Source of the DNA: an uncultured Candidatus Saccharibacteria bacterium
GTDB lineage: Bacteria > Patescibacteriota > Saccharimonadia > Saccharimonadales > JAGQNJ01
DNA: 64,000 bases
Assembly (NCBI GenBank): GCA_964491925.1
Contig: CAZBGZ010000001.1
Coordinates: forward strand, 192,701-256,700
Reading direction: 5' to 3'
Shown: piece by piece, positions 1 through 64,000 of the stretch
Layout: each line of letters opens with the position of its first letter
Position numbering within the stretch: position 1 is the first letter of the stretch
Notes under the pieces: model-generated
What the model was told of the DNA's origin: nothing
Seen by the model: the letters and a program-made list of their open reading frames with translations, nothing else
The model's database searches: none
Made by a program: the position numbers and the translations under genes

Positions 1-915
1 GCTGATATCCCTACTGACAAACAAGATTGGGAAGAAGCCTCCAAACGATGGAGAATACTGCAGCAGCAATTCGGCAACACCGAGTGGACCGACGACTGGG
101 CAAAACTATCGATTAGCTTCAATTATAGTGTGCTAGATAGAATATTAAAAATTGATAAATATGTAAGCGACATTAAAAAATACAGGTCCAGCAAGACAAA
201 ACGAAATATTGCCGTAGTTACGGCCTATTCAAAAGGTTACGATGTTTTAAAAATACCTACATTTATTGATGATCGGATTGACTATATCGCCTACACTGAC
301 GACGACACCGTCGACGGCTTTGGCGTATATGATATTCGTCCCTTGCCCTACCCGGACCTTGATAGCCCTAGGTCGATTCGGTACGTCAAAACCCATCCTC
401 ATGTCCTATTGAAACAATATGACATTGTAATCTGGGTCGATACTAGTTTCTTGATTACTGCCGATTTTTACCCGCTAATAGATAGGTTTCAAAAATCTGG
501 GCTAGCCGTAGGAAGTACCCCACACCAAATACGGTCTTCTATCCAGGAAGAGGCCGAAGCCTGCGTAGACCTAAATAAAGAAAGTTCTGAAGTGCTTACA
601 AAACAAGTCGATGACTACACAAAAGACGGATTCGATGGAAAAATATTGGCGGAAAATGGCATATTGATGTTCAACCAAAAATCAAAAAAGTTAGAGCCAG
701 TTCTCGAAACATGGTGGACCGAAATTATTAATCGTAGCAAACGAGACCAAATTAGTTTTGGATATTCGTTTTACAAAAATAATGCCCAGTGGCATCACAT
801 CGTTGATAAGCCCTACAACATGCGTAATATGCCTGGATTCGTACTACGCCCCCACAAGACGGACAGCAGTACACTTGACAAGCTATATACTTTATTGAGA
901 GAAAAGCTCGCTTAG
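1..915 (+). CDS. DUF616-like putative glycosyltransferase (possibly 5'-partial; ORF-track start is GTG at 130)
   Basis: Frame 1 is open from the window edge to TAG 913-915 and no Shine-Dalgarno precedes GTG 130. The C-terminal half carries WWTEIINRSKRDQISFGY, a pattern I associate with DUF616 glycosyltransferase-like proteins. It sits in a glycan gene cluster. Confidence 0.5.
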   Translation, partial: ADIPTDKQDWEEASKRWRILQQQFGNTEWTDDWAKLSISFNYSVLDRILKIDKYVSDIKKYRSSKTKRNIAVVTAYSKGYDVLKIPTFIDDRIDYIAYTDDDTVDGFGVYDIRPLPYPDLDSPRSIRYVKTHPHVLLKQYDIVIWVDTSFLITADFYPLIDRFQKSGLAVGSTPHQIRSSIQEEAEACVDLNKESSEVLTKQVDDYTKDGFDGKILAENGILMFNQKSKKLEPVLETWWTEIINRSKRDQISFGYSFYKNNAQWHHIVDKPYNMRNMPGFVLRPHKTDSSTLDKLYTLLREKLA

Positions 916-1785
916 CTGCTTAGAAATTGTCATATCAGAAACACTATTTTTTAGCCTAGCCATCGCTTCCAGACCCCTATGCCAATCTGCGGAATTATAA
1001 CTTTTTATAGTATAGAGAATATACTCTATTATGTTTGATTCGTCGATCGGACCATCAAATAAATATGGGTAATCGTCTCCTAGCCAATAAACCGCTTCGG
1101 CATTTGACCTTTGTATTATTATATTGCTATCACAATATGCGGCAGTAAAGCCCTTTAAAAACGGTTTGTGCCGACCCGCTGGCGTCTTTGCTCGGACAGC
1201 GTAATGCATATTATATAGTGGCATTTTTTTTAGCCAATCAACTTCTTGTTTTGATGTGTCAATATGAACAAAATCCACATATTTACCTATCTTTGGAGAT
1301 ACTATAGTGTTTGTCGGTTCGCCGAAATATCCAATTTTAATATTTTTTGCTTTTTGAGTCTTTAATCTTCGGACTCTAGGATCAACGTGATGATCAACCT
1401 TCACAATTCTAATATCAGGATAGTCCCTCATATACTCTAAATAAGCAGACTGTGAGGCCGCAACTATAGTGTCGACAAAATCTCTCGTATAATCCGGCAA
1501 TACGCCGTCCACAATATCAAATATTAGTTTATTGCCGTCTTTTTTTAGTTGATCAAACTGTCTTGGGCCGAGAGTGTTGATAACTCCCTTGCTTAAAAAA
1601 AGTGTAGAATTTTTAAACTGCGCGTCACTGGGCGCATATGCGATTTTGTACTTTGGGAATGTAGATTTTGCCAACTCGTATAGCTGTTGCCCCCTCATGA
1701 CTGTAGACCCTGCGAACTGAAACCTTTTAGCATAAACAAAAGAAATATTCTTCTTTGGAGCTAGTCTTGTTACAAATTTCAACAT
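892..1785 (-). CDS. hypothetical protein in glycan cluster (possible glycosyltransferase-like)
   Basis: 297-aa ORF, convergent with the previous gene and overlapping it by 24 nt. I recognise no motif; context only. Confidence 0.4.
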   Translation of the reverse strand: MLKFVTRLAPKKNISFVYAKRFQFAGSTVMRGQQLYELAKSTFPKYKIAYAPSDAQFKNSTLFLSKGVINTLGPRQFDQLKKDGNKLIFDIVDGVLPDYTRDFVDTIVAASQSAYLEYMRDYPDIRIVKVDHHVDPRVRRLKTQKAKNIKIGYFGEPTNTIVSPKIGKYVDFVHIDTSKQEVDWLKKMPLYNMHYAVRAKTPAGRHKPFLKGFTAAYCDSNIIIQRSNAEAVYWLGDDYPYLFDGPIDESNIIEYILYTIKSYNSADWHRGLEAMARLKNSVSDMTISKQLSELFSQ

Positions 1786-1879
1786 AATATCTTAGATACA
1801 GTATAGAATATATTTATGTCTTGATCATTGAGTTATAGACGTACAAAAAACAATTTACACATTATAGGACTAAATTATC

Positions 1880-2842
1880 ATGAGAATACCTAAAACGATT
1901 CTGGTTACTGGCTGTGCGGGCTTTATTGGAAGTAATTTTGTAAAACAGTTTAAACAAAAATACCCTAGCACTGTAATTGTTGGGATTGACGATTTTTCTA
2001 CTGGTAGAAAGAGCGAGGTTGATGCGTCTATTGAATTCTATGAAGGATCAATCCTTGATTCTAAACTTTTAGAAAAAATATTTTCTTTGCACAAACCAGA
2101 ATACGTTTTTCATTTTGCTGCGCTCCCGCGAGTGTCGTTCTCTGTAGAAAATCCAAAACTCACTAGCGAAGTAAATATAATAGGAACTGTCTCATTATTA
2201 GAGGCGGCCAAAGACCATAAAGTGAAACGGTTTATCTATTCATCATCTTCCTCTATTTACGGGGGAGCAAAAGTTTTGCCGACAAAAGAGTCGGAAAACG
2301 AACCAGACCCAAAATCCCCATATGCAGTACAGAAATACGCTGGAGAACCGTTTTGCAAAGTTTTCTCTAGTCTGTATGGGCTGGACACTGTTTGTCTGCG
2401 GTATTTTAACGTTTATGGGCCAGGTCAGTACGGAGACTCGCCCTACTCTACTGTTATTTCCGCCTGGTTAGAAGCGTTGTATTTCCCCGGCAAGAAAAAA
2501 CCCTTTATTGAAGGTGCCGGCGACCAATCACGAGATTTTTGCTATGTAGATAACGTTATTCTAGCCAATATGCTAGCTATGGAATCAGAGAACAAGTTAT
2601 TTGGAGAAGCAATGAATATAGCCCACGGCGAGAGAATAATTGTTAATGACTTGTACCATTTAATTGAAAAATATACCGGAAAGAAATTGGTATTAGAAAA
2701 ACGACCAGAGAGAATCGGTGATGTGAAACACACTCATGCTGACATTTCAAAAGCCAAGAAATTAATCGGGTATGAACCAATAGTAAAGTTTAATGATGGG
2801 CTAAGGCTGACAGTTAAGTGGTTTGAATCGAGGGAAAAATAG
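1880..2842 (+). CDS. NAD-dependent sugar-nucleotide epimerase/dehydratase (SDR family)
   Basis: N-terminal Rossmann motif VTGCAGFIGSNF, catalytic YAVQK (YxxxK), and length and pattern typical of UDP-sugar 4-epimerases. Confidence 0.85.
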   Translation: MRIPKTILVTGCAGFIGSNFVKQFKQKYPSTVIVGIDDFSTGRKSEVDASIEFYEGSILDSKLLEKIFSLHKPEYVFHFAALPRVSFSVENPKLTSEVNIIGTVSLLEAAKDHKVKRFIYSSSSSIYGGAKVLPTKESENEPDPKSPYAVQKYAGEPFCKVFSSLYGLDTVCLRYFNVYGPGQYGDSPYSTVISAWLEALYFPGKKKPFIEGAGDQSRDFCYVDNVILANMLAMESENKLFGEAMNIAHGERIIVNDLYHLIEKYTGKKLVLEKRPERIGDVKHTHADISKAKKLIGYEPIVKFNDGLRLTVKWFESREK

Positions 2843-3816
2843 TGCCTAAAGTCGCTATAGTTATACCTAACTGGAACGGCGAAGATTTTATAGCCGAATG
2901 TTTAGAGTCGCTGGAGAAACAATCGTTAAAAGCAGAGATAGTTGTCATTGATAATGGATCGCATGATAAATCTGTCGATATTATCAAAAAAAAATTCCCA
3001 AACGTTACGCTTCTAGAGTTTGACGACAATGCTGGTTTTTCTGGCGGTGTTAACAGGGGCATAAAATACGCTATTAATAATAGCTTCGAATATATAGCTC
3101 TATTTAACAATGACGCAATTGCTGATAAGGATTGGTTAAAAAATCTTGTTGTCACTATCGAAGCAAACAAAAAAATCGGCATCGTAACTGGCATGTTTAT
3201 GCGTTCTGATAAAAAAACGGTAGACAGCACAGGCGAGATGATGAGAATAAATGGCATGCCCCACCCTAGAGGGCGAGGCGAAACAGATACTGGACAATTC
3301 GACAGTGCCGAGGATGTTTTTGCGGCGACTGGTGGCGCTAGTTTATACCGGACAAAAATGCTGAAACAAACTGGCCTTTTTGACGAAAAGTTTTTTGCGT
3401 ACCTTGAAGACGTAGATATTAGTTTTCGTGCCCAACTATCTGGCTGGAAGGTACGATACCAGCCGACAGCAGTTGCCTACCACAAAGGCGGTGCAACTAG
3501 CTCAAAATTAGGAACTTTTACGCGTTTTCACACAACAAAAAACTTTCATTTATTATTCCTTAAAAATATGCCCGGTGTACTTTTTTGGAAGTATTTTCCT
3601 CTAGCAATACTGCACAGCCTAAGACTTGCTGCAGGTGCAGTTATACATGGCCAATATTGGGCACACCTAAAAGGATATTTTTCTGCAGTAGCGCTAATAC
3701 CGCACTGCTTGAAAGAAAGAAAACAAATCCAAAAACATCGAAAAGTTTCGATAGAATACATTGATAGTATATTGACGCATAAAATCAGCCCTAAACCAAA
3801 AAAGGTAGAAAATTGA
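2842..3816 (+). CDS. family 2 glycosyltransferase
   Basis: VAIVIPNWNGEDFIAECLESL...VIDNGSHD...NAGFSGGVN pattern typical of GT2 (rhamnosyltransferase-like). The start abuts the epimerase stop. Confidence 0.8.
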   Translation: MPKVAIVIPNWNGEDFIAECLESLEKQSLKAEIVVIDNGSHDKSVDIIKKKFPNVTLLEFDDNAGFSGGVNRGIKYAINNSFEYIALFNNDAIADKDWLKNLVVTIEANKKIGIVTGMFMRSDKKTVDSTGEMMRINGMPHPRGRGETDTGQFDSAEDVFAATGGASLYRTKMLKQTGLFDEKFFAYLEDVDISFRAQLSGWKVRYQPTAVAYHKGGATSSKLGTFTRFHTTKNFHLLFLKNMPGVLFWKYFPLAILHSLRLAAGAVIHGQYWAHLKGYFSAVALIPHCLKERKQIQKHRKVSIEYIDSILTHKISPKPKKVEN

Positions 3817-3817
3817 T

Positions 3818-4915
3818 ATGAAAAAACACATTTTAATTGACGCCCGCGAATCAGGGACCAGCACCGGGAGGTACCTGGACAAACTAATTGAAAATCTGCA
3901 CGGCCTGAAACCAAATTACAAAATCACTCTACTTGCCAAAAAACATCGAGTAGAATTCTTGGAAAAAATTGCGCCAAAGTTTTCTGTTAAAACAACCAGG
4001 TTCAAAGAATTTACCTTCGGCGAACAGTTGGGATTATTAAAACAAATTTATTCTCTGAAACCAGACTTGGTGTTTTTCCCTGCAGTTCAGCAGCCCATAC
4101 TCTACAGAGGTAAGGTTGTAACAACTATACAAGACCTCACCACCGTACGGTTTCGTAACCCTAGCAAAAACTGGCTTATTTTTACCTTTAAGCGCTGGGT
4201 TTACATACTAGTTAACAAAATTGTTGGCAAAAAATCTGTTCATATTATCACTCCCACTGAATTCGTAAAGGACGATTTTGCTCGTTTTGCACATGTCAAT
4301 TCGCGCAAGATTACTGTGACCTATGAATCGGCTGATAAAATTTCAGACAAAGCCGAACCCGTAGAAGAATTAATAAATAAACAATTTATTATGTATGTTG
4401 GCCGGCCACAACCACACAAAAACCTAGATGCTTTGGTTGATGCGTTTGGAATATTGCGACAAAAACACCCCGAACTCCGTCTGGTTTTCGTTGGGAAAAA
4501 AGATATTTTGTATCATAACCTGCAGAAGAAAGTTGAGTCTCTGGGGTACAAAAACACACTATTTACTGGCTTCGTGTCCGAAGGTAAGCTGAGGTGGTTG
4601 TATGAAAATGTCACTGCGTATGTTTTCCCGAGTCTTAGTGAAGGCTTTGGGCTACCACCACTCGAAGCTATGCATCACAATGCCCCGGTAGTATCTAGCA
4701 ATGCTACCTGCTTACCAGAAGTTAATAAAGACGGTGCTTTGTACTTTGACCCAAACAGCACCGAAGATATGGCAGAGAAAATAGACATAGTCCTAACTAA
4801 CCCAAAACTCAGGAACAAGCTAATTGCCAAAGGATCGCATGTAGTAAAACAGTATTCTTGGTCCAGAATGGCATCTCAGACTTTGGGAATTTTCAGACAA
4901 GCTCTCGGAGATTAG
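3818..4915 (+). CDS. family 1/4 (GT-B) glycosyltransferase
   Basis: C-terminal FPSLSEGFGLPPLEAM motif (the E-x7-E region of GT4). The start lies 1 nt after the GT2 stop. Confidence 0.8.
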   Translation: MKKHILIDARESGTSTGRYLDKLIENLHGLKPNYKITLLAKKHRVEFLEKIAPKFSVKTTRFKEFTFGEQLGLLKQIYSLKPDLVFFPAVQQPILYRGKVVTTIQDLTTVRFRNPSKNWLIFTFKRWVYILVNKIVGKKSVHIITPTEFVKDDFARFAHVNSRKITVTYESADKISDKAEPVEELINKQFIMYVGRPQPHKNLDALVDAFGILRQKHPELRLVFVGKKDILYHNLQKKVESLGYKNTLFTGFVSEGKLRWLYENVTAYVFPSLSEGFGLPPLEAMHHNAPVVSSNATCLPEVNKDGALYFDPNSTEDMAEKIDIVLTNPKLRNKLIAKGSHVVKQYSWSRMASQTLGIFRQALGD

Positions 4916-4916
4916 T

Positions 4917-5417
4917 CTATTCTTCTTCGTTCGCCTCGGCCTCGGCTTTGTCGGTGCTTGCATTAATAACTACGTGTCGATCCCTACCCTCACCAACCGA
5001 CTCCGTGGTCAATCCTGCGTCAGTGGCCACCTTGTGAACCACTCGGCGGTCCGCTGAATTCATTGGCCGGAGTGTCATTGGCTCCCCGCTAGATTTAACT
5101 GACGCTACCCACTCTTCGACTTGTTCGGCGACGCGTTCGGCGCGCTGTTTTTTATAATCCGCTACGTCTACATGAACCCTGGAGTATTGAAAATTATTAT
5201 TTCGTAGTGCATTACTGGCCATAAATTGCAGGGCTCGAATGGTCTCCCCTCGCTGACCTATCAAAAAGCCGTTTAGATGTGTAGACGGCACGTGTAATTC
5301 AATTATGTCGTCCTCGTTTGCAGTGGCGTAGATATCCGTATTCAGCCCAAAAAAAGAAAGAATATCCTCGAGAAATTTTTTGGCATACTGGATTGCTTCT
5401 TCTCGTGAATCGTTCAT
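4917..5417 (-). CDS. jag: Jag/KhpB RNA-binding protein (KH + R3H domains)
   Basis: MNDSREEAIQYAKKFLEDIL..., GQRGETIRALQ (KH-like) and a C-terminal R3H-like RRVVH..V segment, in the conserved position after yidC. I trimmed the track ORF (to 5519) to the ATG at 5417, 4 nt after the yidC stop. Confidence 0.8.
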   Translation of the reverse strand: MNDSREEAIQYAKKFLEDILSFFGLNTDIYATANEDDIIELHVPSTHLNGFLIGQRGETIRALQFMASNALRNNNFQYSRVHVDVADYKKQRAERVAEQVEEWVASVKSSGEPMTLRPMNSADRRVVHKVATDAGLTTESVGEGRDRHVVINASTDKAEAEANEEE

Positions 5418-5421
5418 GGCG

Positions 5422-6360
5422 CTACTTCCTTCCTTTTTTAGTCTTCTTGGACTTCTTCTTTCCTGGTACCTTTTTTGGTGATTTTTCAACAATTTCTGCC
5501 TCGACTGCCACCTTTGCACGTGTTTTCGCGCTTGGTTTCTCTATAGAATCCTCTAGTGTTTTCTCCTCTGTGCCTAGTACCCGTTTTTGTTGCATGATAG
5601 CTATTAACCCACTGGTCAGCCAGTAAAGCGACAAGGCTGACGGCAAGTTAACGGTAAAAATAAATATCATTGCCGGTATGAAATACCTAGTGGTTCGGCC
5701 AACTGCCGAGTTGACCTCACTCTGGTCAGCCTGTTTGCCTGCACTGGCCTGTTTCATTATCTCTTTTAGGCTTCGGGCATCTTTGTCATTTGGCATCAAC
5801 TGCTTGCTCTGGTAGTACTGTGTAACTGCGCTACCAATCACCAAGAGCATGGCCGGCCAATAAATCCCCGATTGACTTAGCGCTGGTTTGGTCAAGTCAA
5901 CTAGATGCAAAAAGCTAGAATCAAATTGACTAATATTTTGTGACAGGCTTTGGATACTAGGTAAATGTTGAATAAATGGGTAGGAAAAATCGATTAAAGT
6001 CTGAGGGTCAACAATTATCTTTCTGATACAACTATACAATGCGATGAGTATTGGCAATTGCACCAGCAGCAAACCGATGGAAGAAAATGGGTTTATCTCT
6101 TTCTCTTTGTACAGCGCCATTATCATCAGTTGTTCTTTTTGGCGGTCACCCTTGGTCTCTTTTTTTATACGCTTCAGTTCTGGCTGAAGTTCGCGCATTG
6201 CCTTGGCATGGTGAAGTTGCTTTTTCACTAGCGGCCACATCAACAGGCGTACGATAATGGTGAAAATAATTATAGTCAGACCAAAATTATGGCCTGGCAA
6301 TAGGGCATAAATAAGCACCAACAGATTGAAAACTGGCTGCACAATAAGCGTATTAAACAT
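5422..6360 (-). CDS. yidC: membrane protein insertase YidC (short monoderm type, polybasic C-tail)
   Basis: Five-TM pattern with PLVKKQ, ELQPELKRIK and a Lys-rich tail, in rnpA-yidC-jag synteny. Confidence 0.85.
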   Translation of the reverse strand: MFNTLIVQPVFNLLVLIYALLPGHNFGLTIIIFTIIVRLLMWPLVKKQLHHAKAMRELQPELKRIKKETKGDRQKEQLMIMALYKEKEINPFSSIGLLLVQLPILIALYSCIRKIIVDPQTLIDFSYPFIQHLPSIQSLSQNISQFDSSFLHLVDLTKPALSQSGIYWPAMLLVIGSAVTQYYQSKQLMPNDKDARSLKEIMKQASAGKQADQSEVNSAVGRTTRYFIPAMIFIFTVNLPSALSLYWLTSGLIAIMQQKRVLGTEEKTLEDSIEKPSAKTRAKVAVEAEIVEKSPKKVPGKKKSKKTKKGRK

Positions 6361-6465
6361 TTGTTTCTCCCCTTTTGCCTAGCCTATCTAGCGAGCACTA
6401 TTGCCGCATAGCCTGTTAATTAATTAAGGCTGGCATCTATCTTATAATAGCACGACAGCGCAGGC

Positions 6466-6807
6466 TTAGCTGATGCCGGCCTTATCAATTAGCGCTATTG
6501 CCTGGGACTCTAGCTTGTCGGTATTGCAGGTAGCGGCGCCTTCGTCATAAACAGAAATAATCATGTCGTAGGCGCTTTTTAGATCAGTTTTTTTTCTAAT
6601 AATTTCATAAATACGCCTGCGGATCCGATTTCGAGTAACCGCTGATTTATGAACTTTTTTACTGACAACCACAGCCAGTCGGTAATCTGTGCGTTTTGGA
6701 TTTTTGCAATATTTAAGCGTCAAAGACTGTCCCCTAACCGAACGTCCGTGCGAATAGGTGTGATTTAGGCTGCCATAGCCGTGGAATCGGTGGGCTCTGG
6801 TTATCAT
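6466..6807 (-). CDS. rnpA: ribonuclease P protein component
   Basis: 113-aa basic protein with KAVTRNRIRRRIYE, immediately downstream of rpmH. Confidence 0.8.
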   Translation of the reverse strand: MITRAHRFHGYGSLNHTYSHGRSVRGQSLTLKYCKNPKRTDYRLAVVVSKKVHKSAVTRNRIRRRIYEIIRKKTDLKSAYDMIISVYDEGAATCNTDKLESQAIALIDKAGIS

Positions 6808-6852
6808 ATAGCTTTTTTGTATTCCTTTAGTTGAGGATTGCGGCTACTGGTT

Positions 6853-6990
6853 CTAGTGCGTTACTCGGGCGCGGTTCTTTAGTCGTCGTCTTTTGATAAC
6901 GGCTTGGCCACCTTTTGTGGACATGCGTGCAAAAAAACCGTGAACTCGGGATCGGTATCGTTTCTTTGGCTGGAATGTTCTCTTTGGCAT
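6853..6990 (-). CDS. rpmH: 50S ribosomal protein L34
   Basis: Hand translation of the minus strand gives [45 protein letters not shown], a classic L34. At 45 aa it is too short for the ORF track. Confidence 0.9.
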
Positions 6991-7313
6991 AAGAATTACT
7001 CTCTACTTTATCACAGATAAAACTTAATAAAAAAACAAGGGTTTTGTCTTGTTGATATTTATTGAATTAATTAGTGAGTCTAGCGTTAATTTAACAATGT
7101 TTACCCCCTAATTATAGCAACTTGTCCACTTTTTGGAAAGTATTATCCACAAATCTTAATCTGTTAGCTATTTTTGTGCATAAGTTTTAATCTGTACGCC
7201 ATATTTTGTAATTACATTGGTGTAGTTTTGTATGCACTTGTGGAAAAACCCAGGCCGTCTTGTTATAGTTCTAGTACGAATCGATAAAAATAGTGCGAAC
7301 GAGGGAGTAAAGA
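6991..7313. promoter_or_regulatory. probable oriC / dnaA promoter region with DnaA boxes
   Basis: AT-rich rpmH-dnaA spacer. It has a perfect TTATCCACA at 7143-7151, TTGTCCACT at 7122-7130, and TGTGGAAAA (reverse complement TTTTCCACA) at 7239-7247. Confidence 0.6.
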
Positions 7314-8669
7314 GTGCAAGACCACCTGTGGCAAGCTGTTTTAGGGGAAATTGAGGTATCTGTGTCCCGTGCCAGCTATGTGACGTGGTTTAAAAACACC
7401 TCTCTCCTGCGTTATGACAATACGACACTCGTTATCGGTGTGCCAAATGTATTCATAAAACAGCAGCTAGAGCGTAAGTTTAATTCACTGGTCAGCGAAG
7501 TGCTCCAGAAAAATGGAGTAACCCCAAAGGTTATAGAATACAAAATACACACTTCTTCTCAGGTGCATAAAAAAGTAGATGACGAGGCAGTCATGATGAC
7601 ATCTTCGCCCAATAAAACCGTTCGAACACAAAACAGTCTCGCCCATAGTTATCGCCAGGGACTTAACGAAAAATATACTTTTGACTCATTCATTGTTGGA
7701 TCAGGAAACGATTTGGCATATGCTGCCTGCCAAGCTATCGCTGCAAACCCGGGGAAAAAGTACAATCCTTTGTTTGTTTATGGCGGTGTTGGCATTGGCA
7801 AAACTCATTTAATGCAGGCTGTTGGCAACGAGATAGCTATTCGTAATCCTTCTGCGCGAGTAGTTTATATTTCTACCGAACAATTTGTTCAAGAGTTTTT
7901 GGATGCAATTAGATACAAGAAAAATACAGATTTTGCCGGTCATTACCGATCTGCCGATGTGTTAATTATTGACGACATCCAATTCATCGCGGGCAAGGAA
8001 AAAACCCAGGAAGAGTTCTTTCATACTTTTAACGCTCTACACCAAGCTAACAAGCAAATAATAATGAGTAGCGATAAGCCTCCGAAAGACATACCTACAC
8101 TGGAAGATAGACTTCGGTCCCGTTTCGCCTGGGGAATGAGTATAGATATGCAAATACCCGATTTCGAAACTCGCTGCGCAATTGTGCAGACAAAAGCCGC
8201 CGATCAGGGGGTGACTCTTTCTGCGCCAGTCGTAGAGTTTTTGGCCAATAATATTAGGACGAATATCCGCGAGTTAGAAGGTGCCCTTAACCAACTTGTA
8301 GCTTTTAGTGAGATGCGTGGTATTAGTCCTGATTTAGCTTTAGCAAAAAGTGTCCTTGGCGCTCATCGGGCAAGGCCAAAGCATGTTTCGCCAAAACAGG
8401 TAGTGGAGCGCACGGCAAGACATTTTCAGGTTTCTGTCGAAGAGATAACAGGCCCTAAAAGAGACAAGGACATTGTTATTCCTAGGCAAGTAGCAATGTA
8501 TTTACTTCGTAGCGAGCTACACCTTAGCTTCCCTAAAATTGCAAAAGAGCTAGGCCGTAAAGACCACACTACAGCAATCCATTCGGTTGAGAAAATTGAA
8601 AAGGAATCAACGATTGATACTTCAATAAAGTCTGCAATTAGTGACATAAAGGAGCGTTTATATGCATAG
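7314..8669 (+). CDS. dnaA: chromosomal replication initiator DnaA
   Basis: GTG start after GAGGGAG. Walker A GGVGIGKTHL, LIIDDIQF, and a C-terminal DNA-binding region ...DHTTAIHSVEKI. Confidence 0.95.
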   Translation: MQDHLWQAVLGEIEVSVSRASYVTWFKNTSLLRYDNTTLVIGVPNVFIKQQLERKFNSLVSEVLQKNGVTPKVIEYKIHTSSQVHKKVDDEAVMMTSSPNKTVRTQNSLAHSYRQGLNEKYTFDSFIVGSGNDLAYAACQAIAANPGKKYNPLFVYGGVGIGKTHLMQAVGNEIAIRNPSARVVYISTEQFVQEFLDAIRYKKNTDFAGHYRSADVLIIDDIQFIAGKEKTQEEFFHTFNALHQANKQIIMSSDKPPKDIPTLEDRLRSRFAWGMSIDMQIPDFETRCAIVQTKAADQGVTLSAPVVEFLANNIRTNIRELEGALNQLVAFSEMRGISPDLALAKSVLGAHRARPKHVSPKQVVERTARHFQVSVEEITGPKRDKDIVIPRQVAMYLLRSELHLSFPKIAKELGRKDHTTAIHSVEKIEKESTIDTSIKSAISDIKERLYA

Positions 8670-8912
8670 TCTGCTTGTGGACAATACTAGTACAAACACA
8701 GTAAAAACAATGGGTACAGGTATGGTTAATACGTCATTAATAGTGGGTAAAAAATTTACAGCTTTTTGTTATACACCAACAAACCAATGGCTTATACGTG
8801 TGTTTATACGCAGGGTTAATTCGATCATTCAAACTGTTAATTCCGTGTTTTACACATCTTCCACAGTACTAATAACTAAAACTAATCTAAGTTAAAAGGA
8901 ATAACTATTATT
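8670..8912. promoter_or_regulatory. dnaA-dnaN spacer with degenerate DnaA boxes (possible second oriC half)
   Basis: AT-rich 243 bp with TGTGGACAA at 8676-8684 (1 mismatch) and TCTTCCACA at 8857-8865 (2 mismatches). Confidence 0.35.
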
Positions 8913-10007
8913 ATGGAAATATCAGTCACTCAAGAAAACCTAAACAAAGCTTTATCAACCATTGCACGCGTTGCATCAGGAAGGAGTACTCTACCAATAC
9001 TCAGTAATGTCTTGATGCAAATAGAGGACAATAGATTAAAAATATCAGCTACAAACCTAGACATAGCGATCAATAAATACATCGGTGCAAAAATTATCAG
9101 TCAAGGTTCTCTAACCGTTCCTGCAAGATTATTCCAAGACTTTATAGCAAATCTTCCTAGCGGAACAATATCTTTAAAACAAGAAGACAACAAACTGCAC
9201 GTTACTACCGATAACCACAACTCTACGATTAATGGTATGTCGGCAGAAGAATTCCCTGTAATGCCCACAATAAAAGATGGCGAATCCTGGACACTTCCAA
9301 CAACAGATCTTAAAAAGGGGTTGCATCAGGTTGCCTTCGCAGCCTCTTCTGATGAGGCTAGGCCTGTGCTAACAGGTGTTTACTTTTCTAGCGATAAAAA
9401 ACAACTCGTAATCGCAGCAACAGATAGCTATAGGTTGGCAGAAAAAAAACTAACAGTTTTAAAAAATAATGTACAACTTTTGCTTCCTGTAAGTGCCATC
9501 AATGACCTGCAAAGGATACTAGGTGATGACTCTGGCACTAAAGAGGTTGTTGTGAGTCATGATAACCAACAAGCTAGGTTTGTTGTGGGTGACACAGAAC
9601 TGATAGCTAGGCTTATAGACGGCAAATATCCAGATTATGGCCAGTTAATTCCAACTGATTTTAAAACAACAGCCACGCTAAATCGTAACGAGGTCATTAA
9701 TATAGCCAAGGTGTCTAGTCTTTTTGCTAGGGAAAGTGCAGGAAGTATAGTCTTGAGCACAAGAAAAGAAGGTTCGCTAGAAATTCGATCCGTAGCCTCT
9801 CAGGTTGGTGAAAACAAAGCTAGCGCAAAAGCGACAATATCTAGTGATGGGGAAATAACCTTAAACGCGCGCTTTTTACTGGATGGTTTGCAAGCATTTG
9901 ATGGGGAGGATATTACGATAAGTTTTAACGAAAAACTCCAGCCCCTGCTTCTTAGCGATCCCAACGATCCAAGCTATATTCATATAATAATGCCCTTGAA
10001 AAGCTAA
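8913..10007 (+). CDS. dnaN: DNA polymerase III beta sliding clamp
   Basis: 364 aa with an N-terminus typical of beta clamps (LNKALSTIARVAS..STLPILSNVLM) and dnaA-dnaN-recF synteny. Confidence 0.9.
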   Translation: MEISVTQENLNKALSTIARVASGRSTLPILSNVLMQIEDNRLKISATNLDIAINKYIGAKIISQGSLTVPARLFQDFIANLPSGTISLKQEDNKLHVTTDNHNSTINGMSAEEFPVMPTIKDGESWTLPTTDLKKGLHQVAFAASSDEARPVLTGVYFSSDKKQLVIAATDSYRLAEKKLTVLKNNVQLLLPVSAINDLQRILGDDSGTKEVVVSHDNQQARFVVGDTELIARLIDGKYPDYGQLIPTDFKTTATLNRNEVINIAKVSSLFARESAGSIVLSTRKEGSLEIRSVASQVGENKASAKATISSDGEITLNARFLLDGLQAFDGEDITISFNEKLQPLLLSDPNDPSYIHIIMPLKS

Positions 10008-10043
10008 TTAAAGCCTAAAAGAGCGGCGTTCTATAATAGGGCT

Positions 10044-11099
10044 ATGATAACGAGTCTGCGGTTACAAAATTTTCGTTCATATACCGATGTATCTTTTGAA
10101 TTCAGTGACTCGGTCAACATACTAATTGGCCCAAACGCTAGCGGCAAAACCAATGCTCTTGAGGGCCTGGTTTACGTCTGCAGAGGAGTTGGATTTAGAG
10201 GCACAGATACAGAAAATATAATGGGCAGCAAAGAATGGGCTAGAATCGACGCGCTGACTGATAAAAGCGAGACTAGGACTATAAAATTTGAAAGACAAGC
10301 CGAAACTACGAAAAAAATGATTTTAATAAACGATAAACAGACAGCCAGAATGGGCAAAACATCAGCCCTTCCCCTTGTACTTTTCGAGCCCAACTACCTA
10401 CAGCAACTAACCACCTCGCCAGAACAACGTAGAACGTTTCTGGACAACATTATTGGTGAGATCGATGACCAGTTCCAAAAAGACAAGCGAGATTATCACA
10501 GGACTTTAGCCCAACGAAACCGTTTATTAAAAAATGGAGGGGATAAAATTAACAAAACTATTTTTGCTTGGGACATAAGACTGAGTAGCCTGGGCGGTAA
10601 AATTGTCGAGAAGCGCAAACAAATAATTAATACTATAAACAAAGGCGTAAGCGAAAGTTACGCTAGTATTGCGGCAAAAAAACAGGCAATTAGTCTTGTA
10701 TATAAAGCAAATTTAGAACCCGGGGCATACGCTAGCAAAATGTTAAAGAAATTGGAAAAAGACTTGCCCCTAGATATACTCAGGGGATACACCGGTGCCG
10801 GTCCCCACAGAGATGACATTGGCATAGAAATCGATGGACACCCGATTGCTAATTTTGCCTCTCGGGGCGAAACCAGGACGACTCTCCTGGCACTGAAAAT
10901 CCAGGAAACAGACTTACTAGAAAAGAAAACCGGGAAAAAGCCTCTACTTTTGCTGGATGATGTTTATAGCGAATTGGACGGCAAAAGGCGCAAAGCCCTG
11001 ACCGCTTTCGTCAAAGATTACCAGAGCTTTATCACCACAACTGACGCCGATATAATTGCCAAAAACTTTGCTAGTGGGGTAAACACAATCTCGCTTTAG
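10044..11099 (+). CDS. recF: DNA replication/repair protein RecF
   Basis: LRLQNFRSY, Walker A GPNASGKTN and Walker B LLLLDDVYSELD. Confidence 0.9.
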   Translation: MITSLRLQNFRSYTDVSFEFSDSVNILIGPNASGKTNALEGLVYVCRGVGFRGTDTENIMGSKEWARIDALTDKSETRTIKFERQAETTKKMILINDKQTARMGKTSALPLVLFEPNYLQQLTTSPEQRRTFLDNIIGEIDDQFQKDKRDYHRTLAQRNRLLKNGGDKINKTIFAWDIRLSSLGGKIVEKRKQIINTINKGVSESYASIAAKKQAISLVYKANLEPGAYASKMLKKLEKDLPLDILRGYTGAGPHRDDIGIEIDGHPIANFASRGETRTTLLALKIQETDLLEKKTGKKPLLLLDDVYSELDGKRRKALTAFVKDYQSFITTTDADIIAKNFASGVNTISL

Positions 11100-11109
11100 C
11101 CAAGGAGCA

Positions 11110-11835
11110 CTAGTTTGCTGGCGCAATAATACTTGAATGCTCGTTATATACAATCGGATATTTCTTGATATCTATGCCTTTACTCTTCAGATAGGCAAGC
11201 GCTGCGGCTCGCCTGGTTTTTATAGCAGTTTTCTCGCTTCCCCGGTCTGAATTGCTTAGGTTGACTTCTACTTTTATAGTAACAAAATCATCACCTGCAT
11301 CATTTTGGGCAACCTCTGGAGTTATTGTGTAATCTAGCGTCGAATAAGGGGTTACATCGAGGACAGGATCCTCAAAGTTATTTTGGTCGACCTCCTCCAT
11401 TGCCTGCTGTTGTTCCTCTTTGCTCATTCGGTCGAAACGGACATAAACAGCCTTGAAGTTATAATTAAAATCTTTAATAACTTTGCCATTGGCTGCGTAT
11501 ATCTCTGGGAAGGTAAGCGAATAACTTTTTCCAATTTGCAGCGAGGTCATATCTACCGTTAGTTTACGGCCATCTATACTAAATTTTGTCCAGGTATTTT
11601 CAGGGTCGTCTTTGACGGTTTTTCTAAAATCTTGTTTAGGGTCAAGCGGCTTGTTGAAAGTTAGGGTGAAGCGTTTTGTGGTGCTGGGGATGTCACTGTT
11701 ATTCTTAGGGTCTGTACCGCTGACGTAAAAAGTAAAAACATTTCTCAGGAGTGTAAAAGCCAGAAATATAATAACAACAGCAGCAAAAACACCTGCAATT
11801 CGTTTTAGATTCTTGTATTGGTCATCATCGTACAT
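11110..11835 (-). CDS. membrane-anchored hypothetical protein, last gene of the T4SS-like minus-strand operon
   Basis: Single N-terminal TM (IAGVFAAVVIIFLAFTLL) followed by a beta-rich ectodomain. The start lies 12 nt after the upstream stop. Confidence 0.45.
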   Translation of the reverse strand: MYDDDQYKNLKRIAGVFAAVVIIFLAFTLLRNVFTFYVSGTDPKNNSDIPSTTKRFTLTFNKPLDPKQDFRKTVKDDPENTWTKFSIDGRKLTVDMTSLQIGKSYSLTFPEIYAANGKVIKDFNYNFKAVYVRFDRMSKEEQQQAMEEVDQNNFEDPVLDVTPYSTLDYTITPEVAQNDAGDDFVTIKVEVNLSNSDRGSEKTAIKTRRAAALAYLKSKGIDIKKYPIVYNEHSSIIAPAN

Positions 11836-11846
11836 TATTTGCCTTC

Positions 11847-13157
11847 TTAGTTACTTTTTGTTCCGAAGCCGGTTATCGATGAACTAGTTATGCTTTTGTC
11901 TGTCTTCCGGATACCATTAGTTTCATTTCCGCCAATAGTAGTCATGGTTGTGCCATTAACGGCTACTACTATATTAACGTGACTCATGCCATTCTTATAT
12001 ATTACAATGTCTCCCACTTTTGGCGTGTAGCCAGATCCAGCCGCGTGGTAAGAGCCATGTGCTTCGAACCAGGCTTTTACGCTAGTAACGGCAGGTATGC
12101 GCCAGCCACCACTAACGCCACTATCGAATGGGCTTTCGGCTTCTTTTAATACCCAGCTAACAAAATCTGCACACCATTGTTCCTTATTGCCGTCGGTGTA
12201 CTTAAACTCACCGTTTGATGCTTCTAGATCTTTCCCCCCATTGGCGGCAAATTCTCTTTCTGCTATTTCGGCTATTTTTGCACCCAGCTCAGTGCTAGTC
12301 GAACAGCCGGCAAGACCGGCTAGTGCCCCGTACTGTACAAAGGCTCCGTAAAAATCGTTAGCCGGGTATTCAATGCCCTCGCCGTCTCGTTTGATTTGTC
12401 CCCAGGTTCCATTTGTCCCTTGTACGGCTGGGTCTCGTTTTTCGTCAGCTTTGTTCATGACATACGGCGAGCCTTCGTAGCCTTCTGTCTCAGCATTGAA
12501 ACCAAGGTTAAAAGCCTGAGCCTTATAGGCCGAGGCTCTTCCGTTATAGCCGAAGAAAGAGTCTTTCACGCCTTTCTCGCTACCATCACCCGTTAGAGGC
12601 AGACTAGTTTTGCCCTTTAAAAATCTTGCCGCCCAAATACTTTGACGCTTGAATTCTTCTTGGGATACTGGGCCGGGTGGATAGTCACGACCGCCGTTTC
12701 CCAGCCTTTCATAGTCCTGATAAATTCCCTGGCCGTTGGACGGGTTATCAACCGCTAGGCCATGTTCGTTGTTGTGTATAACCGCCACCATTTGCCACGG
12801 TATGCCTGCGGCAGTGGCCGCTTCTTCATAAACGCCTTTATTGGCATTAATCTGGTCTTTCTGGGCTTGGCTGAATATCTCGGCACCGTTATAGGCCTTG
12901 CCTGTTTCAGAGCTGGTTGGAGCATCCGCCTGAGATCTTGCAGCCGAAGATGCATCGCCACCACCGCTACCAGAGCTATCATTGTTTGTGCAGCCAGATT
13001 CACTTTCCTCGGCCGTATCGTCTAGGTGTGGCCTGCCGACAATAATGTCGTGCAAGTCACTTTGCCTTATTCTAAATGCATAAACGGGGGTAGTAGAACT
13101 GGTTAGTACTAAAATTACGGAAATAAGCGAAAATATCTTTTTCATATTATTGACCAT
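11847..13157 (-). CDS. secreted cell-wall hydrolase with C-terminal CHAP domain (possible lysozyme/transglycosylase-like middle region)
   Basis: Signal peptide MKKIFSLISVILVLTSSTTPVYA. CHAP-type Cys (EQWCADFVSWV) and His (GDIVIYKNGMSHVNIVV). A weak SLT-like stretch, IHNNEHGL...NGQGIYQ. Confidence 0.7.
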   Translation of the reverse strand: MVNNMKKIFSLISVILVLTSSTTPVYAFRIRQSDLHDIIVGRPHLDDTAEESESGCTNNDSSGSGGGDASSAARSQADAPTSSETGKAYNGAEIFSQAQKDQINANKGVYEEAATAAGIPWQMVAVIHNNEHGLAVDNPSNGQGIYQDYERLGNGGRDYPPGPVSQEEFKRQSIWAARFLKGKTSLPLTGDGSEKGVKDSFFGYNGRASAYKAQAFNLGFNAETEGYEGSPYVMNKADEKRDPAVQGTNGTWGQIKRDGEGIEYPANDFYGAFVQYGALAGLAGCSTSTELGAKIAEIAEREFAANGGKDLEASNGEFKYTDGNKEQWCADFVSWVLKEAESPFDSGVSGGWRIPAVTSVKAWFEAHGSYHAAGSGYTPKVGDIVIYKNGMSHVNIVVAVNGTTMTTIGGNETNGIRKTDKSITSSSITGFGTKSN

Positions 13158-16095
13158 TTACCGACCAGTGCCACGACTCGCTTGGCAAATTTTTGAATCC
13201 ATAAGTTGCGGCATTTTTTGACAGCCAGTTGAAACATGTCGAGCCACGTCCACAATTTCCAAAATCGATTGCCAATCCCTTTTCGTGGTTTGATGTGCCC
13301 GGTTTTGCAGTAGGGGGCGAGCAATCACTAGATTTAGAGTTTTGCCAGTCTGGGCAGTTTTGCTTGCGCAATAATATCTGCTTCGCAGAATCACGCCAGC
13401 ATGAACCAGTTAGGATTACCCCATCTCTCCTGGCGGCTTCCATCATGTCATTCGCTTTCTCGGCAATTGATGTATGGCAGCCTGTTGTCAAGCCTTTTAC
13501 TGGGGCTATTTGGCTCTCGTCAACTGGACCAGTTGGTAATTGGGACGCTAGCGCACCACTGCCACCACTGCCATCTCCAGTATCAGGATCTTGAATCTCT
13601 TTCAGATGATCAAGGCTGTTATCGTACATTTTAGAAACTCTATACCGGAAAACTAAATCACCATATTTAGGGTTCCTCGTGCCTAGGTTTTTGGGTGAGC
13701 ATTTACCCTTGTCGCTAATAACATCGCCTTTCTCGTTGCGAACTATGCGTTCCTCTGAGATTAGAGTCCCAAAGGAGTCTTCAAAGCAAGTTTTATACTC
13801 TTCCTCAATATCGTCTTTTTTCCCGCTTTCTTCTAATATTTTGCTGTTTTCGAGCGGACTGTATGAGGTGTTATTTTTTATAAGATCATTTTCCGCCATG
13901 CTGTAGCCTATCTGGACGATTCCATAATTTTGTTGAGCGCCTGTTAGTGCCTGCGCAGAGTTATTGGTGCTAGCAAATGCGAAGAATGGGTTGGACAAAG
14001 AACTAGAAGCCATGGTCGCAAGTCTCTGTACAAAACCCGGTATTCCGTTATCATCGCCCAAGAAGGCAGAGAAAGTTGTGGACGTGGTCGTTAGTAAAGA
14101 CCGAGGATTTTGAGGCGACAGATATCTTTCAAAAGCGGTTTTCTTTGCTTCTTGGCTCTGCAAATCATTGACGGTTAGTCTGACATCATCGACAACTTCG
14201 TTGCTGGTCATCGGGCGGCCGTAAAAGACTTGTTGTTGTTCTTGCCCGTTTTGCAGGTTGCCACCCATGTCTGCTTGCACGGCAAGTTCTTCTCCGCGGG
14301 AGCCTCCGTTGCTTTGTGCGTGAACGCCCATTTCCACCAGGCTTTTCGCCAGAAGTGTAGCGCCAGCAATCGCACCTGCCTGCAAGGCTATTATCCCCCC
14401 TCTTTTTAAGGCTCCTTTGACACTCATCTTGGCTGTAATTTCTCCTATCCGATTAACGACAAATACTTTCAACCCTTGCTCACTTACTGTGGACGAACCC
14501 CCAGAGAAAAACCCTGCCGTTAGCTCCGCAATCGTAACTGCCGCTGCGACCCTTAGGTCGGTGATCTTTGGGCAGATAAAATCAGCATATGCGCTGGCTG
14601 TGCGACCCAAAGGGTTGTCTCCTAGCAGTAGGGTCAATGCCGTGAACTCGCCACTACCACCTGAATGGGGGCTTTTGACCTCGTCCTCAGTATTGACTGT
14701 TTGTCCAGCAGCTCTCCTTAGGGGGACTGATCTGGCTACATTATGGCGCCACCTTCTGCTTACGGCAGCGGTGGCCTGGGTTGTAAGTTCGCCTTTTTCT
14801 AGCTGTTCAGCTGGGCCAACCAACGACTGGTAACTTTTTTGTAGTTGAGCATTTTCAGAATCTATAGCGGGCTTAGCTTTGTGGATAGAACCTTCGTAAA
14901 CAATGCATAAAGGTACGGCAATAGCGTAGATTAAAGATGCTGTAGAAAGCGCCCTGGCGCTCGTTGTCGGCTTTAGGTCATTTTCTAGGTTCTCGGTTAT
15001 TGCTTTCGGGACCGTGCCGTCGCCCTCTCTCCATTCTTTAGCGCACTTGGGATCATCCAGACAAGCATGGAGTTCACTTTCTAGCCTGCCTTGTGCTTCA
15101 GCTATATCTTTTATACTACTGCGAGTGGTATCTTTCCAGGTTCTTTCTATGTTTTCCCTCTGTAGCGCCAGATCTATTTGTTCGGCTTTAAGCCCCCGAT
15201 ATTCTCTCAGCCTTTTCGACAGGCCTAGCTGTTTCAGCCCCAGATCTTCGTAAACCGTTTTCATTACAGAGCTTCGGACCAAGGTATTGTTGCGTCTCAT
15301 GGCAACCTCTAGCTCCCCGTCCATCGCAGCAGTAAATTTTACCCTCTCCCTGTAATTGTCACGGGTAAAGAATCCTCTAATAGTCGGCTTGTTGTATGGT
15401 ATTCTTTCGCCATTAACTACTACCGCTGTAAGTCTTGGCCGTCTTAATAGGCGACCCTCATCATACTCATATGTCAAAATGCCTTCTGATTTCAGGTTTT
15501 CGAATACTTTTTGTGGCCTATACTGGTCAAGTTTGCCCCAATAGTTCTCGCGAAGGTTCGAGTATTTTTGCTTCATGCTATTGAAAAGCCCATCGTCAGC
15601 AGTGTCCAAGGCGATTTTTTGCCCATCTATCTGACTTTGGCTTATTCGGAATTGCCGAGCTGACCTAGAGAATTGCCAACCCGTTATGTTTTCTGCCAAA
15701 TGAGGAATCATCAGGCTAGCTATGAACAGTATCAAGATCGCTAAAGCCAATAACGCACCGATCCCAAAACCAATCATTAGTTTGTTTTTGCCGCCAGCGA
15801 TGTTTTTCATTCCTGACAATCTTGTTTTTAGGCTCTTAGCGCCGGGGCTTGCCGGGCTGGGGTTGCCTTTATAAAATCCGCCGCCCGCACCTTTATCTTC
15901 CGATTCTCCCCCGGTCGCAGTCTTTAATCTTTCGGCTTCGCGCTTTTCTGCCAAATCTTGGTCCGCACCTGCTCTTGCACGGGTTTCCACATCACTTTGT
16001 TCAGAGGGGCTCATACCTGTTATGGCCTCTAGCTCGTCGTTGCCAGGCAAAGTTCCTAGGCTGGTTTTCTTGTTTTGGTCATCGTAGACGGGCAT
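13147..16095 (-). CDS. 982-aa membrane protein with C-terminal M15 (VanY/LD-carboxypeptidase-like) peptidase domain
   Basis: TM at about residues 110-140 and a large extracytoplasmic region. The C-terminus has GTSNHEKGLAIDF and ESWHWS (zinc-peptidase M15 signature). The stop overlaps the next start by 11 nt. Confidence 0.7.
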   Translation of the reverse strand: MPVYDDQNKKTSLGTLPGNDELEAITGMSPSEQSDVETRARAGADQDLAEKREAERLKTATGGESEDKGAGGGFYKGNPSPASPGAKSLKTRLSGMKNIAGGKNKLMIGFGIGALLALAILILFIASLMIPHLAENITGWQFSRSARQFRISQSQIDGQKIALDTADDGLFNSMKQKYSNLRENYWGKLDQYRPQKVFENLKSEGILTYEYDEGRLLRRPRLTAVVVNGERIPYNKPTIRGFFTRDNYRERVKFTAAMDGELEVAMRRNNTLVRSSVMKTVYEDLGLKQLGLSKRLREYRGLKAEQIDLALQRENIERTWKDTTRSSIKDIAEAQGRLESELHACLDDPKCAKEWREGDGTVPKAITENLENDLKPTTSARALSTASLIYAIAVPLCIVYEGSIHKAKPAIDSENAQLQKSYQSLVGPAEQLEKGELTTQATAAVSRRWRHNVARSVPLRRAAGQTVNTEDEVKSPHSGGSGEFTALTLLLGDNPLGRTASAYADFICPKITDLRVAAAVTIAELTAGFFSGGSSTVSEQGLKVFVVNRIGEITAKMSVKGALKRGGIIALQAGAIAGATLLAKSLVEMGVHAQSNGGSRGEELAVQADMGGNLQNGQEQQQVFYGRPMTSNEVVDDVRLTVNDLQSQEAKKTAFERYLSPQNPRSLLTTTSTTFSAFLGDDNGIPGFVQRLATMASSSLSNPFFAFASTNNSAQALTGAQQNYGIVQIGYSMAENDLIKNNTSYSPLENSKILEESGKKDDIEEEYKTCFEDSFGTLISEERIVRNEKGDVISDKGKCSPKNLGTRNPKYGDLVFRYRVSKMYDNSLDHLKEIQDPDTGDGSGGSGALASQLPTGPVDESQIAPVKGLTTGCHTSIAEKANDMMEAARRDGVILTGSCWRDSAKQILLRKQNCPDWQNSKSSDCSPPTAKPGTSNHEKGLAIDFGNCGRGSTCFNWLSKNAATYGFKNLPSESWHWSVNGQ

Positions 16096-16136
16096 ATTGG
16101 TTGGCCTTTTTTGTATTCAGCATGACTTATTACTAA

Positions 16137-18062
16137 TTATAACCCAGGCATTAGCTGGTTATTAAGATCAATTGTTCCTTGGGGGTTATCCATTACTCCC
16201 TGTCTGTTGATTTGGTCTACCTGCGCCGGATTTGTAGTTATTAGGCCAGTTTCTGTTGGGCTGGCTATAATTTGAATGTGGACATGATTTTGCCCGGCAA
16301 AAAATAGTCCTTGGCCAACGGGAAATTGAGTTAGTCTTTTCTTTTCTTCGCTTGTCAGTTTGAACACATCAGCCAGCACGTCGACTGCAGCCGGAGATTG
16401 TTTCAAAAGTAGCTGCATAGAGGCGTTAGCTACTATTGCTCGGCCCATCCTGGAGCCAATAAAGTCTTCAACATCCTGAGAAATTGTGGTGATGCCCAGG
16501 TTATATTTTCGGGCGCGCTTTGCAAGTGAAAATAAGAAATTGGCAGAGTCTTCATATTTCATCAACTGCCAGGCTTCGTCGATTATTAACATTCGCCTTC
16601 GTTGATCAGATTTTGTCCTGTTCCATATGTAGTTTAGAACGATGTACATAGCTACTGGCCGTAGCTCGTCCTCTAGGTCGCGAATATTGAATACCACCAT
16701 TTGATTATTGATATCAATATTTGATTGCTGGCTGAAAATCCCTGCAAACGTCCCGGTAGTATATTTTCGTAATCGTTGGGCTAACTGTGGGCCGGTGCCA
16801 CCCATATGAAGTAGGGTGTCATACAAGTCAGCGACGGTTGGCGGAACAGAGTTATGGGTCAAGGGGTCGTTGGTGATGCCTGCTTTTGCATATGTTTCGA
16901 TTAACGCAGAATCTAGGTCAGATTCTTCAACGGGGGAAAGCGCTGGGCCGATAGAGCCTCCACCGCCCATCGAGGCTACCATTTGCGCCTGGGCTCCACC
17001 CATCATCAGTCGCAACAATCCGTGCAGTGTAATGAGGTTGCTGCGAAGAGCGTTGTCTGCTTCCTCTGTGTCGACAACTTTTGGCAAATCGAAAGGATTT
17101 ATTCTTGTGGCAGAGTTCAGACTGAGGCGTACATACGCACCACCGACGGCTTCTGCCATGCGCTGATATTCATTTTCGGGGTCAATAATGACGACTTCGG
17201 CGCCAAACATCATGCTTCTTAGTGCTTCTAGTTTTACGGCGAATGATTTTCCGGCACCAGACTTTGCAAAAACTACTGCATTGCCATTCTCTAGAGTGAA
17301 TCGGTCAAAAATAACTAGACCCGAGTTATGCATGTTGATTCCATACAAAACACCCTCGTCCTGGCTGAGGTCCGCGCTAGTAAACGGGAAGCTAGTAGAC
17401 AGCGCCCCGGTGCTCATGTTGCGCCGTATTTGTAATTGGTCAGTAAATTGCGGGACTGTACTGGCTAGTCCCTGCTCTTGCTGTGATGTTGCGGGCTTAG
17501 AGTAGACCAACTGCTGGCCTAGCAACGATTCTACTTTATGAGTCACAAAGTCTAGTTCGTCCAAGCTATTAGCGTACAGGGTAAAATAGAATCCAAAACG
17601 GAAGAATCGTTCTTCGCCTACCTGTAGCTTGTCCCGCATTTCCTCGGCATCCACAATTGTAGCTTGCTTGCCTGGGTCACGTACACGGCCCTTTTCACTA
17701 TCTATCTGCAGCCCGGCTTCTAGTTGCCCGACTTTTTTACGCAAGTTCTCTAACACTACTTGGCTTTCTACCGGGTAGATGAACATGGACAAGTCGATGA
17801 TCTCGTCGATGTTAATCAGGCTACTCAACCAGCCAGTGTATAGACTGCGCGGGTAACCAAAAACGTAGAAGTTGCGAGCAAACCTAGTGCCGATCTGAAA
17901 AAACGTACTGTTCAGCTCGATAGAGCTAGGAGCAATAAAATCGCGCAGTGCTGTAACGCCTTTTTGAAAGGCAACATGCACCTCGGCTGCTTCTCGGCGG
18001 CGCTGGGCTTCTGCTAGCTCTACAGGGTCGGTCGTGGCTTTTTTGCCTCCAAATAAACCCAT
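16137..18062 (-). CDS. virB4: VirB4/TrsE-family type IV secretion ATPase
   Basis: Walker A FAKSGAGKSF, Walker B RRRMLIIDEAWQLM, and an N-terminal VirB4-type domain (YVFGYPRSLYTGWLSSLI..DLSMFIYP). Confidence 0.85.
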   Translation of the reverse strand: MGLFGGKKATTDPVELAEAQRRREAAEVHVAFQKGVTALRDFIAPSSIELNSTFFQIGTRFARNFYVFGYPRSLYTGWLSSLINIDEIIDLSMFIYPVESQVVLENLRKKVGQLEAGLQIDSEKGRVRDPGKQATIVDAEEMRDKLQVGEERFFRFGFYFTLYANSLDELDFVTHKVESLLGQQLVYSKPATSQQEQGLASTVPQFTDQLQIRRNMSTGALSTSFPFTSADLSQDEGVLYGINMHNSGLVIFDRFTLENGNAVVFAKSGAGKSFAVKLEALRSMMFGAEVVIIDPENEYQRMAEAVGGAYVRLSLNSATRINPFDLPKVVDTEEADNALRSNLITLHGLLRLMMGGAQAQMVASMGGGGSIGPALSPVEESDLDSALIETYAKAGITNDPLTHNSVPPTVADLYDTLLHMGGTGPQLAQRLRKYTTGTFAGIFSQQSNIDINNQMVVFNIRDLEDELRPVAMYIVLNYIWNRTKSDQRRRMLIIDEAWQLMKYEDSANFLFSLAKRARKYNLGITTISQDVEDFIGSRMGRAIVANASMQLLLKQSPAAVDVLADVFKLTSEEKKRLTQFPVGQGLFFAGQNHVHIQIIASPTETGLITTNPAQVDQINRQGVMDNPQGTIDLNNQLMPGL

Positions 18063-18063
18063 A

Positions 18064-18933
18064 TTACTGTAAATCCTTGTCTAGGTTTGGTTGTCGGGCC
18101 TGTCCTTGGCCCTTCATTACTACTGTTGCTGTCAGGTCATTAAAGCTTTTCAACTGTTGTCTGGTAGCGGTGTCGGGGTTATAAAAGTCGTAGTATAGTT
18201 CAATTAACTCCTGGGTATCTAATGGAACGCCCTGGACACTACATTGCATCAACCCGCCCAAAACAGACTGGACCCGGTTACGAAGTTCTACCTTGGCGTC
18301 TTCCAGTTCTTTTTCGTTAACCGTCACAACTTGGTGCTCTTTTTTCCCGAAAATGCTAGTTAGCCCACCGAAGAAATTTTTACTTTGGGTCAAGGCTTTT
18401 TGGACATCAACCTGTGCAAAAAACGGTATAACTATGTAAAAATTCTTATCCATAATGTTGGTTTGTGTCGATATGTCACTAATATAGTTGATGTAATCTT
18501 CCATCATTAGAGCTAATAACATGTTGTCGTGTTCGGAACGGATTTTGTCTAGTTTTTCAATATAAGGGCGTATGTCAACCTTTTGAGACCGTACGAATAT
18601 TTGGATTGGGAAATACAAAGAGTTCAAAAAACCCTGGTATCCAGATTCTACCCCCTCGCGTTCTTGGGGACTCATTAGGTCAAAGTTAATACTGCGAAGC
18701 ATCACCACTGAACGGAAAGAGCCGTCGTTCATTATTACAATTCCGTCTCTTATTTCGGCGATTTGTAACATGTTTTGAGTACTAGTAGGGTTAACTTTTG
18801 GTTTTGGGGCGTTCTGCCCGCTTTGATGTGGTTGTGCGGGGGCAGGTTGTTTGCCAATAACCGCACTGGCAGGAACCGGCGTAGGCATTCCAGTTTGAGG
18901 TTGGCCGGGTTGTTGATTATCAGAAGGATTCAT
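18064..18933 (-). CDS. T4SS-associated hypothetical protein (P/Q-rich N-terminus)
   Basis: The stop lies 1 nt before the virB4 start. It has no TM segment and I recognise no motif. Confidence 0.45.
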   Translation of the reverse strand: MNPSDNQQPGQPQTGMPTPVPASAVIGKQPAPAQPHQSGQNAPKPKVNPTSTQNMLQIAEIRDGIVIMNDGSFRSVVMLRSINFDLMSPQEREGVESGYQGFLNSLYFPIQIFVRSQKVDIRPYIEKLDKIRSEHDNMLLALMMEDYINYISDISTQTNIMDKNFYIVIPFFAQVDVQKALTQSKNFFGGLTSIFGKKEHQVVTVNEKELEDAKVELRNRVQSVLGGLMQCSVQGVPLDTQELIELYYDFYNPDTATRQQLKSFNDLTATVVMKGQGQARQPNLDKDLQ

Positions 18934-18979
18934 TTATTTTTTGCCCACCAATGGCTTTTAGAAAGACGAACCGCCAAGA

Positions 18980-19960
18980 CTAATGTAGAGATATGGTTAC
19001 CTCTCCGTCGTGCTCATCTACATTTTCTGACGATGAACGGACATTTAGCTCGGTTTTATTGTCTTGTTTGACAGGATTTATTATATCAGGCGTAGGTGTT
19101 TGTGTCATTGGCTGATTGGTGGGTGTTTGTACGGGGGATGCGGGCATGGGGGTTTGTGTGGGCGGAGTATAAGTAGCGGTAGGGGCAGTTTGGGCCTGTG
19201 CAACTGGGGCAACGGGTGTCTGGACATCTGCTAATGGCCCCATAGACGGTGTCGCAGTATAAACAATTGGCACGGCTTGTTGACTAGGCGGTTGCGCTGT
19301 TGCTACTTTTTGCTCCTCGGCAATATTTTGCATTTCTTGTAATACTGCGGTTCTGTGTGTTTGTTGGTTCTCGGCCACCATAGCGTTAATGGTTTGTGCC
19401 AGTGGTGTCGTGGCAGCGTCCAGCAGGTCTTCACCTGGCTTGACACTGGTTATATCTGTTTGGGGGATAGCCTGGATATCCAACAACCTATCAGATGATT
19501 CGCTTTGCAAGGGGTTAGCATAAACATTAGTTGACACATTTTTTATTGCCCAGCCACGAGTATCCATGGTATTAGCCAGGGCCTTTAGCCGGCTCCTGGC
19601 TTCTTCTTTGCCAAATTCTTTTGTCAGCTGTTTTTTCTCAACTTTTGGTGCTGTAACCCTGACCATTTCTTCAATTCCATCCTGATTCCAAATCCGCTTT
19701 CGGGGGAAAATAAAAAATTTTATTTTAGCCAGCATCCACACTTCTGATGATTGGTCGTGGCCAAATGGCGCTGCTAGCATGGCAAAGAAAATAAGTGGTG
19801 GCAAGAACGGTATAGCCAAATACCACCCAACAACAGCCAAGCGGAATGCTACAAAACCAATAACAATCACAATAATGGCGTAAATAAACTGCCTCAGGGT
19901 CAACGGCCCCAGCAGCTTGTCCTCTGCCTCTATGTCTTGTAATACTTTATATTGCGCCAT
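18980..19960 (-). CDS. PrgI/VirB3-like small-TM T4SS protein with long P/T/Q-rich C-terminal region
   Basis: N-terminus MAQYKVLQDIEAEDKLLGPLTLRQFIYAIIVIVIGF followed by two TM helices, a pattern I associate with PrgI-family proteins of monoderm T4SS. Confidence 0.5.
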   Translation of the reverse strand: MAQYKVLQDIEAEDKLLGPLTLRQFIYAIIVIVIGFVAFRLAVVGWYLAIPFLPPLIFFAMLAAPFGHDQSSEVWMLAKIKFFIFPRKRIWNQDGIEEMVRVTAPKVEKKQLTKEFGKEEARSRLKALANTMDTRGWAIKNVSTNVYANPLQSESSDRLLDIQAIPQTDITSVKPGEDLLDAATTPLAQTINAMVAENQQTHRTAVLQEMQNIAEEQKVATAQPPSQQAVPIVYTATPSMGPLADVQTPVAPVAQAQTAPTATYTPPTQTPMPASPVQTPTNQPMTQTPTPDIINPVKQDNKTELNVRSSSENVDEHDGEVTISLH

Positions 19961-19973
19961 AATTTATATATTA

Positions 19974-22900
19974 TTATCTTCTAAACCTACCAGGCGTCGG
20001 CTTGATACCACTAGTATCTGCAACTGCCGGTGCACCACCCTGAGAAAGAGTTACTGAACCTACAGGTGTGGTGGCGGCGCCTGGCTGTTGACCTTTTATC
20101 CCTAATGAACGACTACCGCTCACAGCATCATAAGCACCCAACTCTAGGCGCTGTTGGCTCTTCATGGAAGTTAAGATGGCCTGGGCTGCTGGTGTTGCCC
20201 CACTGGCAGATACAGCAGGATCGCCGGTAACGGCTCCTGGGGCGGCATTAGCTAGGCTTTGCATGACCTGGGTCTGCCCATCGGTATTTTCGTAAATGCT
20301 TGCAAGGTGGTCCATGTCGTCTTGAGAGGCAACTCCTCCCCCCGCTTGAGCTTGTATTATTCTGTCTTCCAATATTTTCTGCCAATGTGCTTGGGTTTTC
20401 AGGGTTTCGTCACTTTGCATAGACTGCGGATATTGCTGTTGGTTTCTTCGTAGCCAGTCAACTGAATCTTTGTGTGCAGCAGCATCCGTGCTTAGATCCT
20501 TTAATGCAACTCCCGTAACTCTACCCGTGGCTGGGTCTCTTTGTAACTTAGGCGACGTTTTATTTAAACCAATGTGCTGCCCCTTTGCCCCGTAGGTAGC
20601 AGCGTTATGTGTGCCCAAACCTTCCCAGTCGCTCATGTTCATATCAACCGCGGCTTGCGTGAAACCTTGCCAGTAGTTGTCTATATCATCATCATTTTCA
20701 AATTTCCGAACGGCATATTCTAGACTTTGGCCAACTGCCGGTATATCGTTGCCCAGAGTGCTTTTAGCCTTCCTGTAAAAGTCACGTGTAATTTCTTGTC
20801 CCTTCGAGTTGAAGTACCTGTCTTTGGTATCATCGACGTGGTCCTTGTCGGTGTAGGCAGACCCCGCTTTGCCCGTTTTTGGATCAATCAATTTAACCCT
20901 ACTCCTAGTAGCTTCACCTTTGCGTACTACAAATCCACCTGCTGCAAACCTCATGTCGTCAGCACCGGTTTGTGTCGTATTGTCTTGCACATCTTTCTCT
21001 TCTTTGTTCAGCATGGCGGCATCATACCGTTGGTTCCCCATGCCTGCTAATCTGGCCCGCTGTTTCCTCCACCCCTTTACATTGGCATTGTTCAAATCAT
21101 TAGACCAATTATCTCTAGCTCTGGTGCCAGCCTTTTTATAGTTTCTTCTGACACTATTCCGCAAACTGTATGGATTGTGCTCGCTGCCCTTGATGCCCTC
21201 GAGGCCTTTTTTGCCAGTAGACGATATTGCGCCGTAGATGCTGGCCACCGCGCCTCCGGCTAACTTGAATGCAAATGGAATCAAGAAAAGTGGCAAAAAC
21301 TGCAGTACAAAAGCAACTATTGCTGCCACACCACCAGACACCGTCCCGCCGTTGCCGCTGGCTTTTAGAACAGTTATGCTCAACACATCTGCCATGCAGA
21401 AAATAATAACTATGATTGGGTACATCATTAGTGTTTTGAATAACAAATCCCACCATTTTTTAAAGTACTGTTCGCCGTTAGGCAAAGCATAAAGGCAAAA
21501 GGCAATAGGGCTAGATATTATCAAAAACAGTATTAGTCCCTGTCGAATAACAATGGTTGCGAATACCCCCATAATGGCTATAGCCGCTGGCAGTATCATA
21601 AATAACCCTACAAATGGGGCCACGCTGCCCAAACCGACAGTTGCAGCTCCTACGAAAGAAGTTATCGCACCTGCACCGGCTACAATCCCCCCTACACCCG
21701 CTGCTGCAGCCAGGCCACCCTGGCCCAATCCCAGATCAAACGACCCCATGCTGCTTTTGAACGGTGCGTAGATTAGATTGCCAATGCCTTTACCGATGAT
21801 ATTGGTGATATCAATCATTAGGTTGATGGCGTATACAGACAAGTTTATTAGAATGGCTGCTGCCAGCAACTTCGGTAGCACCTTTTTTGCTGTATATGCG
21901 TCTACCAACCCCCCGCCCAATGCCTGGCCCATCACAATTACCAGCATGGCCACTATCAGCAGGATATTGGCATATACTCGGAAGCTAGACCATGCCTGGA
22001 ATGCTGGTTCGTTGGGGTCAGTATTGACGGGTGATACATACAAAAATGGTTCAATTAGTGACTTAAACATCCAGTCTGTGAGGTCGGCCATGCCGTTGAA
22101 GATTGGACACATAATCCATGTTAGCGGGTTGTTCCATTTTACTTCGCAAGTGATATTTTGGTCGCCTTCGCCATCAACGTCTGTTGTCCCACCGGTCGTA
22201 GGGTCATCTGGGTCATCTTCTGGGCAACCGCCACCTTCTACGTTATAGATTTTAGGAATACATTTGCCTGCTTCACCGGACACATTTTCTCCATTGAATG
22301 CTATTGTAACTCTGCCCATGTCGTGAGTAATCGTGTGACTTAGAGGACCGACCGAGCATCGAGTGTCGATCCTAAAAAAACCTGTCGTTGGGTTATTGGT
22401 TATTATTGTGTAATCATCACTAAGATTGCCATCATCTCTGAGATATTCATTTGGTTTTCGGTTGGGTTCGCCGGCTGGTCTTCTACGCCAGAGTTTATTG
22501 TCATCACCTGGCGAAAAGTGCATTTTTGTCCAGTCGCCAGCACACCCAGCGCCCTTAACGCCAATAGGAACGAAAAGCTCATCATCGCTTCTTCTATACA
22601 CATTCCAGTCTTTTCTCTCGGCGTTTTCTATATCGGTAATGTTGACTCTTTGTGACCCTGCTGCTTGCCATCTCGCGTAGGCATCATTGCCATTGGCTAT
22701 ACCGGCACAATCGCCTGTACTCAACTTATGACCAGCCACGAAAGTACTGCCTGTGTCAGAGTCAAACATAGTGACAGCATCTTTACAGTCGCTGTCACCT
22801 CCTTCGAATCGCCTGAAATCATCATAGGGATTACTGTCAGTGTAGACCTGGCCACCCAGCTTTATATGGATCGCATCTACGTATTTAACGCGGTCCAGTT

Positions 22901-23024
22901 TTCTCTCAGGAGCAGCTTCAGTTTTTTGCGCAGTCGGTATTAATACAAAGAAGACAGGTGCCAATACCAAAAAAGCAAAATAATATAAACCCAGTTTTTT
23001 TATTTTTCGAGAAATATTTATCAT
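19974..23024 (-). CDS. 1016-aa polytopic membrane protein, VirB6/TrbL-like channel candidate
   Basis: Signal-anchor, then a roughly 290-aa Cys-containing ectodomain, then at least 6 TM helices (residues about 340-600), then a roughly 400-aa soluble tail. It is the first gene of the operon. Confidence 0.55.
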   Translation of the reverse strand: MINISRKIKKLGLYYFAFLVLAPVFFVLIPTAQKTEAAPERKLDRVKYVDAIHIKLGGQVYTDSNPYDDFRRFEGGDSDCKDAVTMFDSDTGSTFVAGHKLSTGDCAGIANGNDAYARWQAAGSQRVNITDIENAERKDWNVYRRSDDELFVPIGVKGAGCAGDWTKMHFSPGDDNKLWRRRPAGEPNRKPNEYLRDDGNLSDDYTIITNNPTTGFFRIDTRCSVGPLSHTITHDMGRVTIAFNGENVSGEAGKCIPKIYNVEGGGCPEDDPDDPTTGGTTDVDGEGDQNITCEVKWNNPLTWIMCPIFNGMADLTDWMFKSLIEPFLYVSPVNTDPNEPAFQAWSSFRVYANILLIVAMLVIVMGQALGGGLVDAYTAKKVLPKLLAAAILINLSVYAINLMIDITNIIGKGIGNLIYAPFKSSMGSFDLGLGQGGLAAAAGVGGIVAGAGAITSFVGAATVGLGSVAPFVGLFMILPAAIAIMGVFATIVIRQGLILFLIISSPIAFCLYALPNGEQYFKKWWDLLFKTLMMYPIIVIIFCMADVLSITVLKASGNGGTVSGGVAAIVAFVLQFLPLFLIPFAFKLAGGAVASIYGAISSTGKKGLEGIKGSEHNPYSLRNSVRRNYKKAGTRARDNWSNDLNNANVKGWRKQRARLAGMGNQRYDAAMLNKEEKDVQDNTTQTGADDMRFAAGGFVVRKGEATRSRVKLIDPKTGKAGSAYTDKDHVDDTKDRYFNSKGQEITRDFYRKAKSTLGNDIPAVGQSLEYAVRKFENDDDIDNYWQGFTQAAVDMNMSDWEGLGTHNAATYGAKGQHIGLNKTSPKLQRDPATGRVTGVALKDLSTDAAAHKDSVDWLRRNQQQYPQSMQSDETLKTQAHWQKILEDRIIQAQAGGGVASQDDMDHLASIYENTDGQTQVMQSLANAAPGAVTGDPAVSASGATPAAQAILTSMKSQQRLELGAYDAVSGSRSLGIKGQQPGAATTPVGSVTLSQGGAPAVADTSGIKPTPGRFRR

Positions 23025-23192
23025 ACTTTAGTCAAATCTCTTATGCTATTATCTTACACTACCCTAGTTAGTAGATACAACAGATAGCTAACAGAAATAG
23101 ACCCGAAAGATACCCGAAGACATCTAGCTTATCACATCAGTACTAACAATAGGTAGCCTCGACTATTGAGAGAAGAAAGGTATTGTACTATT

Positions 23193-23774
23193 ATGAATGC
23201 AGAGAAGAAAATGAATCCTCAAATACAAAACCAAAACGACAAAAATTCTGATTATGACTTTATAGTCAATCAGCCAGGCGAATTCGATAAACCCAAGCTT
23301 GATCGCAAGGTTATCACTATTATAATACTAGTAATTATAATAGTGATAACCTTGGCTGTGGCTGCATTATTGAGTGCAAAGCGCAAAGTTGCCCCAATAC
23401 AAAATTCTAATACACCTTCGTTGGCAAAAACGAGTAATGGTAGCTCGACGGTGGCAGATTCAGTAGTAAAACCATTTTTAGTTGATGCCAGTAAAAATCC
23501 CCAGGCTGCATATGATAAATATATCGAACCAGGCATCGACGATAGTTTTACAAAGGAGGCTTTTATGAGCGAATCAATGCCATTCTTGAATAAACTAAAA
23601 CTGGGCGAATGTGTTCTCGGTGCAGCCAAAGAAGTGGATACATCAGGAGCTAATATCACGACTTTAGTTTGCCCCACAAAAAGTACTGGAGCAAGAATCG
23701 GCCTGTCTTTTATTACAGTTGGCCTAAGCACAACTACCAAAATTGTTAACTTTAGTTTTGTGGAGCCTGCATGA
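23193..23774 (+). CDS. membrane-anchored hypothetical protein, first gene of the plus-strand T4SS operon
   Basis: The track ORF starts at 23166 (TTG). ATG 23193 follows GAAAGG. Single TM (VITIIILVIIIVITLAVAALL). The stop overlaps the next start (ATGA). Confidence 0.45.
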   Translation: MNAEKKMNPQIQNQNDKNSDYDFIVNQPGEFDKPKLDRKVITIIILVIIIVITLAVAALLSAKRKVAPIQNSNTPSLAKTSNGSSTVADSVVKPFLVDASKNPQAAYDKYIEPGIDDSFTKEAFMSESMPFLNKLKLGECVLGAAKEVDTSGANITTLVCPTKSTGARIGLSFITVGLSTTTKIVNFSFVEPA

Positions 23775-24418
23775 AAAAATCTATTCTATCTTTCCCAGCA
23801 TTCATGATGCTTATAGTTGTTGTTGCCGGTTTTGTGGTACCCAAAGTAGCGTATGCCGCCGCCCCAGTATGCTATAAAAGGTCGGGCAGTCCACCTTCGG
23901 TAAAAGAGAAGCCTTGCGATCGTCTCAAATCACAAATAGAGGGGCTACTCGGGCACCCGATGAAGGATGACTTTTGCTATTTATTAGGCTCGACCGTTAT
24001 CGAAAAACCTATTGATAGCCCAAAATGCGATGAATTTAAAGATAAAGCTGCGAATGGAGGTGGGGGTGGTGGTGCTGGTGGAACCCTGAATGCTTTTTCA
24101 GCCAACACTAGACCAGTGACGGCCGGCGACACCTGTGGCGACCCGGGGGTTGATATTAGCATCAACATTGGCTGTCAGGGGCAGAATAACCCCATCGTTG
24201 ACATGACTTTTGCATTTATCCGCTTTTTGTCAGTTGGCGTAGGTGTAGTGGCAGTTGGTTCAATTGTTTTGGGCGGCGTCCAATACACATCTTCTGCGGG
24301 TGACCCGAAAAAAACAGCCGCCGCCATTAGTCGTATATCCAATACATTAATCGCCCTTCTCATTTACTTCTTGATTTTTGCTATACTAAACTGGCTCGTA
24401 CCATCAGGAATATTCTAA
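23771..24418 (+). CDS. VirB2/TrbC-like pilin paralog 1 (long form with Cys-rich, Gly-run N-domain)
   Basis: Signal peptide ...KVAYA, then several Cys and GGGGGGAGG. The C-terminus has TM1, the loop YTSSAGDPKKTAAAISRISN, then TM2, as in the five downstream paralogs. Confidence 0.6.
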   Translation: MKKSILSFPAFMMLIVVVAGFVVPKVAYAAAPVCYKRSGSPPSVKEKPCDRLKSQIEGLLGHPMKDDFCYLLGSTVIEKPIDSPKCDEFKDKAANGGGGGGAGGTLNAFSANTRPVTAGDTCGDPGVDISINIGCQGQNNPIVDMTFAFIRFLSVGVGVVAVGSIVLGGVQYTSSAGDPKKTAAAISRISNTLIALLIYFLIFAILNWLVPSGIF

Positions 24419-24802
24419 ATGAACGTATTGACCTATTTATACTCTCAATTCGCAGCGGCCTGCCAACCAAAAGGTAGCTTTTTTGGGTTCCCTACTTGGT
24501 ACAAATATTTGGATGGACAAAACGTTACCGATGGAGCCACAAACACCACTACTTGTTCGCCAATAATCCATGGCATAAATGATGTTTGGTTGATAGTTTT
24601 GGCTATTATAGATCTTCTGCTCAGGGCTGCGATATTGGCTGCTGTAGGTTTTGTTCTTGCCGGTGGGGTGAAATTTATGGTTAGCCAGGGGCAACCAGAT
24701 AAGATTAAATCTGCGCTAACTACTTTGGTTAACGCTCTGATTGGCCTAGCTATTGCAGTGGCCGCAGCAACACTCGTATCTTATGTAGCGGGGAAATTCT
24801 AG
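24419..24802 (+). CDS. VirB2/TrbC-like pilin paralog 2
   Basis: Cys pair, TM1, the loop MVSQGQPDKIKSALTTLVN, then TM2. The start abuts the previous stop. Confidence 0.6.
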   Translation: MNVLTYLYSQFAAACQPKGSFFGFPTWYKYLDGQNVTDGATNTTTCSPIIHGINDVWLIVLAIIDLLLRAAILAAVGFVLAGGVKFMVSQGQPDKIKSALTTLVNALIGLAIAVAAATLVSYVAGKF

Positions 24803-25105
24803 ATGATTTTTCATAATATATATAATTTGGCAGTCTCAAATTGTGCTGGCGCTTCTTGCCAAACCAATTTACCAGAAGTTGCAGCTGACGCTAGCACTGT
24901 ATCGACAATATTGTCGGTTGTATTTGGTATTATCGGGGCCACATCCGTAATACTAATAATATTTGCTGGCATGTTATTTATTACTGGCGGCGATGACCCG
25001 CAAAAAATTAAGACTGCCCGCAATACAATTATTTGGGCATTACTGGGCTTGGGGATTGCTTTATCGGCTGAGGCTATTGTATATATTTTCTTGAGGCAAC
25101 TATAA
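24803..25105 (+). CDS. VirB2/TrbC-like pilin paralog 3
   Basis: CAGASC, TM1, the loop FITGGDDPQKIKTARNTII, then TM2. The start abuts the previous stop. Confidence 0.6.
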   Translation: MIFHNIYNLAVSNCAGASCQTNLPEVAADASTVSTILSVVFGIIGATSVILIIFAGMLFITGGDDPQKIKTARNTIIWALLGLGIALSAEAIVYIFLRQL

Positions 25106-25106
25106 G

Positions 25107-25502
25107 ATGATAAAAAGATTTTTTTACATACTAACGCTTGCCATGTTAACTTTTTTTGCTATCCCGTCCACATCAGTTTTGGCGGTCGATATAATTAGCC
25201 CCGCCTGCCAAAATATTACTACCGGAGATGTTCCTGCTGCTTGCCGCGACAACACTAAGCCTGGTGATGATTTTCTTTTTGGCCCAGATGGAGTTATCAC
25301 AAAGATTATCAATATATTCTCAGTAATATTGGGAGTTGCTGCGGTTATTGTGATCATGATATCTGCAATAAGGTTTATTTCTTCCAATGGCGACCCCGCT
25401 ACAATTTCTTCCGCTAGAAGCGCCATAATCTTTGCCATAATCGGCCTGGTAGTTGCTGCAGTATCCCAGATTGTTGTTCAGCTTGTGTTAAGTAAAATAT
25501 GA
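25107..25502 (+). CDS. VirB2/TrbC-like pilin paralog 4
   Basis: Signal peptide, Cys pair (PACQ..AACR), TM1, the loop FISSNGDPATISSARSAII, then TM2. Confidence 0.65.
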   Translation: MIKRFFYILTLAMLTFFAIPSTSVLAVDIISPACQNITTGDVPAACRDNTKPGDDFLFGPDGVITKIINIFSVILGVAAVIVIMISAIRFISSNGDPATISSARSAIIFAIIGLVVAAVSQIVVQLVLSKI

Positions 25503-25517
25503 GGTTAATCTAGATTT

Positions 25518-25916
25518 ATGGTTAAAACAATAATAAATAAATACAAATATTTGTTGGCTGCAATTTTAGCTTCCCTGTTTGTGCTGGCGATGACGATGCC
25601 GGCCCAGGCATTATTCGAGAGTTCTATTGACGAAGCCTGCAAGGGAGCGACACTAGATGGAACTAGTAACTGCCCAGGGGGTCAAGCAGAAACCCAAATC
25701 AATTCGACTATCGAACAGGGTTTTATGCTGTTCTCGACGGTAATTGGTGTTATCGCAGTAGTAATGATTATTATTGCTGGTATTAAATATGTGACATCAA
25801 GTGGCGACCCCGCAAGTGTTAACAGCGCAAAAAACACTATGCTATATGCTGTAATTGGGCTAGTGATTGCGGCATTAGCTCAGGTTATTGTGCGGTTTGT
25901 GTTGACTCAAACATAG
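25518..25916 (+). CDS. VirB2/TrbC-like pilin paralog 5
   Basis: Signal peptide ...PAQA, Cys pair (EACK..SNCP), TM1, the loop YVTSSGDPASVNSAKNTML, then TM2 ending AQVIVRFVL. Confidence 0.65.
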   Translation: MVKTIINKYKYLLAAILASLFVLAMTMPAQALFESSIDEACKGATLDGTSNCPGGQAETQINSTIEQGFMLFSTVIGVIAVVMIIIAGIKYVTSSGDPASVNSAKNTMLYAVIGLVIAALAQVIVRFVLTQT

Positions 25917-25974
25917 TTCTTGCGGTAATTCGCTCCCTGTGGTAAATTTAACTTAAGAAAACGAAAGGAAAATA

Positions 25975-26385
25975 ATGAAAAAAATACTAAAAAAACTAAT
26001 CGCCAGCGCCAGTGCAGCCGCCCTACTATTGGCCCCAGCAGCGCTAGTTGCATCGCCCGCATTCGCACAGCCAAATATTGACGAAGGACTATGCCAGGGC
26101 GCGAACTTGCAAGTTGGTGAGACTAACTGTAACGGTGATGACGCTCAGGACACAGTTAACAGCATCATAACTGATGTCATTAACATCTTTTCAATTGTCG
26201 TCGGTGTTGTATCAGTCATAATGATTATTGTTGGTGGTCTTAAGTACATTACATCTGGTGGTGATTCAGGAAACGTCAGTGGTGCCAAGAACACGATCTT
26301 ATATGCGATTATTGGACTAGTTATCGTTGCTCTTGCCCAGGTTATAGTGCGATTCGTACTCGGAAAAGCTGTCTCAGCCTCATAG
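25975..26385 (+). CDS. VirB2/TrbC-like pilin paralog 6
   Basis: Signal peptide ...SPAFA, Cys pair (GLCQ..TNCN), TM1, the loop YITSGGDSGNVSGAKNTIL, then TM2 ending AQVIVRFVL. It has its own RBS (GAAAGGAAAA). Confidence 0.65.
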   Translation: MKKILKKLIASASAAALLLAPAALVASPAFAQPNIDEGLCQGANLQVGETNCNGDDAQDTVNSIITDVINIFSIVVGVVSVIMIIVGGLKYITSGGDSGNVSGAKNTILYAIIGLVIVALAQVIVRFVLGKAVSAS

Positions 26386-26409
26386 AAGTAAATAGTTCTA
26401 GATAGATAA

Positions 26410-26443
26410 ATACCCCCAGGTTTTCACCCAGGGGTATTTTTTC
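26410..26443 (+). terminator. intrinsic terminator after the pilin array
   Basis: ATACCCC...GGGGTAT stem followed by TTTTTTCT, 25 nt after the stop of paralog 6. Confidence 0.6.
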
Positions 26444-26558
26444 TGTCTCTCAATGTTTGTTTTACCCCGTTAGAAAATTATAAATCGGTCGTTTCTGTAA
26501 TCAGTAATATATTCTTGGTGTAATGATGTCTAGCCCAGCTAGAATCTACTCTATCTGG

Positions 26559-27044
26559 CTACAATACTTGGATCTTCTTGACGGTATCTTGCTTGACCTT
26601 GGTGAAGGAAATAGTCAGCACTCCGTCTTTCAGCTCGGCAACAATGTCATCTTCTTTTACGGGTATTGGCAATGCAATACTACGAGAGAACTCGCCCCAG
26701 TAACATTCTTGAACAAAGTAATTTGCAACATTGTCTTCGTTCCCAGCAGATAATGTACCCTTGATGCTAAGCGTGTTATCAGAAATATTTACATCTAAGT
26801 CGTTCTTGTTAACGCCAGCGGTTCGAGCTTTTACTACTAGTTTTTCCTTAGTCTCGTATACATCAACTGCAAGTTGACCTGGTACGGCCTCTTCTTCGTC
26901 CCATTCGTCGTTTGCTGCGACCTGTGTTGCTGGGTCTGGTGCTCCCGTTGCGGCGGCATCATTAACAACGTCCTCGTCGCTCAAAAATGCAGCAGTCAAT
27001 TCGTCTTCCATTAATAAATCATCATCGTGGCTTTTACGCGCCAT
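26559..27044 (-). CDS. Hsp20/alpha-crystallin small heat-shock protein
   Basis: Alpha-crystallin domain LAVDVYETKEKLVVKARTAGVNKNDLDVNISDNTLSIKG...AELKDGVLTISFTKV. I trimmed the start to ATG 27044, which is preceded by GGAGGG. Confidence 0.85.
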   Translation of the reverse strand: MARKSHDDDLLMEDELTAAFLSDEDVVNDAAATGAPDPATQVAANDEWDEEEAVPGQLAVDVYETKEKLVVKARTAGVNKNDLDVNISDNTLSIKGTLSAGNEDNVANYFVQECYWGEFSRSIALPIPVKEDDIVAELKDGVLTISFTKVKQDTVKKIQVL

Positions 27045-27210
27045 AGTGTTTTTACCCTCCACTATTTTTCTAGGTTTATTTAGAGCTTTTTGTCTTACTT
27101 GCAAGTATATCCCAGACTATTGCGGCCGCGCAACAGCTAGCCTACACTATTTACAACACACTATTTACAACAGGAGACGGAATATCAAATTAACAGAGAA
27201 GGTTTTTGAC

Positions 27211-27858
27211 TTGATTGCACCATACAGTTGTATGATCTGTGCTGATGAAGGCCAACTTTTGTGCAACAGGTGCTCTCTGGATGCTTTCGATACGGTCCCA
27301 TCCCGCTGCTTTAACTGTTTTTCTCAGACAGATAGTTTTGCTACTTGTAGCAAATGTTCTCCCTCAACCCCGCTTAAACGCGTTTGGGTAGCTAGCGTAT
27401 ATAAAGATTTGACCAAAAAACTTGTTCATAAAATGAAGCTGAATTCGTGTCGACAGGCTTGTTCGGTCGTGGCCACAAGACTTGAAGAAATCGCCCCCTA
27501 TTACGATAAAAGTGTGGTGATTACATATGTTCCCACATCGACAAAACGTGTCCGTGAAAGAGGCTTCGACCATGCCAGACTAATTGCCAAAACCTTTGCA
27601 AAAAAAAGAGGCTTGCAGACTAGAAACCTACTACTTAGAACAACACATCAAAAACAAGCTGGAACAGATAAGAAAACGCGATTACAACAAGCCAAGGGTA
27701 GCTATCAGGCTATAACACCAAGCATAAGTATTGACAGAGTTGTACTAATCGATGACATTATCACCACTGGCGCAACTTTATCGGAGGCAACACGTGTTTT
27801 GAAAAAAGCCGGCGTTAAAAACATAGAATCCCTAGTCTTCGCTCAACCCATAGGATAA
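27211..27858 (+). CDS. comFC: ComF-family phosphoribosyltransferase-domain protein
   Basis: N-terminal Cys-rich zinc-ribbon-like region (CMIC..CNRC, CFNC..CSKC) and PRT motif VVLIDDIITTGATL. The start is uncertain: the track ORF begins at 27046 and overlaps hsp20, while TTG 27211 follows GAAGG. Confidence 0.65.
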   Translation: MIAPYSCMICADEGQLLCNRCSLDAFDTVPSRCFNCFSQTDSFATCSKCSPSTPLKRVWVASVYKDLTKKLVHKMKLNSCRQACSVVATRLEEIAPYYDKSVVITYVPTSTKRVRERGFDHARLIAKTFAKKRGLQTRNLLLRTTHQKQAGTDKKTRLQQAKGSYQAITPSISIDRVVLIDDIITTGATLSEATRVLKKAGVKNIESLVFAQPIG

Positions 27859-27879
27859 TGGCGGAGAGGGAGGGATTCG
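27858..27879 (-). repeat. orphan copy of a tRNA-Ser 3' end (22 nt), not part of an intact tRNA
   Basis: ATGGCGGAGAGGGAGGGATTCG is identical to 28030-28051 and 36566-36587. I could find no matching 5' acceptor strand (GGAGAGG) downstream on the minus strand. Confidence 0.7.
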
Positions 27880-28029
27880 GTCACTTACAGCGACCCCGAA
27901 ACTTCTCGGTTGAAAACAAGTTTTCATCGGAAGATTTCCTTGCAAACTGCCACTGGCAGTTCTCACCCTATCGGGTCCAAAACCCTCGCCTTTTAGCCAT
28001 GCTTACACAGCCGAAATGGTTGCATGAGC

Positions 28030-28122
<93 letters not shown>

Positions 28123-28188
28123 AATTGAATAATAATAACACCGTGTCGATGCCTAATTCACAATTTTATTTTTGAATAGTGATGTTTT

Positions 28189-29586
28189 TTAGTTAATAGA
28201 AACTTTAACTTCATGTTGGGCACTGCCAGTAATACAATCAGTACAAACGTGGTCGTCTCTGGGCACATCTTTGCCCACTACCCCTAAAAGTCCTTCTAGT
28301 GATAAAGATGCCACCGACTGTACACCCTTAATTTCGAGCGCCATGCTCGCTTCGGCATGTTTACCTTTCTTGCATGCCTCTGTGTTTTGAGGGGTTGCAA
28401 ACCGTAGGTGTATTTTTGCAACACCAGCTTTTAGAAGCTCTCCTACAATTCTTGCCATAGTTTCGCTTGTGCTCATTCGGTTATCTACCACCACCACCAC
28501 CTTGCCTTCTAGGCTTTTATTGTCGGCTACGTTGTAGTTGCTGGTCACTCTTTGTCTATGGCCATCACGATCAAAAGGTCGTGGTGTTATACCATGGTAT
28601 CTATTTTTAATAAGTTGGTGGCTATAGCCCACCCCTGACTTTCTTGCGTATCCAATCGCGATAGGCGTACCTCGTTCTGGTACCCCCAGAACGACGTCTG
28701 CGTCATGCACTGGTGCCTCGGTTGCCAAGGCCTCACCAATCCTCTCTCTATATGTGTTGATCTCGGTCCCCCCCACGCGACTTTGGTCTAGCGCATAGTC
28801 GGTGAACTCCCTAATGCATAATTCGGCCACGCCCCTGAAAATCTTTGACCTCAAACCTGATTGCTCATCAAAAATAACCGTCTCGCCTGGCTCGAAAGAT
28901 CTTTGGCCTGTTGCTTGCCACATGTCTAGCCCTACCGTTTCAGAAGCTACAATTATTTCTCCATTTTCTCCGTGGCCTAAAACCAGTGGTTGAATTCCGG
29001 ACCCCATGCCTGCTATGAATTGTTCGCCTGTTATTAATCCGAAAGAGTAAGGGCTCCCAGCAAAATCAGGGAGTAATTGTGTAAGCGACTGTTCCAAGGT
29101 AACATCTTCGCGTTCGGCAAAGTCGGCGACTAACCGAGCCATAAATGCCGAATTTGTTACTAATCCTGCTTTAGAATAGTCAAATCCATACTCTCTTGAA
29201 ACATCTAGAATCCTACTAAAGTGACCATTACTTGCGAATGCAAAGTGTCTTTCCGGGGTTTTCAAGTTGGTATGTATGGGCTGTATATATGGTTCATTAG
29301 CTGGCCAGTTCAAATCGCCTGGGATTCTTTCGGATCGGATATGCCCTAATGCAAACGGCGCATCATCAGACATTTGGAACCCATTCAAACTATCAACAAG
29401 CCCTAATTGATGTGACGCTATTAATGTTTGCCCATTGCCCCTAGCCTCGCCTACCGCTAGAGTCCCCCGTTGTTGGTTAGCCCCTAACATCGGATGCACC
29501 ATTGCACCAGCATTCATTTCTGGAGAGTATACAATAGCCAGCCCACCCACTGTGTTATGTTCGTAGCCAGCATATGTCTCCCCCAT
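28189..29586 (-). CDS. amidophosphoribosyltransferase (PurF)-like protein lacking canonical catalytic motifs
   Basis: Colinear with the PurF pattern (GHIRS, NEPYIQP, ASNGHFS, QPLVLGHGENGEIIVASETVGLD, VLGVPERGTPIAIGYA, IKNRY, EGKVVVVVD). It has no N-terminal Cys, and the PRPP loop reads DNRMSTSET. Confidence 0.65.
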   Translation of the reverse strand: MGETYAGYEHNTVGGLAIVYSPEMNAGAMVHPMLGANQQRGTLAVGEARGNGQTLIASHQLGLVDSLNGFQMSDDAPFALGHIRSERIPGDLNWPANEPYIQPIHTNLKTPERHFAFASNGHFSRILDVSREYGFDYSKAGLVTNSAFMARLVADFAEREDVTLEQSLTQLLPDFAGSPYSFGLITGEQFIAGMGSGIQPLVLGHGENGEIIVASETVGLDMWQATGQRSFEPGETVIFDEQSGLRSKIFRGVAELCIREFTDYALDQSRVGGTEINTYRERIGEALATEAPVHDADVVLGVPERGTPIAIGYARKSGVGYSHQLIKNRYHGITPRPFDRDGHRQRVTSNYNVADNKSLEGKVVVVVDNRMSTSETMARIVGELLKAGVAKIHLRFATPQNTEACKKGKHAEASMALEIKGVQSVASLSLEGLLGVVGKDVPRDDHVCTDCITGSAQHEVKVSIN

Positions 29587-29856
29587 ATATATTTATTGTA
29601 CCAATAATGCAGTTATTTCAATGTTGTGTTTTAAAAACCATAAGCGGCTTATCAAGCAAATACTTTTATCCTAGCCAACAGAGGTAATATATGCTACCAT
29701 TACCCCTGTCCAGGTTTAGATTTTTGCATTTGAACCAAAATCCTAAACCAAGACTTGTCTGTTTAAAGATGCGGTTTAGAGGGAAAAGAGCAGCCCGACC
29801 AAAATGTATTCCATTTTGCCGGCGTGGTGAGAAAAACCGTAGGTTTGTCTAATTAT

Positions 29857-29933
29857 GTACCCGTAGCTCAGCTGGATAGAGCGTTGGCTTGCGGAGCCAA
29901 AGGTCAGAGGTTCGAATCCTCTCGGGTACACCA
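29857..29933 (+). tRNA. tRNA-Arg (anticodon GCG as read)
   Basis: GTACCCG-TA-GCTC-AGCTGGATA-GAGC-G-TTGGC-TTGCGGA-GCCAA-AGGTC-AGAGG-TTCGAAT-CCTCT-CGGGTAC-A-CCA, a clean cloverleaf with encoded CCA. Confidence 0.85.
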
Positions 29934-29971
29934 ATGGTTGGTTGATGACATTTTGTCGTCCACCAACCATT
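29934..29971 (+). terminator. terminator hairpin after tRNA-Arg
   Basis: ATGGTTGGT...ACCAACCAT stem followed by TTTTTTTT. Confidence 0.6.
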
Positions 29972-30089
29972 TTTTTTCTAGCTAGGATTCGAACCTTGGT
30001 CGTTAACAGCCAGTTGGCTGTTCACGTTTTACATACTTGTCGCCATGCGCAATTGCCTGTGACAATTTTGTCGCTAGCGGGCTATAAAG

Positions 30090-30112
30090 GAATCCTCTCG
30101 GGTACACCAATG
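30090..30112 (+). repeat. exact 23-nt repeat of the tRNA-Arg 3' end
   Basis: GAATCCTCTCGGGTACACCAATG equals 29914-29936. It is followed by its own hairpin, CCAATGAAA...TTTCATTGG. Confidence 0.8.
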
Positions 30113-30245
30113 AAAGTGTCGGCCCTTGTGGCAGGCTTTTTCATTGGTTGCGTGCTGAAAGAATGCGAGAACCGTCGAGGTTCGTTCGGCCAAGCCACGC
30201 ACAGAAGTTTACTTCGAACATGGCTGCAGATGGGCGTCTAGTCTA

Positions 30246-30258
30246 TCGGGTACACCAA
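30246..30258 (+). repeat. third, shorter (13-nt) copy of the tRNA-Arg 3' end
   Basis: TCGGGTACACCAA matches 29922-29934 and 30098-30110. Confidence 0.5.
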
Positions 30259-30604
30259 AACAGAGTGGGGATCAATGATGATTGTCAGACGCCAAACACT
30301 GCAAACTGCCTCAGCATTATCAATAATCAATATAGCTCCTATGAATACAGAAACAGATAGTACTATCTATTGTTGCGATTGTGGCTAACCATGTTTAAAT
30401 AGTTTGCAAACCTTGTTAGCCGCAACCTCGTTCTGCTAGAATTACCCTTTCCTTTGGGTGGCAACCTTCCGCCCTTTTTATATTGAGCAGCTCTTAACCC
30501 TGTACTAAATTGTGGTTGGTTGGTTGAGGAACCTGACATAATGTTTGATCCTTTTTTAGGTACTGATTAGTATTATAATATATCACTATCGGGGGGGCAA
30601 ATCA

Positions 30605-30868
30605 CTACGTGGCTATCCACACCGCAATCAATACCAGGATTATGATTATTATAGATACATTAGATTTCGACTCTTTAGCCGCAGTTATTCCATTTTTGCT
30701 AATAACAACATAACGTCTATCCCCACGACTGGCACGGCTTTTACTGACTATTGACACAAGCAAAAACAATACAAGTAATAAAATAACAATCAGAAAAATC
30801 TCGCCCGACGAACTTTCTCCGATTTCGAGTGCTGCAAACATAAAGCCAATTATAGAGCAATGTGCCAC
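30605..30868 (-). CDS. small hypothetical membrane protein
   Basis: 87-aa ORF with three hydrophobic helices. No other support. Confidence 0.3.
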   Translation of the reverse strand: MAHCSIIGFMFAALEIGESSSGEIFLIVILLLVLFLLVSIVSKSRASRGDRRYVVISKNGITAAKESKSNVSIIIIILVLIAVWIAT

Positions 30869-30955
30869 AGTTTTGATAGTTACTTGAACCCATAATAATC
30901 TATAAAATACTGATGTTGTTTTGACAAAGCTGTCAAGAGGCGCATATACTACAAC

Positions 30956-32086
30956 ATGGATACAGGTTATAAACTAGCTCTAACCTTTGATGATGTACTC
31001 TTGTTGCCCCGATATTCGGGGTTTTCTCGTTCTGAAATAGATTTGTCGACTAACCTAACAAAAAAAATCAAGTTATCGGTACCGTTAATATCTTCTCCTA
31101 TGGATACCGTAACGGAGAGTGGGCTAGCGATTGCCTTAGCACGGGCTGGTGGTATCGGCTTTATTCATCGCAACCTGACAGTGACCGACCAAGCCGCGGA
31201 AGTCAAAAAAGTTAAAAAACACGGTTTACTGGTTGGTGCGGCTATCGGTTCTAGCGCAGGTTTTGAAAAACGCGTCGACGCACTTATAAAAGCTAACGTT
31301 GATGTGCTGCTCGTTGATTCTGCGCATGGTCACTCCAAACAAGTCATAGCCACGGTAAAAACAATCAAAAAAAATCACAAAATCGAAGTTATCGCAGGCA
31401 ATGTCGCAACGAGCAAAGGAGCCAAAGCGTTAATCGAAGCCGGTGCGGATGGATTGCGCGTTGGCATGGGCCCCGGGGCCATTTGTTCTACTAGAATTAT
31501 TTCTGGGATGGGCGTGCCTCAACTTACCGCAGTTCTTGATACATCTCGTGTCGCAAAACGACATAAAGTTCCGGTTATTGCGGACGGTGGCATCAATTAT
31601 TCTGGCGATATCGTAAAAGCATTGGCTGCCGGCGCATCCACAGTCATGCTCGGTCGTCTTTTCGCGGCAACGGCAGAATCCAGCGGGAAAACGTATTTGC
31701 TAAAACCCAACCAAGTCCCATCGCGTTTCAAAAGCATAGTCAACGGAAAAAAATCCTACAAGTTTAAACAATACCGAGGCATGGGCTCGATAGGCGCTAT
31801 GAAGGATGGCATCAAAGTTGCTAGCGAGGATGAATTTCATGGCAAAAACTATACCAGTGACACCCTAATCGCCGAAGGCGTCGAAGGCATGATCCCTTGT
31901 AGTGGGACTCTGCAGCAACTGGTTGACCAACTAATGGGTGGCCTGACCTCTGGCATGTACTATGTCGGCTCGCCTACAATTGCAAAATTGCAGAACGCAA
32001 AATTTGTTCAAATAACAGAGGCCTCACTGCACGAGAGCCACCCTCACGACCTCTTTATCACCGAAGGCGGCGGCAACTACAATTAA
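30956..32086 (+). CDS. guaB: IMP dehydrogenase family protein lacking the CBS (Bateman) subdomain
   Basis: [19 protein letters not shown], catalytic loop [17 protein letters not shown] and YRGMGS. The sequence runs directly from AEVKKVKK to [10 protein letters not shown] where the CBS pair normally sits. Confidence 0.8.
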
Positions 32087-33000
32087 AGACTGGCTGGGAC
32101 GGGTCGTGCCCCTGCCGTTTGTTCTCGGGCAGCGACCAAGGTATTTTGTAGCAGCATGCGAATAGTCAGCGGCCCCACGCTACCATACACGCTATTTATC
32201 GCCCACCCGTTTTCTAATGCTAATGCACGTAATTCTGGCGTTACATCACCTGCACCATCAGCCTCTGCTGTCCCGGCATCGATTAGTACCCTGGGTCTGC
32301 TGATGTCATAAAACATGTCGGGGGTAACAATTCCTCCCTGCCCCATTGCGGTCACAATAACCGAAGCACTATTTAGTGCTGTTATTCTTGCCATTCCATC
32401 AGAAAATTCATCGAATCCTCTAGAGTGCTCATTGCCGGCACCTCGAACTAGCTCTAGGAAAGGGGCCCCAACTAACTGGCCCAAACCAAAAACGGCGACA
32501 TTTTCTTCGCGAACATTAATGCCGTGACCAGTTAGTAGGGCCTCGATTGCAAGCGGAGTGGCTGGGTTAAATCCTTCAATTGGACCGAGCCCATCAACAT
32601 CTTTTTGGGGGTGTATTTTCGCCAACACGGATTGTTCGCTTTGTCTATTGGCTAAAGGTAACTGAGCAACAATACCATGTATTGTTTCATCTAAATTGAG
32701 TCTTTCAATACTAGCTACCAACCTACCAGTACTCGATATCGGCCATGGGTCACCAGAAACGGTAGTATTAGGCACATCTAAAACTTCTGTATGTACCCTG
32801 AACCCTAATCGTTCTCCTACGGCACTTTTATTAGCCATATACCTTTGAGTCCCAACATGACCTGAAAAGTTATCCGTTATTAGTGCCAAACCCGGCATCA
32901 TCCCAGTAGCTTCGCGAAAATCAGCAGCCTCTTGCCTTAATTGGGCGTCCAGGTTTTGTATTATTTCCTTGCTTCCTAGCTCGCCTATTGGTAATGCCAT
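32083..33000 (-). CDS. divergent FolD-like methylenetetrahydrofolate dehydrogenase/cyclohydrolase
   Basis: IHGIVAQLPL, HPQKDVDGL and GSVGPLTIRMLLQNT match the FolD pattern. The NADP-loop region is atypical (VFGLGQLVGAPF). Confidence 0.65.
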   Translation of the reverse strand: MALPIGELGSKEIIQNLDAQLRQEAADFREATGMMPGLALITDNFSGHVGTQRYMANKSAVGERLGFRVHTEVLDVPNTTVSGDPWPISSTGRLVASIERLNLDETIHGIVAQLPLANRQSEQSVLAKIHPQKDVDGLGPIEGFNPATPLAIEALLTGHGINVREENVAVFGLGQLVGAPFLELVRGAGNEHSRGFDEFSDGMARITALNSASVIVTAMGQGGIVTPDMFYDISRPRVLIDAGTAEADGAGDVTPELRALALENGWAINSVYGSVGPLTIRMLLQNTLVAAREQTAGARPVPASL

Positions 33001-33129
33001 GTTGTCCTCCTGCTATGTTTGCTCTAACTTTAATCCACAGTAGCATCCCGGCGCAAGCATATGCTTTTTCGCCACTACCGCTATAAATGAATTGGTACGA
33101 CTATTCAGATCGTTTTTTCAAAAATCGGA

Positions 33130-33903
33130 TTATTCACACAAATCGACAGTGATACATATTCTTCCTAGCTCAGCTTCTGCTGGGATAATGTGTAAACAAT
33201 CAGGGGGTATTTCGTACCATTCGCCCGGGCCAAGAGTCCTAGTAGTAAAATGACCTTGCAGTGGCTCCCCTCCCATCTCTACTCGGGGCCCGCGTATGAT
33301 TTGGCTGTCTACCCCTACTAAAGTCGGCACTAAAGGTTGCATTGCTTGTTCAACATCACCCCCTAAAATAGAAATACTAAATGGTTGAGCTCCTGGGGCT
33401 TCAACGTCACCAACTGCCGTTACCGTACCCTCCCCGTCGAGAATACACACTCTACGAGATACCTTTGCTAATCTGCACTTAGGCTTTGCATAATTACCAT
33501 CAATCCTAAAGTCAGTATGCCAGTTAGTAAATGGTGTCCCTGACTGTGTTGACATGACGTTTCTTAGTTGCTCAGGGTCTCCAATGACATTTATGCGAAC
33601 ATTTTTTATATCTTCTGGCTCTATATCAACTGCGAGAGAAGCAATTGTCTCTTCTGCGAAGTGCCGTTTCACAGCGTCCTCTACTCTCGGTATATGACCC
33701 CTTGCGATAGCCCAAGAGGAAGTTGGTTTAGCGTTGCTACGGCGCTGCTGCAATGCTTGCCTCGAACAATTACGAGCTGCATCCGCCAAGCCACTGCCAA
33801 CCTCAATACTGGTAAGCACGGGGGCAGATGAGTGGAATGTAAAAACCTCTTTAGAGGACACTTTCATGAACAGTATTATTACATATAAAGGTATAAAAAA
33901 CAA
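33130..33903 (-). CDS. hypothetical protein
   Basis: 257-aa ORF (likely start at the MKVSSKE Met). No motif recognised. Confidence 0.4.
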   Translation of the reverse strand: MFFIPLYVIILFMKVSSKEVFTFHSSAPVLTSIEVGSGLADAARNCSRQALQQRRSNAKPTSSWAIARGHIPRVEDAVKRHFAEETIASLAVDIEPEDIKNVRINVIGDPEQLRNVMSTQSGTPFTNWHTDFRIDGNYAKPKCRLAKVSRRVCILDGEGTVTAVGDVEAPGAQPFSISILGGDVEQAMQPLVPTLVGVDSQIIRGPRVEMGGEPLQGHFTTRTLGPGEWYEIPPDCLHIIPAEAELGRICITVDLCE

Positions 33904-33912
33904 TACTAATGT

Positions 33913-34500
33913 ATGATGTTAGTTATGAAACAACTGATTTTAGCCTCTGGATCTATTGGCAGACGCACTTTGCTAGAGCGAATTGGCCATCCATTTATAG
34001 TTGATGCTAGTAATTACGAAGAGGATATGACCCTAGATATGAAGCCTGAAAAACTGGCAATATATCTATCAAAGGGGAAGGCCGAAGACGTGGTAAAACG
34101 CCATAAAAACGCCGTAATTTTGGCTGCAGATAGTTTTGTGGTCTACAAAGAGCATCTTTTAGGTAAACCACACACGTTCGGGCGAGCCAAAGAAATGCTC
34201 CAAATGCTCAGTGGCAGTCACCACTCATTTGTGACAGGCTTTACGATAATAGATGCCGATACGGGGAAGCAATACAGTGAATCTGTCAGAACCGAGATAT
34301 TTTTCAGAGATCTTAGCGACAATGAGATAGACACGTATATAAAACGCGATGATGTTCGTCAGAAGGCCGGTGCCTACACCGTCCAGGGCGCCGGCAGCGC
34401 ATTTATCCGTAGAATAGATGGAGATTACAGCAATATTGTTGGTTTGCCCCTAGCCCCAGTCATTGAAGCCCTTCGCAAATTCGACATAAATCTACTCTAA
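33913..34500 (+). CDS. maf: Maf-family nucleoside triphosphate pyrophosphatase
   Basis: LILASGSIGRRTLLERIG, AADSFVV, and KAGAYTVQGAGSAFIRRIDGDYSNIVGLPL. Confidence 0.85.
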   Translation: MMLVMKQLILASGSIGRRTLLERIGHPFIVDASNYEEDMTLDMKPEKLAIYLSKGKAEDVVKRHKNAVILAADSFVVYKEHLLGKPHTFGRAKEMLQMLSGSHHSFVTGFTIIDADTGKQYSESVRTEIFFRDLSDNEIDTYIKRDDVRQKAGAYTVQGAGSAFIRRIDGDYSNIVGLPLAPVIEALRKFDINLL

Positions 34501-34575
34501 ATAGCAAACAATCACAAAATAACACCTATAGAGGACTGACCTCTAGTTGCTCTAGTTGAGGGAGTTTTGTGCTTG

Positions 34576-35025
34576 TTATGAGATAGAGGAGATTTTGGTT
34601 AAGTCGCCATTTAGCACGATTGGCTCTAGGCCAATTATCTCTTCTAAAAATGGTGATTCGTCCGGGATTTTGTTCAGCAGATAAATTGGCTTCTTTTGGT
34701 GGAACGCCAATGTCATCTCCATCAAGACGTTCCCGCCAATATAATTTTTTACCCCGTGTTTTTCTTTGTTAACAACTAGTATGGCATTGCCCTTTTCTAC
34801 CTAGTCAAAATGTCCGCGCATCAAAGCTGTTTTTTTGTGGTAGTCATTGGCATCGCCCAACCAAGTTTTGTAGTGGTCGACGTTATAGTCCCCAGAGGTC
34901 TTCATTTTTTCAGCAGTTGCCGGAATTATCACGCTAAATCCTTCTTCCCCCAGTTTTTGCTGAATTTCCACAACTTCTTTGTAAAAATTAGCACTAGAAC
35001 ATATGGTAATAATTTTTTTCGCCAT
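34576..35025 (-). pseudogene. nucleoside 2-deoxyribosyltransferase-like gene interrupted by one in-frame TAG (34801-34803)
   Basis: The 74-aa track ORF (MAKKIITICSSANFYK...MRGHFD*) continues in the same frame for 74 more sense codons (VEKGNAILVVNKEKHGVKNYIGGNVLMEMTLAFHQKKPIYLLNKIPDESPFLEEIIGLEPIVLNGDLTKISSIS) to TAA at 34576-34578. Confidence 0.6.
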
Positions 35026-35117
35026 AAAACTCAGTATAACATCACAAAACCAAGTAATAACCTAGACAAAATACAAAATCTGTGCTATACTAACAGAGTT
35101 AAATAGAAACAAAAATC

Positions 35118-35981
35118 ATGGCCGAAACAATAAGAATAACTCCACAAGATCTTCTCTCCGCTACAGGAGATAATGCTGCTGTGCCTAATGAGCCATCCGC
35201 AACTCGCACGGCCATAAATGGCTTAAAGGGACGATTTAAAGCCAGAAAAACAAAGCTATCAGGGCCAGCCACACCAATAAGATTAGCTAAGGAGCCTTTG
35301 CCGACAGAGGACGAGCCGGATTTGGGCATAGAGTTAAAAGTAGATACAAATATAGAGCTTAGATTACCTGATGACGACTTTTTGGGACTTTTAAAGTCTA
35401 GAAGGCAAAAGCTGTTCTCTGGTAGCCCTCTCGGCAGCACATGTATACCAAACTCTGCTGCAGTAGCAATAGCAAGGGCTGGGAGCCAAGTCCCGCTTAG
35501 TGAAGCACAGACGGCGCAGTGGTTGTTAAACTCAGGCGTGAAGCTTGGAATTGGTGGTTACTACGATATATTTCAAACCGGCGACGCTCTTTTACGTTCG
35601 GACACAGTCAGCCGGCTAGTTGTACCAAGCGAGCAAACTAGAGAACCAGTCCAGGACCTGTCGAGGGTGGATTTCGAGCAAATTTTATCGAACCATGGCT
35701 CCGTCCTTTTATGCGACCAAGTAAGCGCCCACGCTGCTGCTTTAATCGGCTGGGCTCAACCCGGCGACGTCGTCGGGGGGCATACAGTAACAGAGCCAAT
35801 GGCTCTTATGTACAACGGTAATCCGGGTAGCGAAATCGGTGGGGTACCCGCAAACAACCCTGGTGAAACTTTGACGTGGGTAAAGCCAGCAGAGCTTGCA
35901 ACAATGGTCAATAATCATAACGGTGAATTTGGGATGCAAGGCATGGTATTTATGCCACCTGCTGTTGCCGAAGGGGCTTGA
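35118..35981 (+). CDS. hypothetical protein (possible papain-fold Cys/His peptidase, weak)
   Basis: 287 aa. GSTCIPNSAAVAIA and later VSAHAAALIGW resemble a Cys...His dyad arrangement. No TM or signal peptide. Confidence 0.45.
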   Translation: MAETIRITPQDLLSATGDNAAVPNEPSATRTAINGLKGRFKARKTKLSGPATPIRLAKEPLPTEDEPDLGIELKVDTNIELRLPDDDFLGLLKSRRQKLFSGSPLGSTCIPNSAAVAIARAGSQVPLSEAQTAQWLLNSGVKLGIGGYYDIFQTGDALLRSDTVSRLVVPSEQTREPVQDLSRVDFEQILSNHGSVLLCDQVSAHAAALIGWAQPGDVVGGHTVTEPMALMYNGNPGSEIGGVPANNPGETLTWVKPAELATMVNNHNGEFGMQGMVFMPPAVAEGA

Positions 35982-35982
35982 C

Positions 35983-36522
35983 CTAAAACCTGATACGCAA
36001 CATTAACTTGTCGATGGGGTCTTGTTTGCGGTCTTCGTGGGGCAATAAATCACCCAAGGCATTAATGATTTTCGTCTCGTCTTCCGGTGCGTAGTATACA
36101 GATATAGCCGGCATGAACCTTTTTAAGGGCATCAGCAAAATCGATCTTATAGCACCTTCTTGAATGATAGAAAAAGATCGGAATACATTTATTGGGTAGA
36201 GTTTTCTGCCGACTTGTATGCCACTATTATCAATGCTGTATTCTAATACTTCAGGTTTTCGGCCAGCGAAAACAGCAAAAACTATACCCAAGATAGAGAG
36301 CAACACTACAGAGGTAACATCACGAGTTAATAAGTAAATAAATCCAATCGCAAGCAGTGCAACTGCTCCAAAGCGAATAAACCAACCCATAGATTTGTCA
36401 TGCGAAACATATTCGGACGCAGTCCAAGACACGGCCTCGAAATGACTAGGATGTGTCTCGCTAGGTTGCTGTGAAGCCCCTGCTGTATATTTCCAGCCAA
36501 TTTGACTGCTACCCTCTTGCAT
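35983..36522 (-). CDS. hypothetical membrane protein (two TM helices plus soluble C-domain)
   Basis: I trimmed the track ORF (to 36642) to the Met at MQEGSSQ because the upstream part translates tRNA-Ser. Confidence 0.45.
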
Positions 36523-36564
36523 AAGCGTATTATAGCAACAACTATAGAACTTCGGAATAAAGAA

Positions 36565-36656
<92 letters not shown>

Positions 36657-36695
36657 GTATCTATGCAAAAACAGTGACGAACTTAAACTTCTATA

Positions 36696-36788
36696 TGGCG
36701 GAGAGAGAGGGATTCGAACCCTCGCTGGAGATTGCTCCCCACTAACGATTTAGCAAACCGTCCCCTTCAGCCACTTGGGTACCTCTCC
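36696..36788 (-). tRNA. tRNA-Ser (anticodon GCU)
   Basis: GGAGAGGTACCCAAGTGGCTGAAGGGG-ACGGT-TTGCTAA-ATCGT..., with a long variable arm and ...GAGGGTTCGAATCCCTCTCTCTCCGCCA. Confidence 0.85.
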
Positions 36789-36881
36789 GCGTTCGTCTCA
36801 GCTGTTCAGACTGGTGCATTATAACAGAGGACATACCTTATTTACAGAGCAGAATTATGGTTCCCTGTTGTTTCGATGTTG

Positions 36882-37880
36882 CTACTGTTTTTTTCGAATC
36901 AATACGGTGCTCGTAATTGTTGTAGCCAGGCCTGCGATGGTAGACCATATACCGATGGTTTTTAGGATGCTAGCATTATCGGCTATTAGTATCTTAGCGA
37001 CCTCTTGCAGGGCATTTACTGGGGCCTCAGTGCTAGATATCGTCGTCGTTGGCACCAACGAACTTAGCACGAATTGTAGAATCAACCCTGACACCAGCAA
37101 AAACAGGCCGTTTGTCAGAAGTAAAATACCCAATTTTCTACTGCCATATAGCAAGGCGCTACTCAGTAAAAGTGTCCCGGCAGCCGCGATAATTGTCCCA
37201 ATCACAAAAAATGGGAAACCTTTTTTGAAAAACTGATAAGACTTGGCAATAATTGGTGCTGGCGGATCTGTCGGCAGGCTTATCCCTGCATCCTTTGCAT
37301 CTTTAGCATCTACGCTACCATCTGCGACTGATTTGTCAGAGAAAATATCGGCGTTGTTCACTATGCGCGAAACTGCATCAGAAATTACCTGATTAACATC
37401 TGTGCCGGCCGGTATACATGTTGCAGAAAATATATCGTTAGACGCTGATTGCCCATAGTACGCGCAGGCCGGTAGCTTGTTCGCCCGTGCCTTCAGTTTA
37501 GATGTCAGCGACTTTTCGAATGATACACGGATTTGAGTTAGGCTCAGCGTATAATCTGGCCTTGCTACTCCCCCGTCCAGCCAAGCGAAGGTACTAGAAA
37601 TGGCCGGATCTAGTACTTTTTCTATGGTTTTTGGGCCTGCAGCGGTTTGCAGGGCTGATTTAATTAATGGGTCGGGATCGTCAGCGCCCACCGCACTGTC
37701 AACCAAAGCTTGGCTAGCAGCATCGTATAACTTAGCCTGTTTGATAGTCTTTTTGACGTAGTTTTCGTTCCCAACAGTTTTATTGAACGAATAAGCACTA
37801 ACAGAGAGTAAAAATAATGGCCCAAACAGCCCAACTGATACAATTAGCCCAAATTTTTTAAACCCATTCATTGCAACCAT
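36882..37880 (-). CDS. hypothetical polytopic membrane protein
   Basis: 332 aa with an N-terminal TM, a roughly 200-aa ectodomain and several C-terminal TM helices. Confidence 0.45.
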   Translation of the reverse strand: MVAMNGFKKFGLIVSVGLFGPLFLLSVSAYSFNKTVGNENYVKKTIKQAKLYDAASQALVDSAVGADDPDPLIKSALQTAAGPKTIEKVLDPAISSTFAWLDGGVARPDYTLSLTQIRVSFEKSLTSKLKARANKLPACAYYGQSASNDIFSATCIPAGTDVNQVISDAVSRIVNNADIFSDKSVADGSVDAKDAKDAGISLPTDPPAPIIAKSYQFFKKGFPFFVIGTIIAAAGTLLLSSALLYGSRKLGILLLTNGLFLLVSGLILQFVLSSLVPTTTISSTEAPVNALQEVAKILIADNASILKTIGIWSTIAGLATTITSTVLIRKKQ

Positions 37881-37959
37881 TGTAACGCAGTTTAGCTAAA
37901 TCTTTTTTTAAGAAACTATGCAATAGTGAGGGTCCTGCTTATAAAAAAAGTGCTAGAAT

Positions 37960-38148
37960 ATGGGTATGTCTAATTTTCTTATAGCTTTCCTATTCAGTAT
38001 CGGCGCTGCGACGTGGATATACAACAAAACCTACTCACGTACCGGCGGTAATACAAAGAGTGCAATCATTGTCGCGGCAGCAGCCGGCGGCACTCTATTT
38101 TTGGCCATGTTACTTTTGCTTGAGTTTATTGGTAATCTGATAGGCTAG
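37960..38148 (+). CDS. small hypothetical membrane protein
   Basis: 62 aa with two TM helices. Confidence 0.3.
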   Translation: MGMSNFLIAFLFSIGAATWIYNKTYSRTGGNTKSAIIVAAAAGGTLFLAMLLLLEFIGNLIG

Positions 38149-38197
38149 CCATTTAATACTACCCAACAACCATTTTTTCTAGTATCATAAGGCGTAT

Positions 38198-39055
38198 ATG
38201 GAAGCGCAGGTGGGGCAAGAGGTTGCCTTAGGTAAAAGATTACAGTTAGCTCGTCAAAAGGCAGGATTAACCCAGCAACAGTTATGTGCGCAGGCTGATT
38301 TATCATATTCTACGTTAGCAAAAATCGAGCGTGGCGCGATAAAATCTCCTTCAATTTTTACAGTAGAGAGTGTTGCGGACGTTATTGGCGTAACTCTCGA
38401 TGAATTAATGGGTAGAACAAGCAATTTTGCAAAAGCTAGCAATAAAAAAATCTCTAAAAGCGGTATAAGGTTTGTATATTTTGATATTAATGGTTGCCTA
38501 GTACGGTTTTTTCATCGAGCTTTTTCGGAGCTATCAGAGAAAACCGGCGTGCCGCTAAACAAAGTAGAGTCAGCTTTTTGGCACTTTAACGATGTCATTT
38601 GCAGGGGTGAGATTACTCTAGACGAGTTCAACAAAAAGTTTGCTAAACAAATGGGGATTTCGGAAATAGATTGGGCACCGTACTATCTAGGCGCCGTCGA
38701 GCCCATAAAGGACATGCACGAGCTAATAAAGTGGGCCTCCCAGTACTATAAAATCGGTTTAATGAGCAATATTATGCCAGGCATGATAAAAGCCATGTTA
38801 GATAAAAAACTACTTCCAGATGTCGAGTACGATGTGATTATCGATTCTTCAAAAGAACACTTGATAAAGCCCGAGGCCAAGATTTACGATCTGGGGGAAG
38901 AACGGGCGGCCGTACCAGCAGGCGAGATACTGCTAGTAGATGACACCAGAGCCAATATAATGGCCGCAGAGCGCAAAGGTTGGAGTGTCCTGTGGTTTGA
39001 CGACTACAAACCGTCCGACAGTGCTAAACGGATCAAACAAGTCTTAGAATTCTAA
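38198..39055 (+). CDS. XRE-family HTH domain fused to a HAD-like hydrolase domain
   Basis: LGKRLQLARQKAGLTQQQLCAQADLSYSTLAKIERG (HTH_3). Then VYFDINGCLV (HAD motif I variant) and LLVDDTRANIMAAERKGW (HAD motif III/IV). Confidence 0.7.
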   Translation: MEAQVGQEVALGKRLQLARQKAGLTQQQLCAQADLSYSTLAKIERGAIKSPSIFTVESVADVIGVTLDELMGRTSNFAKASNKKISKSGIRFVYFDINGCLVRFFHRAFSELSEKTGVPLNKVESAFWHFNDVICRGEITLDEFNKKFAKQMGISEIDWAPYYLGAVEPIKDMHELIKWASQYYKIGLMSNIMPGMIKAMLDKKLLPDVEYDVIIDSSKEHLIKPEAKIYDLGEERAAVPAGEILLVDDTRANIMAAERKGWSVLWFDDYKPSDSAKRIKQVLEF

Positions 39056-39067
39056 TAACTCTTGCGG

Positions 39068-41632
39068 CTAATTATTGAAGCGTTTGATATCAGATTCAGT
39101 TGTTTCGAGCTGTGACTGCTTTTGAGCAAGTTGATCCTTTGTTTCATTGACGAGTTTTTCAGGAGCATTTTCTACATAGGATTTGTTTGAGAGGCGCTTT
39201 TCCAGGTTGCCAACTTCCCTTTTTAACCCTTCGGCTTTCTCTGTGAGGGTGCTCACCATATCGTTGATACTGGTCTGGTCCATATCTAGCCAAATGCTTA
39301 GTTCTCCTTGCTCAATTTTCAGCCCTTTAGGAACTTTAGCCTCAACCTGTGTGGTTATTCTCGCCAAGCGATCTATCAATTCTATATGAAAAGCCAGTGG
39401 GTTATTGGCATTAGTGATAGCCGATTTAACAGGCTTTTTCAGAGTGGTATTTATCCGCCGAATTTCTGTAACAATTTCTTGGATCTGCTGAAATGTTTTT
39501 GCTTCGTTTTTATTGCCGCCAGTGACTTTTGGCCAGCTAGCAACTGCCAAAATTGAATCATCTTCCCAGGCTAATGTTTGCCAGATTGTTTCCGTCAAGA
39601 ACGGTGCATACGGGTGGGCTAGTTTCAAGATTGTTTCTAGAACGTAGGCTAGAAACGGCTTATTCGGGTTCGATTTAGAAGCCTCTAGGTACCAATCAGC
39701 CAGGTCGTCCCACACTAGGTGGTAAAGATTGTCGTAGCCTTCGGCGAATCTATAATTGGCCAAATCATCAGTAATCTTCTCCGTTGTTTGTTGTAATTTA
39801 CTCAACATCCATTCATCGGCTATCGAGTCGGGTTGTGCGTCAATTCGTTGTTTGGCATTATCACCTACAATACCTTCGATAAAACGAGCTATGTTCCAGA
39901 GTTTGTTACAAAAGTTTCGGGCGCCTTCGATTTTACTGGCGTCGTAACTGCGGTTTATGGCTGGCGCCCTGCCCGCAATTAGCCCCATTCTTAGCGCATC
40001 AGACCCATGCTCGGCAATTAACGGCAATGGGTCGATGACGTTGCCTAAAGATTTGCTCATTTTTGTGCCGTCTTCAGCCATCACGTAGCCGTGGATATAG
40101 ACGGCTTTGAAGGGAACCTGGCCAGTAATGTACAGCCCCAGCATCAACATGCGTGATACCCATGGATATAGTATTTCGCCGCCAGTTTCCAGCACGCTTA
40201 GTGGGTAGTATTTTTTATAATCTTCTCCGTCAGGAAAATCTAGGGTGGCGTATGGCCAGCTACTACTAGAAAACCAAGTATCAAAAACATCAGGGTCACG
40301 CGAGTACGTCTTCCCTGCTACCTCTATTGTTTCTGCCCCCACTTGGTCATCGAAAATCCATTCACCTGGGTTATCTACGCTCTGAAAGGCAGGGATAGGT
40401 ATGCCCCAGGCAATTTGACGTGAAATGTTCCAATCTTTCAAGCCTTTCAAGTACGAGATTAGTTGTACTCGTTTGCTGTCCGGGTAGAAAGTGACTTGCT
40501 TGTCTTCCAGGGCCTTTATAGCCTTTTTTGCCAGCGGCTGCATGTCTACAAACCATTGTTCGCGCAACAATGGTTGGATAACGGTACCGCATTTATAACA
40601 GTGGCCAACGCTATGTTCATAAGCTTCGACTTTGACCAAAAAACCTTTTTCTTCCAACTCTTTAACAGTCGTTTCCCTGGCTTCTTCAACTGACATATTA
40701 TGCATATTTTCGGGAGCAATGTGGTTCATCTTGCCCTCAAAATCCACCACAGTTATCATCGGTAGGTCGTGACGCTGCGCAACATCATAATCATTCTGGT
40801 CGTGTGCTGGGGTAATCTTTACTGCGCCTGTGCCAAACTCTGTTTCTACCATTGTGTCGGCCAAAATTGGTATTTCCCTATTTGTCAGAGGTAGTTTTAT
40901 AGTTTTCCCGATAAATTTTTTATATCTTTTATCCTCTGGGTGCACCGCGACTGCCGTATCACCAAACATAGTCTCTGGTCTAGTAGTCGCTACTACGACT
41001 TCCCCACTGCCATCCGTTAGCGGGTAGCGTATATGCCACAAGTGGCTTTTTTCGTTCTTGAATGTGACCTCGATATCGGCAAAACCCGTCCCGTGAAACG
41101 TACAAAAGTTGACCAGTCTTTCACCCCTGTAAATCAGCCCTTCGTCCCACATTTTTTTAAAGGTGCTGTAAGCCCGAGTGACAATTTTTTTGTCCAGAGT
41201 ATATACATACCGGCTCCAGTCAGGACTGGCGCCTAGTTTACGAAACTGTGTTTCATAATTAGTTTTGTTGCGTGCAACAAAATCCCAAACTAGCTTGTAT
41301 AAATCTTCTCTAGAGAAGTCAAAACGGCTCTTCCCTTCTTTGGCTAGATGTTTTTCGTATACCGCCTGCGTTTCAAATCCGGCATGGTCAGCCCCAGGGA
41401 CGAACAGAGTCGACTTCCCCAGCATTCGATTGTAGCGAACGGCTATGTCTTCTAGATCTAGGGTTATCGCCGTCCCTAGGTGAATGTTGGCGTTAGCATT
41501 TGGTGGTGGCATAACCATGCTAAAAACATCATCATTACCCCTGTTTTTCGGCACAAACGCCCCACTCTTTTCCCAAAGCTCGTAGATATCAGACTCAAAC
41601 TTGTTTGGCTCGTAAATTTTTCCTAATTTCAC
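39068..41632 (-). CDS. valS: valyl-tRNA synthetase
   Basis: MPPPNANANIHLGTA (HIGH region), KMSKSLGN, and a C-terminal coiled coil. GTG start. Confidence 0.95.
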   Translation of the reverse strand: MKLGKIYEPNKFESDIYELWEKSGAFVPKNRGNDDVFSMVMPPPNANANIHLGTAITLDLEDIAVRYNRMLGKSTLFVPGADHAGFETQAVYEKHLAKEGKSRFDFSREDLYKLVWDFVARNKTNYETQFRKLGASPDWSRYVYTLDKKIVTRAYSTFKKMWDEGLIYRGERLVNFCTFHGTGFADIEVTFKNEKSHLWHIRYPLTDGSGEVVVATTRPETMFGDTAVAVHPEDKRYKKFIGKTIKLPLTNREIPILADTMVETEFGTGAVKITPAHDQNDYDVAQRHDLPMITVVDFEGKMNHIAPENMHNMSVEEARETTVKELEEKGFLVKVEAYEHSVGHCYKCGTVIQPLLREQWFVDMQPLAKKAIKALEDKQVTFYPDSKRVQLISYLKGLKDWNISRQIAWGIPIPAFQSVDNPGEWIFDDQVGAETIEVAGKTYSRDPDVFDTWFSSSSWPYATLDFPDGEDYKKYYPLSVLETGGEILYPWVSRMLMLGLYITGQVPFKAVYIHGYVMAEDGTKMSKSLGNVIDPLPLIAEHGSDALRMGLIAGRAPAINRSYDASKIEGARNFCNKLWNIARFIEGIVGDNAKQRIDAQPDSIADEWMLSKLQQTTEKITDDLANYRFAEGYDNLYHLVWDDLADWYLEASKSNPNKPFLAYVLETILKLAHPYAPFLTETIWQTLAWEDDSILAVASWPKVTGGNKNEAKTFQQIQEIVTEIRRINTTLKKPVKSAITNANNPLAFHIELIDRLARITTQVEAKVPKGLKIEQGELSIWLDMDQTSINDMVSTLTEKAEGLKREVGNLEKRLSNKSYVENAPEKLVNETKDQLAQKQSQLETTESDIKRFNN

Positions 41633-41858
41633 TTTTGGCTTCTCTCTTTCGGTGTAGTTCTCCCTACACTCTACCGTAACCTCTTAAAAATAAAAAGACC
41701 ACCTCATAAAAGTGGTTTCACGTGAAATTTGAGAACTAAACTCAAAAGGCTTACACACAAAGTCTCTAAAACAAAATGCCCACAACCAATATTCTGTTTT
41801 CAAGAACAATCCTCATGGTCTTGAGGAACTTACCCATACACTTTTTGTTTCCATGAGC

Positions 41859-41887
41859 ATTATACCAACCAGACAACAGAGCTACAA
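41859..41887 (-). promoter_or_regulatory. candidate sigma-70 promoter for valS
   Basis: Minus strand reads TTGTAG, 17 nt, then TGgTATAAT (extended -10), about 225 nt upstream of the valS start. Confidence 0.45.
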
Positions 41888-41924
41888 CATTGACAAATAA
41901 ACACTAGCAGTATATTGCTAGTCG

Positions 41925-42986
41925 CTACATACTGAGGTTTGGCTGGATGTCTAACGAAAAAGGGTCAGCGGTAGGCTGATTCAATTTCATCTTGAAACAG
42001 CCGAGGGTGGCGATCATGGCGCCATTGTCTGTGCATAATTTTATGTCAGGATACTGGATGGGCAAGGGAAGCCGTTCGCTCAGTTGGCGACGCAACTCAC
42101 CGCTGGCCGCTACGCCACCGGCAATGACCACGCTATTAGGAGAAAACTCTTTAAAAGCCTTTTCTGCCTTATCGACCACTGTTTCTATTGCTAATCGTTG
42201 GAAGCTGGCTGCAAAGTCGGCTCTTTGCCCGCTAGAGAGCCTGTCAGGAACGTTTTTGCTGATGAATGTGTGATCTTCACCTATTTCTCTCTGAGCGGCC
42301 CGTAGAACCGCTGTCTTTAGCCCAGAAAAGCTAAAATCATATGGGCTATCCAATTTTGCCTTCGGAAATTTGTATTTATCCGGGTCGCCGTCAACGGCCG
42401 CCTTCGCCACGCTAGGGCCACCAGGGTAAGGGAGTCCAATGATTTTTGCTACCTTGTCGAATGCTTCGCCTATTGCGTCATCACCGGTTCGTCCAAGCAG
42501 AGTGTAATTGAAGTGGTTTTTGAATAATACTAATTGCGTATGGCCACCAGAAACAATAAGAGCTAACAGAGGAAATTTTGGGATTTTGTCCGGCATAGTA
42601 TACCCAGGTAGGGAAGTAGCTGTTAAGAAATTAGCATAAACGTGTCCCTCAACATGGTTGCAGGCGTATAAGGGTTTTTTATGAATAATTGCATTCGTCC
42701 TTGCAGCCAAAACACCAACCAGCAAGCAGCCACCCAGCCCAGCGCCGTAGGTAACAGATATGCCGTCAATATCATCCCAGTTGCAGTTAGCCTCAGTGAG
42801 AGCCTCGTTTATGACTGGGTTTATAGCCTCTATATGGGATCTGGCAGCAATCTCTGGCACAACACCGCCGAATTTGGCGTGCAAATCCATGCTACTGGTC
42901 ACGACATTCGATAGCAGCGTATGCCCGTCTTCTACTACAGCAGCGGCCGTTTCATCACAACTAGTCTCAATCCCCAGTATTTTCAT
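41925..42986 (-). CDS. tsaD: tRNA N6-adenosine threonylcarbamoyltransferase TsaD
   Basis: MKILGIETSCDETAAAVV and the GVAAN-like region. I trimmed the start to ATG 42986, which is preceded by AAGGA. Confidence 0.9.
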   Translation of the reverse strand: MKILGIETSCDETAAAVVEDGHTLLSNVVTSSMDLHAKFGGVVPEIAARSHIEAINPVINEALTEANCNWDDIDGISVTYGAGLGGCLLVGVLAARTNAIIHKKPLYACNHVEGHVYANFLTATSLPGYTMPDKIPKFPLLALIVSGGHTQLVLFKNHFNYTLLGRTGDDAIGEAFDKVAKIIGLPYPGGPSVAKAAVDGDPDKYKFPKAKLDSPYDFSFSGLKTAVLRAAQREIGEDHTFISKNVPDRLSSGQRADFAASFQRLAIETVVDKAEKAFKEFSPNSVVIAGGVAASGELRRQLSERLPLPIQYPDIKLCTDNGAMIATLGCFKMKLNQPTADPFSLDIQPNLSM

Positions 42987-43057
42987 TCCTTGCAGTATAC
43001 CAATTCGCAATTTACTCCACCATCACTCGCTCATCAATTACCAAAATTACCCCCTTT

Positions 43058-43072
43058 TGTGCCCGGTCGGAC
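43058..43072. repeat. 15-bp direct repeat copy A (TGTGCCCGGTCGGAC), adjacent to 11-bp inverted-repeat arm at 43044-43054
   Basis: Exact match to 43589-43603. AAATTACCCCC at 43044-43054 is the reverse complement of 43610-43620. Confidence 0.8.
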
Positions 43073-43090
43073 TAGAATATAGGTAATTAG

Positions 43091-43570
43091 TTAACTGATT
43101 TTGGCACACTCGAACATCTGAATAAACTCTTGAATTTCTAGCTCGGACAAAGCGGCTTTGATTGTTTCTCTATGATCATAGCGGGAGGTCCAGACACTTT
43201 TTTGTGTTTGCTGAAAGTCCAATCTTTGCAGTAATGACCGAAATCGTCGGCGCTTGTGCGATAGTTCCTCGGGAATATCAAAGATAACCATCAAGTGGAC
43301 ATCTTTTCCAAGGATTTTTGCAGTTAGAGGTTGAACGAATTCTTTTCCGGCTTTTGTTAACAGCGGAATACCTTTGGTGCGCTTTACCAACCCAGTTTTT
43401 TGCGCCCTAGCCATAGCTCGGTACATTGTTTTGCGGTTGGCTTTACTAATCTGTTCTAGCTCATTGAAAAAATTGTGTGGCTTGAACGCTAGCTGCAGGT
43501 TGGGTTTAGAGTAGGGAACAAGCGCAAGTAGTAAATATTCTAGTACTGTGTATTCTTTGATCCTCGACAT
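43091..43570 (-). CDS. PaaX-like regulator (winged-helix N-domain plus Cas2/VapD-fold-like C-domain)
   Basis: The C-terminal pattern HLMVIFDIPEELSHKRRRFRSLLQRLDFQQTQKSVWTS resembles the PaaX C-domain / Cas2-like ferredoxin fold. The N-terminal part resembles a winged helix-turn-helix. Confidence 0.55.
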   Translation of the reverse strand: MSRIKEYTVLEYLLLALVPYSKPNLQLAFKPHNFFNELEQISKANRKTMYRAMARAQKTGLVKRTKGIPLLTKAGKEFVQPLTAKILGKDVHLMVIFDIPEELSHKRRRFRSLLQRLDFQQTQKSVWTSRYDHRETIKAALSELEIQEFIQMFECAKIS

Positions 43571-43588
43571 AGGACTAGTATACCAGAA

Positions 43589-43603
43589 TGTGCCCGGTCG
43601 GAC
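43589..43603. repeat. 15-bp direct repeat copy B, adjacent to 11-bp inverted-repeat arm at 43610-43620
   Basis: TGTGCCCGGTCGGAC followed 6 nt later by GGGGGTAATTT. Confidence 0.8.
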
Positions 43604-43673
43604 GCGAATGGGGGTAATTTGGGAATTGAATTATTGGTGGGAAAATTAGCGAATAATTAGGTATCATGGAGGT

Positions 43674-45029
43674 ATGAGTTTTCGAGGGGTTGTAAAGAAA
43701 TTTATTCCAAAACAGACGTTCAAAAAAATTGAACCGTTAGGGCATTTGGGTGAAGCTATTTTGCTACAAACATTGGCAGGGCGACCCGCAAAAGACCTAA
43801 AAGTTATAGGGGTGACGGGCACTAATGGCAAGACATCCACGGCATTTATGATTCATAGAATGTTAGTAGAAGCCGGCTATAAGACCGGATTAATGACAAC
43901 GGTGGCGTACGGCGTGGGGAATGAAATAAAACCTCAGGTTGCCCACATGACTAGTGTATCTGTCCCGCAATTGATTAGCCGGATAAAAACTATGAAAGCC
44001 CAGGGAATGGAGTGGCTAGTATTAGAGGTCACCAGTCATGCCTTGGCCCAGCACCGTGTCTGGGGTGTGCCATTTAGCGTTGCAGTTATGACCAACGTGA
44101 CGCACGAGCATTTGGATTATCACGGTACGTTTGAAAACTATCGTGATGCGAAACGAAAGCTATTTCAGCTGACAAATAGCAACAAAAAGGGGCTGCGAAC
44201 AGGGATAATCAATGCCGAGGATAACAGCGCAGGACTATTTAGTGCAGATATCAAAACACCTGTCACATACGGCATTAAAGAAGGCGATATCAGAGCAAAG
44301 CATGTTCAGTTAAAGCCGTCGGGCAGCCGATACGCGGCAATCATAGGAAGCGAAGAATATTGGATTAGCTGTAAATTGCCAGGCACATTCAACGTGTTTA
44401 ACTCTATGGCGGCAGTTGGTGTGGGTAGAGCTCTGGGGCTGAGCAAGCAACAGATCGAGGACGGCATCGCAGCATTGGAAGGCGTAGAGGGGCGAATGAC
44501 GCGTATTGACGAAGGGCAGCCATTTGATGTGATTGTTGACTATGCTCATACTCCAGATAGTTTTGAAAAGCTTTTCAGGGACTTGAAACCAGTCGTAAAA
44601 GGCAAGCTAATAGTTATGTTCGGCTCTGCTGGGCGGCGTGACGAAGAAAAGCGAACAACCATGGGCCAACTGGCTGGAAAGTACGCCGATTTAGTTGTGC
44701 TAACAGAGGAAGATGACCGCGATATCGATGGCATGGAAATTATGGGTACCATAGCAAAGGCTGCAGAAAAAGAAGGCAAAACACGCGAAAAAGACCTATT
44801 TCTGGTGCATAACCGCGAACAAGCCATACATAAGACTTTAAAAATGGCCAAAAAGGGCGACACGGTATTATTGCTCGGCAAGGGGCACGAGAAAGATATT
44901 TTACGAAACGGTCCAAAAGCTGCTGAACTTCGCCATCTGCAACAGGACGACCACAACCGTGAGCGGGTAGTAGAGTATCCTTGGGACGAAATTAAAACCA
45001 CACGCAAAATTCTCAAAACCCTTAATTAA
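43674..45029 (+). CDS. murE: Mur ligase family protein, MurE-like (short N-domain)
   Basis: VIGVTGTNGKTST (P-loop), NVTHEHLDYHG, DYAHTPDSFEKL and GKGHE. Confidence 0.75.
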   Translation: MSFRGVVKKFIPKQTFKKIEPLGHLGEAILLQTLAGRPAKDLKVIGVTGTNGKTSTAFMIHRMLVEAGYKTGLMTTVAYGVGNEIKPQVAHMTSVSVPQLISRIKTMKAQGMEWLVLEVTSHALAQHRVWGVPFSVAVMTNVTHEHLDYHGTFENYRDAKRKLFQLTNSNKKGLRTGIINAEDNSAGLFSADIKTPVTYGIKEGDIRAKHVQLKPSGSRYAAIIGSEEYWISCKLPGTFNVFNSMAAVGVGRALGLSKQQIEDGIAALEGVEGRMTRIDEGQPFDVIVDYAHTPDSFEKLFRDLKPVVKGKLIVMFGSAGRRDEEKRTTMGQLAGKYADLVVLTEEDDRDIDGMEIMGTIAKAAEKEGKTREKDLFLVHNREQAIHKTLKMAKKGDTVLLLGKGHEKDILRNGPKAAELRHLQQDDHNRERVVEYPWDEIKTTRKILKTLN

Positions 45030-45885
45030 GGGTCAGAGTGGTGCAGCGGATGTAGCCTCCGCCTTTGAATAGTTCTGTGGCGGGTATGGTTAATGTTTTA
45101 AAGCCGGCGTCTTCTACGGCCTTTTTTAGCTTTGGTGCGTAGTGGCTCATGACCACCGATTCACCGTTTGATACAAGGTTGCAGGCGAAGCCTTTAACGG
45201 CTTCTTCGTATGAAACTTCAATCTTCTCAATATCTGTTATTTTATCTATCTTTGCCTGGCTCTCTGGGGTGAAGGCATCTCGGCACCAGGCGATTAGGTT
45301 AGGCGACAATACAGCAATAGCAAGGTCAATGTCGTAGAAAAAACTATCTGGCCAGCCGGTTACCTTGTTGGTAACGGGCTTTTTCTTCTTGTCCAGGGTT
45401 GGTATGGCTTGTAGGCTAATAACGTTATAATCGAGGTTCTTCGCTAAAAAGTAATGGACTTCTTTGTCGGTTCGGTAATTTGTCCCAGCAAACAAGTAGT
45501 CGCCACAAGGCAAAGCATCGCCCTGGCCACTAAATTTCAGGCCTTTTGGCAGAAAAACTAGTCGTTTCCCTAGGTTGCTCAATACATGGGCGGCGTAGTC
45601 TTCCTCGTCAGTGCGTTTGTTGGGCAATGAAGCCATAATGGCGGTGTCGCCCTTACATAGTGCCCAATTGGCAGTGTATACGCCGTCTTGGCAACCCCTG
45701 GGCGGTAAAACCTGGATTACTTCTGTGCCAATGTTTTGCATGGCATGTTTTATCGAGTCGTGTTCTTGTTTTGCTTTGACCAGGTCTACCGGATTTGACG
45801 AATCCATTAGAGCGTTTATCGCGAAACCATCGTTGAAATAGTCGGCACCAGACATCAGCACTTTTGTGTTTATTAGCATAAACAA
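45022..45885 (-). CDS. pentein-superfamily guanidino-modifying enzyme (amidinotransferase/DDAH-like)
   Basis: C-terminal GGGYIRCTTLTL with the catalytic-type Cys, and size and pattern typical of DDAH/amidinotransferase-family proteins. Confidence 0.6.
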   Translation of the reverse strand: MFMLINTKVLMSGADYFNDGFAINALMDSSNPVDLVKAKQEHDSIKHAMQNIGTEVIQVLPPRGCQDGVYTANWALCKGDTAIMASLPNKRTDEEDYAAHVLSNLGKRLVFLPKGLKFSGQGDALPCGDYLFAGTNYRTDKEVHYFLAKNLDYNVISLQAIPTLDKKKKPVTNKVTGWPDSFFYDIDLAIAVLSPNLIAWCRDAFTPESQAKIDKITDIEKIEVSYEEAVKGFACNLVSNGESVVMSHYAPKLKKAVEDAGFKTLTIPATELFKGGGYIRCTTLTLN

Positions 45886-45907
45886 TATTGTATCAAACCA
45901 TTACCAA

Positions 45908-45950
45908 TTAGCACTCTAGGCTTGCAAGTGCCAATTTACTTTTGTAGAAT
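45908..45950 (+). promoter_or_regulatory. CIRCE-like inverted repeat overlapping the groES promoter
   Basis: TTAGCACTC-N9-AAGTGCCAA (45908-45934) against the consensus TTAGCACTC-N9-GAGTGCTAA. TTGCAA (45922-45927), 17 nt, then TAGAAT (45945-45950). RBS AAAGGAGG. Confidence 0.6.
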
Positions 45951-45979
45951 GTTAGTACGATAATTAAAGGAGGTTACAA

Positions 45980-46249
45980 GTGGCAACACCAATAAACCCA
46001 ATGCCCGAGTACGTGGTCGTACAGCCGGAAAAAAGTGAAAATAAAACAGCTAGCGGGCTGTATTTACCCGACAGTGCTAAGGAAAAGCCAAAAACTGCCA
46101 AAGTCGTGGCCGTGGGCGCTGCTGTCAAGTCGGTAAAATCGGGTGATCGAGTAATTTATAAAAACGAATACGAAGCTACAACGATAATGGTCGGTAGAGA
46201 AGAGTACACAGTCGTTTTCGTCGCAAACATAATCGCAACAGTGAAATAA
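45980..46249 (+). CDS. groES: co-chaperonin GroES
   Basis: 89 aa with a GTG start. The sequence ...KTASGLYLPDSAKEKP.TAKVVAVG... is typical of Cpn10. Confidence 0.95.
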   Translation: MATPINPMPEYVVVQPEKSENKTASGLYLPDSAKEKPKTAKVVAVGAAVKSVKSGDRVIYKNEYEATTIMVGREEYTVVFVANIIATVK

Positions 46250-46264
46250 TAGGAGTAGAAATAG

Positions 46265-47908
46265 ATGGCAAATAAAGTATTTTATGACGATGATGCTCGC
46301 AGACGAGTTTTAGAAGGCGCGAGAATTCTATACGAAGCGGTAAAAACTACTATGGGGCCTAAAGGCCGCAACGTAGTTATTGATAAATCATACGGTAGCC
46401 CAACAGTTACTCACGACGGTGTAACGGTGGCAAAAGGTGTCGAAATAGAGGACAAAGACGATGAAACGCTGGGGTATAAAGTCGGTGCAGAGCTAATCAA
46501 ACAAGCGGCTAATAAAATGAACGATGTAGCTGGCGATGGTACGACAACGGTCACTGTTTTGACTTACCATATCCTGAACGAAGCTAACAAATTAATTGCT
46601 GCTGGCCATAACCCAATGCAACTACGAAAAGGTCTAGAACAAGCTGCTCAAGATGTTTTGAAGAAGCTAGATGGAATGAGTGAGGACATCAAAGCCAATA
46701 AAAAACGCGTTGCAGAAGTTGCCACTATCAGCGCTGGTGATGCAGAGATTGGCAACCTTATTGCTGATGTTATCGACAAAGTCGGCAAAGACGGAGTTGT
46801 GACTGTCGAGGAAGGCCAGAGCCTGCTACTAGAGCAAGAAGTCGTCGAAGGTTTTACCATGGACCGTGGATTTGTCAGCCCATTCATGGCGACTGACACT
46901 ACCCGAATGGAGGCCGTAATTGACAAGCCAGCCATCATAATCACAGATAAAAAAATCAGTAGTGCACAGGAATTCTTGCCAGTATTAGAGCAACTAGCAC
47001 AGGCTGGTAAAAAGGACGTGTTAATCATCGCAGATGACGTAGAGGGCGAAGTCCTGGGTGTATTAATCCTGAACAAACTAAAGGGCGTGCTGAACGCCGT
47101 AGCAGTCAAGGCGCCATCATTTGGTGATCGACGAAAAGAAACGCTCGAAGACATCGCTGTGCTAACAGGCGGTCAGGTAATCTCTGAAGAAAAAGGCGAC
47201 ACATTTGAAAATGTTGAAGCTAACTACATAGGCAGTGCTCGAAAAGTTATCGTAACTAAAGACGAAACAACAATTATTGAGGGCGGCGGCACCGTATCTG
47301 CTCTAAAATCTCGAATTGCTCAGATAACGTCACAGAGTTTGTCAGCCTCCAGCGAGTATGACCGTGAAAATTACGATGCTCGACGCGCCGCATTACAGGG
47401 CAAAGTCGCAGTCATCAAAGTTGGGGGTGCAACAGAGACAGAAATAGAAGAAAAGAAATTCCGTGTTGATGATGCGGTTGCAGCTACAAAAGCTGCACTA
47501 GAGGAAGGAATTGTGCCAGGCGGTGGCGTGACGCTAGTAAACCTGGCCAGCACGGTAAAGGTTACTGGCCACGATTCAACGGCAGCTGGCGCGCAGCTAC
47601 TAGCTAGTGCGTTACTGCAACCATTCAAGATTTTGCTATCAAACGCTGGGCTTAACCCAGATGAGTGGCTACCGCAGGTCCAGAAAGCCAAAGCGGGGCA
47701 GGGTGTTGATGTAAATACGGCAGATAAACTAGTAGACCTAAAAACAACAGGGATTGTTGATCCAAAACGAGTAACCCGTGAAGCAGTTCAGAACTCTGTT
47801 TCGATTGCCGGTACAGCCATGACCATGGGGGCATTAGTGGCGGAAGTGCCAAAGAAAGACGAGCCAGCTGCAGGCGGAATGCCCGGTGGCGGCATGATGG
47901 GCATGTAG
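46265..47908 (+). CDS. groEL: chaperonin GroEL
   Basis: GPKGRNVVI, DGTTT, VAVKAPSFGDRRK, and a C-terminal GGMPGGGMMGM tail. Confidence 0.97.
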   Translation: MANKVFYDDDARRRVLEGARILYEAVKTTMGPKGRNVVIDKSYGSPTVTHDGVTVAKGVEIEDKDDETLGYKVGAELIKQAANKMNDVAGDGTTTVTVLTYHILNEANKLIAAGHNPMQLRKGLEQAAQDVLKKLDGMSEDIKANKKRVAEVATISAGDAEIGNLIADVIDKVGKDGVVTVEEGQSLLLEQEVVEGFTMDRGFVSPFMATDTTRMEAVIDKPAIIITDKKISSAQEFLPVLEQLAQAGKKDVLIIADDVEGEVLGVLILNKLKGVLNAVAVKAPSFGDRRKETLEDIAVLTGGQVISEEKGDTFENVEANYIGSARKVIVTKDETTIIEGGGTVSALKSRIAQITSQSLSASSEYDRENYDARRAALQGKVAVIKVGGATETEIEEKKFRVDDAVAATKAALEEGIVPGGGVTLVNLASTVKVTGHDSTAAGAQLLASALLQPFKILLSNAGLNPDEWLPQVQKAKAGQGVDVNTADKLVDLKTTGIVDPKRVTREAVQNSVSIAGTAMTMGALVAEVPKKDEPAAGGMPGGGMMGM

Positions 47909-47940
47909 TCTAGAGTCTGTCTAGGTGATTTAGTACCCAA

Positions 47941-47976
47941 ACAACAAATTCATTGATTTTGTTCATAATTTGTTGT
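47941..47976. terminator. bidirectional hairpin between convergent groEL and the 227-aa ORF
   Basis: ACAACAAATT...AATTTGTTGT, a 10-bp stem with a 16-nt loop. Confidence 0.45.
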
Positions 47977-47981
47977 CAGTT

Positions 47982-48665
47982 CTATTGTTGTTCTTTGGAC
48001 TTTGCAATAGCATCTTCAAGACTTGTGTCATTACGACGTTGTTCTTCCCGTAACGCCCGATCGATATCAACGTCACCTGATGTTGGTTGAACTTTTGCAT
48101 ACACTCGACCATCAGATTCAGCTCTGGGGTTATCGATTAGCATAATTGCATTTTCTATAGGGTCAGAAATCTGTACAAAATTACCCAGCATTTTGTCGAG
48201 CATCAATATTAGCTGGCTAGTCCCGGCAGTATTTCTGAATATCTCAGCCTCCGTTGAGCCAGGCAGTGGGTTAGTGAACTGATGATCTAGAGAATCTATG
48301 ATAGTGCCGCTAGCATCAACGCTGAATATTGCTGATATCGGCTCTCTGGTTTTATCCGCATTAGCGGGCCCCCAGAAAGTCGTTTCATGCTGGATAGCCG
48401 CCCCGTCTTCTATTTGTGTTCGTACATCCGTTAGGTGGCTACCATTTGGGCCCACAACCAATGTTTCTAGTAGTTGATCTTCACCGGGCACATATAGTCT
48501 TTTAACATCGGTATTGCTAGTATCCGAGTGTGAGTGAAATTCTAGATTTGGCAAGGCCCAGGGCATCAGGGCATGCTCACCTAGTTGGGCTAGTATGTGC
48601 CCCTGAATTACCCTAAGGTCTGTTTCTATTTGTGCTGCGAATTCTAGTGATACTGAATCTGACAT
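47982..48665 (-). CDS. hypothetical acidic soluble protein
   Basis: 227-aa ORF, co-directional with the upstream ORF and 18 nt from it. No motif recognised. Confidence 0.45.
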   Translation of the reverse strand: MSDSVSLEFAAQIETDLRVIQGHILAQLGEHALMPWALPNLEFHSHSDTSNTDVKRLYVPGEDQLLETLVVGPNGSHLTDVRTQIEDGAAIQHETTFWGPANADKTREPISAIFSVDASGTIIDSLDHQFTNPLPGSTEAEIFRNTAGTSQLILMLDKMLGNFVQISDPIENAIMLIDNPRAESDGRVYAKVQPTSGDVDIDRALREEQRRNDTSLEDAIAKSKEQQ

Positions 48666-48683
48666 ATTAATCCTTTCTTTAAG

Positions 48684-49331
48684 CTACATCGCCTTCTGCC
48701 GTGGGCGTGATACGCGGGCAATTGCTGAGACCCCTATATTACGGGCTACGCGGCGGTGCATAATTTCCCGGCCTAGCACTGCCCGTTCATCAGTTAGCGT
48801 TATTGAGCTTTTTTCGCCCCGTCTGTTTGTACGTGTGATCGCAAGTGGCGTAGGCCTAACTGCTCGGTCGTGCGAATTTGTGTATGACCGGAATCGATCA
48901 TCTCCAGGCGCATATTTGTCGGTTTTTGTTTCGTCAGCGTAACTTGCGGGTTCGGCATCAGCAACTTCAATCTTCTCCCTATCAGAAGTTGTGATAATAG
49001 TTCTAAGTTGAAAGTTCTCTATTCCACCATAAATCCTACTTACTGTTCGTTCTACATGGTCACTTTCACTGTAAACAAACCCTCCAGACTGTCCAGGGTT
49101 CACGCTCCAAACATCTTCAACGTTACCACCATATGCAGAGCGCGAAAAAAGATCTGGCTCCAATTCATTAGTGCATAAATAGTTCGTATCAGAATTGTAA
49201 AAAGATCCATCAAACTGACCGCCATTTGTAATGCCATCTCTTGATCCAGAAAGAATGGCCATCTGGATAGCGTTATTCAGTTCACTAGCCGCTCTTAAAT
49301 CAGGTGTCTGTTCAATAAAAGATTCACTCAT
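48684..49331 (-). CDS. hypothetical soluble protein
   Basis: 215-aa ORF. No motif recognised. Confidence 0.45.
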   Translation of the reverse strand: MSESFIEQTPDLRAASELNNAIQMAILSGSRDGITNGGQFDGSFYNSDTNYLCTNELEPDLFSRSAYGGNVEDVWSVNPGQSGGFVYSESDHVERTVSRIYGGIENFQLRTIITTSDREKIEVADAEPASYADETKTDKYAPGDDRFRSYTNSHDRAVRPTPLAITRTNRRGEKSSITLTDERAVLGREIMHRRVARNIGVSAIARVSRPRQKAM

Positions 49332-49495
49332 AACTTATTCACTCACTTTCTTTAATCCCACCTTGCAGGAAGGTAGGGGGCAATCATAAAATGTTTATGT
49401 TAAATAGTCAATTATAAATGAGCAAATAATACAATTAACAGAGAAAGAAAATGTCAAGAAATCATTGACAAAAATAGAATAACTGTTACCATGAC

Positions 49496-50245
49496 ATGAT
49501 GGAAAGCGCATTACTAGACATTGGTTTGAATGAAAAAGAAGCCGGTTTATACCTAAAATTAATAGAAAATAGGCCATTAACCGCGTTAGAGATTTCAAAA
49601 TTAACTAACGAGACACGCACAAATACATACATGCTTTTAGAAGCATTACAGACATTCGGACTAGTAGAATTTGATGATACACGTCCAGTTCGGAGTTTTA
49701 TTTGTCAGCCACCGTCTAAGCTGCATGAGATGGTTATCGATCGTCAGCAGCAATTAAAGCAGGTTGATGCTAGCCTTCGTAGTGTATTGCCTGAACTGTC
49801 ATCAAAGTACCGTTTGGCCCAACACAAACCCGGTGTTATATACCGCGAGGGGCTAGAGGGGCTGAGAGACGTACTAGAAGACATGGTACGTAGCAAAGAC
49901 GAGATTCTTTTAATCCCAAGCAGTTTGGCAAATGAACATGCTGAAGCCTTTGAAATGTTAAAAAAAGCGGCGGTGAAGCGAAAAGCTCACAAAATTGGTA
50001 CAAGGGCAGTTATGTTCGATGGTGCCAGGGACTGGGAAATCTTAAAATTTTGGCCAAAACAAGGAATTGAAACGCGTTTTTTAGGCCAAGAGCCATATGA
50101 TGGAGAGGTGCTAATCTATGGAGAAACCTGCGTATTTGTCGAATACGCCACTGATCGTATAATCACAACCACTCTTACCAATGCTGTTATATCCACCACC
50201 ATGAAGCAACTCTTTGAGCAGCTCTGGCAAACAGCCAAACCCTAA
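49496..50245 (+). CDS. TrmB-family transcriptional regulator
   Basis: N-terminal LGLNEKEAGLYLKLIENRPLTALEISKLTNETRTNTYMLLEAL (TrmB-type winged helix-turn-helix) plus a C-terminal effector-like domain. Confidence 0.7.
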   Translation: MMESALLDIGLNEKEAGLYLKLIENRPLTALEISKLTNETRTNTYMLLEALQTFGLVEFDDTRPVRSFICQPPSKLHEMVIDRQQQLKQVDASLRSVLPELSSKYRLAQHKPGVIYREGLEGLRDVLEDMVRSKDEILLIPSSLANEHAEAFEMLKKAAVKRKAHKIGTRAVMFDGARDWEILKFWPKQGIETRFLGQEPYDGEVLIYGETCVFVEYATDRIITTTLTNAVISTTMKQLFEQLWQTAKP

Positions 50246-50309
50246 GCATGCACCAGGGATTGCAAAAAACGATTAATTGTAGTATTATATCTGGAGAAAC
50301 GGGAGAGTT

Positions 50310-50762
50310 ATGATATCTATTTGGCCATTTAACCGAAAAAAGAAGCAAGAGCAGAGTGTTTTGCCTCAAGAAGTGCAAGAGTACTATCGGTCTACAAACA
50401 AAGAACGTAGAAGTACGGCTTGGTTGCTGGCACTTGGTACATTAGTTGTAACGATAGTATTGGCGACAATATTATTCTTCGCTGGTAGATGGCTTTACCA
50501 GAAATTGGTAGGTAATGATAACAAACAACCAGTAACCACTCAGAATGAGAATAGCAGCCAAAATAACCCAACAGACAATCCCAGCACACCTAACGAAAAT
50601 ACCGGCAATGATCAAACTGACGATTCACAGAACGATATAGTTGATGCCCCCGCAGATGGAAGCGACCAAAAAACGGGGACCGAACTGTCAGAAACCCCAG
50701 CTACTGGGCCTACAACTCCAGAAATTCCTGGCACAGGCCCTGGCCCTGGCGGATTACAATAA
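50310..50762 (+). CDS. membrane-anchored low-complexity protein
   Basis: One TM (AWLLALGTLVVTIVLATILFF) followed by an N/Q/T/P-rich tail. Confidence 0.4.
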   Translation: MISIWPFNRKKKQEQSVLPQEVQEYYRSTNKERRSTAWLLALGTLVVTIVLATILFFAGRWLYQKLVGNDNKQPVTTQNENSSQNNPTDNPSTPNENTGNDQTDDSQNDIVDAPADGSDQKTGTELSETPATGPTTPEIPGTGPGPGGLQ

Positions 50763-50864
50763 CTCTCCAATTACTTTGTTCCGACAAAGTAATGAGGGAA
50801 CTCTTGGCTATCCGTTTGACTCGATATGACTTCTTGCCAAACACCACAACAGACTGCGGAACTT

Positions 50865-50899
50865 GGTATTGAATATGCCGTTTGGGCATATTCAATACC
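50865..50899. repeat. perfect 15-bp inverted repeat with 5-nt spacer
   Basis: GGTATTGAATATGCC-gtttg-GGCATATTCAATACC, between convergent genes, with no U-tract on either side. Confidence 0.8.
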
Positions 50900-51057
50900 T
50901 TCAAACAGTCCTCGTCTCTTTTGTTGTAGTGTTGACGAAGTCATTCAGGCCAAGCCGGAGGCCACGTCAATAAGTAATCCTCATCTTTTGTCTGGCCGTA
51001 GGCCAGTAATTAATGAGATTGGGGTTTAGTCCTTAAGAAATAGTTTAGAACAACCTC

Positions 51058-51606
51058 TTAGGAGGATTTTTTGGTGAAGTAGTTTATTTCGTTAATGATG
51101 TCGAGCATCGCCTCTGCACGAGGTTTTTTGCCCTCAATTTTCTTGGCGGTTTCAAACGCTTGAGGAATTAATGATTGATCATCAGATGCTTGAATCGTCA
51201 TCATAAGTATGTTCAGTTTTGCTTCTGGGGTTTGATCTAGTTCATCCAGTAGAGGGGAAAGTTCTTGAAGAGCGCTTTTTTTGATCTCTACTAAATCAGA
51301 AGGCGTTTTGTCCGCATTTATCGTTGGGGCAGGCGTCTCTTCTTCGTCCTCGTCTGGCACGGAGACAGCTACTGGTTTTGGCTCGTCTGCTAGTTCCAAA
51401 TCAGTTTTATCTACAGGCTCGTTAATATCGTCCACTATTTTGGCAATATCGCCGTCTTCATCATCAGAATCGTCTGATGCAACGCTAGAATCGCCAGGTA
51501 TACCAACTAGATTCTCGTCTGGTGGCGTAGTGCTCATCGGTTGAACTACGTTGTCGTCCTGTGTTTTTTTATCTTCATTTTTGTCGTCGTGACCAAACAT
51601 TCCCAT
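51058..51606 (-). CDS. hypothetical highly acidic protein
   Basis: I trimmed the start to ATG 51606 (MGMFGHDD...), preceded by AAAGGGGG. The longer track ORF overlaps the next gene's start. Confidence 0.45.
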   Translation of the reverse strand: MGMFGHDDKNEDKKTQDDNVVQPMSTTPPDENLVGIPGDSSVASDDSDDEDGDIAKIVDDINEPVDKTDLELADEPKPVAVSVPDEDEEETPAPTINADKTPSDLVEIKKSALQELSPLLDELDQTPEAKLNILMMTIQASDDQSLIPQAFETAKKIEGKKPRAEAMLDIINEINYFTKKSS

Positions 51607-51661
51607 CCCCCTTTGTTGTATAGTAGCTAGTATAGAACAAAAAAGGCTGAAGGGAAAATAT

Positions 51662-52690
51662 ATGCTTGATGATTTGAAATATATACACCAAAGAGACAAG
51701 AGCGATGCACTAGGGATTGCCGAAAAACAGTGGCGGCAACTATTGGAAGAATTTGAGGCCCCAAAGATATCGGGGCAGTTTGATAACGTAGTCTACGCCG
51801 GTATGGGTGGGTCTGCATTATCTGCGCGACTAAGTTTGACCTGGCCGGGTTACAGTGTGCCGTTTGAAATCGTCTCAAACTACAATATCCCCGCATATGT
51901 TTCTGAAAATACTTTGTTTATTGCTTGTAGTTACTCTGGCAACACAGAAGAAACCATTTCGGCATTACACGAAGCTGAGAAAACGGGGGCAACCATTGCT
52001 GTCATTGCTTGTGGGGGCAAGCTAGAAGAGATCGCGACTGAAAAAGGTTATGTTTTTGCTAAAATCCCGCCAGTTTCGCAACCTAGATTCGCAACGCTTT
52101 ATATTCTAAAAGCTTTGGTTGCTATCCTGGAGAAGGCTGGTCTAGTCAAAGCAAATGCCGCAGAAAAAGATATGCACCTTGCCTCTGATTTTCTAAAAAA
52201 ATCAGTTGAGGCTTGGGTGCCAACTGTGCCAACAGCTAGAAACGTGGCTAAACAAATAGCCCAAGACGTGATTGGATCAAGCCCTGTTGTATACGCTGGC
52301 CCGCTACTGTGGCCGGCTGCCTATAAATGGAAGATTAGCTTTAACGAAAACGCCAAAAACGTGGCCTGGTGCGGCCAATATCCCGAGTTTAACCACAACG
52401 AATTCCCAGGTTGGTCATCGCACCCAGTCGATAAGCCATATAGTGTTATTGATTTGAGAACGAGTTTTGACCACCCACAGATTCAAAAGCGGTTCGAAAT
52501 CAGTTCAAAATTACTGTCCGGCAAACGTCCACACCCAATAACAGTTAAAGCCGAAGGGGAAACACTGCTCGAACAGCTTTTGTGGACTGTGGCGTTGGGA
52601 GATTTTGTTAGCCTTTACACTGCACTATTAAATAACATAGATCCTAGCCCTGTGAATCTAATTGAAAAGCTAAAAAAGGAACTAGTTTAG
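51662..52690 (+). CDS. bifunctional phosphoglucose/phosphomannose isomerase (SIS domain)
   Basis: YAGMGGSALSA, CSYSGNTEET and NHNEFPGW are typical of the archaeal/bacterial PGI-PMI family. Confidence 0.75.
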   Translation: MLDDLKYIHQRDKSDALGIAEKQWRQLLEEFEAPKISGQFDNVVYAGMGGSALSARLSLTWPGYSVPFEIVSNYNIPAYVSENTLFIACSYSGNTEETISALHEAEKTGATIAVIACGGKLEEIATEKGYVFAKIPPVSQPRFATLYILKALVAILEKAGLVKANAAEKDMHLASDFLKKSVEAWVPTVPTARNVAKQIAQDVIGSSPVVYAGPLLWPAAYKWKISFNENAKNVAWCGQYPEFNHNEFPGWSSHPVDKPYSVIDLRTSFDHPQIQKRFEISSKLLSGKRPHPITVKAEGETLLEQLLWTVALGDFVSLYTALLNNIDPSPVNLIEKLKKELV

Positions 52691-52698
52691 CCCGATAT

Positions 52699-53253
52699 TT
52701 ATATTTTGCTATCGCGCAAGCCAATCAGAAAACCGATATAGACACTCAGTATGTGTAGGCAAAACCAAATTACTGCAATAACTACATACTCTCGTAGTGA
52801 TAGTTGAACAACAAGGCTACTAGCTAGAAGACCACCAGCGATGTAGTCAAATTGGTCGAAAGGGAACCAGCTTTCTCCTGAAGGGATGCCTTTTAGCCGC
52901 TTAAAAAAACTCTCTATTGCATCACCAAACAGAGCGCCAAGCCCGAACAATGGGCCTAATATCAAAACGGGTAAAGTCGAGTAATCAACGTTTAGGGCAA
53001 TTGTTTTAGCCCAGCCGGTATGAGTATACAAATATTGCTGAACCCATAGAGTAGTAGTGGCAACCAATATCCCTGCCATCAAACCGCGCCAGGTTTTATT
53101 TGGACCAAAAATACGCTTGTCTCTGAAATGAGCCCCAAAATCTATCGGGGCGCTTAAGTTTTTTAGCCAGGGCATCCTACTGGCAAAAACTGGTGCCGAA
53201 TTGGCCAGTCCGGCCGGCAGAAAGAACCATAATGCGAACAAGATTATACTCAT
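52699..53253 (-). CDS. CarS-family (CDP-archaeol synthase-like, former DUF46) membrane cytidylyltransferase homolog
   Basis: FFLPAGLANSAPVFASR...PIDFGAHFRDKRIFGPNKTWRGL...GDAIESFFKRLKGIPSGESWFPFDQFDY follows the pattern I know for CarS (LPAY.AN..PV...PID.G..F.DG.R..G..KT.RG...GD...SF.KRR.G...G...P..DQ.D). Confidence 0.65.
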   Translation of the reverse strand: MSIILFALWFFLPAGLANSAPVFASRMPWLKNLSAPIDFGAHFRDKRIFGPNKTWRGLMAGILVATTTLWVQQYLYTHTGWAKTIALNVDYSTLPVLILGPLFGLGALFGDAIESFFKRLKGIPSGESWFPFDQFDYIAGGLLASSLVVQLSLREYVVIAVIWFCLHILSVYIGFLIGLRDSKI

Positions 53254-53906
53254 TTATTCGCTCTACCAAGTTTATTTTTTATACGATGAAGTTTTGGGTA
53301 CAAAAGAGTTCGTAGTGGAGGTCTATGCATGTTGAGGTGGCCGAAACTTAGAAGTTCCACGAGGTTATCGGCAGAAGGCATTTCTTTCACTGATGTAAAG
53401 GCGGTGCCCAGGCCTTTCATGCCATGAGCGTCGCTAGAGGCAGCGGGCGGTTTTTGTTTTAGCTTTGCCCAGACCGCAGCTTGGGGGCCTTTGTTTTGAG
53501 CCATAGCGCGTCCATTGTATGTCTCCACAACATCAACTAGCTCGGCTATTGTGTCTAAGTCGACTTTTTTTACTCCTTTTCTGACAGTTTCAAACGGATG
53601 TGGTATGTACACAACCCCACCTTGTGCTTTTATAGCTTGGGCAGTTTCTAGTAATGGCATCCCAGGGCGTATTACCTTACTCAAAAACAATCCAACAATA
53701 TCCCCATGTAGGCTGGAGATTTCTTCGCCTACAATAATCCTGTCTCCAAGGTTTTTGTGGATTCTCAAGGCTTGAGATATACTGTTGTGATCTGTTATGG
53801 CTATACAGTCTAGTAGCTCGTCGTCTATGGCTTGCATGTATTGATCTTCGGATATTCCGCCATCTGGTGAGTCTGTTGAATGAGTGTGTAGGTCTAGCTT
53901 GTACAT
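53250..53906 (-). CDS. PHP-domain phosphoesterase
   Basis: LDLHTHSTDSPDG, ITDHN and later HP/DAHG metal-ligand motifs. It overlaps the next gene by 4 nt. Confidence 0.8.
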   Translation of the reverse strand: MYKLDLHTHSTDSPDGGISEDQYMQAIDDELLDCIAITDHNSISQALRIHKNLGDRIIVGEEISSLHGDIVGLFLSKVIRPGMPLLETAQAIKAQGGVVYIPHPFETVRKGVKKVDLDTIAELVDVVETYNGRAMAQNKGPQAAVWAKLKQKPPAASSDAHGMKGLGTAFTSVKEMPSADNLVELLSFGHLNMHRPPLRTLLYPKLHRIKNKLGRANK

Positions 53907-53909
53907 ATG

Positions 53910-54539
53910 TTAATTGAGTTTTTGAACTACATTAATAATTCTCTGCATCATTGTAACTATTGAAAGCACGGCAACCACTATTACCGCTAATGGTAAATGG
54001 TCAGATAAAAGTCCGACGACCAGAACAAATATTCTAACGTCGTAGGTCATTAGACCTGTACGAAATGATTTATTATTTTGGTGTGAAATGTCCATGTGTG
54101 ATGATTTTGATATTGCAACCTCACCCCAGGCATTAATGTAACTAACTGTTACTGCAACACCACAAGCTAAAATCGCCCAAACAGCGAAATATGGCATATC
54201 TTGAGAAATAAACAAGTATCCAGCCCCGACATACAACATCACTTCTTTGATGCGGTCCGTCACAGAGTCTAAAAACATCCCAGTTGTGCTAGTGCGTTTT
54301 TGAAGCCTGGCTAGCGCGCCGTCCAATGTGTCAAACAACCCAAAGATTACTAGTAATATAGCAGCGGCTATCAATCTGTCGGTGGCGATCAGGTAGGCGA
54401 TAGGAAGGTGCATCACCAGCCCAACCATGGTTACGACGTTCGGGTGTAGTTTGCCAAAAGTAACCTTATCCAGCCCGAATGCAACTGCGCCCATAACTGA
54501 TCGTACCCATTTTTGGATTGCATCCAGAGCCTTGTACAT
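53910..54539 (-). CDS. CDP-alcohol phosphatidyltransferase
   Basis: Exact canonical motif D-x2-DG-x2-AR-x8-G-x3-D-x3-D in DTLDGALARLQKRTSTTGMFLDSVTD, in a polytopic membrane protein. Confidence 0.85.
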   Translation of the reverse strand: MYKALDAIQKWVRSVMGAVAFGLDKVTFGKLHPNVVTMVGLVMHLPIAYLIATDRLIAAAILLVIFGLFDTLDGALARLQKRTSTTGMFLDSVTDRIKEVMLYVGAGYLFISQDMPYFAVWAILACGVAVTVSYINAWGEVAISKSSHMDISHQNNKSFRTGLMTYDVRIFVLVVGLLSDHLPLAVIVVAVLSIVTMMQRIINVVQKLN

Positions 54540-54573
54540 ACACTAGATTATAACAGGGTATAATAATGGGGCC

Positions 54574-55260
54574 ATGCAGCGAGAAAAAAGTACGCCTTTT
54601 ACAAAAAAACTTCTAACTACATTGTTATTTTCTTCTCTTGTAAGCGTTACATTGTTGGCCTTGCGGATGATAGTAGCAGGTAATACTAGGTTCTGGTTTA
54701 TGACTTGGAACCTATTTTTGGCATGGGTACCGCTCCTTTTTGCGTTAGGGCTAAGGATCAATTTGTCAAAAAAACCACTGACTCATTGGCAGAACTTTGG
54801 TCTGCTGGCGTTATGGTTGGGGTTTTTGCCCAATAGCTTTTACCTGATGAGTGATTTGATACACTTACAAAGTTCCGGGGAAGCATCAGTTCTTTACGAC
54901 GTGGCCATGATGATGTCATTTATCATCAACGGTTTAATTTTAGGCTATATAAGTGTTTATATTGTGCATTCTCAACTCTTAAAACACTTCAAGCCTAAAA
55001 CTGTACACATTATTTTAGGATTTGTTTTCTTTGCGTGTGGTTTTGCGACCTATTTGGGCCGGTATTTGCGTTGGAACACGTGGGATATATTCTTGAACCC
55101 AGCGGGTATTTTATTCGACCTGAGCGAAAGGGTTATAAACCCAATACTTCATATTCAAACATACATAGTAACGTTCGTCTTTTTTGTAGTGCTGGCCAGC
55201 ACATACGCAGTGGTCTATCAGTTAATAAGGGTTTTGAGTAGTAACGTTCAAAAAAACTAA
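54574..55260 (+). CDS. DUF1361-like polytopic membrane protein
   Basis: FWFMTWNLFLAWVPLLFA is a pattern I associate with DUF1361. Confidence 0.55.
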   Translation: MQREKSTPFTKKLLTTLLFSSLVSVTLLALRMIVAGNTRFWFMTWNLFLAWVPLLFALGLRINLSKKPLTHWQNFGLLALWLGFLPNSFYLMSDLIHLQSSGEASVLYDVAMMMSFIINGLILGYISVYIVHSQLLKHFKPKTVHIILGFVFFACGFATYLGRYLRWNTWDIFLNPAGILFDLSERVINPILHIQTYIVTFVFFVVLASTYAVVYQLIRVLSSNVQKN

Positions 55261-55296
55261 AATAAATCACCTAAATCCAGTATACTTACATCTGTT

Positions 55297-56964
55297 ATGC
55301 AAGAGGTCCAGGAGTTAGTTAAATCAGCGGTTAAAAAAGTTTTTGGAGAAGACGTTGTAATTTCGCTAGATAGACCAGAGGAAAAGTTTGGTGACTATGC
55401 ATCCAATATTGCTTTGCAACTTAGTAAAAAATTATCAAAAGATCCTAGAGAAATAGCTGAAAAAATTGCCATAGAGTTAGAAAAAAACGCTGTCATTAAA
55501 AAAGTAGAAATCGCCGGAGCGGGTTTTATTAATATAACTTTGACTGATGACTATCTTGATAAAGCCGTTCAAGCAGCAACTACAAGTAGCCCCAATATCT
55601 ACAAGGGTAAAGTTGTAGTTGTCGAATACTCTGATCCTAACCCATTCAAAGTACTTCATGCCGGGCATCTTTACCAGACGGTTTTCGGGGATAGTATATC
55701 TCGTTTGGTGGGACGGGCAGGCGGAGAAGTGCATGATGTAAATTTTGGCGGTGATGTTGGGCGTCACGTGGCAATAACTATGTGGGCAATTTTGAAGGCA
55801 CTGGAAGGCGAAAACCCTGATAAATTAACAGATATTCCAGAAGATGAGCGGTCTAACTGGCTGGCAAAATGTTATGTTGATGGGAACAATGCTTTTGAAG
55901 ACGACGAGCGGGTAAAAACTGAGGTATTATCTCTGAATAAACGTGTTTACGAGGTGCATAGCAATAGCGACCACGACTCTCCGTTTGCGAAAATTTATTG
56001 GGCAACTCGGCAGTGGAGTTACGACTATTTTGAACAGTTTTACGCATCTATAGGTAGCGGTTTCGAAAAATACTACCCTGAAAGTATAACGGCGCCTGTT
56101 GGCTTAAAAACGGTCAAAGAACAACTCAAAAAAGGTATTTACGAGAAAAGCAATGGGGCTATAGTTTTTCGTGGTGAGCAATATGGATTGCATACTCGGG
56201 TATTTATTAATAGTGAAGGATTACCAACTTATGAAGCTAAAGACATAGGTCTAGCAATCGTAAAATGGGAGGATTACCATTTCGACCAAACGATAATAGT
56301 TACCGGAAATGACATAACGGAGTACATGAAGGTAGTTTTAAAAAGCCTAGAACAATTTCGACCAGAAATAGCCGAAAGAACGAAACACTTTACTCATGGC
56401 CAGGTGAAACTGAAGGGCGGGGTAAAAATGAGCTCGCGTAAAGGGAATATAATAAGAGCTGCAGATATACTAGAGACAGCAAGAGAAGCAAGCAAAAAAA
56501 TCATTGGCTCCAGTAACGAAGAGACCGTTCTTGCGGCTGTTAAATTTGCCTTTTTGAAGCAACGTTTGGGCCCTGATGTTGTATATGATCCTGAGGAATC
56601 AGTAAGTCTGCAGGGCAACAGCGGGCCATACTTGCAGTACTCTCACGCACGGGCTTGCTCTGTTTTGGCAAAAGTAAAAAGCGTTGGATCAACTGAACAC
56701 GATTTTGAACCGGGCGAACGGACTTTGGCTCGAAAACTCAGCGAATATCCAGAGGTAATTACTGCGGCAACAGATGACCTTATGCCACATCACATTGCTA
56801 ATTACTTGTACGAATTATCGCAGGTATTTAATCGTTATTATGAGAAAAATCGAGTCATAGGTGATAGCAGAGAGCGCATCAGGGCCGGCCTTATCGGGCA
56901 TTACGCAGATGTAATAAAAGACGGTTTGAGTCTATTAAATATTTCTGCTCCGGAAAAAATGTAA
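55297..56964 (+). CDS. argS: arginyl-tRNA synthetase
   Basis: NPFKVLHAGHL (HIGH region), MSSRKGN, and a DALR-type C-domain ending in Met. Confidence 0.9.
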   Translation: MQEVQELVKSAVKKVFGEDVVISLDRPEEKFGDYASNIALQLSKKLSKDPREIAEKIAIELEKNAVIKKVEIAGAGFINITLTDDYLDKAVQAATTSSPNIYKGKVVVVEYSDPNPFKVLHAGHLYQTVFGDSISRLVGRAGGEVHDVNFGGDVGRHVAITMWAILKALEGENPDKLTDIPEDERSNWLAKCYVDGNNAFEDDERVKTEVLSLNKRVYEVHSNSDHDSPFAKIYWATRQWSYDYFEQFYASIGSGFEKYYPESITAPVGLKTVKEQLKKGIYEKSNGAIVFRGEQYGLHTRVFINSEGLPTYEAKDIGLAIVKWEDYHFDQTIIVTGNDITEYMKVVLKSLEQFRPEIAERTKHFTHGQVKLKGGVKMSSRKGNIIRAADILETAREASKKIIGSSNEETVLAAVKFAFLKQRLGPDVVYDPEESVSLQGNSGPYLQYSHARACSVLAKVKSVGSTEHDFEPGERTLARKLSEYPEVITAATDDLMPHHIANYLYELSQVFNRYYEKNRVIGDSRERIRAGLIGHYADVIKDGLSLLNISAPEKM

Positions 56965-56989
56965 CACTGGGAAAGGGAAAGACTATCAA

Positions 56990-58180
56990 ATGCTACAAAC
57001 AACACACGAACTAATCCGACGAGTCGCCAAGAAGATAGATATACCAGAAGCAGATGTAGAGAAACTTCTCAAACCAAATGCACTTCACGAATTCAACTTG
57101 TTTTCAAATGGCCAATTCTATAAGGCATACCGCGCCCAGCACAACAACAAACTAGGCCCGTATAAGGGGGGCTTGAGGTTTCATCCGAAAGTAACGCGGG
57201 ATGAGGCACTAGCACTGGCGACTTTGATGTCATTCAAGACGGCTGCAGTTGGATTACCGCTCGGTGGTGGCAAAGGAGGGATAGCAATTGACCCAAAGAC
57301 CATATCCAACGCGGATTTGGAAGAAATATCTCGAGAGTACGTGCGGCACATGCAACCGCACATCGGCCCAGATAAAGATATACCGGCCCCTGATGTCAAT
57401 ACCAACGCGCAGATTATCGACTGGATGGTTGATGAGTATCAAGACCTGACTGGAGAGACTAACCAGGCAAGTTTTACAGGGAAGTCTATAAAAAACGGTG
57501 GTAGCCAGGGGCGAGAAGCTGCAACAGGTCGCGGAGGTGTTATAGCGCTGGCCGAATATCTAAAATATCGCAACGATAACAAGCCCAAGAAAGTAGCCTT
57601 GCAGGGTTTTGGTAATGTAGGTGCTTTTTTTGCCACAGTTGCAAAAGAGGATTATCCAGATTGGAAAATTGTAGCTGTTAGCGACTCGGGGGCAACCTTG
57701 ACTGATGATAACGGCCTGAATATTTTGGATTTGGTTTCTTTTAAACAATCGAACAATCGGTTCAATGACTACAAAAAAGCCAAAGTCAGCAGCCCCGATG
57801 AAATTTTCTCAGCAGATGCCGATGTTCTGGTGTTAGCTGCTCTAGATAACGCTGTGACGGTTGATAACGTCCATACGATAACCGCAGAAATTTTGCTAGA
57901 ACTAGCAAATGGGCCCATAAACCAAGAGGCCGAAGCCTATTTGGATAATCATCATAAAGTAATAATCCCAGATATTATTGCTAATGCTGGTGGCGTAATA
58001 GTCAGCTATCTAGAATGGCAACAGAACCTCAAGGGCGAACATTGGCCCGAGGAGAGAGTCAACGCAAAGTTAAAAGAATATATGGAATCAGCGATGCAGT
58101 CAGTCCAGTCTATATCAAAACAAAAAGACCTAAGTCTAAAAGAAGCAGCGATTGCACACGCTCTGCAAAAGCTTGCCTAG
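56990..58180 (+). CDS. Glu/Leu/Phe/Val-family amino-acid dehydrogenase (glutamate dehydrogenase-like)
   Basis: GPYKGGLRFHP, LPLGGGKGGI and GFGNVG (NAD(P) loop). Confidence 0.9.
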   Translation: MLQTTHELIRRVAKKIDIPEADVEKLLKPNALHEFNLFSNGQFYKAYRAQHNNKLGPYKGGLRFHPKVTRDEALALATLMSFKTAAVGLPLGGGKGGIAIDPKTISNADLEEISREYVRHMQPHIGPDKDIPAPDVNTNAQIIDWMVDEYQDLTGETNQASFTGKSIKNGGSQGREAATGRGGVIALAEYLKYRNDNKPKKVALQGFGNVGAFFATVAKEDYPDWKIVAVSDSGATLTDDNGLNILDLVSFKQSNNRFNDYKKAKVSSPDEIFSADADVLVLAALDNAVTVDNVHTITAEILLELANGPINQEAEAYLDNHHKVIIPDIIANAGGVIVSYLEWQQNLKGEHWPEERVNAKLKEYMESAMQSVQSISKQKDLSLKEAAIAHALQKLA

Positions 58181-58222
58181 GTCGGTTATAATTAAAAACA
58201 TATAAAACAAGGGGGATATGTC

Positions 58223-58648
58223 ATGGAAGTGCTCTTAGATAATATTAGTAACCTAAATTGGATCGCAGTAGCCGTGGCCACACTGGCGTCTTTTGCAGTA
58301 GGTGCAGTTTGGTATACACCTGGGTTATTTGGCAAACCGTGGATGAAAGCGATTGGATTAACAGAGAAAGATACGAAAAATGCCGACATGGTTCGCCCAA
58401 TAGTTTTGACACTAGTGGGTACTTTTATCTCAGCAGTCGCGATTGGTGTGCTTGTTCAGGTTCTTGCTCTGACCTCTGTATGGCAAGGTTCGTCGTTCGG
58501 GGTTATGGTAGCAGTATCGTTATTGGCAACAAATAAAATTATGCAAGCACAGTTTGAACTAAGGCCTCTCAGCTATAACGTCATAACAACAGGTGCTGAT
58601 GTGGTTGCTCTAGGGATTATGGGTGCAATTTTAGCGGTGTGGAGTTAG
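58223..58648 (+). CDS. DUF1761-like membrane protein
   Basis: NWIAVAVATLASFAVGAVWYTPGLFGKPW is typical of DUF1761. Confidence 0.55.
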   Translation: MEVLLDNISNLNWIAVAVATLASFAVGAVWYTPGLFGKPWMKAIGLTEKDTKNADMVRPIVLTLVGTFISAVAIGVLVQVLALTSVWQGSSFGVMVAVSLLATNKIMQAQFELRPLSYNVITTGADVVALGIMGAILAVWS

Positions 58649-58657
58649 GCAAAATTA

Positions 58658-59038
58658 ATGGCAGCAGATACCAAATCTAAAAAACAACGCAAACTTTCAA
58701 AAGCTAAAGCCAAAACAAAACAAGAATTCGGCGGCTTTTTAGAGTTTATCAGGACGCAAGGGGTGGTCGGTCTGGCGATTGGGTTTGTTATCGGTACTCA
58801 GGCTAAAGTCTTGGTCGACCAATTCACTCGCAGTTTTATTAGCCCTTTCCTGATTTTTATTGGCAGTGGCGATGAACTCAACGTCAAACAATTTTCCCTG
58901 ACTATAAACGGCAAGACAGCGAACTTTGCTTGGGGGTCTTTTCTGTTTATATTCATCAATTTTGTGATCACCGCCGGATTAATATATTTGGCGTATAGAT
59001 GGCTTAGACTAGACAAGCTAGAGAAAAAGAAGGACTAG
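58658..59038 (+). CDS. mscL: large-conductance mechanosensitive channel
   Basis: FLEFIRTQGVVGLAIGFVIG, with two TM helices and a charged C-tail. Confidence 0.8.
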   Translation: MAADTKSKKQRKLSKAKAKTKQEFGGFLEFIRTQGVVGLAIGFVIGTQAKVLVDQFTRSFISPFLIFIGSGDELNVKQFSLTINGKTANFAWGSFLFIFINFVITAGLIYLAYRWLRLDKLEKKKD

Positions 59039-59057
59039 CAACTACCACATTGAGAGG

Positions 59058-59471
59058 TTGGAGTTTGTGAAAGATAGAGATTTTAAAGCTAAACTAACCG
59101 CGCAACAGTACTCTGTAATGAGACAGAAGGCCACAGAAGCTCCATACTCCGGCGCGTTGCTAAAGAATAAACATTCGGGTGAATATAAATGTGCTGCCTG
59201 TGGAAATGAGCTTTTTACTGACAAACACAAATTCGAGCTACCCGAGTACGACCCCAATGCTGGCTGGCCAAGTTTTTCAGGAGTAACAAATAATAAAAAC
59301 ATTAAACTAATTGATGACAATTCGTATGGTATGCATCGAATAGAGGTAACTTGTGCAAAATGCGGTAGCCACCTAGGGCATTTATTTGACGATGGCCCCA
59401 GCGACACAAAAGAGCATTACTGCATAAACTCTTGTGCCCTTGATTTCAATCCAACCGAAAATACAAAATGA
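59058..59471 (+). CDS. msrB: peptide-methionine (R)-S-oxide reductase
   Basis: CAACGNELF, GWPSF, and CAKCGSHLGHLFDDGP. The start is TTG 59058 or GTG 59067. Confidence 0.9.
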   Translation: MEFVKDRDFKAKLTAQQYSVMRQKATEAPYSGALLKNKHSGEYKCAACGNELFTDKHKFELPEYDPNAGWPSFSGVTNNKNIKLIDDNSYGMHRIEVTCAKCGSHLGHLFDDGPSDTKEHYCINSCALDFNPTENTK

Positions 59472-60646
59472 ACAACCATAATACGGGCTCGAATAAATAC
59501 GTTTGGATAGTGCCGTTATTTCTATTGATCATTATATTTATTACAATTGGATTTTTGTTTAATAAAAGAATACGTGTTTCGACTAATCAGCAACTACCAG
59601 AAAAACGAAACCTAGCCCAATCTGTGCAAGGAAAGTATTTATTCAATGGAACAATTTTTTGGGGCAGGGCAATTGAGAAATGGTCATTAAAACCGAATGG
59701 TGAATACGATTACGCCCACCCATTTAGTGGCCTAAAAACCTTCGATAGGCAGAAATACGACGCCTGGGTAGCCGATCTCGAATGCCCTGTGCTTGATCAG
59801 GTCATTCCGTATGTTGTCCAGGTAAACCAACTGGTATTTAATTGCAGGCCAGAGTATTTAAAAGAAGCTGCAAAATATTTTAATATCATGGACCTTGCCA
59901 ACAACCATAGTGGTGACCAAGGTCAAGATGGTTTTGAGTCAACTAGAAATGCAGTTACTGGGTCTGGGGTACAAGTTTACGGCAATTATGATTCTGCGGA
60001 TGCGGACGATACTTGCGAGATAATTGCCCTGCCAATCCGAGTAATGACCAGCGACAAAAAAACCAAAAAATCTCAAATGCCGGTTGCTTTTTGTGCTTGG
60101 CATTATTTCAATAAAGTGCCTGGGGCAGGAGAGATAGAGCGCATGAAACAATACGCCAAAATTATGCCAGTTTTTGCTTTCGTCCATATGGGCACTGAAT
60201 ACAATACAACTGCTCAGTTAGGACAAATTGATATCGCTCATAGAGTTATTGATGCGGGGGCAGACTTTGTAATAGCCAATAACCCGCACTGGATACAAAA
60301 TTCAGAGGTCTATAAAAGCAAACTAATTTTTTATTCAACTGGCAACTTTATATTTGACCAGATAGATGCAGAAGGAATGAGAAGTGCTAGTGTCGAGCTA
60401 GATATGTCGCTGAAATACGACCAGAATGTCCAAAAATGGTTAGATTTGGCCCCAAAATGTTTGGGTATTCACGACGATTGTCTGCGATTGGCAAACGAGC
60501 TTAAAAAACCTGAGTATTCGTTAAAATTCGACGTTATTGCAGGCGATAATTCCGGTAGACTTACAAAAAAAGGCAGTCCTAGTCTCCAAAAATCTATAGA
60601 AGAGCGCACCAATTGGTTAAAAACTATAAACCAACTACACCAATAA
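59468..60646 (+). CDS. CapA-family (PGA_cap) metallophosphoesterase-like protein
   Basis: N-terminal TM, MDLANNHSGDQG, and ANNPHWIQ. The start overlaps the msrB stop (ATGA). Confidence 0.7.
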   Translation: MNNHNTGSNKYVWIVPLFLLIIIFITIGFLFNKRIRVSTNQQLPEKRNLAQSVQGKYLFNGTIFWGRAIEKWSLKPNGEYDYAHPFSGLKTFDRQKYDAWVADLECPVLDQVIPYVVQVNQLVFNCRPEYLKEAAKYFNIMDLANNHSGDQGQDGFESTRNAVTGSGVQVYGNYDSADADDTCEIIALPIRVMTSDKKTKKSQMPVAFCAWHYFNKVPGAGEIERMKQYAKIMPVFAFVHMGTEYNTTAQLGQIDIAHRVIDAGADFVIANNPHWIQNSEVYKSKLIFYSTGNFIFDQIDAEGMRSASVELDMSLKYDQNVQKWLDLAPKCLGIHDDCLRLANELKKPEYSLKFDVIAGDNSGRLTKKGSPSLQKSIEERTNWLKTINQLHQ

Positions 60647-60720
60647 TAACCCCAGTGAAATATAATTGACCATCTGATAAAAAACTTGTACAATACCTCT
60701 TTTAACGGAGTAGTAGTTTT

Positions 60721-61605
60721 TTGAGTGATTTAGATATGAATAGTGCAAATAGATTAGATATTCAGCCTGGGCCAGGTCCACACTCGGCACTAGATATTCA
60801 GGGTGTAGTCGACGAATTTGCAGTCCAGACACTAGTGACACAGCTCTCTTGGTATTACGGTGAAGGAGTGCAACCAAGGCATGTTCACCCTAATCTAGAG
60901 AAAATGTATGTTTCGCTTCTTGACGATATGGGTTTTAGCATGGTTGGAAAACGTGCGCTTAACCCAATGCTAGATTTTCCGAGCTGGGATGAAATTACAG
61001 CACCTTATAAAGATAAACCAGTCATAGGAGACGCTTTTATTGTAGGCCCACCAGGCGCAGAAGGTGCAGTTAATCCTGCAGAAGTTGTTATATATGTCAG
61101 GGCAGAAAGTTACTGGAAAGCTCGTGACGTTTGGCACATTGATACTGAAAAAGGCTACACATTGGACACAATTCCAGACCAAGTCCCGCCGGAGGAAAAA
61201 ATGGCGCTCGTAAAGCACCTAATCGGTAAAGGGTATGTCCCGAAAAGAAGAATAGTCGGAGTCGAGAGTGAGGCTGACTACGTTAGAGACCCAAAAACCG
61301 TTGATGATCTCGCAAGAGTTGGCGGCGCCCACCCTAGAGAGGTTCTAGAACTTTTAGGACATATTAGAGAAGATGATTTTGTGGTTGGCCCAATACCAAA
61401 ATTTGATCCAGAAACTGACAGCTACATTGGCTTGGAGGAAGGCCCAGCAGTGGCTTTTTGGGGACCAGCTGATATGACAGAGGCAGTTCAAACTAAATAC
61501 ACCGTAAGTCCTGAAGTTCGGGAAACAAGAAGCTTGCCATCAATAGACGCTATTAGATGGGCGCGTCTTAAGGGTGCCTTAGACGATGGAACCATCCAAG
61601 CTTGA
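60721..61605 (+). CDS. hypothetical acidic soluble protein
   Basis: 294-aa ORF with a TTG start after GGAG. No motif recognised. Confidence 0.4.
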   Translation: MSDLDMNSANRLDIQPGPGPHSALDIQGVVDEFAVQTLVTQLSWYYGEGVQPRHVHPNLEKMYVSLLDDMGFSMVGKRALNPMLDFPSWDEITAPYKDKPVIGDAFIVGPPGAEGAVNPAEVVIYVRAESYWKARDVWHIDTEKGYTLDTIPDQVPPEEKMALVKHLIGKGYVPKRRIVGVESEADYVRDPKTVDDLARVGGAHPREVLELLGHIREDDFVVGPIPKFDPETDSYIGLEEGPAVAFWGPADMTEAVQTKYTVSPEVRETRSLPSIDAIRWARLKGALDDGTIQA

Positions 61606-61629
61606 GATAGTGCGCTATAATCTATATAG

Positions 61630-62193
61630 ATGAAGAATAAAAACGAAAAACCGACCAAGATTCTGTGGATGGACTTAGAGATGACAGGGCTAGACCCTAA
61701 AAAAGACGTAATTTTAGAAGTCGCCGTTGAGATTACTGATTTTGATTTCAAAACCCTTGCTACTTACGAAACGTGCATAAAACAGCCCAAAGAACTGGTA
61801 GTAAAACGCATGCAAGCTAACAATTGGTGGCAGAGTTACCCCGATAACAGAGATCACTTTGTAAATAATCTGGATAGTGGCAAGACACTTATGCAGGCTG
61901 AACAAGATTTGATTGCATTAATCGAAAAGCATTTTGGTAAGGAAGCTGCAGTACTAGGGGGAAATTCCATACATAGCGACCGGCTATTCATAAAGCAGTG
62001 GATGCCATCTCTAGATATAAAGCTCCACTATCGAATGCTAGATGTCACATCGTGGAAGATATTTATGCAGGGCAAACACGATATAGATTTCAAAAAACCA
62101 GAGGCGCACCGTGCATTCGAAGATATTCAAGGCTCAATAGCAGAACTACAGTACTACCTAGACTGGTTCAAAAAACATCACGATGACGCATAA
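61630..62193 (+). CDS. orn: oligoribonuclease
   Basis: LWMDLEMTGLDP (DEDD exo I), GNSIHSDRLF, and HRAFEDIQGSIAEL (exo III). Confidence 0.85.
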   Translation: MKNKNEKPTKILWMDLEMTGLDPKKDVILEVAVEITDFDFKTLATYETCIKQPKELVVKRMQANNWWQSYPDNRDHFVNNLDSGKTLMQAEQDLIALIEKHFGKEAAVLGGNSIHSDRLFIKQWMPSLDIKLHYRMLDVTSWKIFMQGKHDIDFKKPEAHRAFEDIQGSIAELQYYLDWFKKHHDDA

Positions 62194-62527
62194 AGAAGTC
62201 GAAGAATACATTTTAAGCATGCCGAATGCAAGGCTGGGCTACCCATTTGGCGAGGGAGTAGCAGTCTATAAAGTAAACGATAAAATGTTTGCATTAATAC
62301 CAGAAGGCAAAGATCCAGTCAGTCTGAGCTTAAAATGTGATCCAGGGCTAGCAAAGTTACTTCGCGAAAAATATGAATCTATAATGGAGGGTTACCATCT
62401 GAATAAAAAACACTGGAACACAATGCTATTAACAGGGCAGTTGGGTGATGAACGCGTAAAAGATCTAATCCGCCATTCCTATAACCTTGTCACAAACAAC
62501 CACATACAAGCACCTGATTTTCCTTAA
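62183..62527 (+). CDS. MmcQ/YjbR-family protein
   Basis: YPFGEGVAVYKVNDKMFALI and HLNKKHWNT. Confidence 0.7.
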   Translation: MTHKEVEEYILSMPNARLGYPFGEGVAVYKVNDKMFALIPEGKDPVSLSLKCDPGLAKLLREKYESIMEGYHLNKKHWNTMLLTGQLGDERVKDLIRHSYNLVTNNHIQAPDFP

Positions 62528-63217
62528 CTATTTTGTATCTAGTAATAGACCCGCATTTTCATAGTCTTTAGCTAGTAGTAGCTTGGCTGATTTACTGGCT
62601 ACGCTAGAGTTTGCTGTTTGCAAGTCACGTTGATATTCAGCCAACTGTTGTTTGAGAATGTTTGAAAAAACTTCGTCAAATCGGCCATTTCGTTCTGCTG
62701 TTTCGAGTTCCGATGTAATTTTGCTACTGGGCGTAGATTTATACTCTTTGCCTTTAACTTTTCCGCCATTTTTTGTCAGCTGATTTATTAGAGCCCACTG
62801 GTCAGTGGTAATAGTCAATTGTGTGCTCAGTGCCAGGGATTTCGCTTGATTACTCCCTGCTTTCTCTGTTCCTGAATTAGCTATAGAAATTATCTGGCTT
62901 TGTTTTCTCGCGACAGTTAATAGTGTTTCACGATTACTGTCACCACCGAATAACAGACTAACAGCCACTGTTATTAAAACTAACACACCCAAAACAATCA
63001 AAATTAATTTTATCAGTCCAGAACGGTTGTTTTTACTTAGTAGCGGAGGTTTTTTGGCTGTTTTCGCGGGGTTGGTAATAAAGTCATACTGACTGGGATG
63101 ACCTGGGTCTATGTTTGGTGCAGGGAACAGATGGTCCGTTTGCACCTGTTGTTGTGGCTGCGCTGGCTGTTGTGGTGGTTGTGGTCCGGGCATTCCACCG
63201 GGCTGATTTGGATCCAT
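62528..63217 (-). CDS. membrane-anchored hypothetical protein with P/Q-rich N-terminus
   Basis: MDPNQPGGMPGPQPPQQPAQPQQQ, then a single TM and an ectodomain. Confidence 0.45.
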   Translation of the reverse strand: MDPNQPGGMPGPQPPQQPAQPQQQVQTDHLFPAPNIDPGHPSQYDFITNPAKTAKKPPLLSKNNRSGLIKLILIVLGVLVLITVAVSLLFGGDSNRETLLTVARKQSQIISIANSGTEKAGSNQAKSLALSTQLTITTDQWALINQLTKNGGKVKGKEYKSTPSSKITSELETAERNGRFDEVFSNILKQQLAEYQRDLQTANSSVASKSAKLLLAKDYENAGLLLDTK

Positions 63218-63339
63218 AGCCTCTATTTAACCATATGCGGCTTACTACTGCTAGAAAATAAGGACATACTTATTGACAAATTAACAAGCTTATGCTAGTA
63301 TTTAATCATTAACAGTTAACACGAACATAAAGGATAAAT

Positions 63340-63693
63340 ATGACTAACGAAGCTACACAAGACCCAGCACCAGGATCATTAGAAAAACCAATTAAAATAA
63401 CTGGCGAAGACGTAGAGCGACTAAGAGCCGGCGAACAGGTAGGTGCCTTGGCATTGCCTGGTACTGCCGAACGGGTCTATGTTACCACAGAACAGCCACT
63501 AGCAGTTGTTGACGGTGACGGATCTCCTACTGGCGAAACATACGACACGTGGGGCGTGACAACAGATCCCAATGATTATGGCACAAGAGTTGATGTTATG
63601 GGAAGATATGCTCATGACGAGAGTGGCGCCTTGAACCCCGTTGGAGCACAGATGGCTCCAGAGACAACTCAAGCTCCACCGTCAGTACAATAA
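63340..63693 (+). CDS. hypothetical acidic protein
   Basis: 117-aa ORF preceded by AAAGGA. No motif recognised. Confidence 0.4.
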   Translation: MTNEATQDPAPGSLEKPIKITGEDVERLRAGEQVGALALPGTAERVYVTTEQPLAVVDGDGSPTGETYDTWGVTTDPNDYGTRVDVMGRYAHDESGALNPVGAQMAPETTQAPPSVQ

Positions 63694-63789
63694 GATATAC
63701 AAATTGCAAAAAGGCCATACGGACTGGTCTTTTTGCTTTTTATCCTAATGCTTGCCAAGTCACCCCTGTTTGCAGGATACTAAGGGGGT

Positions 63790-64000
63790 ATGGATGCGGT
63801 AGAGGATATCAAGGGCAAGCTGAGCATCGAAGATGTGGCGGCTGACTATATGGAGTTAAAACGTTCAGGGCGCAACCTAAAAGGGTTGAGCCCCTTTAGC
63901 AATGAAAAAACACCCAGTCTAATGGTTAGCCCAGAAAAACAGATATGGCACGATTTTTCGTCCGGCAAAGGTGGCGACATGTTTACACTGGTTATGGAGC
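63790..64000 (+). CDS. dnaG: DNA primase DnaG, N-terminal fragment (3'-truncated by window)
   Basis: Hand translation gives MDAVEDIKGKLSIEDVAADYMELKRSGRNLKGLSPFSNEKTPSLMVSPEKQIWHDFSSGKGGDMFTLVME, which aligns with the primase zinc-binding domain (..CPFH.EKTPSF.V.PEKQ..HCFGCG.GG). It is preceded by TAAGGGGG. Confidence 0.8.
   Translation, partial: MDAVEDIKGKLSIEDVAADYMELKRSGRNLKGLSPFSNEKTPSLMVSPEKQIWHDFSSGKGGDMFTLVME

Follow-up and report, generated by a model that had tools for sequence, protein, structure and literature searches.

A 64,000-nt window of an uncultured Saccharibacterium genome (the window being the whole stretch of DNA analysed) contains two abutting genes that probably encode a split VirB1-type wall-processing module of a chromosomal, monoderm (MPF-FATA-like) T4SS. 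One gene specifies a 982-aa membrane protein and the other a 436-aa secreted protein; both are present in the ORF list on the minus strand at the positions originally assigned to them (Table 1). The pair is characterized by clear domain identities and catalytic residues, by export signals that fit an extracytoplasmic location, and by a conserved place after virB4. A preliminary description had proposed three different chemistries divided between the two products, and motifs and folds bear this out: the secreted protein combines a Glu-dependent lysozyme-like domain with a Cys-His CHAP domain, and the anchored protein ends in a Zn-dependent M15 domain. The division into an anchored and a Sec-secreted partner is likewise reflected in a transmembrane (TM) helix in the one and a signal peptide in the other.

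Table 1. Positions in the window of the two hydrolase genes, their domains and the adjoining T4SS genes
Feature	Coordinates	Strand	Basis
982-aa membrane-protein gene: Saccharibacteria T4SS-linked core with C-terminal M15 peptidase	13147..16095	-	ORF list
982-aa protein, residues 1-104: mostly disordered N-terminal region, probably cytoplasmic	15784..16095	-	pLDDT, alignments
982-aa protein, residues 108-130: sole unambiguous TM helix	15706..15774	-	hydrophobicity
982-aa protein, residues 131-850: core, predicted nearly all-alpha	13546..15705	-	AlphaFold2, family alignment
982-aa protein, residues 874-982: VanY/M15 (LAS-type) zinc peptidase domain	13150..13476	-	Pfam, PDB, Foldseek, alignment
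Overlap of 982-aa stop and first 436-aa ATG, 11 nt	13147..13157	-	sequence
436-aa secreted two-domain wall hydrolase gene	11847..13157	-	ORF list
436-aa protein, residues 1-27: Sec-type signal peptide (cleavage between …TPVYA and F), no lipobox Cys	13077..13157	-	sequence, hydrophobicity
436-aa protein, residues ~88-285: lysozyme-like (SLT/GH23-like) domain	12303..12896	-	invariant columns, model, Foldseek, hhalign
436-aa protein, residues ~290-436: CHAP cysteine amidase/peptidase domain	11850..12290	-	Pfam, alignment, Foldseek, PHROG
241-aa single-TM protein with Ig-like (Big_5) ectodomain, last gene of the operon	11110..11835	-	
virB4 ATPase, 641 aa, directly upstream of the 982-aa gene	16137..18062	-	NF045971 E=1.7e-106
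Upstream T4SS genes, whole block	18064..23024	-	Pfam, NCBIfam, hydrophobicity
TrsD-like, 289 aa	18064-18933	-	
PrgI/VirB3-like, 326 aa	18980-19960	-	
Polytopic VirB6-like, 1016 aa	19974-23024	-	

The gene pair within the T4SS operon

Placement of the pair inside a T4SS operon is confirmed by the identification of VirB4, TrsD-like, PrgI, VirB6-like and six T4SS_pilin genes. Spacing is tight, with 41 nt from the virB4 stop to the 982-aa start and 11 nt between the 436-aa and 241-aa genes; the 241-aa gene occupies the position of the essential SEML1_0004/0005 in Ca. Southlakia epibionticum ML1. The 11-nt overlap reported earlier depends on the start codon: the 982-aa stop (TAA, 13149-13147) falls within the longest 436-aa ORF, which begins at ATG 13157, but if the in-frame ATG at 13145 (Met5) is used, a 1-nt spacer takes the place of the overlap. 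The internal start reads MKKIFSL..., a more typical signal-peptide beginning. The genes abut either way, and translational coupling is plausible from gene spacing alone.

The 436-aa secreted protein

More than 295 homologues of the 436-aa protein were found, and all that carry a source name are from Saccharibacteria/Saccharimonadales. The predicted signal-peptide cleavage site was placed by eye. The C-terminal CHAP domain is well defined: Pfam PF05257 covers residues 322-411 with a score of 44.7 bits (cut-off 26 bits; E=1.9e-11), Cys329 (QWCADFVSW) and His393 (SHVNIVV) are invariant among 44 homologues and Asn411 is nearly so, and structure matches include Ly7917 and PlyGRCS. Plasmid matches of the protein cover the CHAP part only and are without T4SS context.

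The more N-terminal stretch, initially regarded as weakly lysozyme/transglycosylase-like, is detected by no Pfam model at E<0.1, but is modelled by AlphaFold at pLDDT >90 (83 for the whole protein). It contains a putative catalytic Glu (E131) and the motifs N138-P, G144-I-Y-Q147 and Y204-N-G206. The invariant residues in the family alignment (H128, E131, N138, P139, G144, Q147, N205, and G206) align with the SLT motifs ES / GLMQ / AYNxG, as also seen by hhalign against the SLT domain (E=0.015). Foldseek hits of the domain were T7 gp16 and two lytic transglycosylases, MltF and MltE, with probabilities of 0.9-1.0 and E values of ~0.02-0.2, whereas its sequence matched none of the plasmid-borne VirB1-type hydrolases. 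The domain is real and resembles lytic transglycosylases by fold and motifs and not by a curated family model; it may be a lytic transglycosylase, a muramidase or a glucosaminidase, which are indistinguishable here.

The 982-aa membrane protein

The M15 (VanY-like) end attributed to the 982-aa protein is recognized by Pfam VanY PF02557 at residues 874-968 with a score of 39.7 bits (cut-off 25 bits; E=4.9e-10), and the motifs S935-N-H937-E-K-G940-L-A-I-D944 and E973-S-W-H976 are in place. The predicted active site comprises Zn ligands H937, D944, and H976, catalytic E973, and R901. All three ligands are kept in 39 of 39 M15-tailed family members and position 973 is E or D in 34 of the 39; the putative catalytic residues of the CHAP and lysozyme-like domains are retained upon alignment as well. 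Sequence matches in the PDB were to the VanY-type carboxypeptidases 5hnm/5zhf (2e-5 with the single sequence and 6.6e-13 with the family profile), and Foldseek matched the domain to BaLdcB (4jid/4mph, probability 1.0).

At the opposite end, pLDDT is <50 across much of residues ~1-110. Within the YDD start motif, Y4 and D5 are invariant in a 7-sequence alignment; in a 67-sequence alignment D5 alone is nearly invariant, with a consensus start that is still Y-D. Residues 85-104 preceding the TM helix are K/R-rich (family mean of 5.6 K/R versus 0.2 D/E), and the helix itself has a Kyte-Doolittle value of 2.95 (family mean 2.81), consistent with a strong N-in helix that anchors the protein and leaves its C-terminal part extracytoplasmic.

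The M15 domain had been described as fused to about 850 aa of no recognizable family, and structure prediction of this remainder by AlphaFold2 (pLDDT 75.6 and pTM 0.70) gave the nearly all-alpha core. Three additional helices within it are moderately hydrophobic (383-406, 512-535, and 566-590), and cysteines C397, C508, C770, and C799 are invariant in the family. The core had no match in Pfam or NCBIfam, and Foldseek searches of PDB and BFVD returned no match outside the M15 part. The ~750-aa core is a widespread family without a detectable fold relative, and we propose that it is itself a lineage-specific T4SS component.

Conserved position and cassette turnover of the core family

The core family comprises 375 clusters (50% identity) at E<=1e-30. 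In 12 of 12 related Saccharibacteria loci the core gene is directly downstream of virB4, within the order g1016-PrgI-TrsD-VirB4-core-hydrolase-(recF, dnaN). The hydrolase gene that follows is always in the same place, with domains that are shuffled among loci; eight of the nine scanned with Pfam combine recognized wall-hydrolase domains, usually a glycosidase with a peptidase or amidase. The C-terminal tails of 154 core members are similarly diverse: ~40 are M15, 18 form a second BLAST-linked cluster with M23, Exo_endo_phos and/or CHAP, and smaller groups have M74, M14, CHAP-like, GH16, beta-lactamase-like or SGNH+M23 tails or join Exo_endo_phos to a phosphoesterase or tyrosine phosphatase domain, with 73 having no tail, some of which may be truncated metagenomic gene calls. 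A tree of 153 cores requires at least 52 cassette changes. The C-terminal enzyme is a swappable cassette, and because about half of the core members are without one, M15 activity would be dispensable for the role of the core.

Proposed function and alternatives

From these features we infer the enzymatic activities and bond specificities of the module, its physical association with the T4SS, and the identity of the wall that it acts upon. The 436-aa protein would be exported by Sec, its lysozyme/lytic-transglycosylase-like domain would cut glycan strands, and its CHAP domain would cleave either stem peptides or the amide bond. Membrane-anchored by at least one N-terminal helix, the 982-aa protein would hold the M15 zinc peptidase at the outer end of its core, where it may trim or cleave stem peptides. 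Jointly, the two proteins would open or remodel peptidoglycan locally, giving the T4SS channel and a VirB2-like pilus passage through the wall of the epibiont itself and probably into that of the host as well. Points that weigh against this reading are the lack of a Pfam or plasmid-hydrolase match for the lysozyme-like domain, the carboxypeptidases nearest to the M15 domain, and the many core members that end without an enzyme.

It is also conceivable, though doubtful, that the proteins are directed at the host: the core would display an interchangeable enzymatic head where epibiont and host meet, with a cassette matched to host wall chemistry, and head and secreted hydrolase would drill or digest the thick actinobacterial wall and its attached polymers for pilus or channel entry or for nutrient release. 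The highly polymorphic cassettes, their number of changes on the tree, and the shuffled domains of the downstream hydrolase at a constant position agree with such a function, as does the drop in conservation from cytoplasmic to exposed parts (among loci L002-L012, VirB4 is 79-85% identical and the core 27-34%). The GH16, nuclease/phosphatase-type, and phosphoesterase cassettes are not peptidoglycan enzymes and are poorly explained by own-wall remodelling, and the best PHROG match of the M15 region is a phage tape-measure family (phrog_16823, 3.5e-14), a host-wall-penetrating device. However, shuffling is equally typical of Gram-positive conjugative VirB1-type hydrolases (PrgK, TraG, CwlT, and TcpG), and the possible truncation of tail-less members also weighs against this reading. 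Cassette swapping agrees with adaptation to host walls indirectly and is no proof of it.

Less probable is a non-lytic M15 domain that acts, as VanY and LdcB do, as a DD- or LD-carboxypeptidase and removes terminal stem-peptide residues near the T4SS. Its activity could reduce cross-linking locally, or label or shield the wall, and only two of the three chemistries would then actually cut the sacculus. By both sequence and fold, the top matches are carboxypeptidases (VanY 5zhf/5hnm, LdcB 4ox5/4jid/4mph, and YodJ), with the L-Ala-D-Glu endopeptidase Ply500 (2vo9) much weaker at 2.7e-4. VanY/LdcB carboxypeptidases trim stem peptides but leave cross-links uncut and do not open the wall, and since these are the nearest solved relatives, a wall-breaching role of the M15 domain is not established. 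On the other hand, specificity is unreadable at ~20% identity to solved structures, and the M15 domain matched in PHROG belongs to a tape-measure family. Sister proteins carry true endopeptidase families (M23, M74, and CHAP) at the same position, which argues for a cutting activity in the tail.

That the genes are housekeeping autolysins of cell growth and division, and simply happen to adjoin T4SS genes near the replication origin, is highly improbable: the locus adjoins dnaA-dnaN-recF in a region rich in housekeeping genes, and the essentiality in ML1 would be expected of division autolysins too, but the invariable succession of virB4, core and hydrolase in the 12 loci, the tight packing on the T4SS strand opposite to recF/dnaN, the SLT+CHAP combination canonical for monoderm VirB1 proteins (PMC12102498), and a rapid domain turnover atypical of division autolysins all speak against it.

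Comparison with known systems

Monoderm VirB1 proteins are composed of SLT and CHAP domains and are required for crossing the thick wall (PMC12102498). TraG (pIP501), TrsG (pGO1), and PrgK (pCF10) likewise have an N-terminal SLT-type glycosidase followed by CHAP and are encoded in MPF-FATA T4SS operons. They are membrane-anchored single polypeptides, PrgK with an added LytM, whereas the SLT-like/CHAP protein described here has a predicted cleavable signal peptide, its lysozyme-like domain has no sequence match to Pfam SLT or the plasmid hydrolases, and the metallopeptidase is on a separate, much larger membrane protein. CwlT (ICEBs1) and TcpG (pCW3) are also two-domain glycosidase-peptidase enzymes of Gram-positive conjugation machines, but combine a muramidase or glucosaminidase with NlpC/P60 and have no large helical membrane partner with a swappable enzyme. 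VanY and LdcB share the above-threshold Pfam VanY match, the SxHxxGxAxD and ExxH motifs, and the BaLdcB fold; they are, however, small enzymes that stand alone and act as carboxypeptidases in wall maturation or vancomycin resistance, whereas here the domain makes up the last 110 aa of a 982-aa T4SS-linked membrane protein. A long helical carrier with an M15, M23 or LT domain that penetrates the wall is found among phage tape-measure and internal virion proteins (phrog_16823 and T7 gp16). This likeness is architectural and not one of homology, as the helical core has no fold similarity to viral proteins by Foldseek against BFVD and the enzymatic domains alone match.

The closest counterparts are SEML1_0006, annotated with two Lysozyme-like domains and a Cys proteinase, and SEML1_0007, annotated with a C-terminal Hedgehog/DD-peptidase domain, in ML1 (PMC10633639 Tables S1/S2). 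Both are essential for epibiotic growth by Tn-seq (Wang 2023, Cell; PMC10633639) and were noted again by Quinonero-Coronel 2025 (PMC12102498). The ML1 locus has the same order of dnaN, recF, then opposite-strand Ig-like exported proteins, hydrolase, DD-peptidase-tailed protein, VirB4, TrsD-like, and PrgI. SEML1_0007 (1113 aa) ends in a DD-peptidase (M15-fold) domain as the 982-aa protein does; SEML1_0006 has 643 aa with GH73-like, phage-tail-lysozyme, and cysteine protease parts, compared with 436 aa and one SLT-like plus CHAP here, and the gene overlap is 7 nt as against 11 nt. By synteny and domain annotation, and not by sequence alignment, the two pairs match as equivalents. Essentiality in ML1 was measured in co-culture only and does not distinguish an own-wall role from a host role. 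Because the same gene pair is annotated and essential in ML1, the feature is valid but largely known; what is added here is the core family without a fold relative, its post-virB4 position, its swappable tail, and the shuffled downstream hydrolase.

Organization of the T4SS operon

The genes for the 982-aa and 436-aa proteins belong to a tight minus-strand operon transcribed in the order 1016-aa protein, PrgI/VirB3-like, TrsD-like, VirB4, 982-aa, 436-aa, 241-aa (see table). Both are on the strand of virB4 and directly downstream of it, the context typical of VirB1-type genes. The overlap of 11 nt reported in the preliminary description holds when the longest ORF is taken; if translation of the 436-aa ORF began at Met5 (MKKIFSL...) instead, a 1-nt spacer would result, and the genes abut under either start.

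Features of the T4SS locus and its surroundings in the window
Feature	Position	Strand	Match or remark
dnaA, dnaN, recF	7314-11099	+	ORFs and family models
T4SS locus	11110-23024	-	
Single-TM Ig-like protein, 241 aa	11110-11835	-	Big_5
436-aa protein gene	11847-13157	-	
CHAP part with plasmid matches	11850-12290	-	
982-aa protein gene	13147-16095	-	
Y-D(D/E) motif of 982-aa protein	16084-16095	-	residues 1-5
TTAATA-18-TATAAT, promoter-like	16136-16165	-	consensus match only
VirB4, 641-aa ATPase	16137-18062	-	NF045971, E=1.7e-106
TrsD-like, 289 aa	18064-18933	-	model match
PrgI/VirB3-like	18980-19960	-	PF12666
Polytopic membrane protein, 1016 aa	19974-23024	-	7-8 hydrophobic helices; weak match to CD3337/EF1877 mobilome membrane family
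Six VirB2-type pilin genes, divergent from the operon	23771-26385	+	PF18895 (T4SS_pilin), E 7e-6 to 3e-15

VirB4 function is apparently split: the TrsD-like protein aligns with the first ~120 positions of the CD1110-type VirB4 model, and 1 nt separates its stop from the VirB4 ATPase start. A promoter-like element is located at the virB4 stop codon and within the 41-nt spacer before the 982-aa gene and could provide a separate transcription start for a hydrolase sub-operon; scans for promoters and terminators returned consensus-level matches only, and no Rfam families were found in 6000-28000. Plus-strand ORFs within 11847-16095 (60-138 aa) lack support and were taken as spurious.

The 241-aa gene is the last of the operon, starting 11 nt past the 436-aa stop, and encodes an Ig-like ectodomain. 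Because the genes at its position in the cultivated relative Ca. Southlakia epibionticum ML1 (SEML1_0004/0005, Ig-like/PEGA) were scored essential, its product may, by analogy, be a further extracellular part of the T4SS or an adhesin. Beyond it the locus adjoins dnaA-dnaN-recF, the replication origin region, a juxtaposition described as a general feature of Patescibacteria (Quinonero-Coronel et al., 2025; PMC12102498). The six pilin genes are paralogues, and the array corresponds to the essential pilin array reported for ML1.

Conservation of the locus among Saccharibacteria

Twelve related loci were found in GTDB species genomes, all from Saccharibacteria/Saccharimonadales. As far as the contigs reach, every one of them (12/12) has the order g1016, PrgI, TrsD, VirB4, core, hydrolase gene(s), followed by recF and dnaN on the opposite strand, where core denotes the ~750-aa region upstream of the enzymatic C-terminus of the 982-aa protein and its family. 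At each locus the gene that follows the core gene adjoins or overlaps it (-19 to +7 nt in longest-ORF calls). A close relative, a Ca. Saccharibacteria MAG, shares 88-99% protein identity with the window. Conservation across L002-L012, eleven of the loci, falls steeply along the operon, with identities of 79-85% for VirB4, 60-74% for the TrsD-like protein, 42-48% for PrgI, ~27-34% for the VirB6-like protein and 27-34% for the core; the terminal hydrolase is swapped for non-homologous domain sets.

The same arrangement is present in ML1, a transformable strain, where the order is dnaN, recF, SEML1_0004/0005 (Ig-like), SEML1_0006, SEML1_0007, SEML1_0008 (VirB4), 0009 and 0010 (PrgI) (PMC10633639). 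SEML1_0006 is annotated with two Lysozyme-like domains and a Cysteine proteinase domain (PMC10633639, Tables S1, S2), and SEML1_0007 (3342 nt, overlapping 0006 by 7 nt) with a Hedgehog/DD-peptidase domain at residues 951-1105 (PMC10633639). These two genes, which occupy the position of the window pair, were both scored essential in Tn-seq (PMC10633639, Tables S1, S2). VirB1 proteins of monoderms typically combine SLT and CHAP domains (Quinonero-Coronel et al.; PMC12102498). Since this layout has been described both in ML1 and by Quinonero-Coronel et al., the window gene pair is a further example of a known arrangement.

Catalytic domains of the two proteins

The preliminary description had proposed that a VanY-like M15 domain ends the 982-aa protein, that the 436-aa protein carries a C-terminal CHAP domain and a weak lysozyme/transglycosylase-like stretch, and that these activities are divided between two genes of the T4SS operon. 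Domain matches, catalytic residues and linkage bear out each of these structural claims. PF02557 (Peptidase M15 / VanY) scores above its cut-off at residues 874-968 of the 982-aa protein (39.7 bits versus 25, E=4.9e-10), and all catalytic residues are in place: the Zn ligands H937 and D944 (SxHxxGxAxD) and H976 (ExxH), and the catalytic E973. None of the three Zn ligands varies among the 39 M15-tailed homologues, and 34 of these have E or D at position 973. The domain resembles solved VanY-type carboxypeptidases by sequence and BaLdcB by fold.

The 436-aa protein, which has a signal peptide, matches PF05257 (CHAP) at residues 322-411 (44.7 bits versus a cut-off of 26, E=1.9e-11). Its catalytic residues C329 and H393 are invariant among 44 homologues and N411 is at least 90% conserved; the fold resembles the CHAP endolysins Ly7917 and PlyGRCS. 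When the protein was compared by tblastn with 72,556 plasmids, only generic matches confined to the CHAP part were obtained, which lends no support to the idea that it descends directly from a plasmid VirB1 already known. The closest of these plasmid matches (34-39% identity) are mostly from Actinomycetota (Tsukamurella, Nocardia, Streptomyces, Nonomuraea), with no conjugation context around the gene in the best match (Tsukamurella). They hint weakly that the CHAP sequence originated in Actinomycetota, the phylum to which the known Saccharibacteria hosts belong.

Residues 88-285 are the best-conserved stretch of the 436-aa family. No Pfam or NCBIfam model, including the curated SLT and lysozyme models, matches them at E<0.1, and the family profile finds only MltF among PDB sequences, at E=0.7. 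Nevertheless, we accept this region as a probable lysozyme-like, SLT/GH23-like glycosidase domain with a conserved putative catalytic Glu, on the basis of motif order and profile alignment together with tentative fold matches. The invariant residues H128, E131, N138, P139, G144, Q147, N205 and G206 follow the order of the SLT motifs ES / GLMQ / AYNxG, with E131 at the end of helix 121-132 and G144-I-Y-Q147 and Y204-N205-G206 conserved. In the AlphaFold model of the protein (pLDDT 83, and >90 in this domain), Foldseek recovers MltF, MltE and the T7 gp16 transglycosylase with a probability of 0.9-1.0 and E values of only 0.02-0.3. When a Pfam-positive SLT domain of a related locus, L004, is aligned with hhalign (E=0.015), its ES...NP...YGIPQ coincides with these motifs. 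The predicted enzyme may be a lytic transglycosylase, a muramidase or a glucosaminidase.

A conserved core upstream of the M15 domain

When 1.84 billion representative proteins were searched with the family profile, 375 core-family clusters were returned at E<=1e-30, most of them aligning at profile positions ~30-845. Members of this large family share a conserved core of ~750 aa in which four cysteines are invariant, a YAIAxPxC helix is conserved and the segment at 720-835 is very highly conserved. Outside the M15 domain the family profile has no match among PDB sequences, Pfam, NCBIfam or PHROGs. One TM helix is certain, with a K/R-rich flank on its N-side, and three further helices are moderately hydrophobic; the N-terminus is expected to be inside and the M15 domain outside, and the predicted topology past TM1 is ambiguous. 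The protein was also considered as a VirB6 or extended VirB6. It has too few TM helices for that role (one strong and at most three weak, where at least five are expected) and matches no TrbL/VirB6 or PrgH model; the separate polytopic 1016-aa gene fills the role.

Core-family proteins have a conserved Y-D(D/E) motif at their very N-terminus, before a disordered cytoplasmic segment; the ATPase or some other partner in the cytoplasm could dock there. The four core cysteines (C397, C508, C770, C799) are invariant in 67 homologues, and the 436-aa protein has two invariant non-catalytic cysteines among its 44 homologues, C56 in the disordered N-terminal linker and C285 in the interdomain linker. 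Both sets may form disulfides; a C56-C285 bond, if formed, would tether the N-terminal segment across both domains.

Exchange of enzymatic domains

The C-terminal enzymes, or cassettes, were surveyed in the best 154 core-family members. Whereas 73 stop within 40 residues of the core, 81 carry a tail. The largest tail class is M15/VanY (n=40, window protein included). A second BLAST-linked cluster (n=18) contains, among its Pfam-scanned members, M23 alone, SGNH + M23, Exo_endo_phos + M23, Exo_endo_phos + CHAP, and Exo_endo_phos with a phosphoesterase or tyrosine phosphatase. Smaller groups carry Peptidase_M74, Peptidase_M14, CHAP-like, GH16 or beta-lactamase-like domains, and several have no assigned family. 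On a neighbour-joining tree of 153 cores, tail class changes at least 52 times (label shuffles: mean 71.6, minimum 65); on many occasions, therefore, a cassette was acquired, lost or swapped for another. Four core-family proteins of 1563-1710 aa (P0155, P0201, P0219, P0225) have very long tails combining one or two Exo_endo_phos domains with Y_phosphatase3, a phospholipase-C-type phosphoesterase, CHAP or M23, predicted activities that go beyond peptidoglycan cleavage.

The gene after the core shows the same pattern, its domains being shuffled between loci: SGNH + phage-tail lysozyme + C39-like; GH3 + SLT; SGNH + GH73 + M23; SGNH + lysozyme + Amidase_2; GH73 + CHAP; GH73 + C39-like; lysozyme + SLT_2; and lysozyme + C39-like. 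When HMMs of the window's LT-like and CHAP domains were run against the downstream genes at 10 other loci, only the CHAP of locus L007 matched, and Pfam identified other hydrolase families in these downstream genes. Within the 436-aa family itself, some members gain SGNH or Exo_endo_phos, or have a C39-like domain instead of CHAP. We found no description of cassette swapping on this T4SS carrier in the searchable literature, and its occurrence on an uncharacterised, widely conserved carrier is the part of these results worth following up.

Discussion

We favor, as the probable reading, that the two proteins constitute a VirB1-type wall-processing module of the T4SS, split over two co-expressed polypeptides. 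A Sec-secreted SLT-like + CHAP enzyme would form one half of the module and a membrane-anchored, T4SS-specific carrier with an M15 zinc peptidase the other, both acting at the points where the channel and pilus of the T4SS have to pass through peptidoglycan. Domain identities, catalytic residues, export signals and conserved linkage are directly shown; enzymatic activity, bond specificity, association with the secretion machinery and the wall that is targeted are inferred.

A variant in which the enzymes act on the wall of the host, raised as a possibility in the preliminary description, is indirectly supported by the cassette polymorphism of the core family, by non-peptidoglycan cassettes such as GH16 and the nuclease/phosphatase-type domains, and by a tape-measure-like PHROG match; however, VirB1-type hydrolases of Gram-positive conjugative elements normally shuffle domains too, and we regard a host target as unlikely. 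That the M15 domain trims stem peptides rather than cutting the wall would fit its closest solved relatives, which are carboxypeptidases, and seems to us improbable. Chance co-location of housekeeping autolysins is unlikely because the linkage holds at 12 of 12 loci.

Saccharibacteria and other Patescibacteria are obliged to live attached to thick-walled host bacteria, and to our knowledge no T4SS other than theirs has been reported as essential to its own carrier. The hydrolase pair described here offers the most direct way of approaching the step at which this T4SS crosses cell walls. The result for the window mostly confirms an annotation already made in a cultivated relative. A testable lead comes from the broader pattern, in which a conserved carrier changes its enzymes and is followed by a domain-shuffled hydrolase gene: the wall chemistry and the range of hosts may correlate with the type of cassette. 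A further proposal, which we put forward only tentatively and consider doubtful at present, is that the ~750-aa core, as a so far undescribed T4SS component found across Saccharibacteria, displays an exchangeable enzymatic head (M15, M23, M74, M14, CHAP, GH16, nuclease/phosphatase-type or SGNH) at the epibiont-host contact. With the adjacent secreted hydrolase, fixed in position but shuffled in its domains, it would make up a polymorphic drilling and feeding toolkit whose composition would track the wall chemistry of the actinobacterial host and thereby help to set host range. Such a toolkit would follow a logic analogous to that of polymorphic toxin systems or of phage tail lysins, while forming part of a T4SS.

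What the first reader, a model, noticed from the sequence alone, without database searches (positions are those of the whole stretch)
52699..54539. Three-gene lipid head-group operon with an archaeal-type CarS (CDP-archaeol synthase family) homolog
Seen in sequence, three minus-strand genes are tightly coupled (a 3-nt gap and a 4-nt overlap):
- a CDP-alcohol phosphatidyltransferase with the exact D-x2-DG-x2-AR-x8-G-x3-D-x3-D motif;
- a PHP-domain phosphoesterase (DLHTHSTDSPDG);
- a 184-aa polytopic protein whose sequence (LPAGLANSAPVF...PIDFGAHFRDKRIFGPNKTWRGL...GDAIESFFKRLKGIPSGESWFPFDQFDY) follows the conserved pattern of the CarS/DUF46 family.

Established: CarS makes CDP-archaeol from CTP and an ether-lipid phosphate in archaea, whereas bacteria normally use the unrelated CdsA. 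CDP-alcohol transferases often yield a phosphorylated head group, such as PGP- or PIP-type intermediates, that a dedicated phosphatase then trims.

Inference: the operon encodes a self-contained route of activation, head-group transfer and dephosphorylation. This is notable for a lineage generally thought to scavenge lipids, and it raises the question of which lipid backbone is activated: one scavenged from a host, or an ether/isoprenoid type.
Basis: partly seen in the sequence, partly recalled or inferred. Interest (0 to 1): 0.65.

Follow-up and report, generated by a model that had tools for sequence, protein, structure and literature searches.

The report
Lipid head-group operon of Saccharibacteria
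An ultra-small parasitic bacterium that is thought unable to build lipids from scratch carries a conserved three-gene set (an archaeal-family CDP-lipid synthase, a head-group transferase like phosphatidylinositol-phosphate synthases, and a metal phosphatase) that most likely puts new head groups on lipids taken from its host; the genes are real and widespread in this lineage, but none of the enzymes has been tested.

Summary
Three minus-strand genes are coupled by a 3-nt gap and a 4-nt overlap, and all quoted motifs are present.

- **Family calls:** The 184-aa protein belongs to the CarS family (Pfam 93.7 bits; model matches ApCarS 5GUF, TM 0.68/0.78) but scores below NCBI's archaeal equivalog cut-off. 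The transferase is closest to PIP/AIP synthases and keeps both phosphate-binding arginines. The PHP protein is soluble with conserved candidate metal ligands.
- **Distribution:** The window is from a Saccharibacterium (CPR). At least 378 species-level genomes carry this CarS type.
- **Context in 80 loci:** A CDP-alcohol transferase lies within 3 kb in 70. PHP abuts CarS in 45 of 73 testable loci. DAG-kinase-type lipid kinases flank it in 18.
- **Further links:** Transferase–CarS fusions exist, as do PgsA–HAD-phosphatase fusions. An EEP phosphoesterase replaces PHP in one locus. Archaeal-labelled DPANN MAGs carry PHP–CarS–PgsA.

Best explanation: a salvage-fed route. Scavenged phosphatidate is converted to CDP-diacylglycerol by a CarS-family enzyme acting as a CdsA. 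A phosphorylated head-group lipid (probably PIP) follows, and PHP dephosphorylates it.

Backbone, head group and phosphatase role are inferred. No inositol-phosphate synthase was found, and cdsA absence is untested. The genes are already auto-annotated, and PI synthesis was predicted for Saccharibacteria in 2018, so novelty is moderate.

The parts
53910..54539 (-). Gene 1: CDP-alcohol phosphatidyltransferase (209 aa), 'type A', in the PIP/AIP-synthase-like subgroup
   Evidence: - Pfam PF01066 scores 61 bits.
- NCBIfam best hits are archaetidylinositol-P synthase (96.8 bits) and PIP synthase (80.6 bits). Both are below the equivalog cut-offs. pgsA scores 22 bits or less.
- The best PDB matches are all PIP synthases (5D92, 6WM5, 6H53).
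- The signature motif D70...D95 is complete.
- R169 and R200 align with RsPIPS R153/R191. Both are at least 90% conserved in 48 orthologues (PMC4634129).
53250..53906 (-). Gene 2: soluble PHP-family metal-dependent phosphoesterase (218 aa), the candidate head-group phosphate phosphatase
   Evidence: - Pfam PHP and PHP_C both score above the gathering threshold.
- NCBIfam CehA/McbA metallohydrolase domain scores 68 bits.
- The AlphaFold model has pLDDT 90.1. Its best PDB fold match is TM0559, an uncharacterised PHP phosphoesterase (TM 0.68).
- H7, H9, D15, H40, E62, H103, N131, D159 and H161 are invariant in 57 homologues.
- No hydrophobic segment was found.
- It sits directly upstream of CarS, with stop/start overlap, in 45 of 73 testable loci.
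52699..53253 (-). Gene 3: CarS-family CTP:lipid-phosphate cytidylyltransferase (184 aa, five long predicted helices)
   Evidence: - Pfam PF01864 scores 93.7 bits. There is a partial PF01148 match to the C-terminal core only.
- The NCBIfam CarS equivalog scores 122.9 bits, below the 148 cut-off.
- ApCarS 5GUF matches at E=2e-10.
- The AlphaFold model has pLDDT 92.8 with five long helices. Foldseek best hit is 5GUF (TMq 0.68, TMt 0.78, rmsd 2.8 A). TmCdsA is only weak.
- Invariant residues are listed.
54547..54555 (-). TGnTATAAT extended -10-like element, 7 nt upstream of the gene-1 ATG. It is a possible promoter of a leaderless operon transcript.
   Evidence: Read directly from the sequence. 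It is a consensus match only. The two-hexamer scan did not report it.

Best explanation
The operon is a phospholipid head-group module of a Saccharibacterium (Candidate Phyla Radiation).

**Proposed mechanism.**
1. Phosphatidate is obtained from scavenged host lipid. In many relatives it would be made from diacylglycerol by a neighbouring DAG-kinase-type lipid kinase.
2. The CarS-family membrane enzyme activates it with CTP to CDP-diacylglycerol. It does the job that CdsA does in other bacteria.
3. The CDP-alcohol transferase moves the phosphatidyl group onto a phosphorylated alcohol. This is most probably myo-inositol-1-phosphate, giving phosphatidylinositol phosphate.
4. The cytoplasmic PHP phosphoesterase removes the terminal phosphate to give the final lipid, probably phosphatidylinositol.

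**Shown here.** Family and fold membership of all three proteins; tight coupling of the genes; conservation of the gene association across the CPR.

**Inferred.** The diacyl substrate, the identity of the head group, and the PHP protein's substrate.
For: **Family and fold.**

**Lineage.** Homologues are labelled Saccharimonadales or Saccharibacteria.

**Spread.** 378 GTDB species genomes carry this CarS type.

**Gene association in the 80 loci fetched.**
- A CDP-alcohol transferase lies within 3 kb of CarS in 70 loci.
- Among 73 loci with enough upstream sequence: PHP and type-A transferase together 41, neither 23, transferase only 5, PHP only 4.
- The PHP stop overlaps the CarS start by 4, 1 or 8 nt in 33 loci.
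- The trio is kept at 46-57% identity with unrelated flanking genes.

**Rosetta-stone fusions.** Transferase-CarS fusions P0280 (Nomurabacteria), P0303 and P0381 were found.

**Link to a diacyl substrate.**
- DAGK_cat lipid kinases lie divergently next to CarS in 18 loci.
- A PS decarboxylase is a neighbour in L047.
- PgsA-HAD (YqeG/Gep4-type PGP phosphatase) fusions are neighbours in L084 and L068 (L084 profile-checked, L068 read from sequence).
- Size-fractionated CPR lipids were all acylglycerols (PMC7242380).

**Phosphatase logic.** Three unrelated phosphoesterase types sit with transferase-CarS in different lineages:
- PHP, as in the window.
- HAD fused to PgsA.
- Exo_endo_phos in a Peregrinibacteria locus.

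**Inositol-phosphate reading.**
- The best HMM and PDB hits are PIP/AIP synthases.
- Both phosphate-binding arginines are conserved.
- Some loci carry type A together with a second, different transferase. The two are therefore not redundant.
Against: - No experiment exists for any of the three proteins.
- Archaeal CarS discriminates against phosphatidate, and AfCarS does not rescue an E. coli cdsA mutant (review PMC9385802). Use of a diacyl substrate would therefore be a change of specificity.
- The CarS, PIPS and AIPS equivalog cut-offs of NCBIfam are all missed.
- No myo-inositol-1-phosphate synthase was found in the 64-kb window or among the neighbouring genes that were profile-scanned. The source of the acceptor is unknown.
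- I could not test whether the genome also has a canonical cdsA.
- The PHP protein has no characterised close relative.
- PHP is coupled to CarS even where the transferase is PgsA-like (L089) or absent nearby (L007).
Confidence: 0.6

Rival explanations
1. Same three-step mechanism but a different head group. The transferase would use glycerol-3-phosphate or another phosphorylated polyol. It would make PGP or an analogue, which PHP trims to PG.
For: - No inositol-phosphate synthase was seen anywhere.
- In a Woesearchaeota-labelled MAG, PHP-CarS is followed by a tandem PgsA scoring 243.9 bits, above the TIGR00560 cut-off.
- The PIPS and AIPS equivalog cut-offs are not reached.
Against: - pgsA models score only 18-22 bits on the window protein, against 81-97 bits for PIPS/AIPS.
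- All top PDB hits are PIP synthases.
- The two arginines said to be conserved in all PIP synthases are kept.
- Relatives carry separate PgsA-like or type-B transferases beside type A.
Confidence: 0.2
2. The PHP protein is not a head-group phosphatase. It would serve the CarS step itself, for example by hydrolysing the released pyrophosphate, or act on another substrate such as phosphatidate, CDP-DAG or a nucleotide.
For: - PHP is coupled more tightly to CarS, through overlapping stop/start codons, than to any one transferase type.
- PHP-CarS pairs occur without a nearby type-A transferase (4 of 73 loci; L007/L008).
- The closest folds are uncharacterised or nucleotide-directed PHP enzymes.
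Against: - 41 of 46 type-A transferase loci have PHP.
- Other lineages put unrelated phosphoesterases (HAD, EEP) in the same place or fuse them to the transferase.
- Characterised PHP enzymes that I recall act on phosphoesters, not pyrophosphate (from memory, not tested here).
Confidence: 0.15
3. True archaeal-type chemistry. The CarS homologue activates an ether or isoprenoid lipid phosphate (archaetidic acid) and the transferase is an archaetidylinositol-phosphate synthase.
For: - The family is CarS, and the transferase scores slightly better on the AIPS model than on the PIPS model (96.8 against 80.6).
- The nearest non-CPR relatives carry DPANN archaeal labels.
- Archaeal CarS prefers DGGGP.
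Against: - No GGGP or DGGGP synthase or isoprenoid genes occur in the window, nor among the neighbouring genes that were profile-scanned.
- The neighbours are diacylglycerol-kinase-type kinases.
- CPR-fraction lipids were all acylglycerols.
- Known Saccharibacteria hosts are Actinobacteria with ester lipids (my knowledge).
Confidence: 0.07
4. Not a membrane phospholipid route. The CarS-like protein would activate or phosphorylate a polyprenyl carrier, as the CTP-dependent dolichol and phytol kinases of the same superfamily do. The transferase would then build a wall polymer or a soluble solute such as di-myo-inositol phosphate.
For: - The CTP_transf_1 superfamily includes CTP-dependent polyprenol kinases (my knowledge).
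- DIPP-synthase models give weak hits (49.7 bits).
- LCP-family (c24, read from sequence, not profile-checked) and glycosyltransferase genes occur in some neighbourhoods.
Against: - No soluble inositol-phosphate cytidylyltransferase domain is present.
- Transferase-CarS fusions argue that the CarS product is the transferase's donor.
- The recurrent partners are lipid kinases, PS decarboxylase and PgsA.
Confidence: 0.06

Closest known systems
CDP-archaeol synthase CarS (Aeropyrum pernix ApCarS, PDB 5GUF; Archaeoglobus fulgidus AF1740)
   Same: - Same Pfam family, about the same length, and five long helices.
- The model superposes at TM 0.68/0.78.
- The conserved polar residues that are invariant in the CPR family are identical in ApCarS.
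   Different: - Sequence identity is about 29-32%.
- It falls below NCBI's archaeal equivalog cut-off.
- It has an extra segment of roughly 14 residues between helices 2 and 3.
- It lies in a bacterium, and its gene neighbours point to diacyl lipids rather than to ether lipids.
Bacterial CDP-diacylglycerol synthase CdsA (e.g. Thermotoga maritima TmCdsA, PDB 4Q2E/4Q2G)
   Same: - Proposed to catalyse the same reaction: CTP + phosphatidate -> CDP-DAG + PPi.
- The two share the C-terminal catalytic core (PF01148 hit to residues 50-123).
   Different: - It is not a CdsA by sequence (24 bits against a 385-bit cut-off).
- It is not a CdsA by fold match either (Foldseek E about 0.4).
- It is about 100 residues shorter.
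Actinobacterial PIP synthase pathway (Renibacterium RsPIPS, M. tuberculosis PgsA1) with its still unidentified PIP phosphatase
   Same: - The transferase's best structural relatives are these enzymes.
- The signature motif is kept, and so are both phosphate-binding arginines.
- The logic is a two-step PI synthesis through PIP.
   Different: - The match is below the PIPS equivalog cut-off.
- The donor here would come from a CarS-type enzyme.
- A dedicated PHP phosphatase gene is embedded in the operon. In actinobacteria the phosphatase is unknown.
Bacteroides thetaiotaomicron inositol-lipid cluster BT_1523 (PIPS) / BT_1525 (PgpA-family PIP phosphatase) / BT_1526 (MIPS) (Heaver et al. 2022, PMC9246714)
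   Same: The transferase and its phosphatase are clustered, and the intermediate is PIP-DAG.
   Different: - The phosphatase here is PHP, not PgpA, with no homology between them.
- No MIPS gene is in the cluster.
- A CDP-lipid synthase gene is part of the cluster.
PgsA plus Gep4/YqeG-type HAD PGP phosphatase
   Same: Related CPR loci carry PgsA-HAD fusions next to the same CarS and lipid kinase. This shows the same 'transfer then dephosphorylate' design.
   Different: The window's transferase is not PgsA-like, and its phosphatase belongs to a different superfamily.

Membership tests
CarS / CDP-archaeol synthase (Pfam PF01864; NCBIfam NF003114) | Match to the Pfam family model above the gathering score, over the full length | tested here: met
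   93.7 bits against a cut-off of 22; residues 2-181 match profile positions 3-172 of 175.
CarS / CDP-archaeol synthase (Pfam PF01864; NCBIfam NF003114) | NCBIfam equivalog score, meaning the same function as the archaeal enzyme | tested here: not met
   122.9 bits against a cut-off of 148. CPR fusion proteins score 102-116 bits.
CarS / CDP-archaeol synthase (Pfam PF01864; NCBIfam NF003114) | Five-transmembrane-helix fold of ApCarS | tested here: met
   The AlphaFold model has pLDDT 92.8 with five long helices. Foldseek's top hit is 5GUF (TM 0.68/0.78, rmsd 2.8 A), the only hit with E<=0.001.
CarS / CDP-archaeol synthase (Pfam PF01864; NCBIfam NF003114) | Conserved polar residues of the CTP/metal cavity | tested here: met
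   N18, D38, K53, T54, D111, S115, K118, R119 and D133 are invariant in 36 diverse homologues; Q134 and D136 are nearly invariant. All align with identical ApCarS residues. I could not read the primary structure paper to check which of them are catalytic.
CarS / CDP-archaeol synthase (Pfam PF01864; NCBIfam NF003114) | Substrate is the ether lipid 2,3-bis-O-geranylgeranyl-sn-glycerol-1-phosphate | not testable with these tools
   Context argues against it. The neighbours are DAG-kinase-type kinases and PS decarboxylase, and CPR lipids are acylglycerols.
CdsA (phosphatidate cytidylyltransferase, PF01148 / NF008635) | Full-length match to CdsA models | tested here: not met
   PF01148 matches only residues 50-123, against profile positions 167-230 of 264. 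NF008635 scores 24.3 bits against 385. The claim 'works like CdsA' rests on context only.
Prokaryotic PIP synthase / archaetidylinositol-phosphate synthase (CDP-alcohol phosphotransferase class I) | Signature D1xxD2G1xxAR...G2xxxD3xxxD4 | tested here: met
   D70, D73, G74, A77, R78, G87, D91 and D95.
Prokaryotic PIP synthase / archaetidylinositol-phosphate synthase (CDP-alcohol phosphotransferase class I) | Two arginines that bind the phosphate of inositol-1-phosphate (RsPIPS R153 and R191) | tested here: met
   A MAFFT alignment puts window R169 and R200 at these columns. Both are at least 90% conserved in 48 orthologues. The pairwise HMMER alignment placed the first arginine differently, so this rests on the multiple alignment.
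Prokaryotic PIP synthase / archaetidylinositol-phosphate synthase (CDP-alcohol phosphotransferase class I) | NCBIfam equivalog scores | tested here: not met
   AIPS scores 96.8 against 180. PIPS scores 80.6 against 170.
Prokaryotic PIP synthase / archaetidylinositol-phosphate synthase (CDP-alcohol phosphotransferase class I) | The organism can supply myo-inositol-1-phosphate (a MIPS/ino1 gene) | tested here: inconclusive
   None was found in the 64-kb window or among the recurrent neighbour clusters scanned. The rest of the genome could not be searched, and import from the host is possible.
PHP-superfamily phosphoesterase | PHP domain match and fold, with His/Asp/Glu metal ligands | tested here: met
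   Pfam PHP scores 29.0 and PHP_C 28.1, both above cut-off. The model has pLDDT 90 and its top folds are PHP enzymes. H7, H9, D15, H40, E62, H103, N131, D159 and H161 are invariant. Mapping these onto the nine YcdX ligands is from memory.
Phosphatidylinositol-phosphate phosphatase (only proven bacterial example: BT_1525, PgpA family) | Homology to PgpA/BT_1525 | tested here: not met
   There is no PgpA hit in Pfam or NCBIfam. If the PHP protein is a PIP phosphatase, it is an analogue and not a member of that family.
Phosphatidylinositol-phosphate phosphatase (only proven bacterial example: BT_1525, PgpA family) | Hydrolyses the head-group phosphate of PIP or PGP | not testable with these tools
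   Only gene context is available.

The most novel reading that the evidence does not exclude
A CarS-PHP-transferase module is a lipid 're-heading' kit shared by the two radiations of ultra-small episymbionts, CPR bacteria and DPANN archaea.

- In CPR, the archaeal-family CarS has become the CDP-diacylglycerol synthase. A lipid-divide enzyme family would thus be working on ester lipids.
- The PHP protein would be a phosphatidyl-inositol/glycerol-phosphate phosphatase unrelated to PgpA. That would fill the enzyme gap left open since the PIP/AIP pathway was described.
Probability: 0.35. Interest if true: 0.75.

Novelty: new variant of a known kind. Interest (0 to 1): 0.55.

Why it matters
**Open question in the field.** Patescibacteria are described as lacking lipid synthesis. 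[quoted passage not shown]

**What this module offers.** It is conserved, CPR-wide and probably co-transcribed. It gives three concrete enzymes to test for how scavenged lipid is converted into the cell's own phospholipids.

**Lipid-divide angle.** It offers a natural case in which a CarS-family enzyme probably uses ester lipids. That bears on what sets CarS/CdsA substrate specificity.

**Missing phosphatase.** It provides a candidate for the head-group phosphatase, which reviews still call unidentified outside Bacteroides (PMC4634129, PMC9385802).

**Host relationship.** If the product is PI, a lipid typical of the actinobacterial hosts, it may matter for the host-epibiont interface.

Tried and rejected
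**Literature.**
- Searches for CarS, CDP-archaeol synthase or CdsA together with Saccharibacteria, CPR or Patescibacteria found nothing relevant. The one exception is Starr et al. 2018.
- Two searches were wasted on poor term choices.
- Coleman et al. 2019 does not treat CarS.
- The ApCarS structure paper is not held.

**Collection searches.**
- The search for related loci with the 36-sequence alignment failed because no stretch was conserved enough. A 9-sequence alignment worked.
- A repeated look-up of the 100%-identical PHP protein returned only the same two short contigs. The NCBI source record of the window was therefore not identified.

**Window and neighbourhood scans.**
- A Pfam scan of nearly all window ORFs over 110 aa found no cdsA, pls, MIPS, GGGPS or isoprenoid genes.
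- A scan of ten further recurrent neighbour clusters found no additional lipid genes.

**Phylogeny.** A neighbour-joining tree of 21 CarS sequences was unresolved, with bootstrap below 60 for all deep nodes. It has only one canonical archaeal outgroup. It therefore supports no statement beyond 'DPANN-labelled and CPR sequences are as similar to each other as CPR lineages are among themselves'.

**PHP membrane association.** A C-terminal basic helix of the PHP protein was checked as a possible membrane-binding amphipathic helix. The hydrophobic moment was unremarkable, so I make no claim.

**Soluble-solute reading.** A DIP-type pathway was considered and rejected on context.
Full report

Yes. 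The ORF listing gives three minus-strand ORFs at 53910-54539 (209 aa), 53250-53906 (218 aa) and 52699-53253 (184 aa).

The sequence shows TAA-cat-ATG between the first two genes, a 3-nt gap. It shows an ATGA stop/start overlap between the second and third.

The first protein carries the exact CDP-alcohol transferase signature: D70-x2-D73-G74-x2-A77-R78-x8-G87-x3-D91-x3-D95. The second begins MYKLDLHTHSTDSPDGG.

All three match their Pfam families above the gathering score:
- CDP-OH_P_transf, 61 bits.
- PHP, 29.0 bits, and PHP_C, 28.1 bits.
- CarS-like PF01864, 93.7 bits.

A TGnTATAAT element lies 7 nt upstream of the first ATG (54555-54547, minus strand). The operon may therefore be transcribed as a leaderless mRNA. 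This is a consensus match only.

**2. Which organism, and what surrounds the operon?**

Homologues of the CarS-like and PHP proteins number 989 and 3354 in the 90%-clustered collection. The named ones are 'Candidatus Saccharimonadales/Saccharibacteria'. The window is therefore from a Saccharibacterium (TM7, Candidate Phyla Radiation).

The exact proteins occur on two short public contigs with the same gene order. A 93%-identical relative has the same order on a 70-kb contig.

The immediate flanks are:
- A convergent phosphoglucose/phosphomannose isomerase.
- A divergent DUF1361 membrane protein.
- ArgRS and glutamate dehydrogenase.

I scanned nearly all window ORFs above 110 aa against Pfam. 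There is no cdsA, plsX/Y/C, inositol-phosphate synthase, GGGP/DGGGP synthase or isoprenoid gene in the 64 kb. The rest of the genome could not be searched.

**3. The three proteins.**

*CarS-like protein.*
- It matches the only solved CarS (A. pernix, 5GUF) at E=2e-10.
- An AlphaFold model (pLDDT 92.8, five long helices) has 5GUF as its only significant PDB neighbour (TM 0.68/0.78, rmsd 2.8 A). T. maritima CdsA is a weak second.
- In 36 diverse homologues, N18, D38, K53, T54, D111, S115, K118, R119 and D133 are invariant; Q134 and D136 are nearly so. All are identical in ApCarS in the pairwise alignment.
- It does not reach NCBI's equivalog cut-off for archaeal CarS (122.9 against 148). It is not a CdsA (24 bits against 385).

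*Transferase.*
- It scores best on archaetidylinositol-phosphate synthase (96.8 bits) and PIP synthase (80.6 bits). pgsA models give 22 bits or less. No equivalog cut-off is reached.
- Its best solved relatives are all PIP synthases.
- Clarke et al. (PMC4634129) report that two arginines, RsPIPS R153 and R191, bind the phosphate of inositol-1-phosphate and are conserved in all PIP synthases.
- In a multiple alignment these columns hold window R169 and R200. Both are at least 90% conserved in 48 orthologues.

*PHP protein.*
- It has no hydrophobic segment.
- It folds confidently (pLDDT 90) and resembles uncharacterised or nucleotide-directed PHP enzymes (TM0559, RNase AM).
- H7, H9, D15, H40, E62, H103, N131, D159 and H161 are invariant in the family.
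- Sequence and fold say 'active metal phosphoesterase' but not which substrate.

**4. Comparative context.** This is the main evidence.

A pattern scan of one genome per GTDB species found 378 genomes with this CarS type. The best 80 loci were fetched. They are mostly Saccharibacteria, with Dojkabacteria, Levyibacteriota, Roizmanbacteria and Parcubacteria labels as well. Two labels are probably mis-binned (Limnocylindria, Gammaproteobacteria).

I called ORFs and clustered the neighbours. Findings:
- A CDP-alcohol transferase lies within 3 kb of CarS in 70 of 80 loci.
- Among 73 loci with enough upstream sequence: PHP plus type-A transferase 41, neither 23, transferase only 5, PHP only 4.
- The PHP stop overlaps the CarS start by 4, 1 or 8 nt in 33 loci.
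- The trio is kept at 46-57% identity with unrelated flanking genes. It is therefore a selected unit and not mere synteny.

A second architecture occurs in about 18 loci. A DAGK_cat lipid kinase (YegS/DgkB type) lies divergently upstream of CarS, and a second transferase subtype lies convergently downstream. Mixed forms exist: kinase with both transferases, and kinase with PHP.

Further links:
- Three natural fusion proteins join a PIPS/AIPS-like transferase to CarS. One is from Nomurabacteria.
- L084 and L068 carry a PgsA fused to a YqeG/Gep4-type HAD phosphatase, next to the kinase and CarS. L084 was profile-checked; L068 was read from its sequence.
- L047 has a PLD-like protein, a PS decarboxylase, a transferase and CarS in a row.
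- In a Peregrinibacteria locus, an Exo_endo_phos phosphoesterase takes the place of PHP in a transferase-CarS-phosphoesterase operon.

**5. Archaeal relatives.**

The last homologue search started from a representative labelled Woesearchaeota. It returned a mix of DPANN-labelled proteins (Woesearchaeota, Nanoarchaeota, 'archaeon') and CPR-labelled proteins (Peregrinibacteria, Parcubacteria) at similar scores.
- One Woesearchaeota MAG has PHP (30% identical to the window's), then CarS with a 4-nt overlap, then a tandem PgsA above the TIGR00560 cut-off.
- An 'archaeon' MAG has an overlapping transferase-CarS pair.
- A Nanoarchaeota MAG has CarS beside a PS decarboxylase, two long transferases and, oddly, a PlsC-type acyltransferase.

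A quick neighbour-joining tree was unresolved. I therefore claim only that CPR and DPANN versions are about as similar to each other (33-46%) as CPR lineages are among themselves. Both are about 30-35% identical to ApCarS. MAG labels were not independently verified.

**6. How it most likely works.**

Shown:
- Three co-oriented, probably co-translated genes.
- Their family and fold membership.
- A gene association conserved across a whole radiation, including fusions.

Inferred pathway:
1. Phosphatidate comes from scavenged lipid or from diacylglycerol by the associated kinase.
2. The CarS-family enzyme converts it to CDP-diacylglycerol.
3. The transferase makes a phosphorylated head-group lipid, probably PIP.
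4. PHP removes the phosphate.

The diacyl backbone is supported by:
- The kinase, PS decarboxylase and PgsA neighbours.
- The report that lipids of a CPR-enriched size fraction were all acylglycerols (PMC7242380).

Arguments against:
- Archaeal CarS prefers the ether substrate, and AfCarS does not rescue an E. coli cdsA mutant (PMC9385802).
- No inositol-phosphate synthase was found.
- A canonical cdsA elsewhere in the genome cannot be excluded.

The PHP role rests on position alone. It is strengthened by the fact that HAD and EEP phosphoesterases occupy equivalent positions in other lineages. It is weakened by PHP's tighter link to CarS than to any single transferase type.

**7. Comparison with what is known, and novelty.**

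The scheme 'CDP-activation, transfer to a phosphorylated alcohol, dephosphorylation' is the standard bacterial and archaeal route to PG and PI. What differs here:
- A CarS-family enzyme, not CdsA, in a bacterium.
- A PHP-type phosphatase. The only proven bacterial PIP phosphatase is the PgpA-family BT_1525 (PMC9246714). The actinobacterial and archaeal enzymes are called unidentified.
- Embedding in lineages believed to live on scavenged lipid (PMC11665869).

Against novelty:
- Annotation pipelines already name these proteins 'CDP-archaeol synthase' in Saccharimonadales, Nomurabacteria, Buchananbacteria and others.
- Starr et al. 2018 predicted PA -> CDP-DAG -> PGP/cardiolipin/PI -> PIMs for a rhizosphere Saccharibacterium.

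In the held literature I found no paper that notes any of the following:
- The cytidylyltransferase is of the CarS family.
- It is coupled to a PHP phosphatase.
- The module is shared with DPANN.

**8. Verdict.**

This is a widespread, already auto-annotated but functionally untested variant of a known pathway.

Interest is moderate (0.55). It would not astonish a specialist. It does give directly testable candidates for how CPR bacteria remodel scavenged lipids, for CarS/CdsA substrate specificity, and for the missing head-group phosphatase.

Noticed in passing
window 11847-26385: A type IV secretion-like cluster. It contains a TraG/VirB4-like ATPase (16137-18062, minus), a PrgI-family protein (18980-19960, minus) and a 1016-aa protein without Pfam hits. 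It also has a 982-aa protein with a VanY C-terminus, a CHAP-domain protein, and then five tandem T4SS_pilin paralogues (23771-26385, plus).
   Followed up: partly
window 4917-11099: Chromosomal origin-type gene set: Jag/KhpB (R3H+KH), yidC, dnaA, dnaN and recF.
   Followed up: partly
window 54547-54555 (minus strand): A TGnTATAAT extended -10-like element lies only 7 nt before the ATG of the transferase gene. The whole divergent intergenic region to DUF1361 is 34 nt, which suggests a leaderless operon transcript.
   Followed up: no
L025:6564-7295 and 14 other related loci (cluster c7); L040:7261-7821 (c19): A PIG-L family deacetylase (MshB/BshB-like) lies convergently just downstream of CarS in 15 of 80 loci. 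It is sometimes accompanied by an MDMPI_N/DinB-like protein. Both families are typical of GlcNAc-inositol/mycothiol chemistry. It is not at that position in the window.
   Followed up: partly
L092:3359-8546 (Nanoarchaeota-labelled MAG GCA_964359525.1): CarS lies in an island with a PS decarboxylase, a methyltransferase, two long (340-361 aa) CDP-alcohol transferases, a GT2 glycosyltransferase and a PlsC-type acyltransferase. An acyltransferase of the ester-lipid type in an archaeal-labelled genome is odd, or the bin label is wrong.
   Followed up: no
L012:6543-7163 and about 20 similar genes (type-B transferase): A second CDP-alcohol transferase subtype sits next to CarS. It has AE instead of the canonical AR in the signature motif (DVVDGFVAER...). 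Its HMM affinities are ambiguous between AIPS, ClsA and PgsA.
   Followed up: partly
window 51058-51699 (minus strand): An acidic, low-complexity ORF of about 180-213 aa with no Pfam match. It is conserved next to the phosphoglucose isomerase in 19 related loci.
   Followed up: no
window 54574-55260: A DUF1361 polytopic membrane protein is transcribed divergently from the transferase gene and kept there in 19 related loci. This could be simple synteny or a functional partner.
   Followed up: no
window 38198-39055: A fusion of an HTH_3 DNA-binding domain with a HAD hydrolase domain.
   Followed up: no
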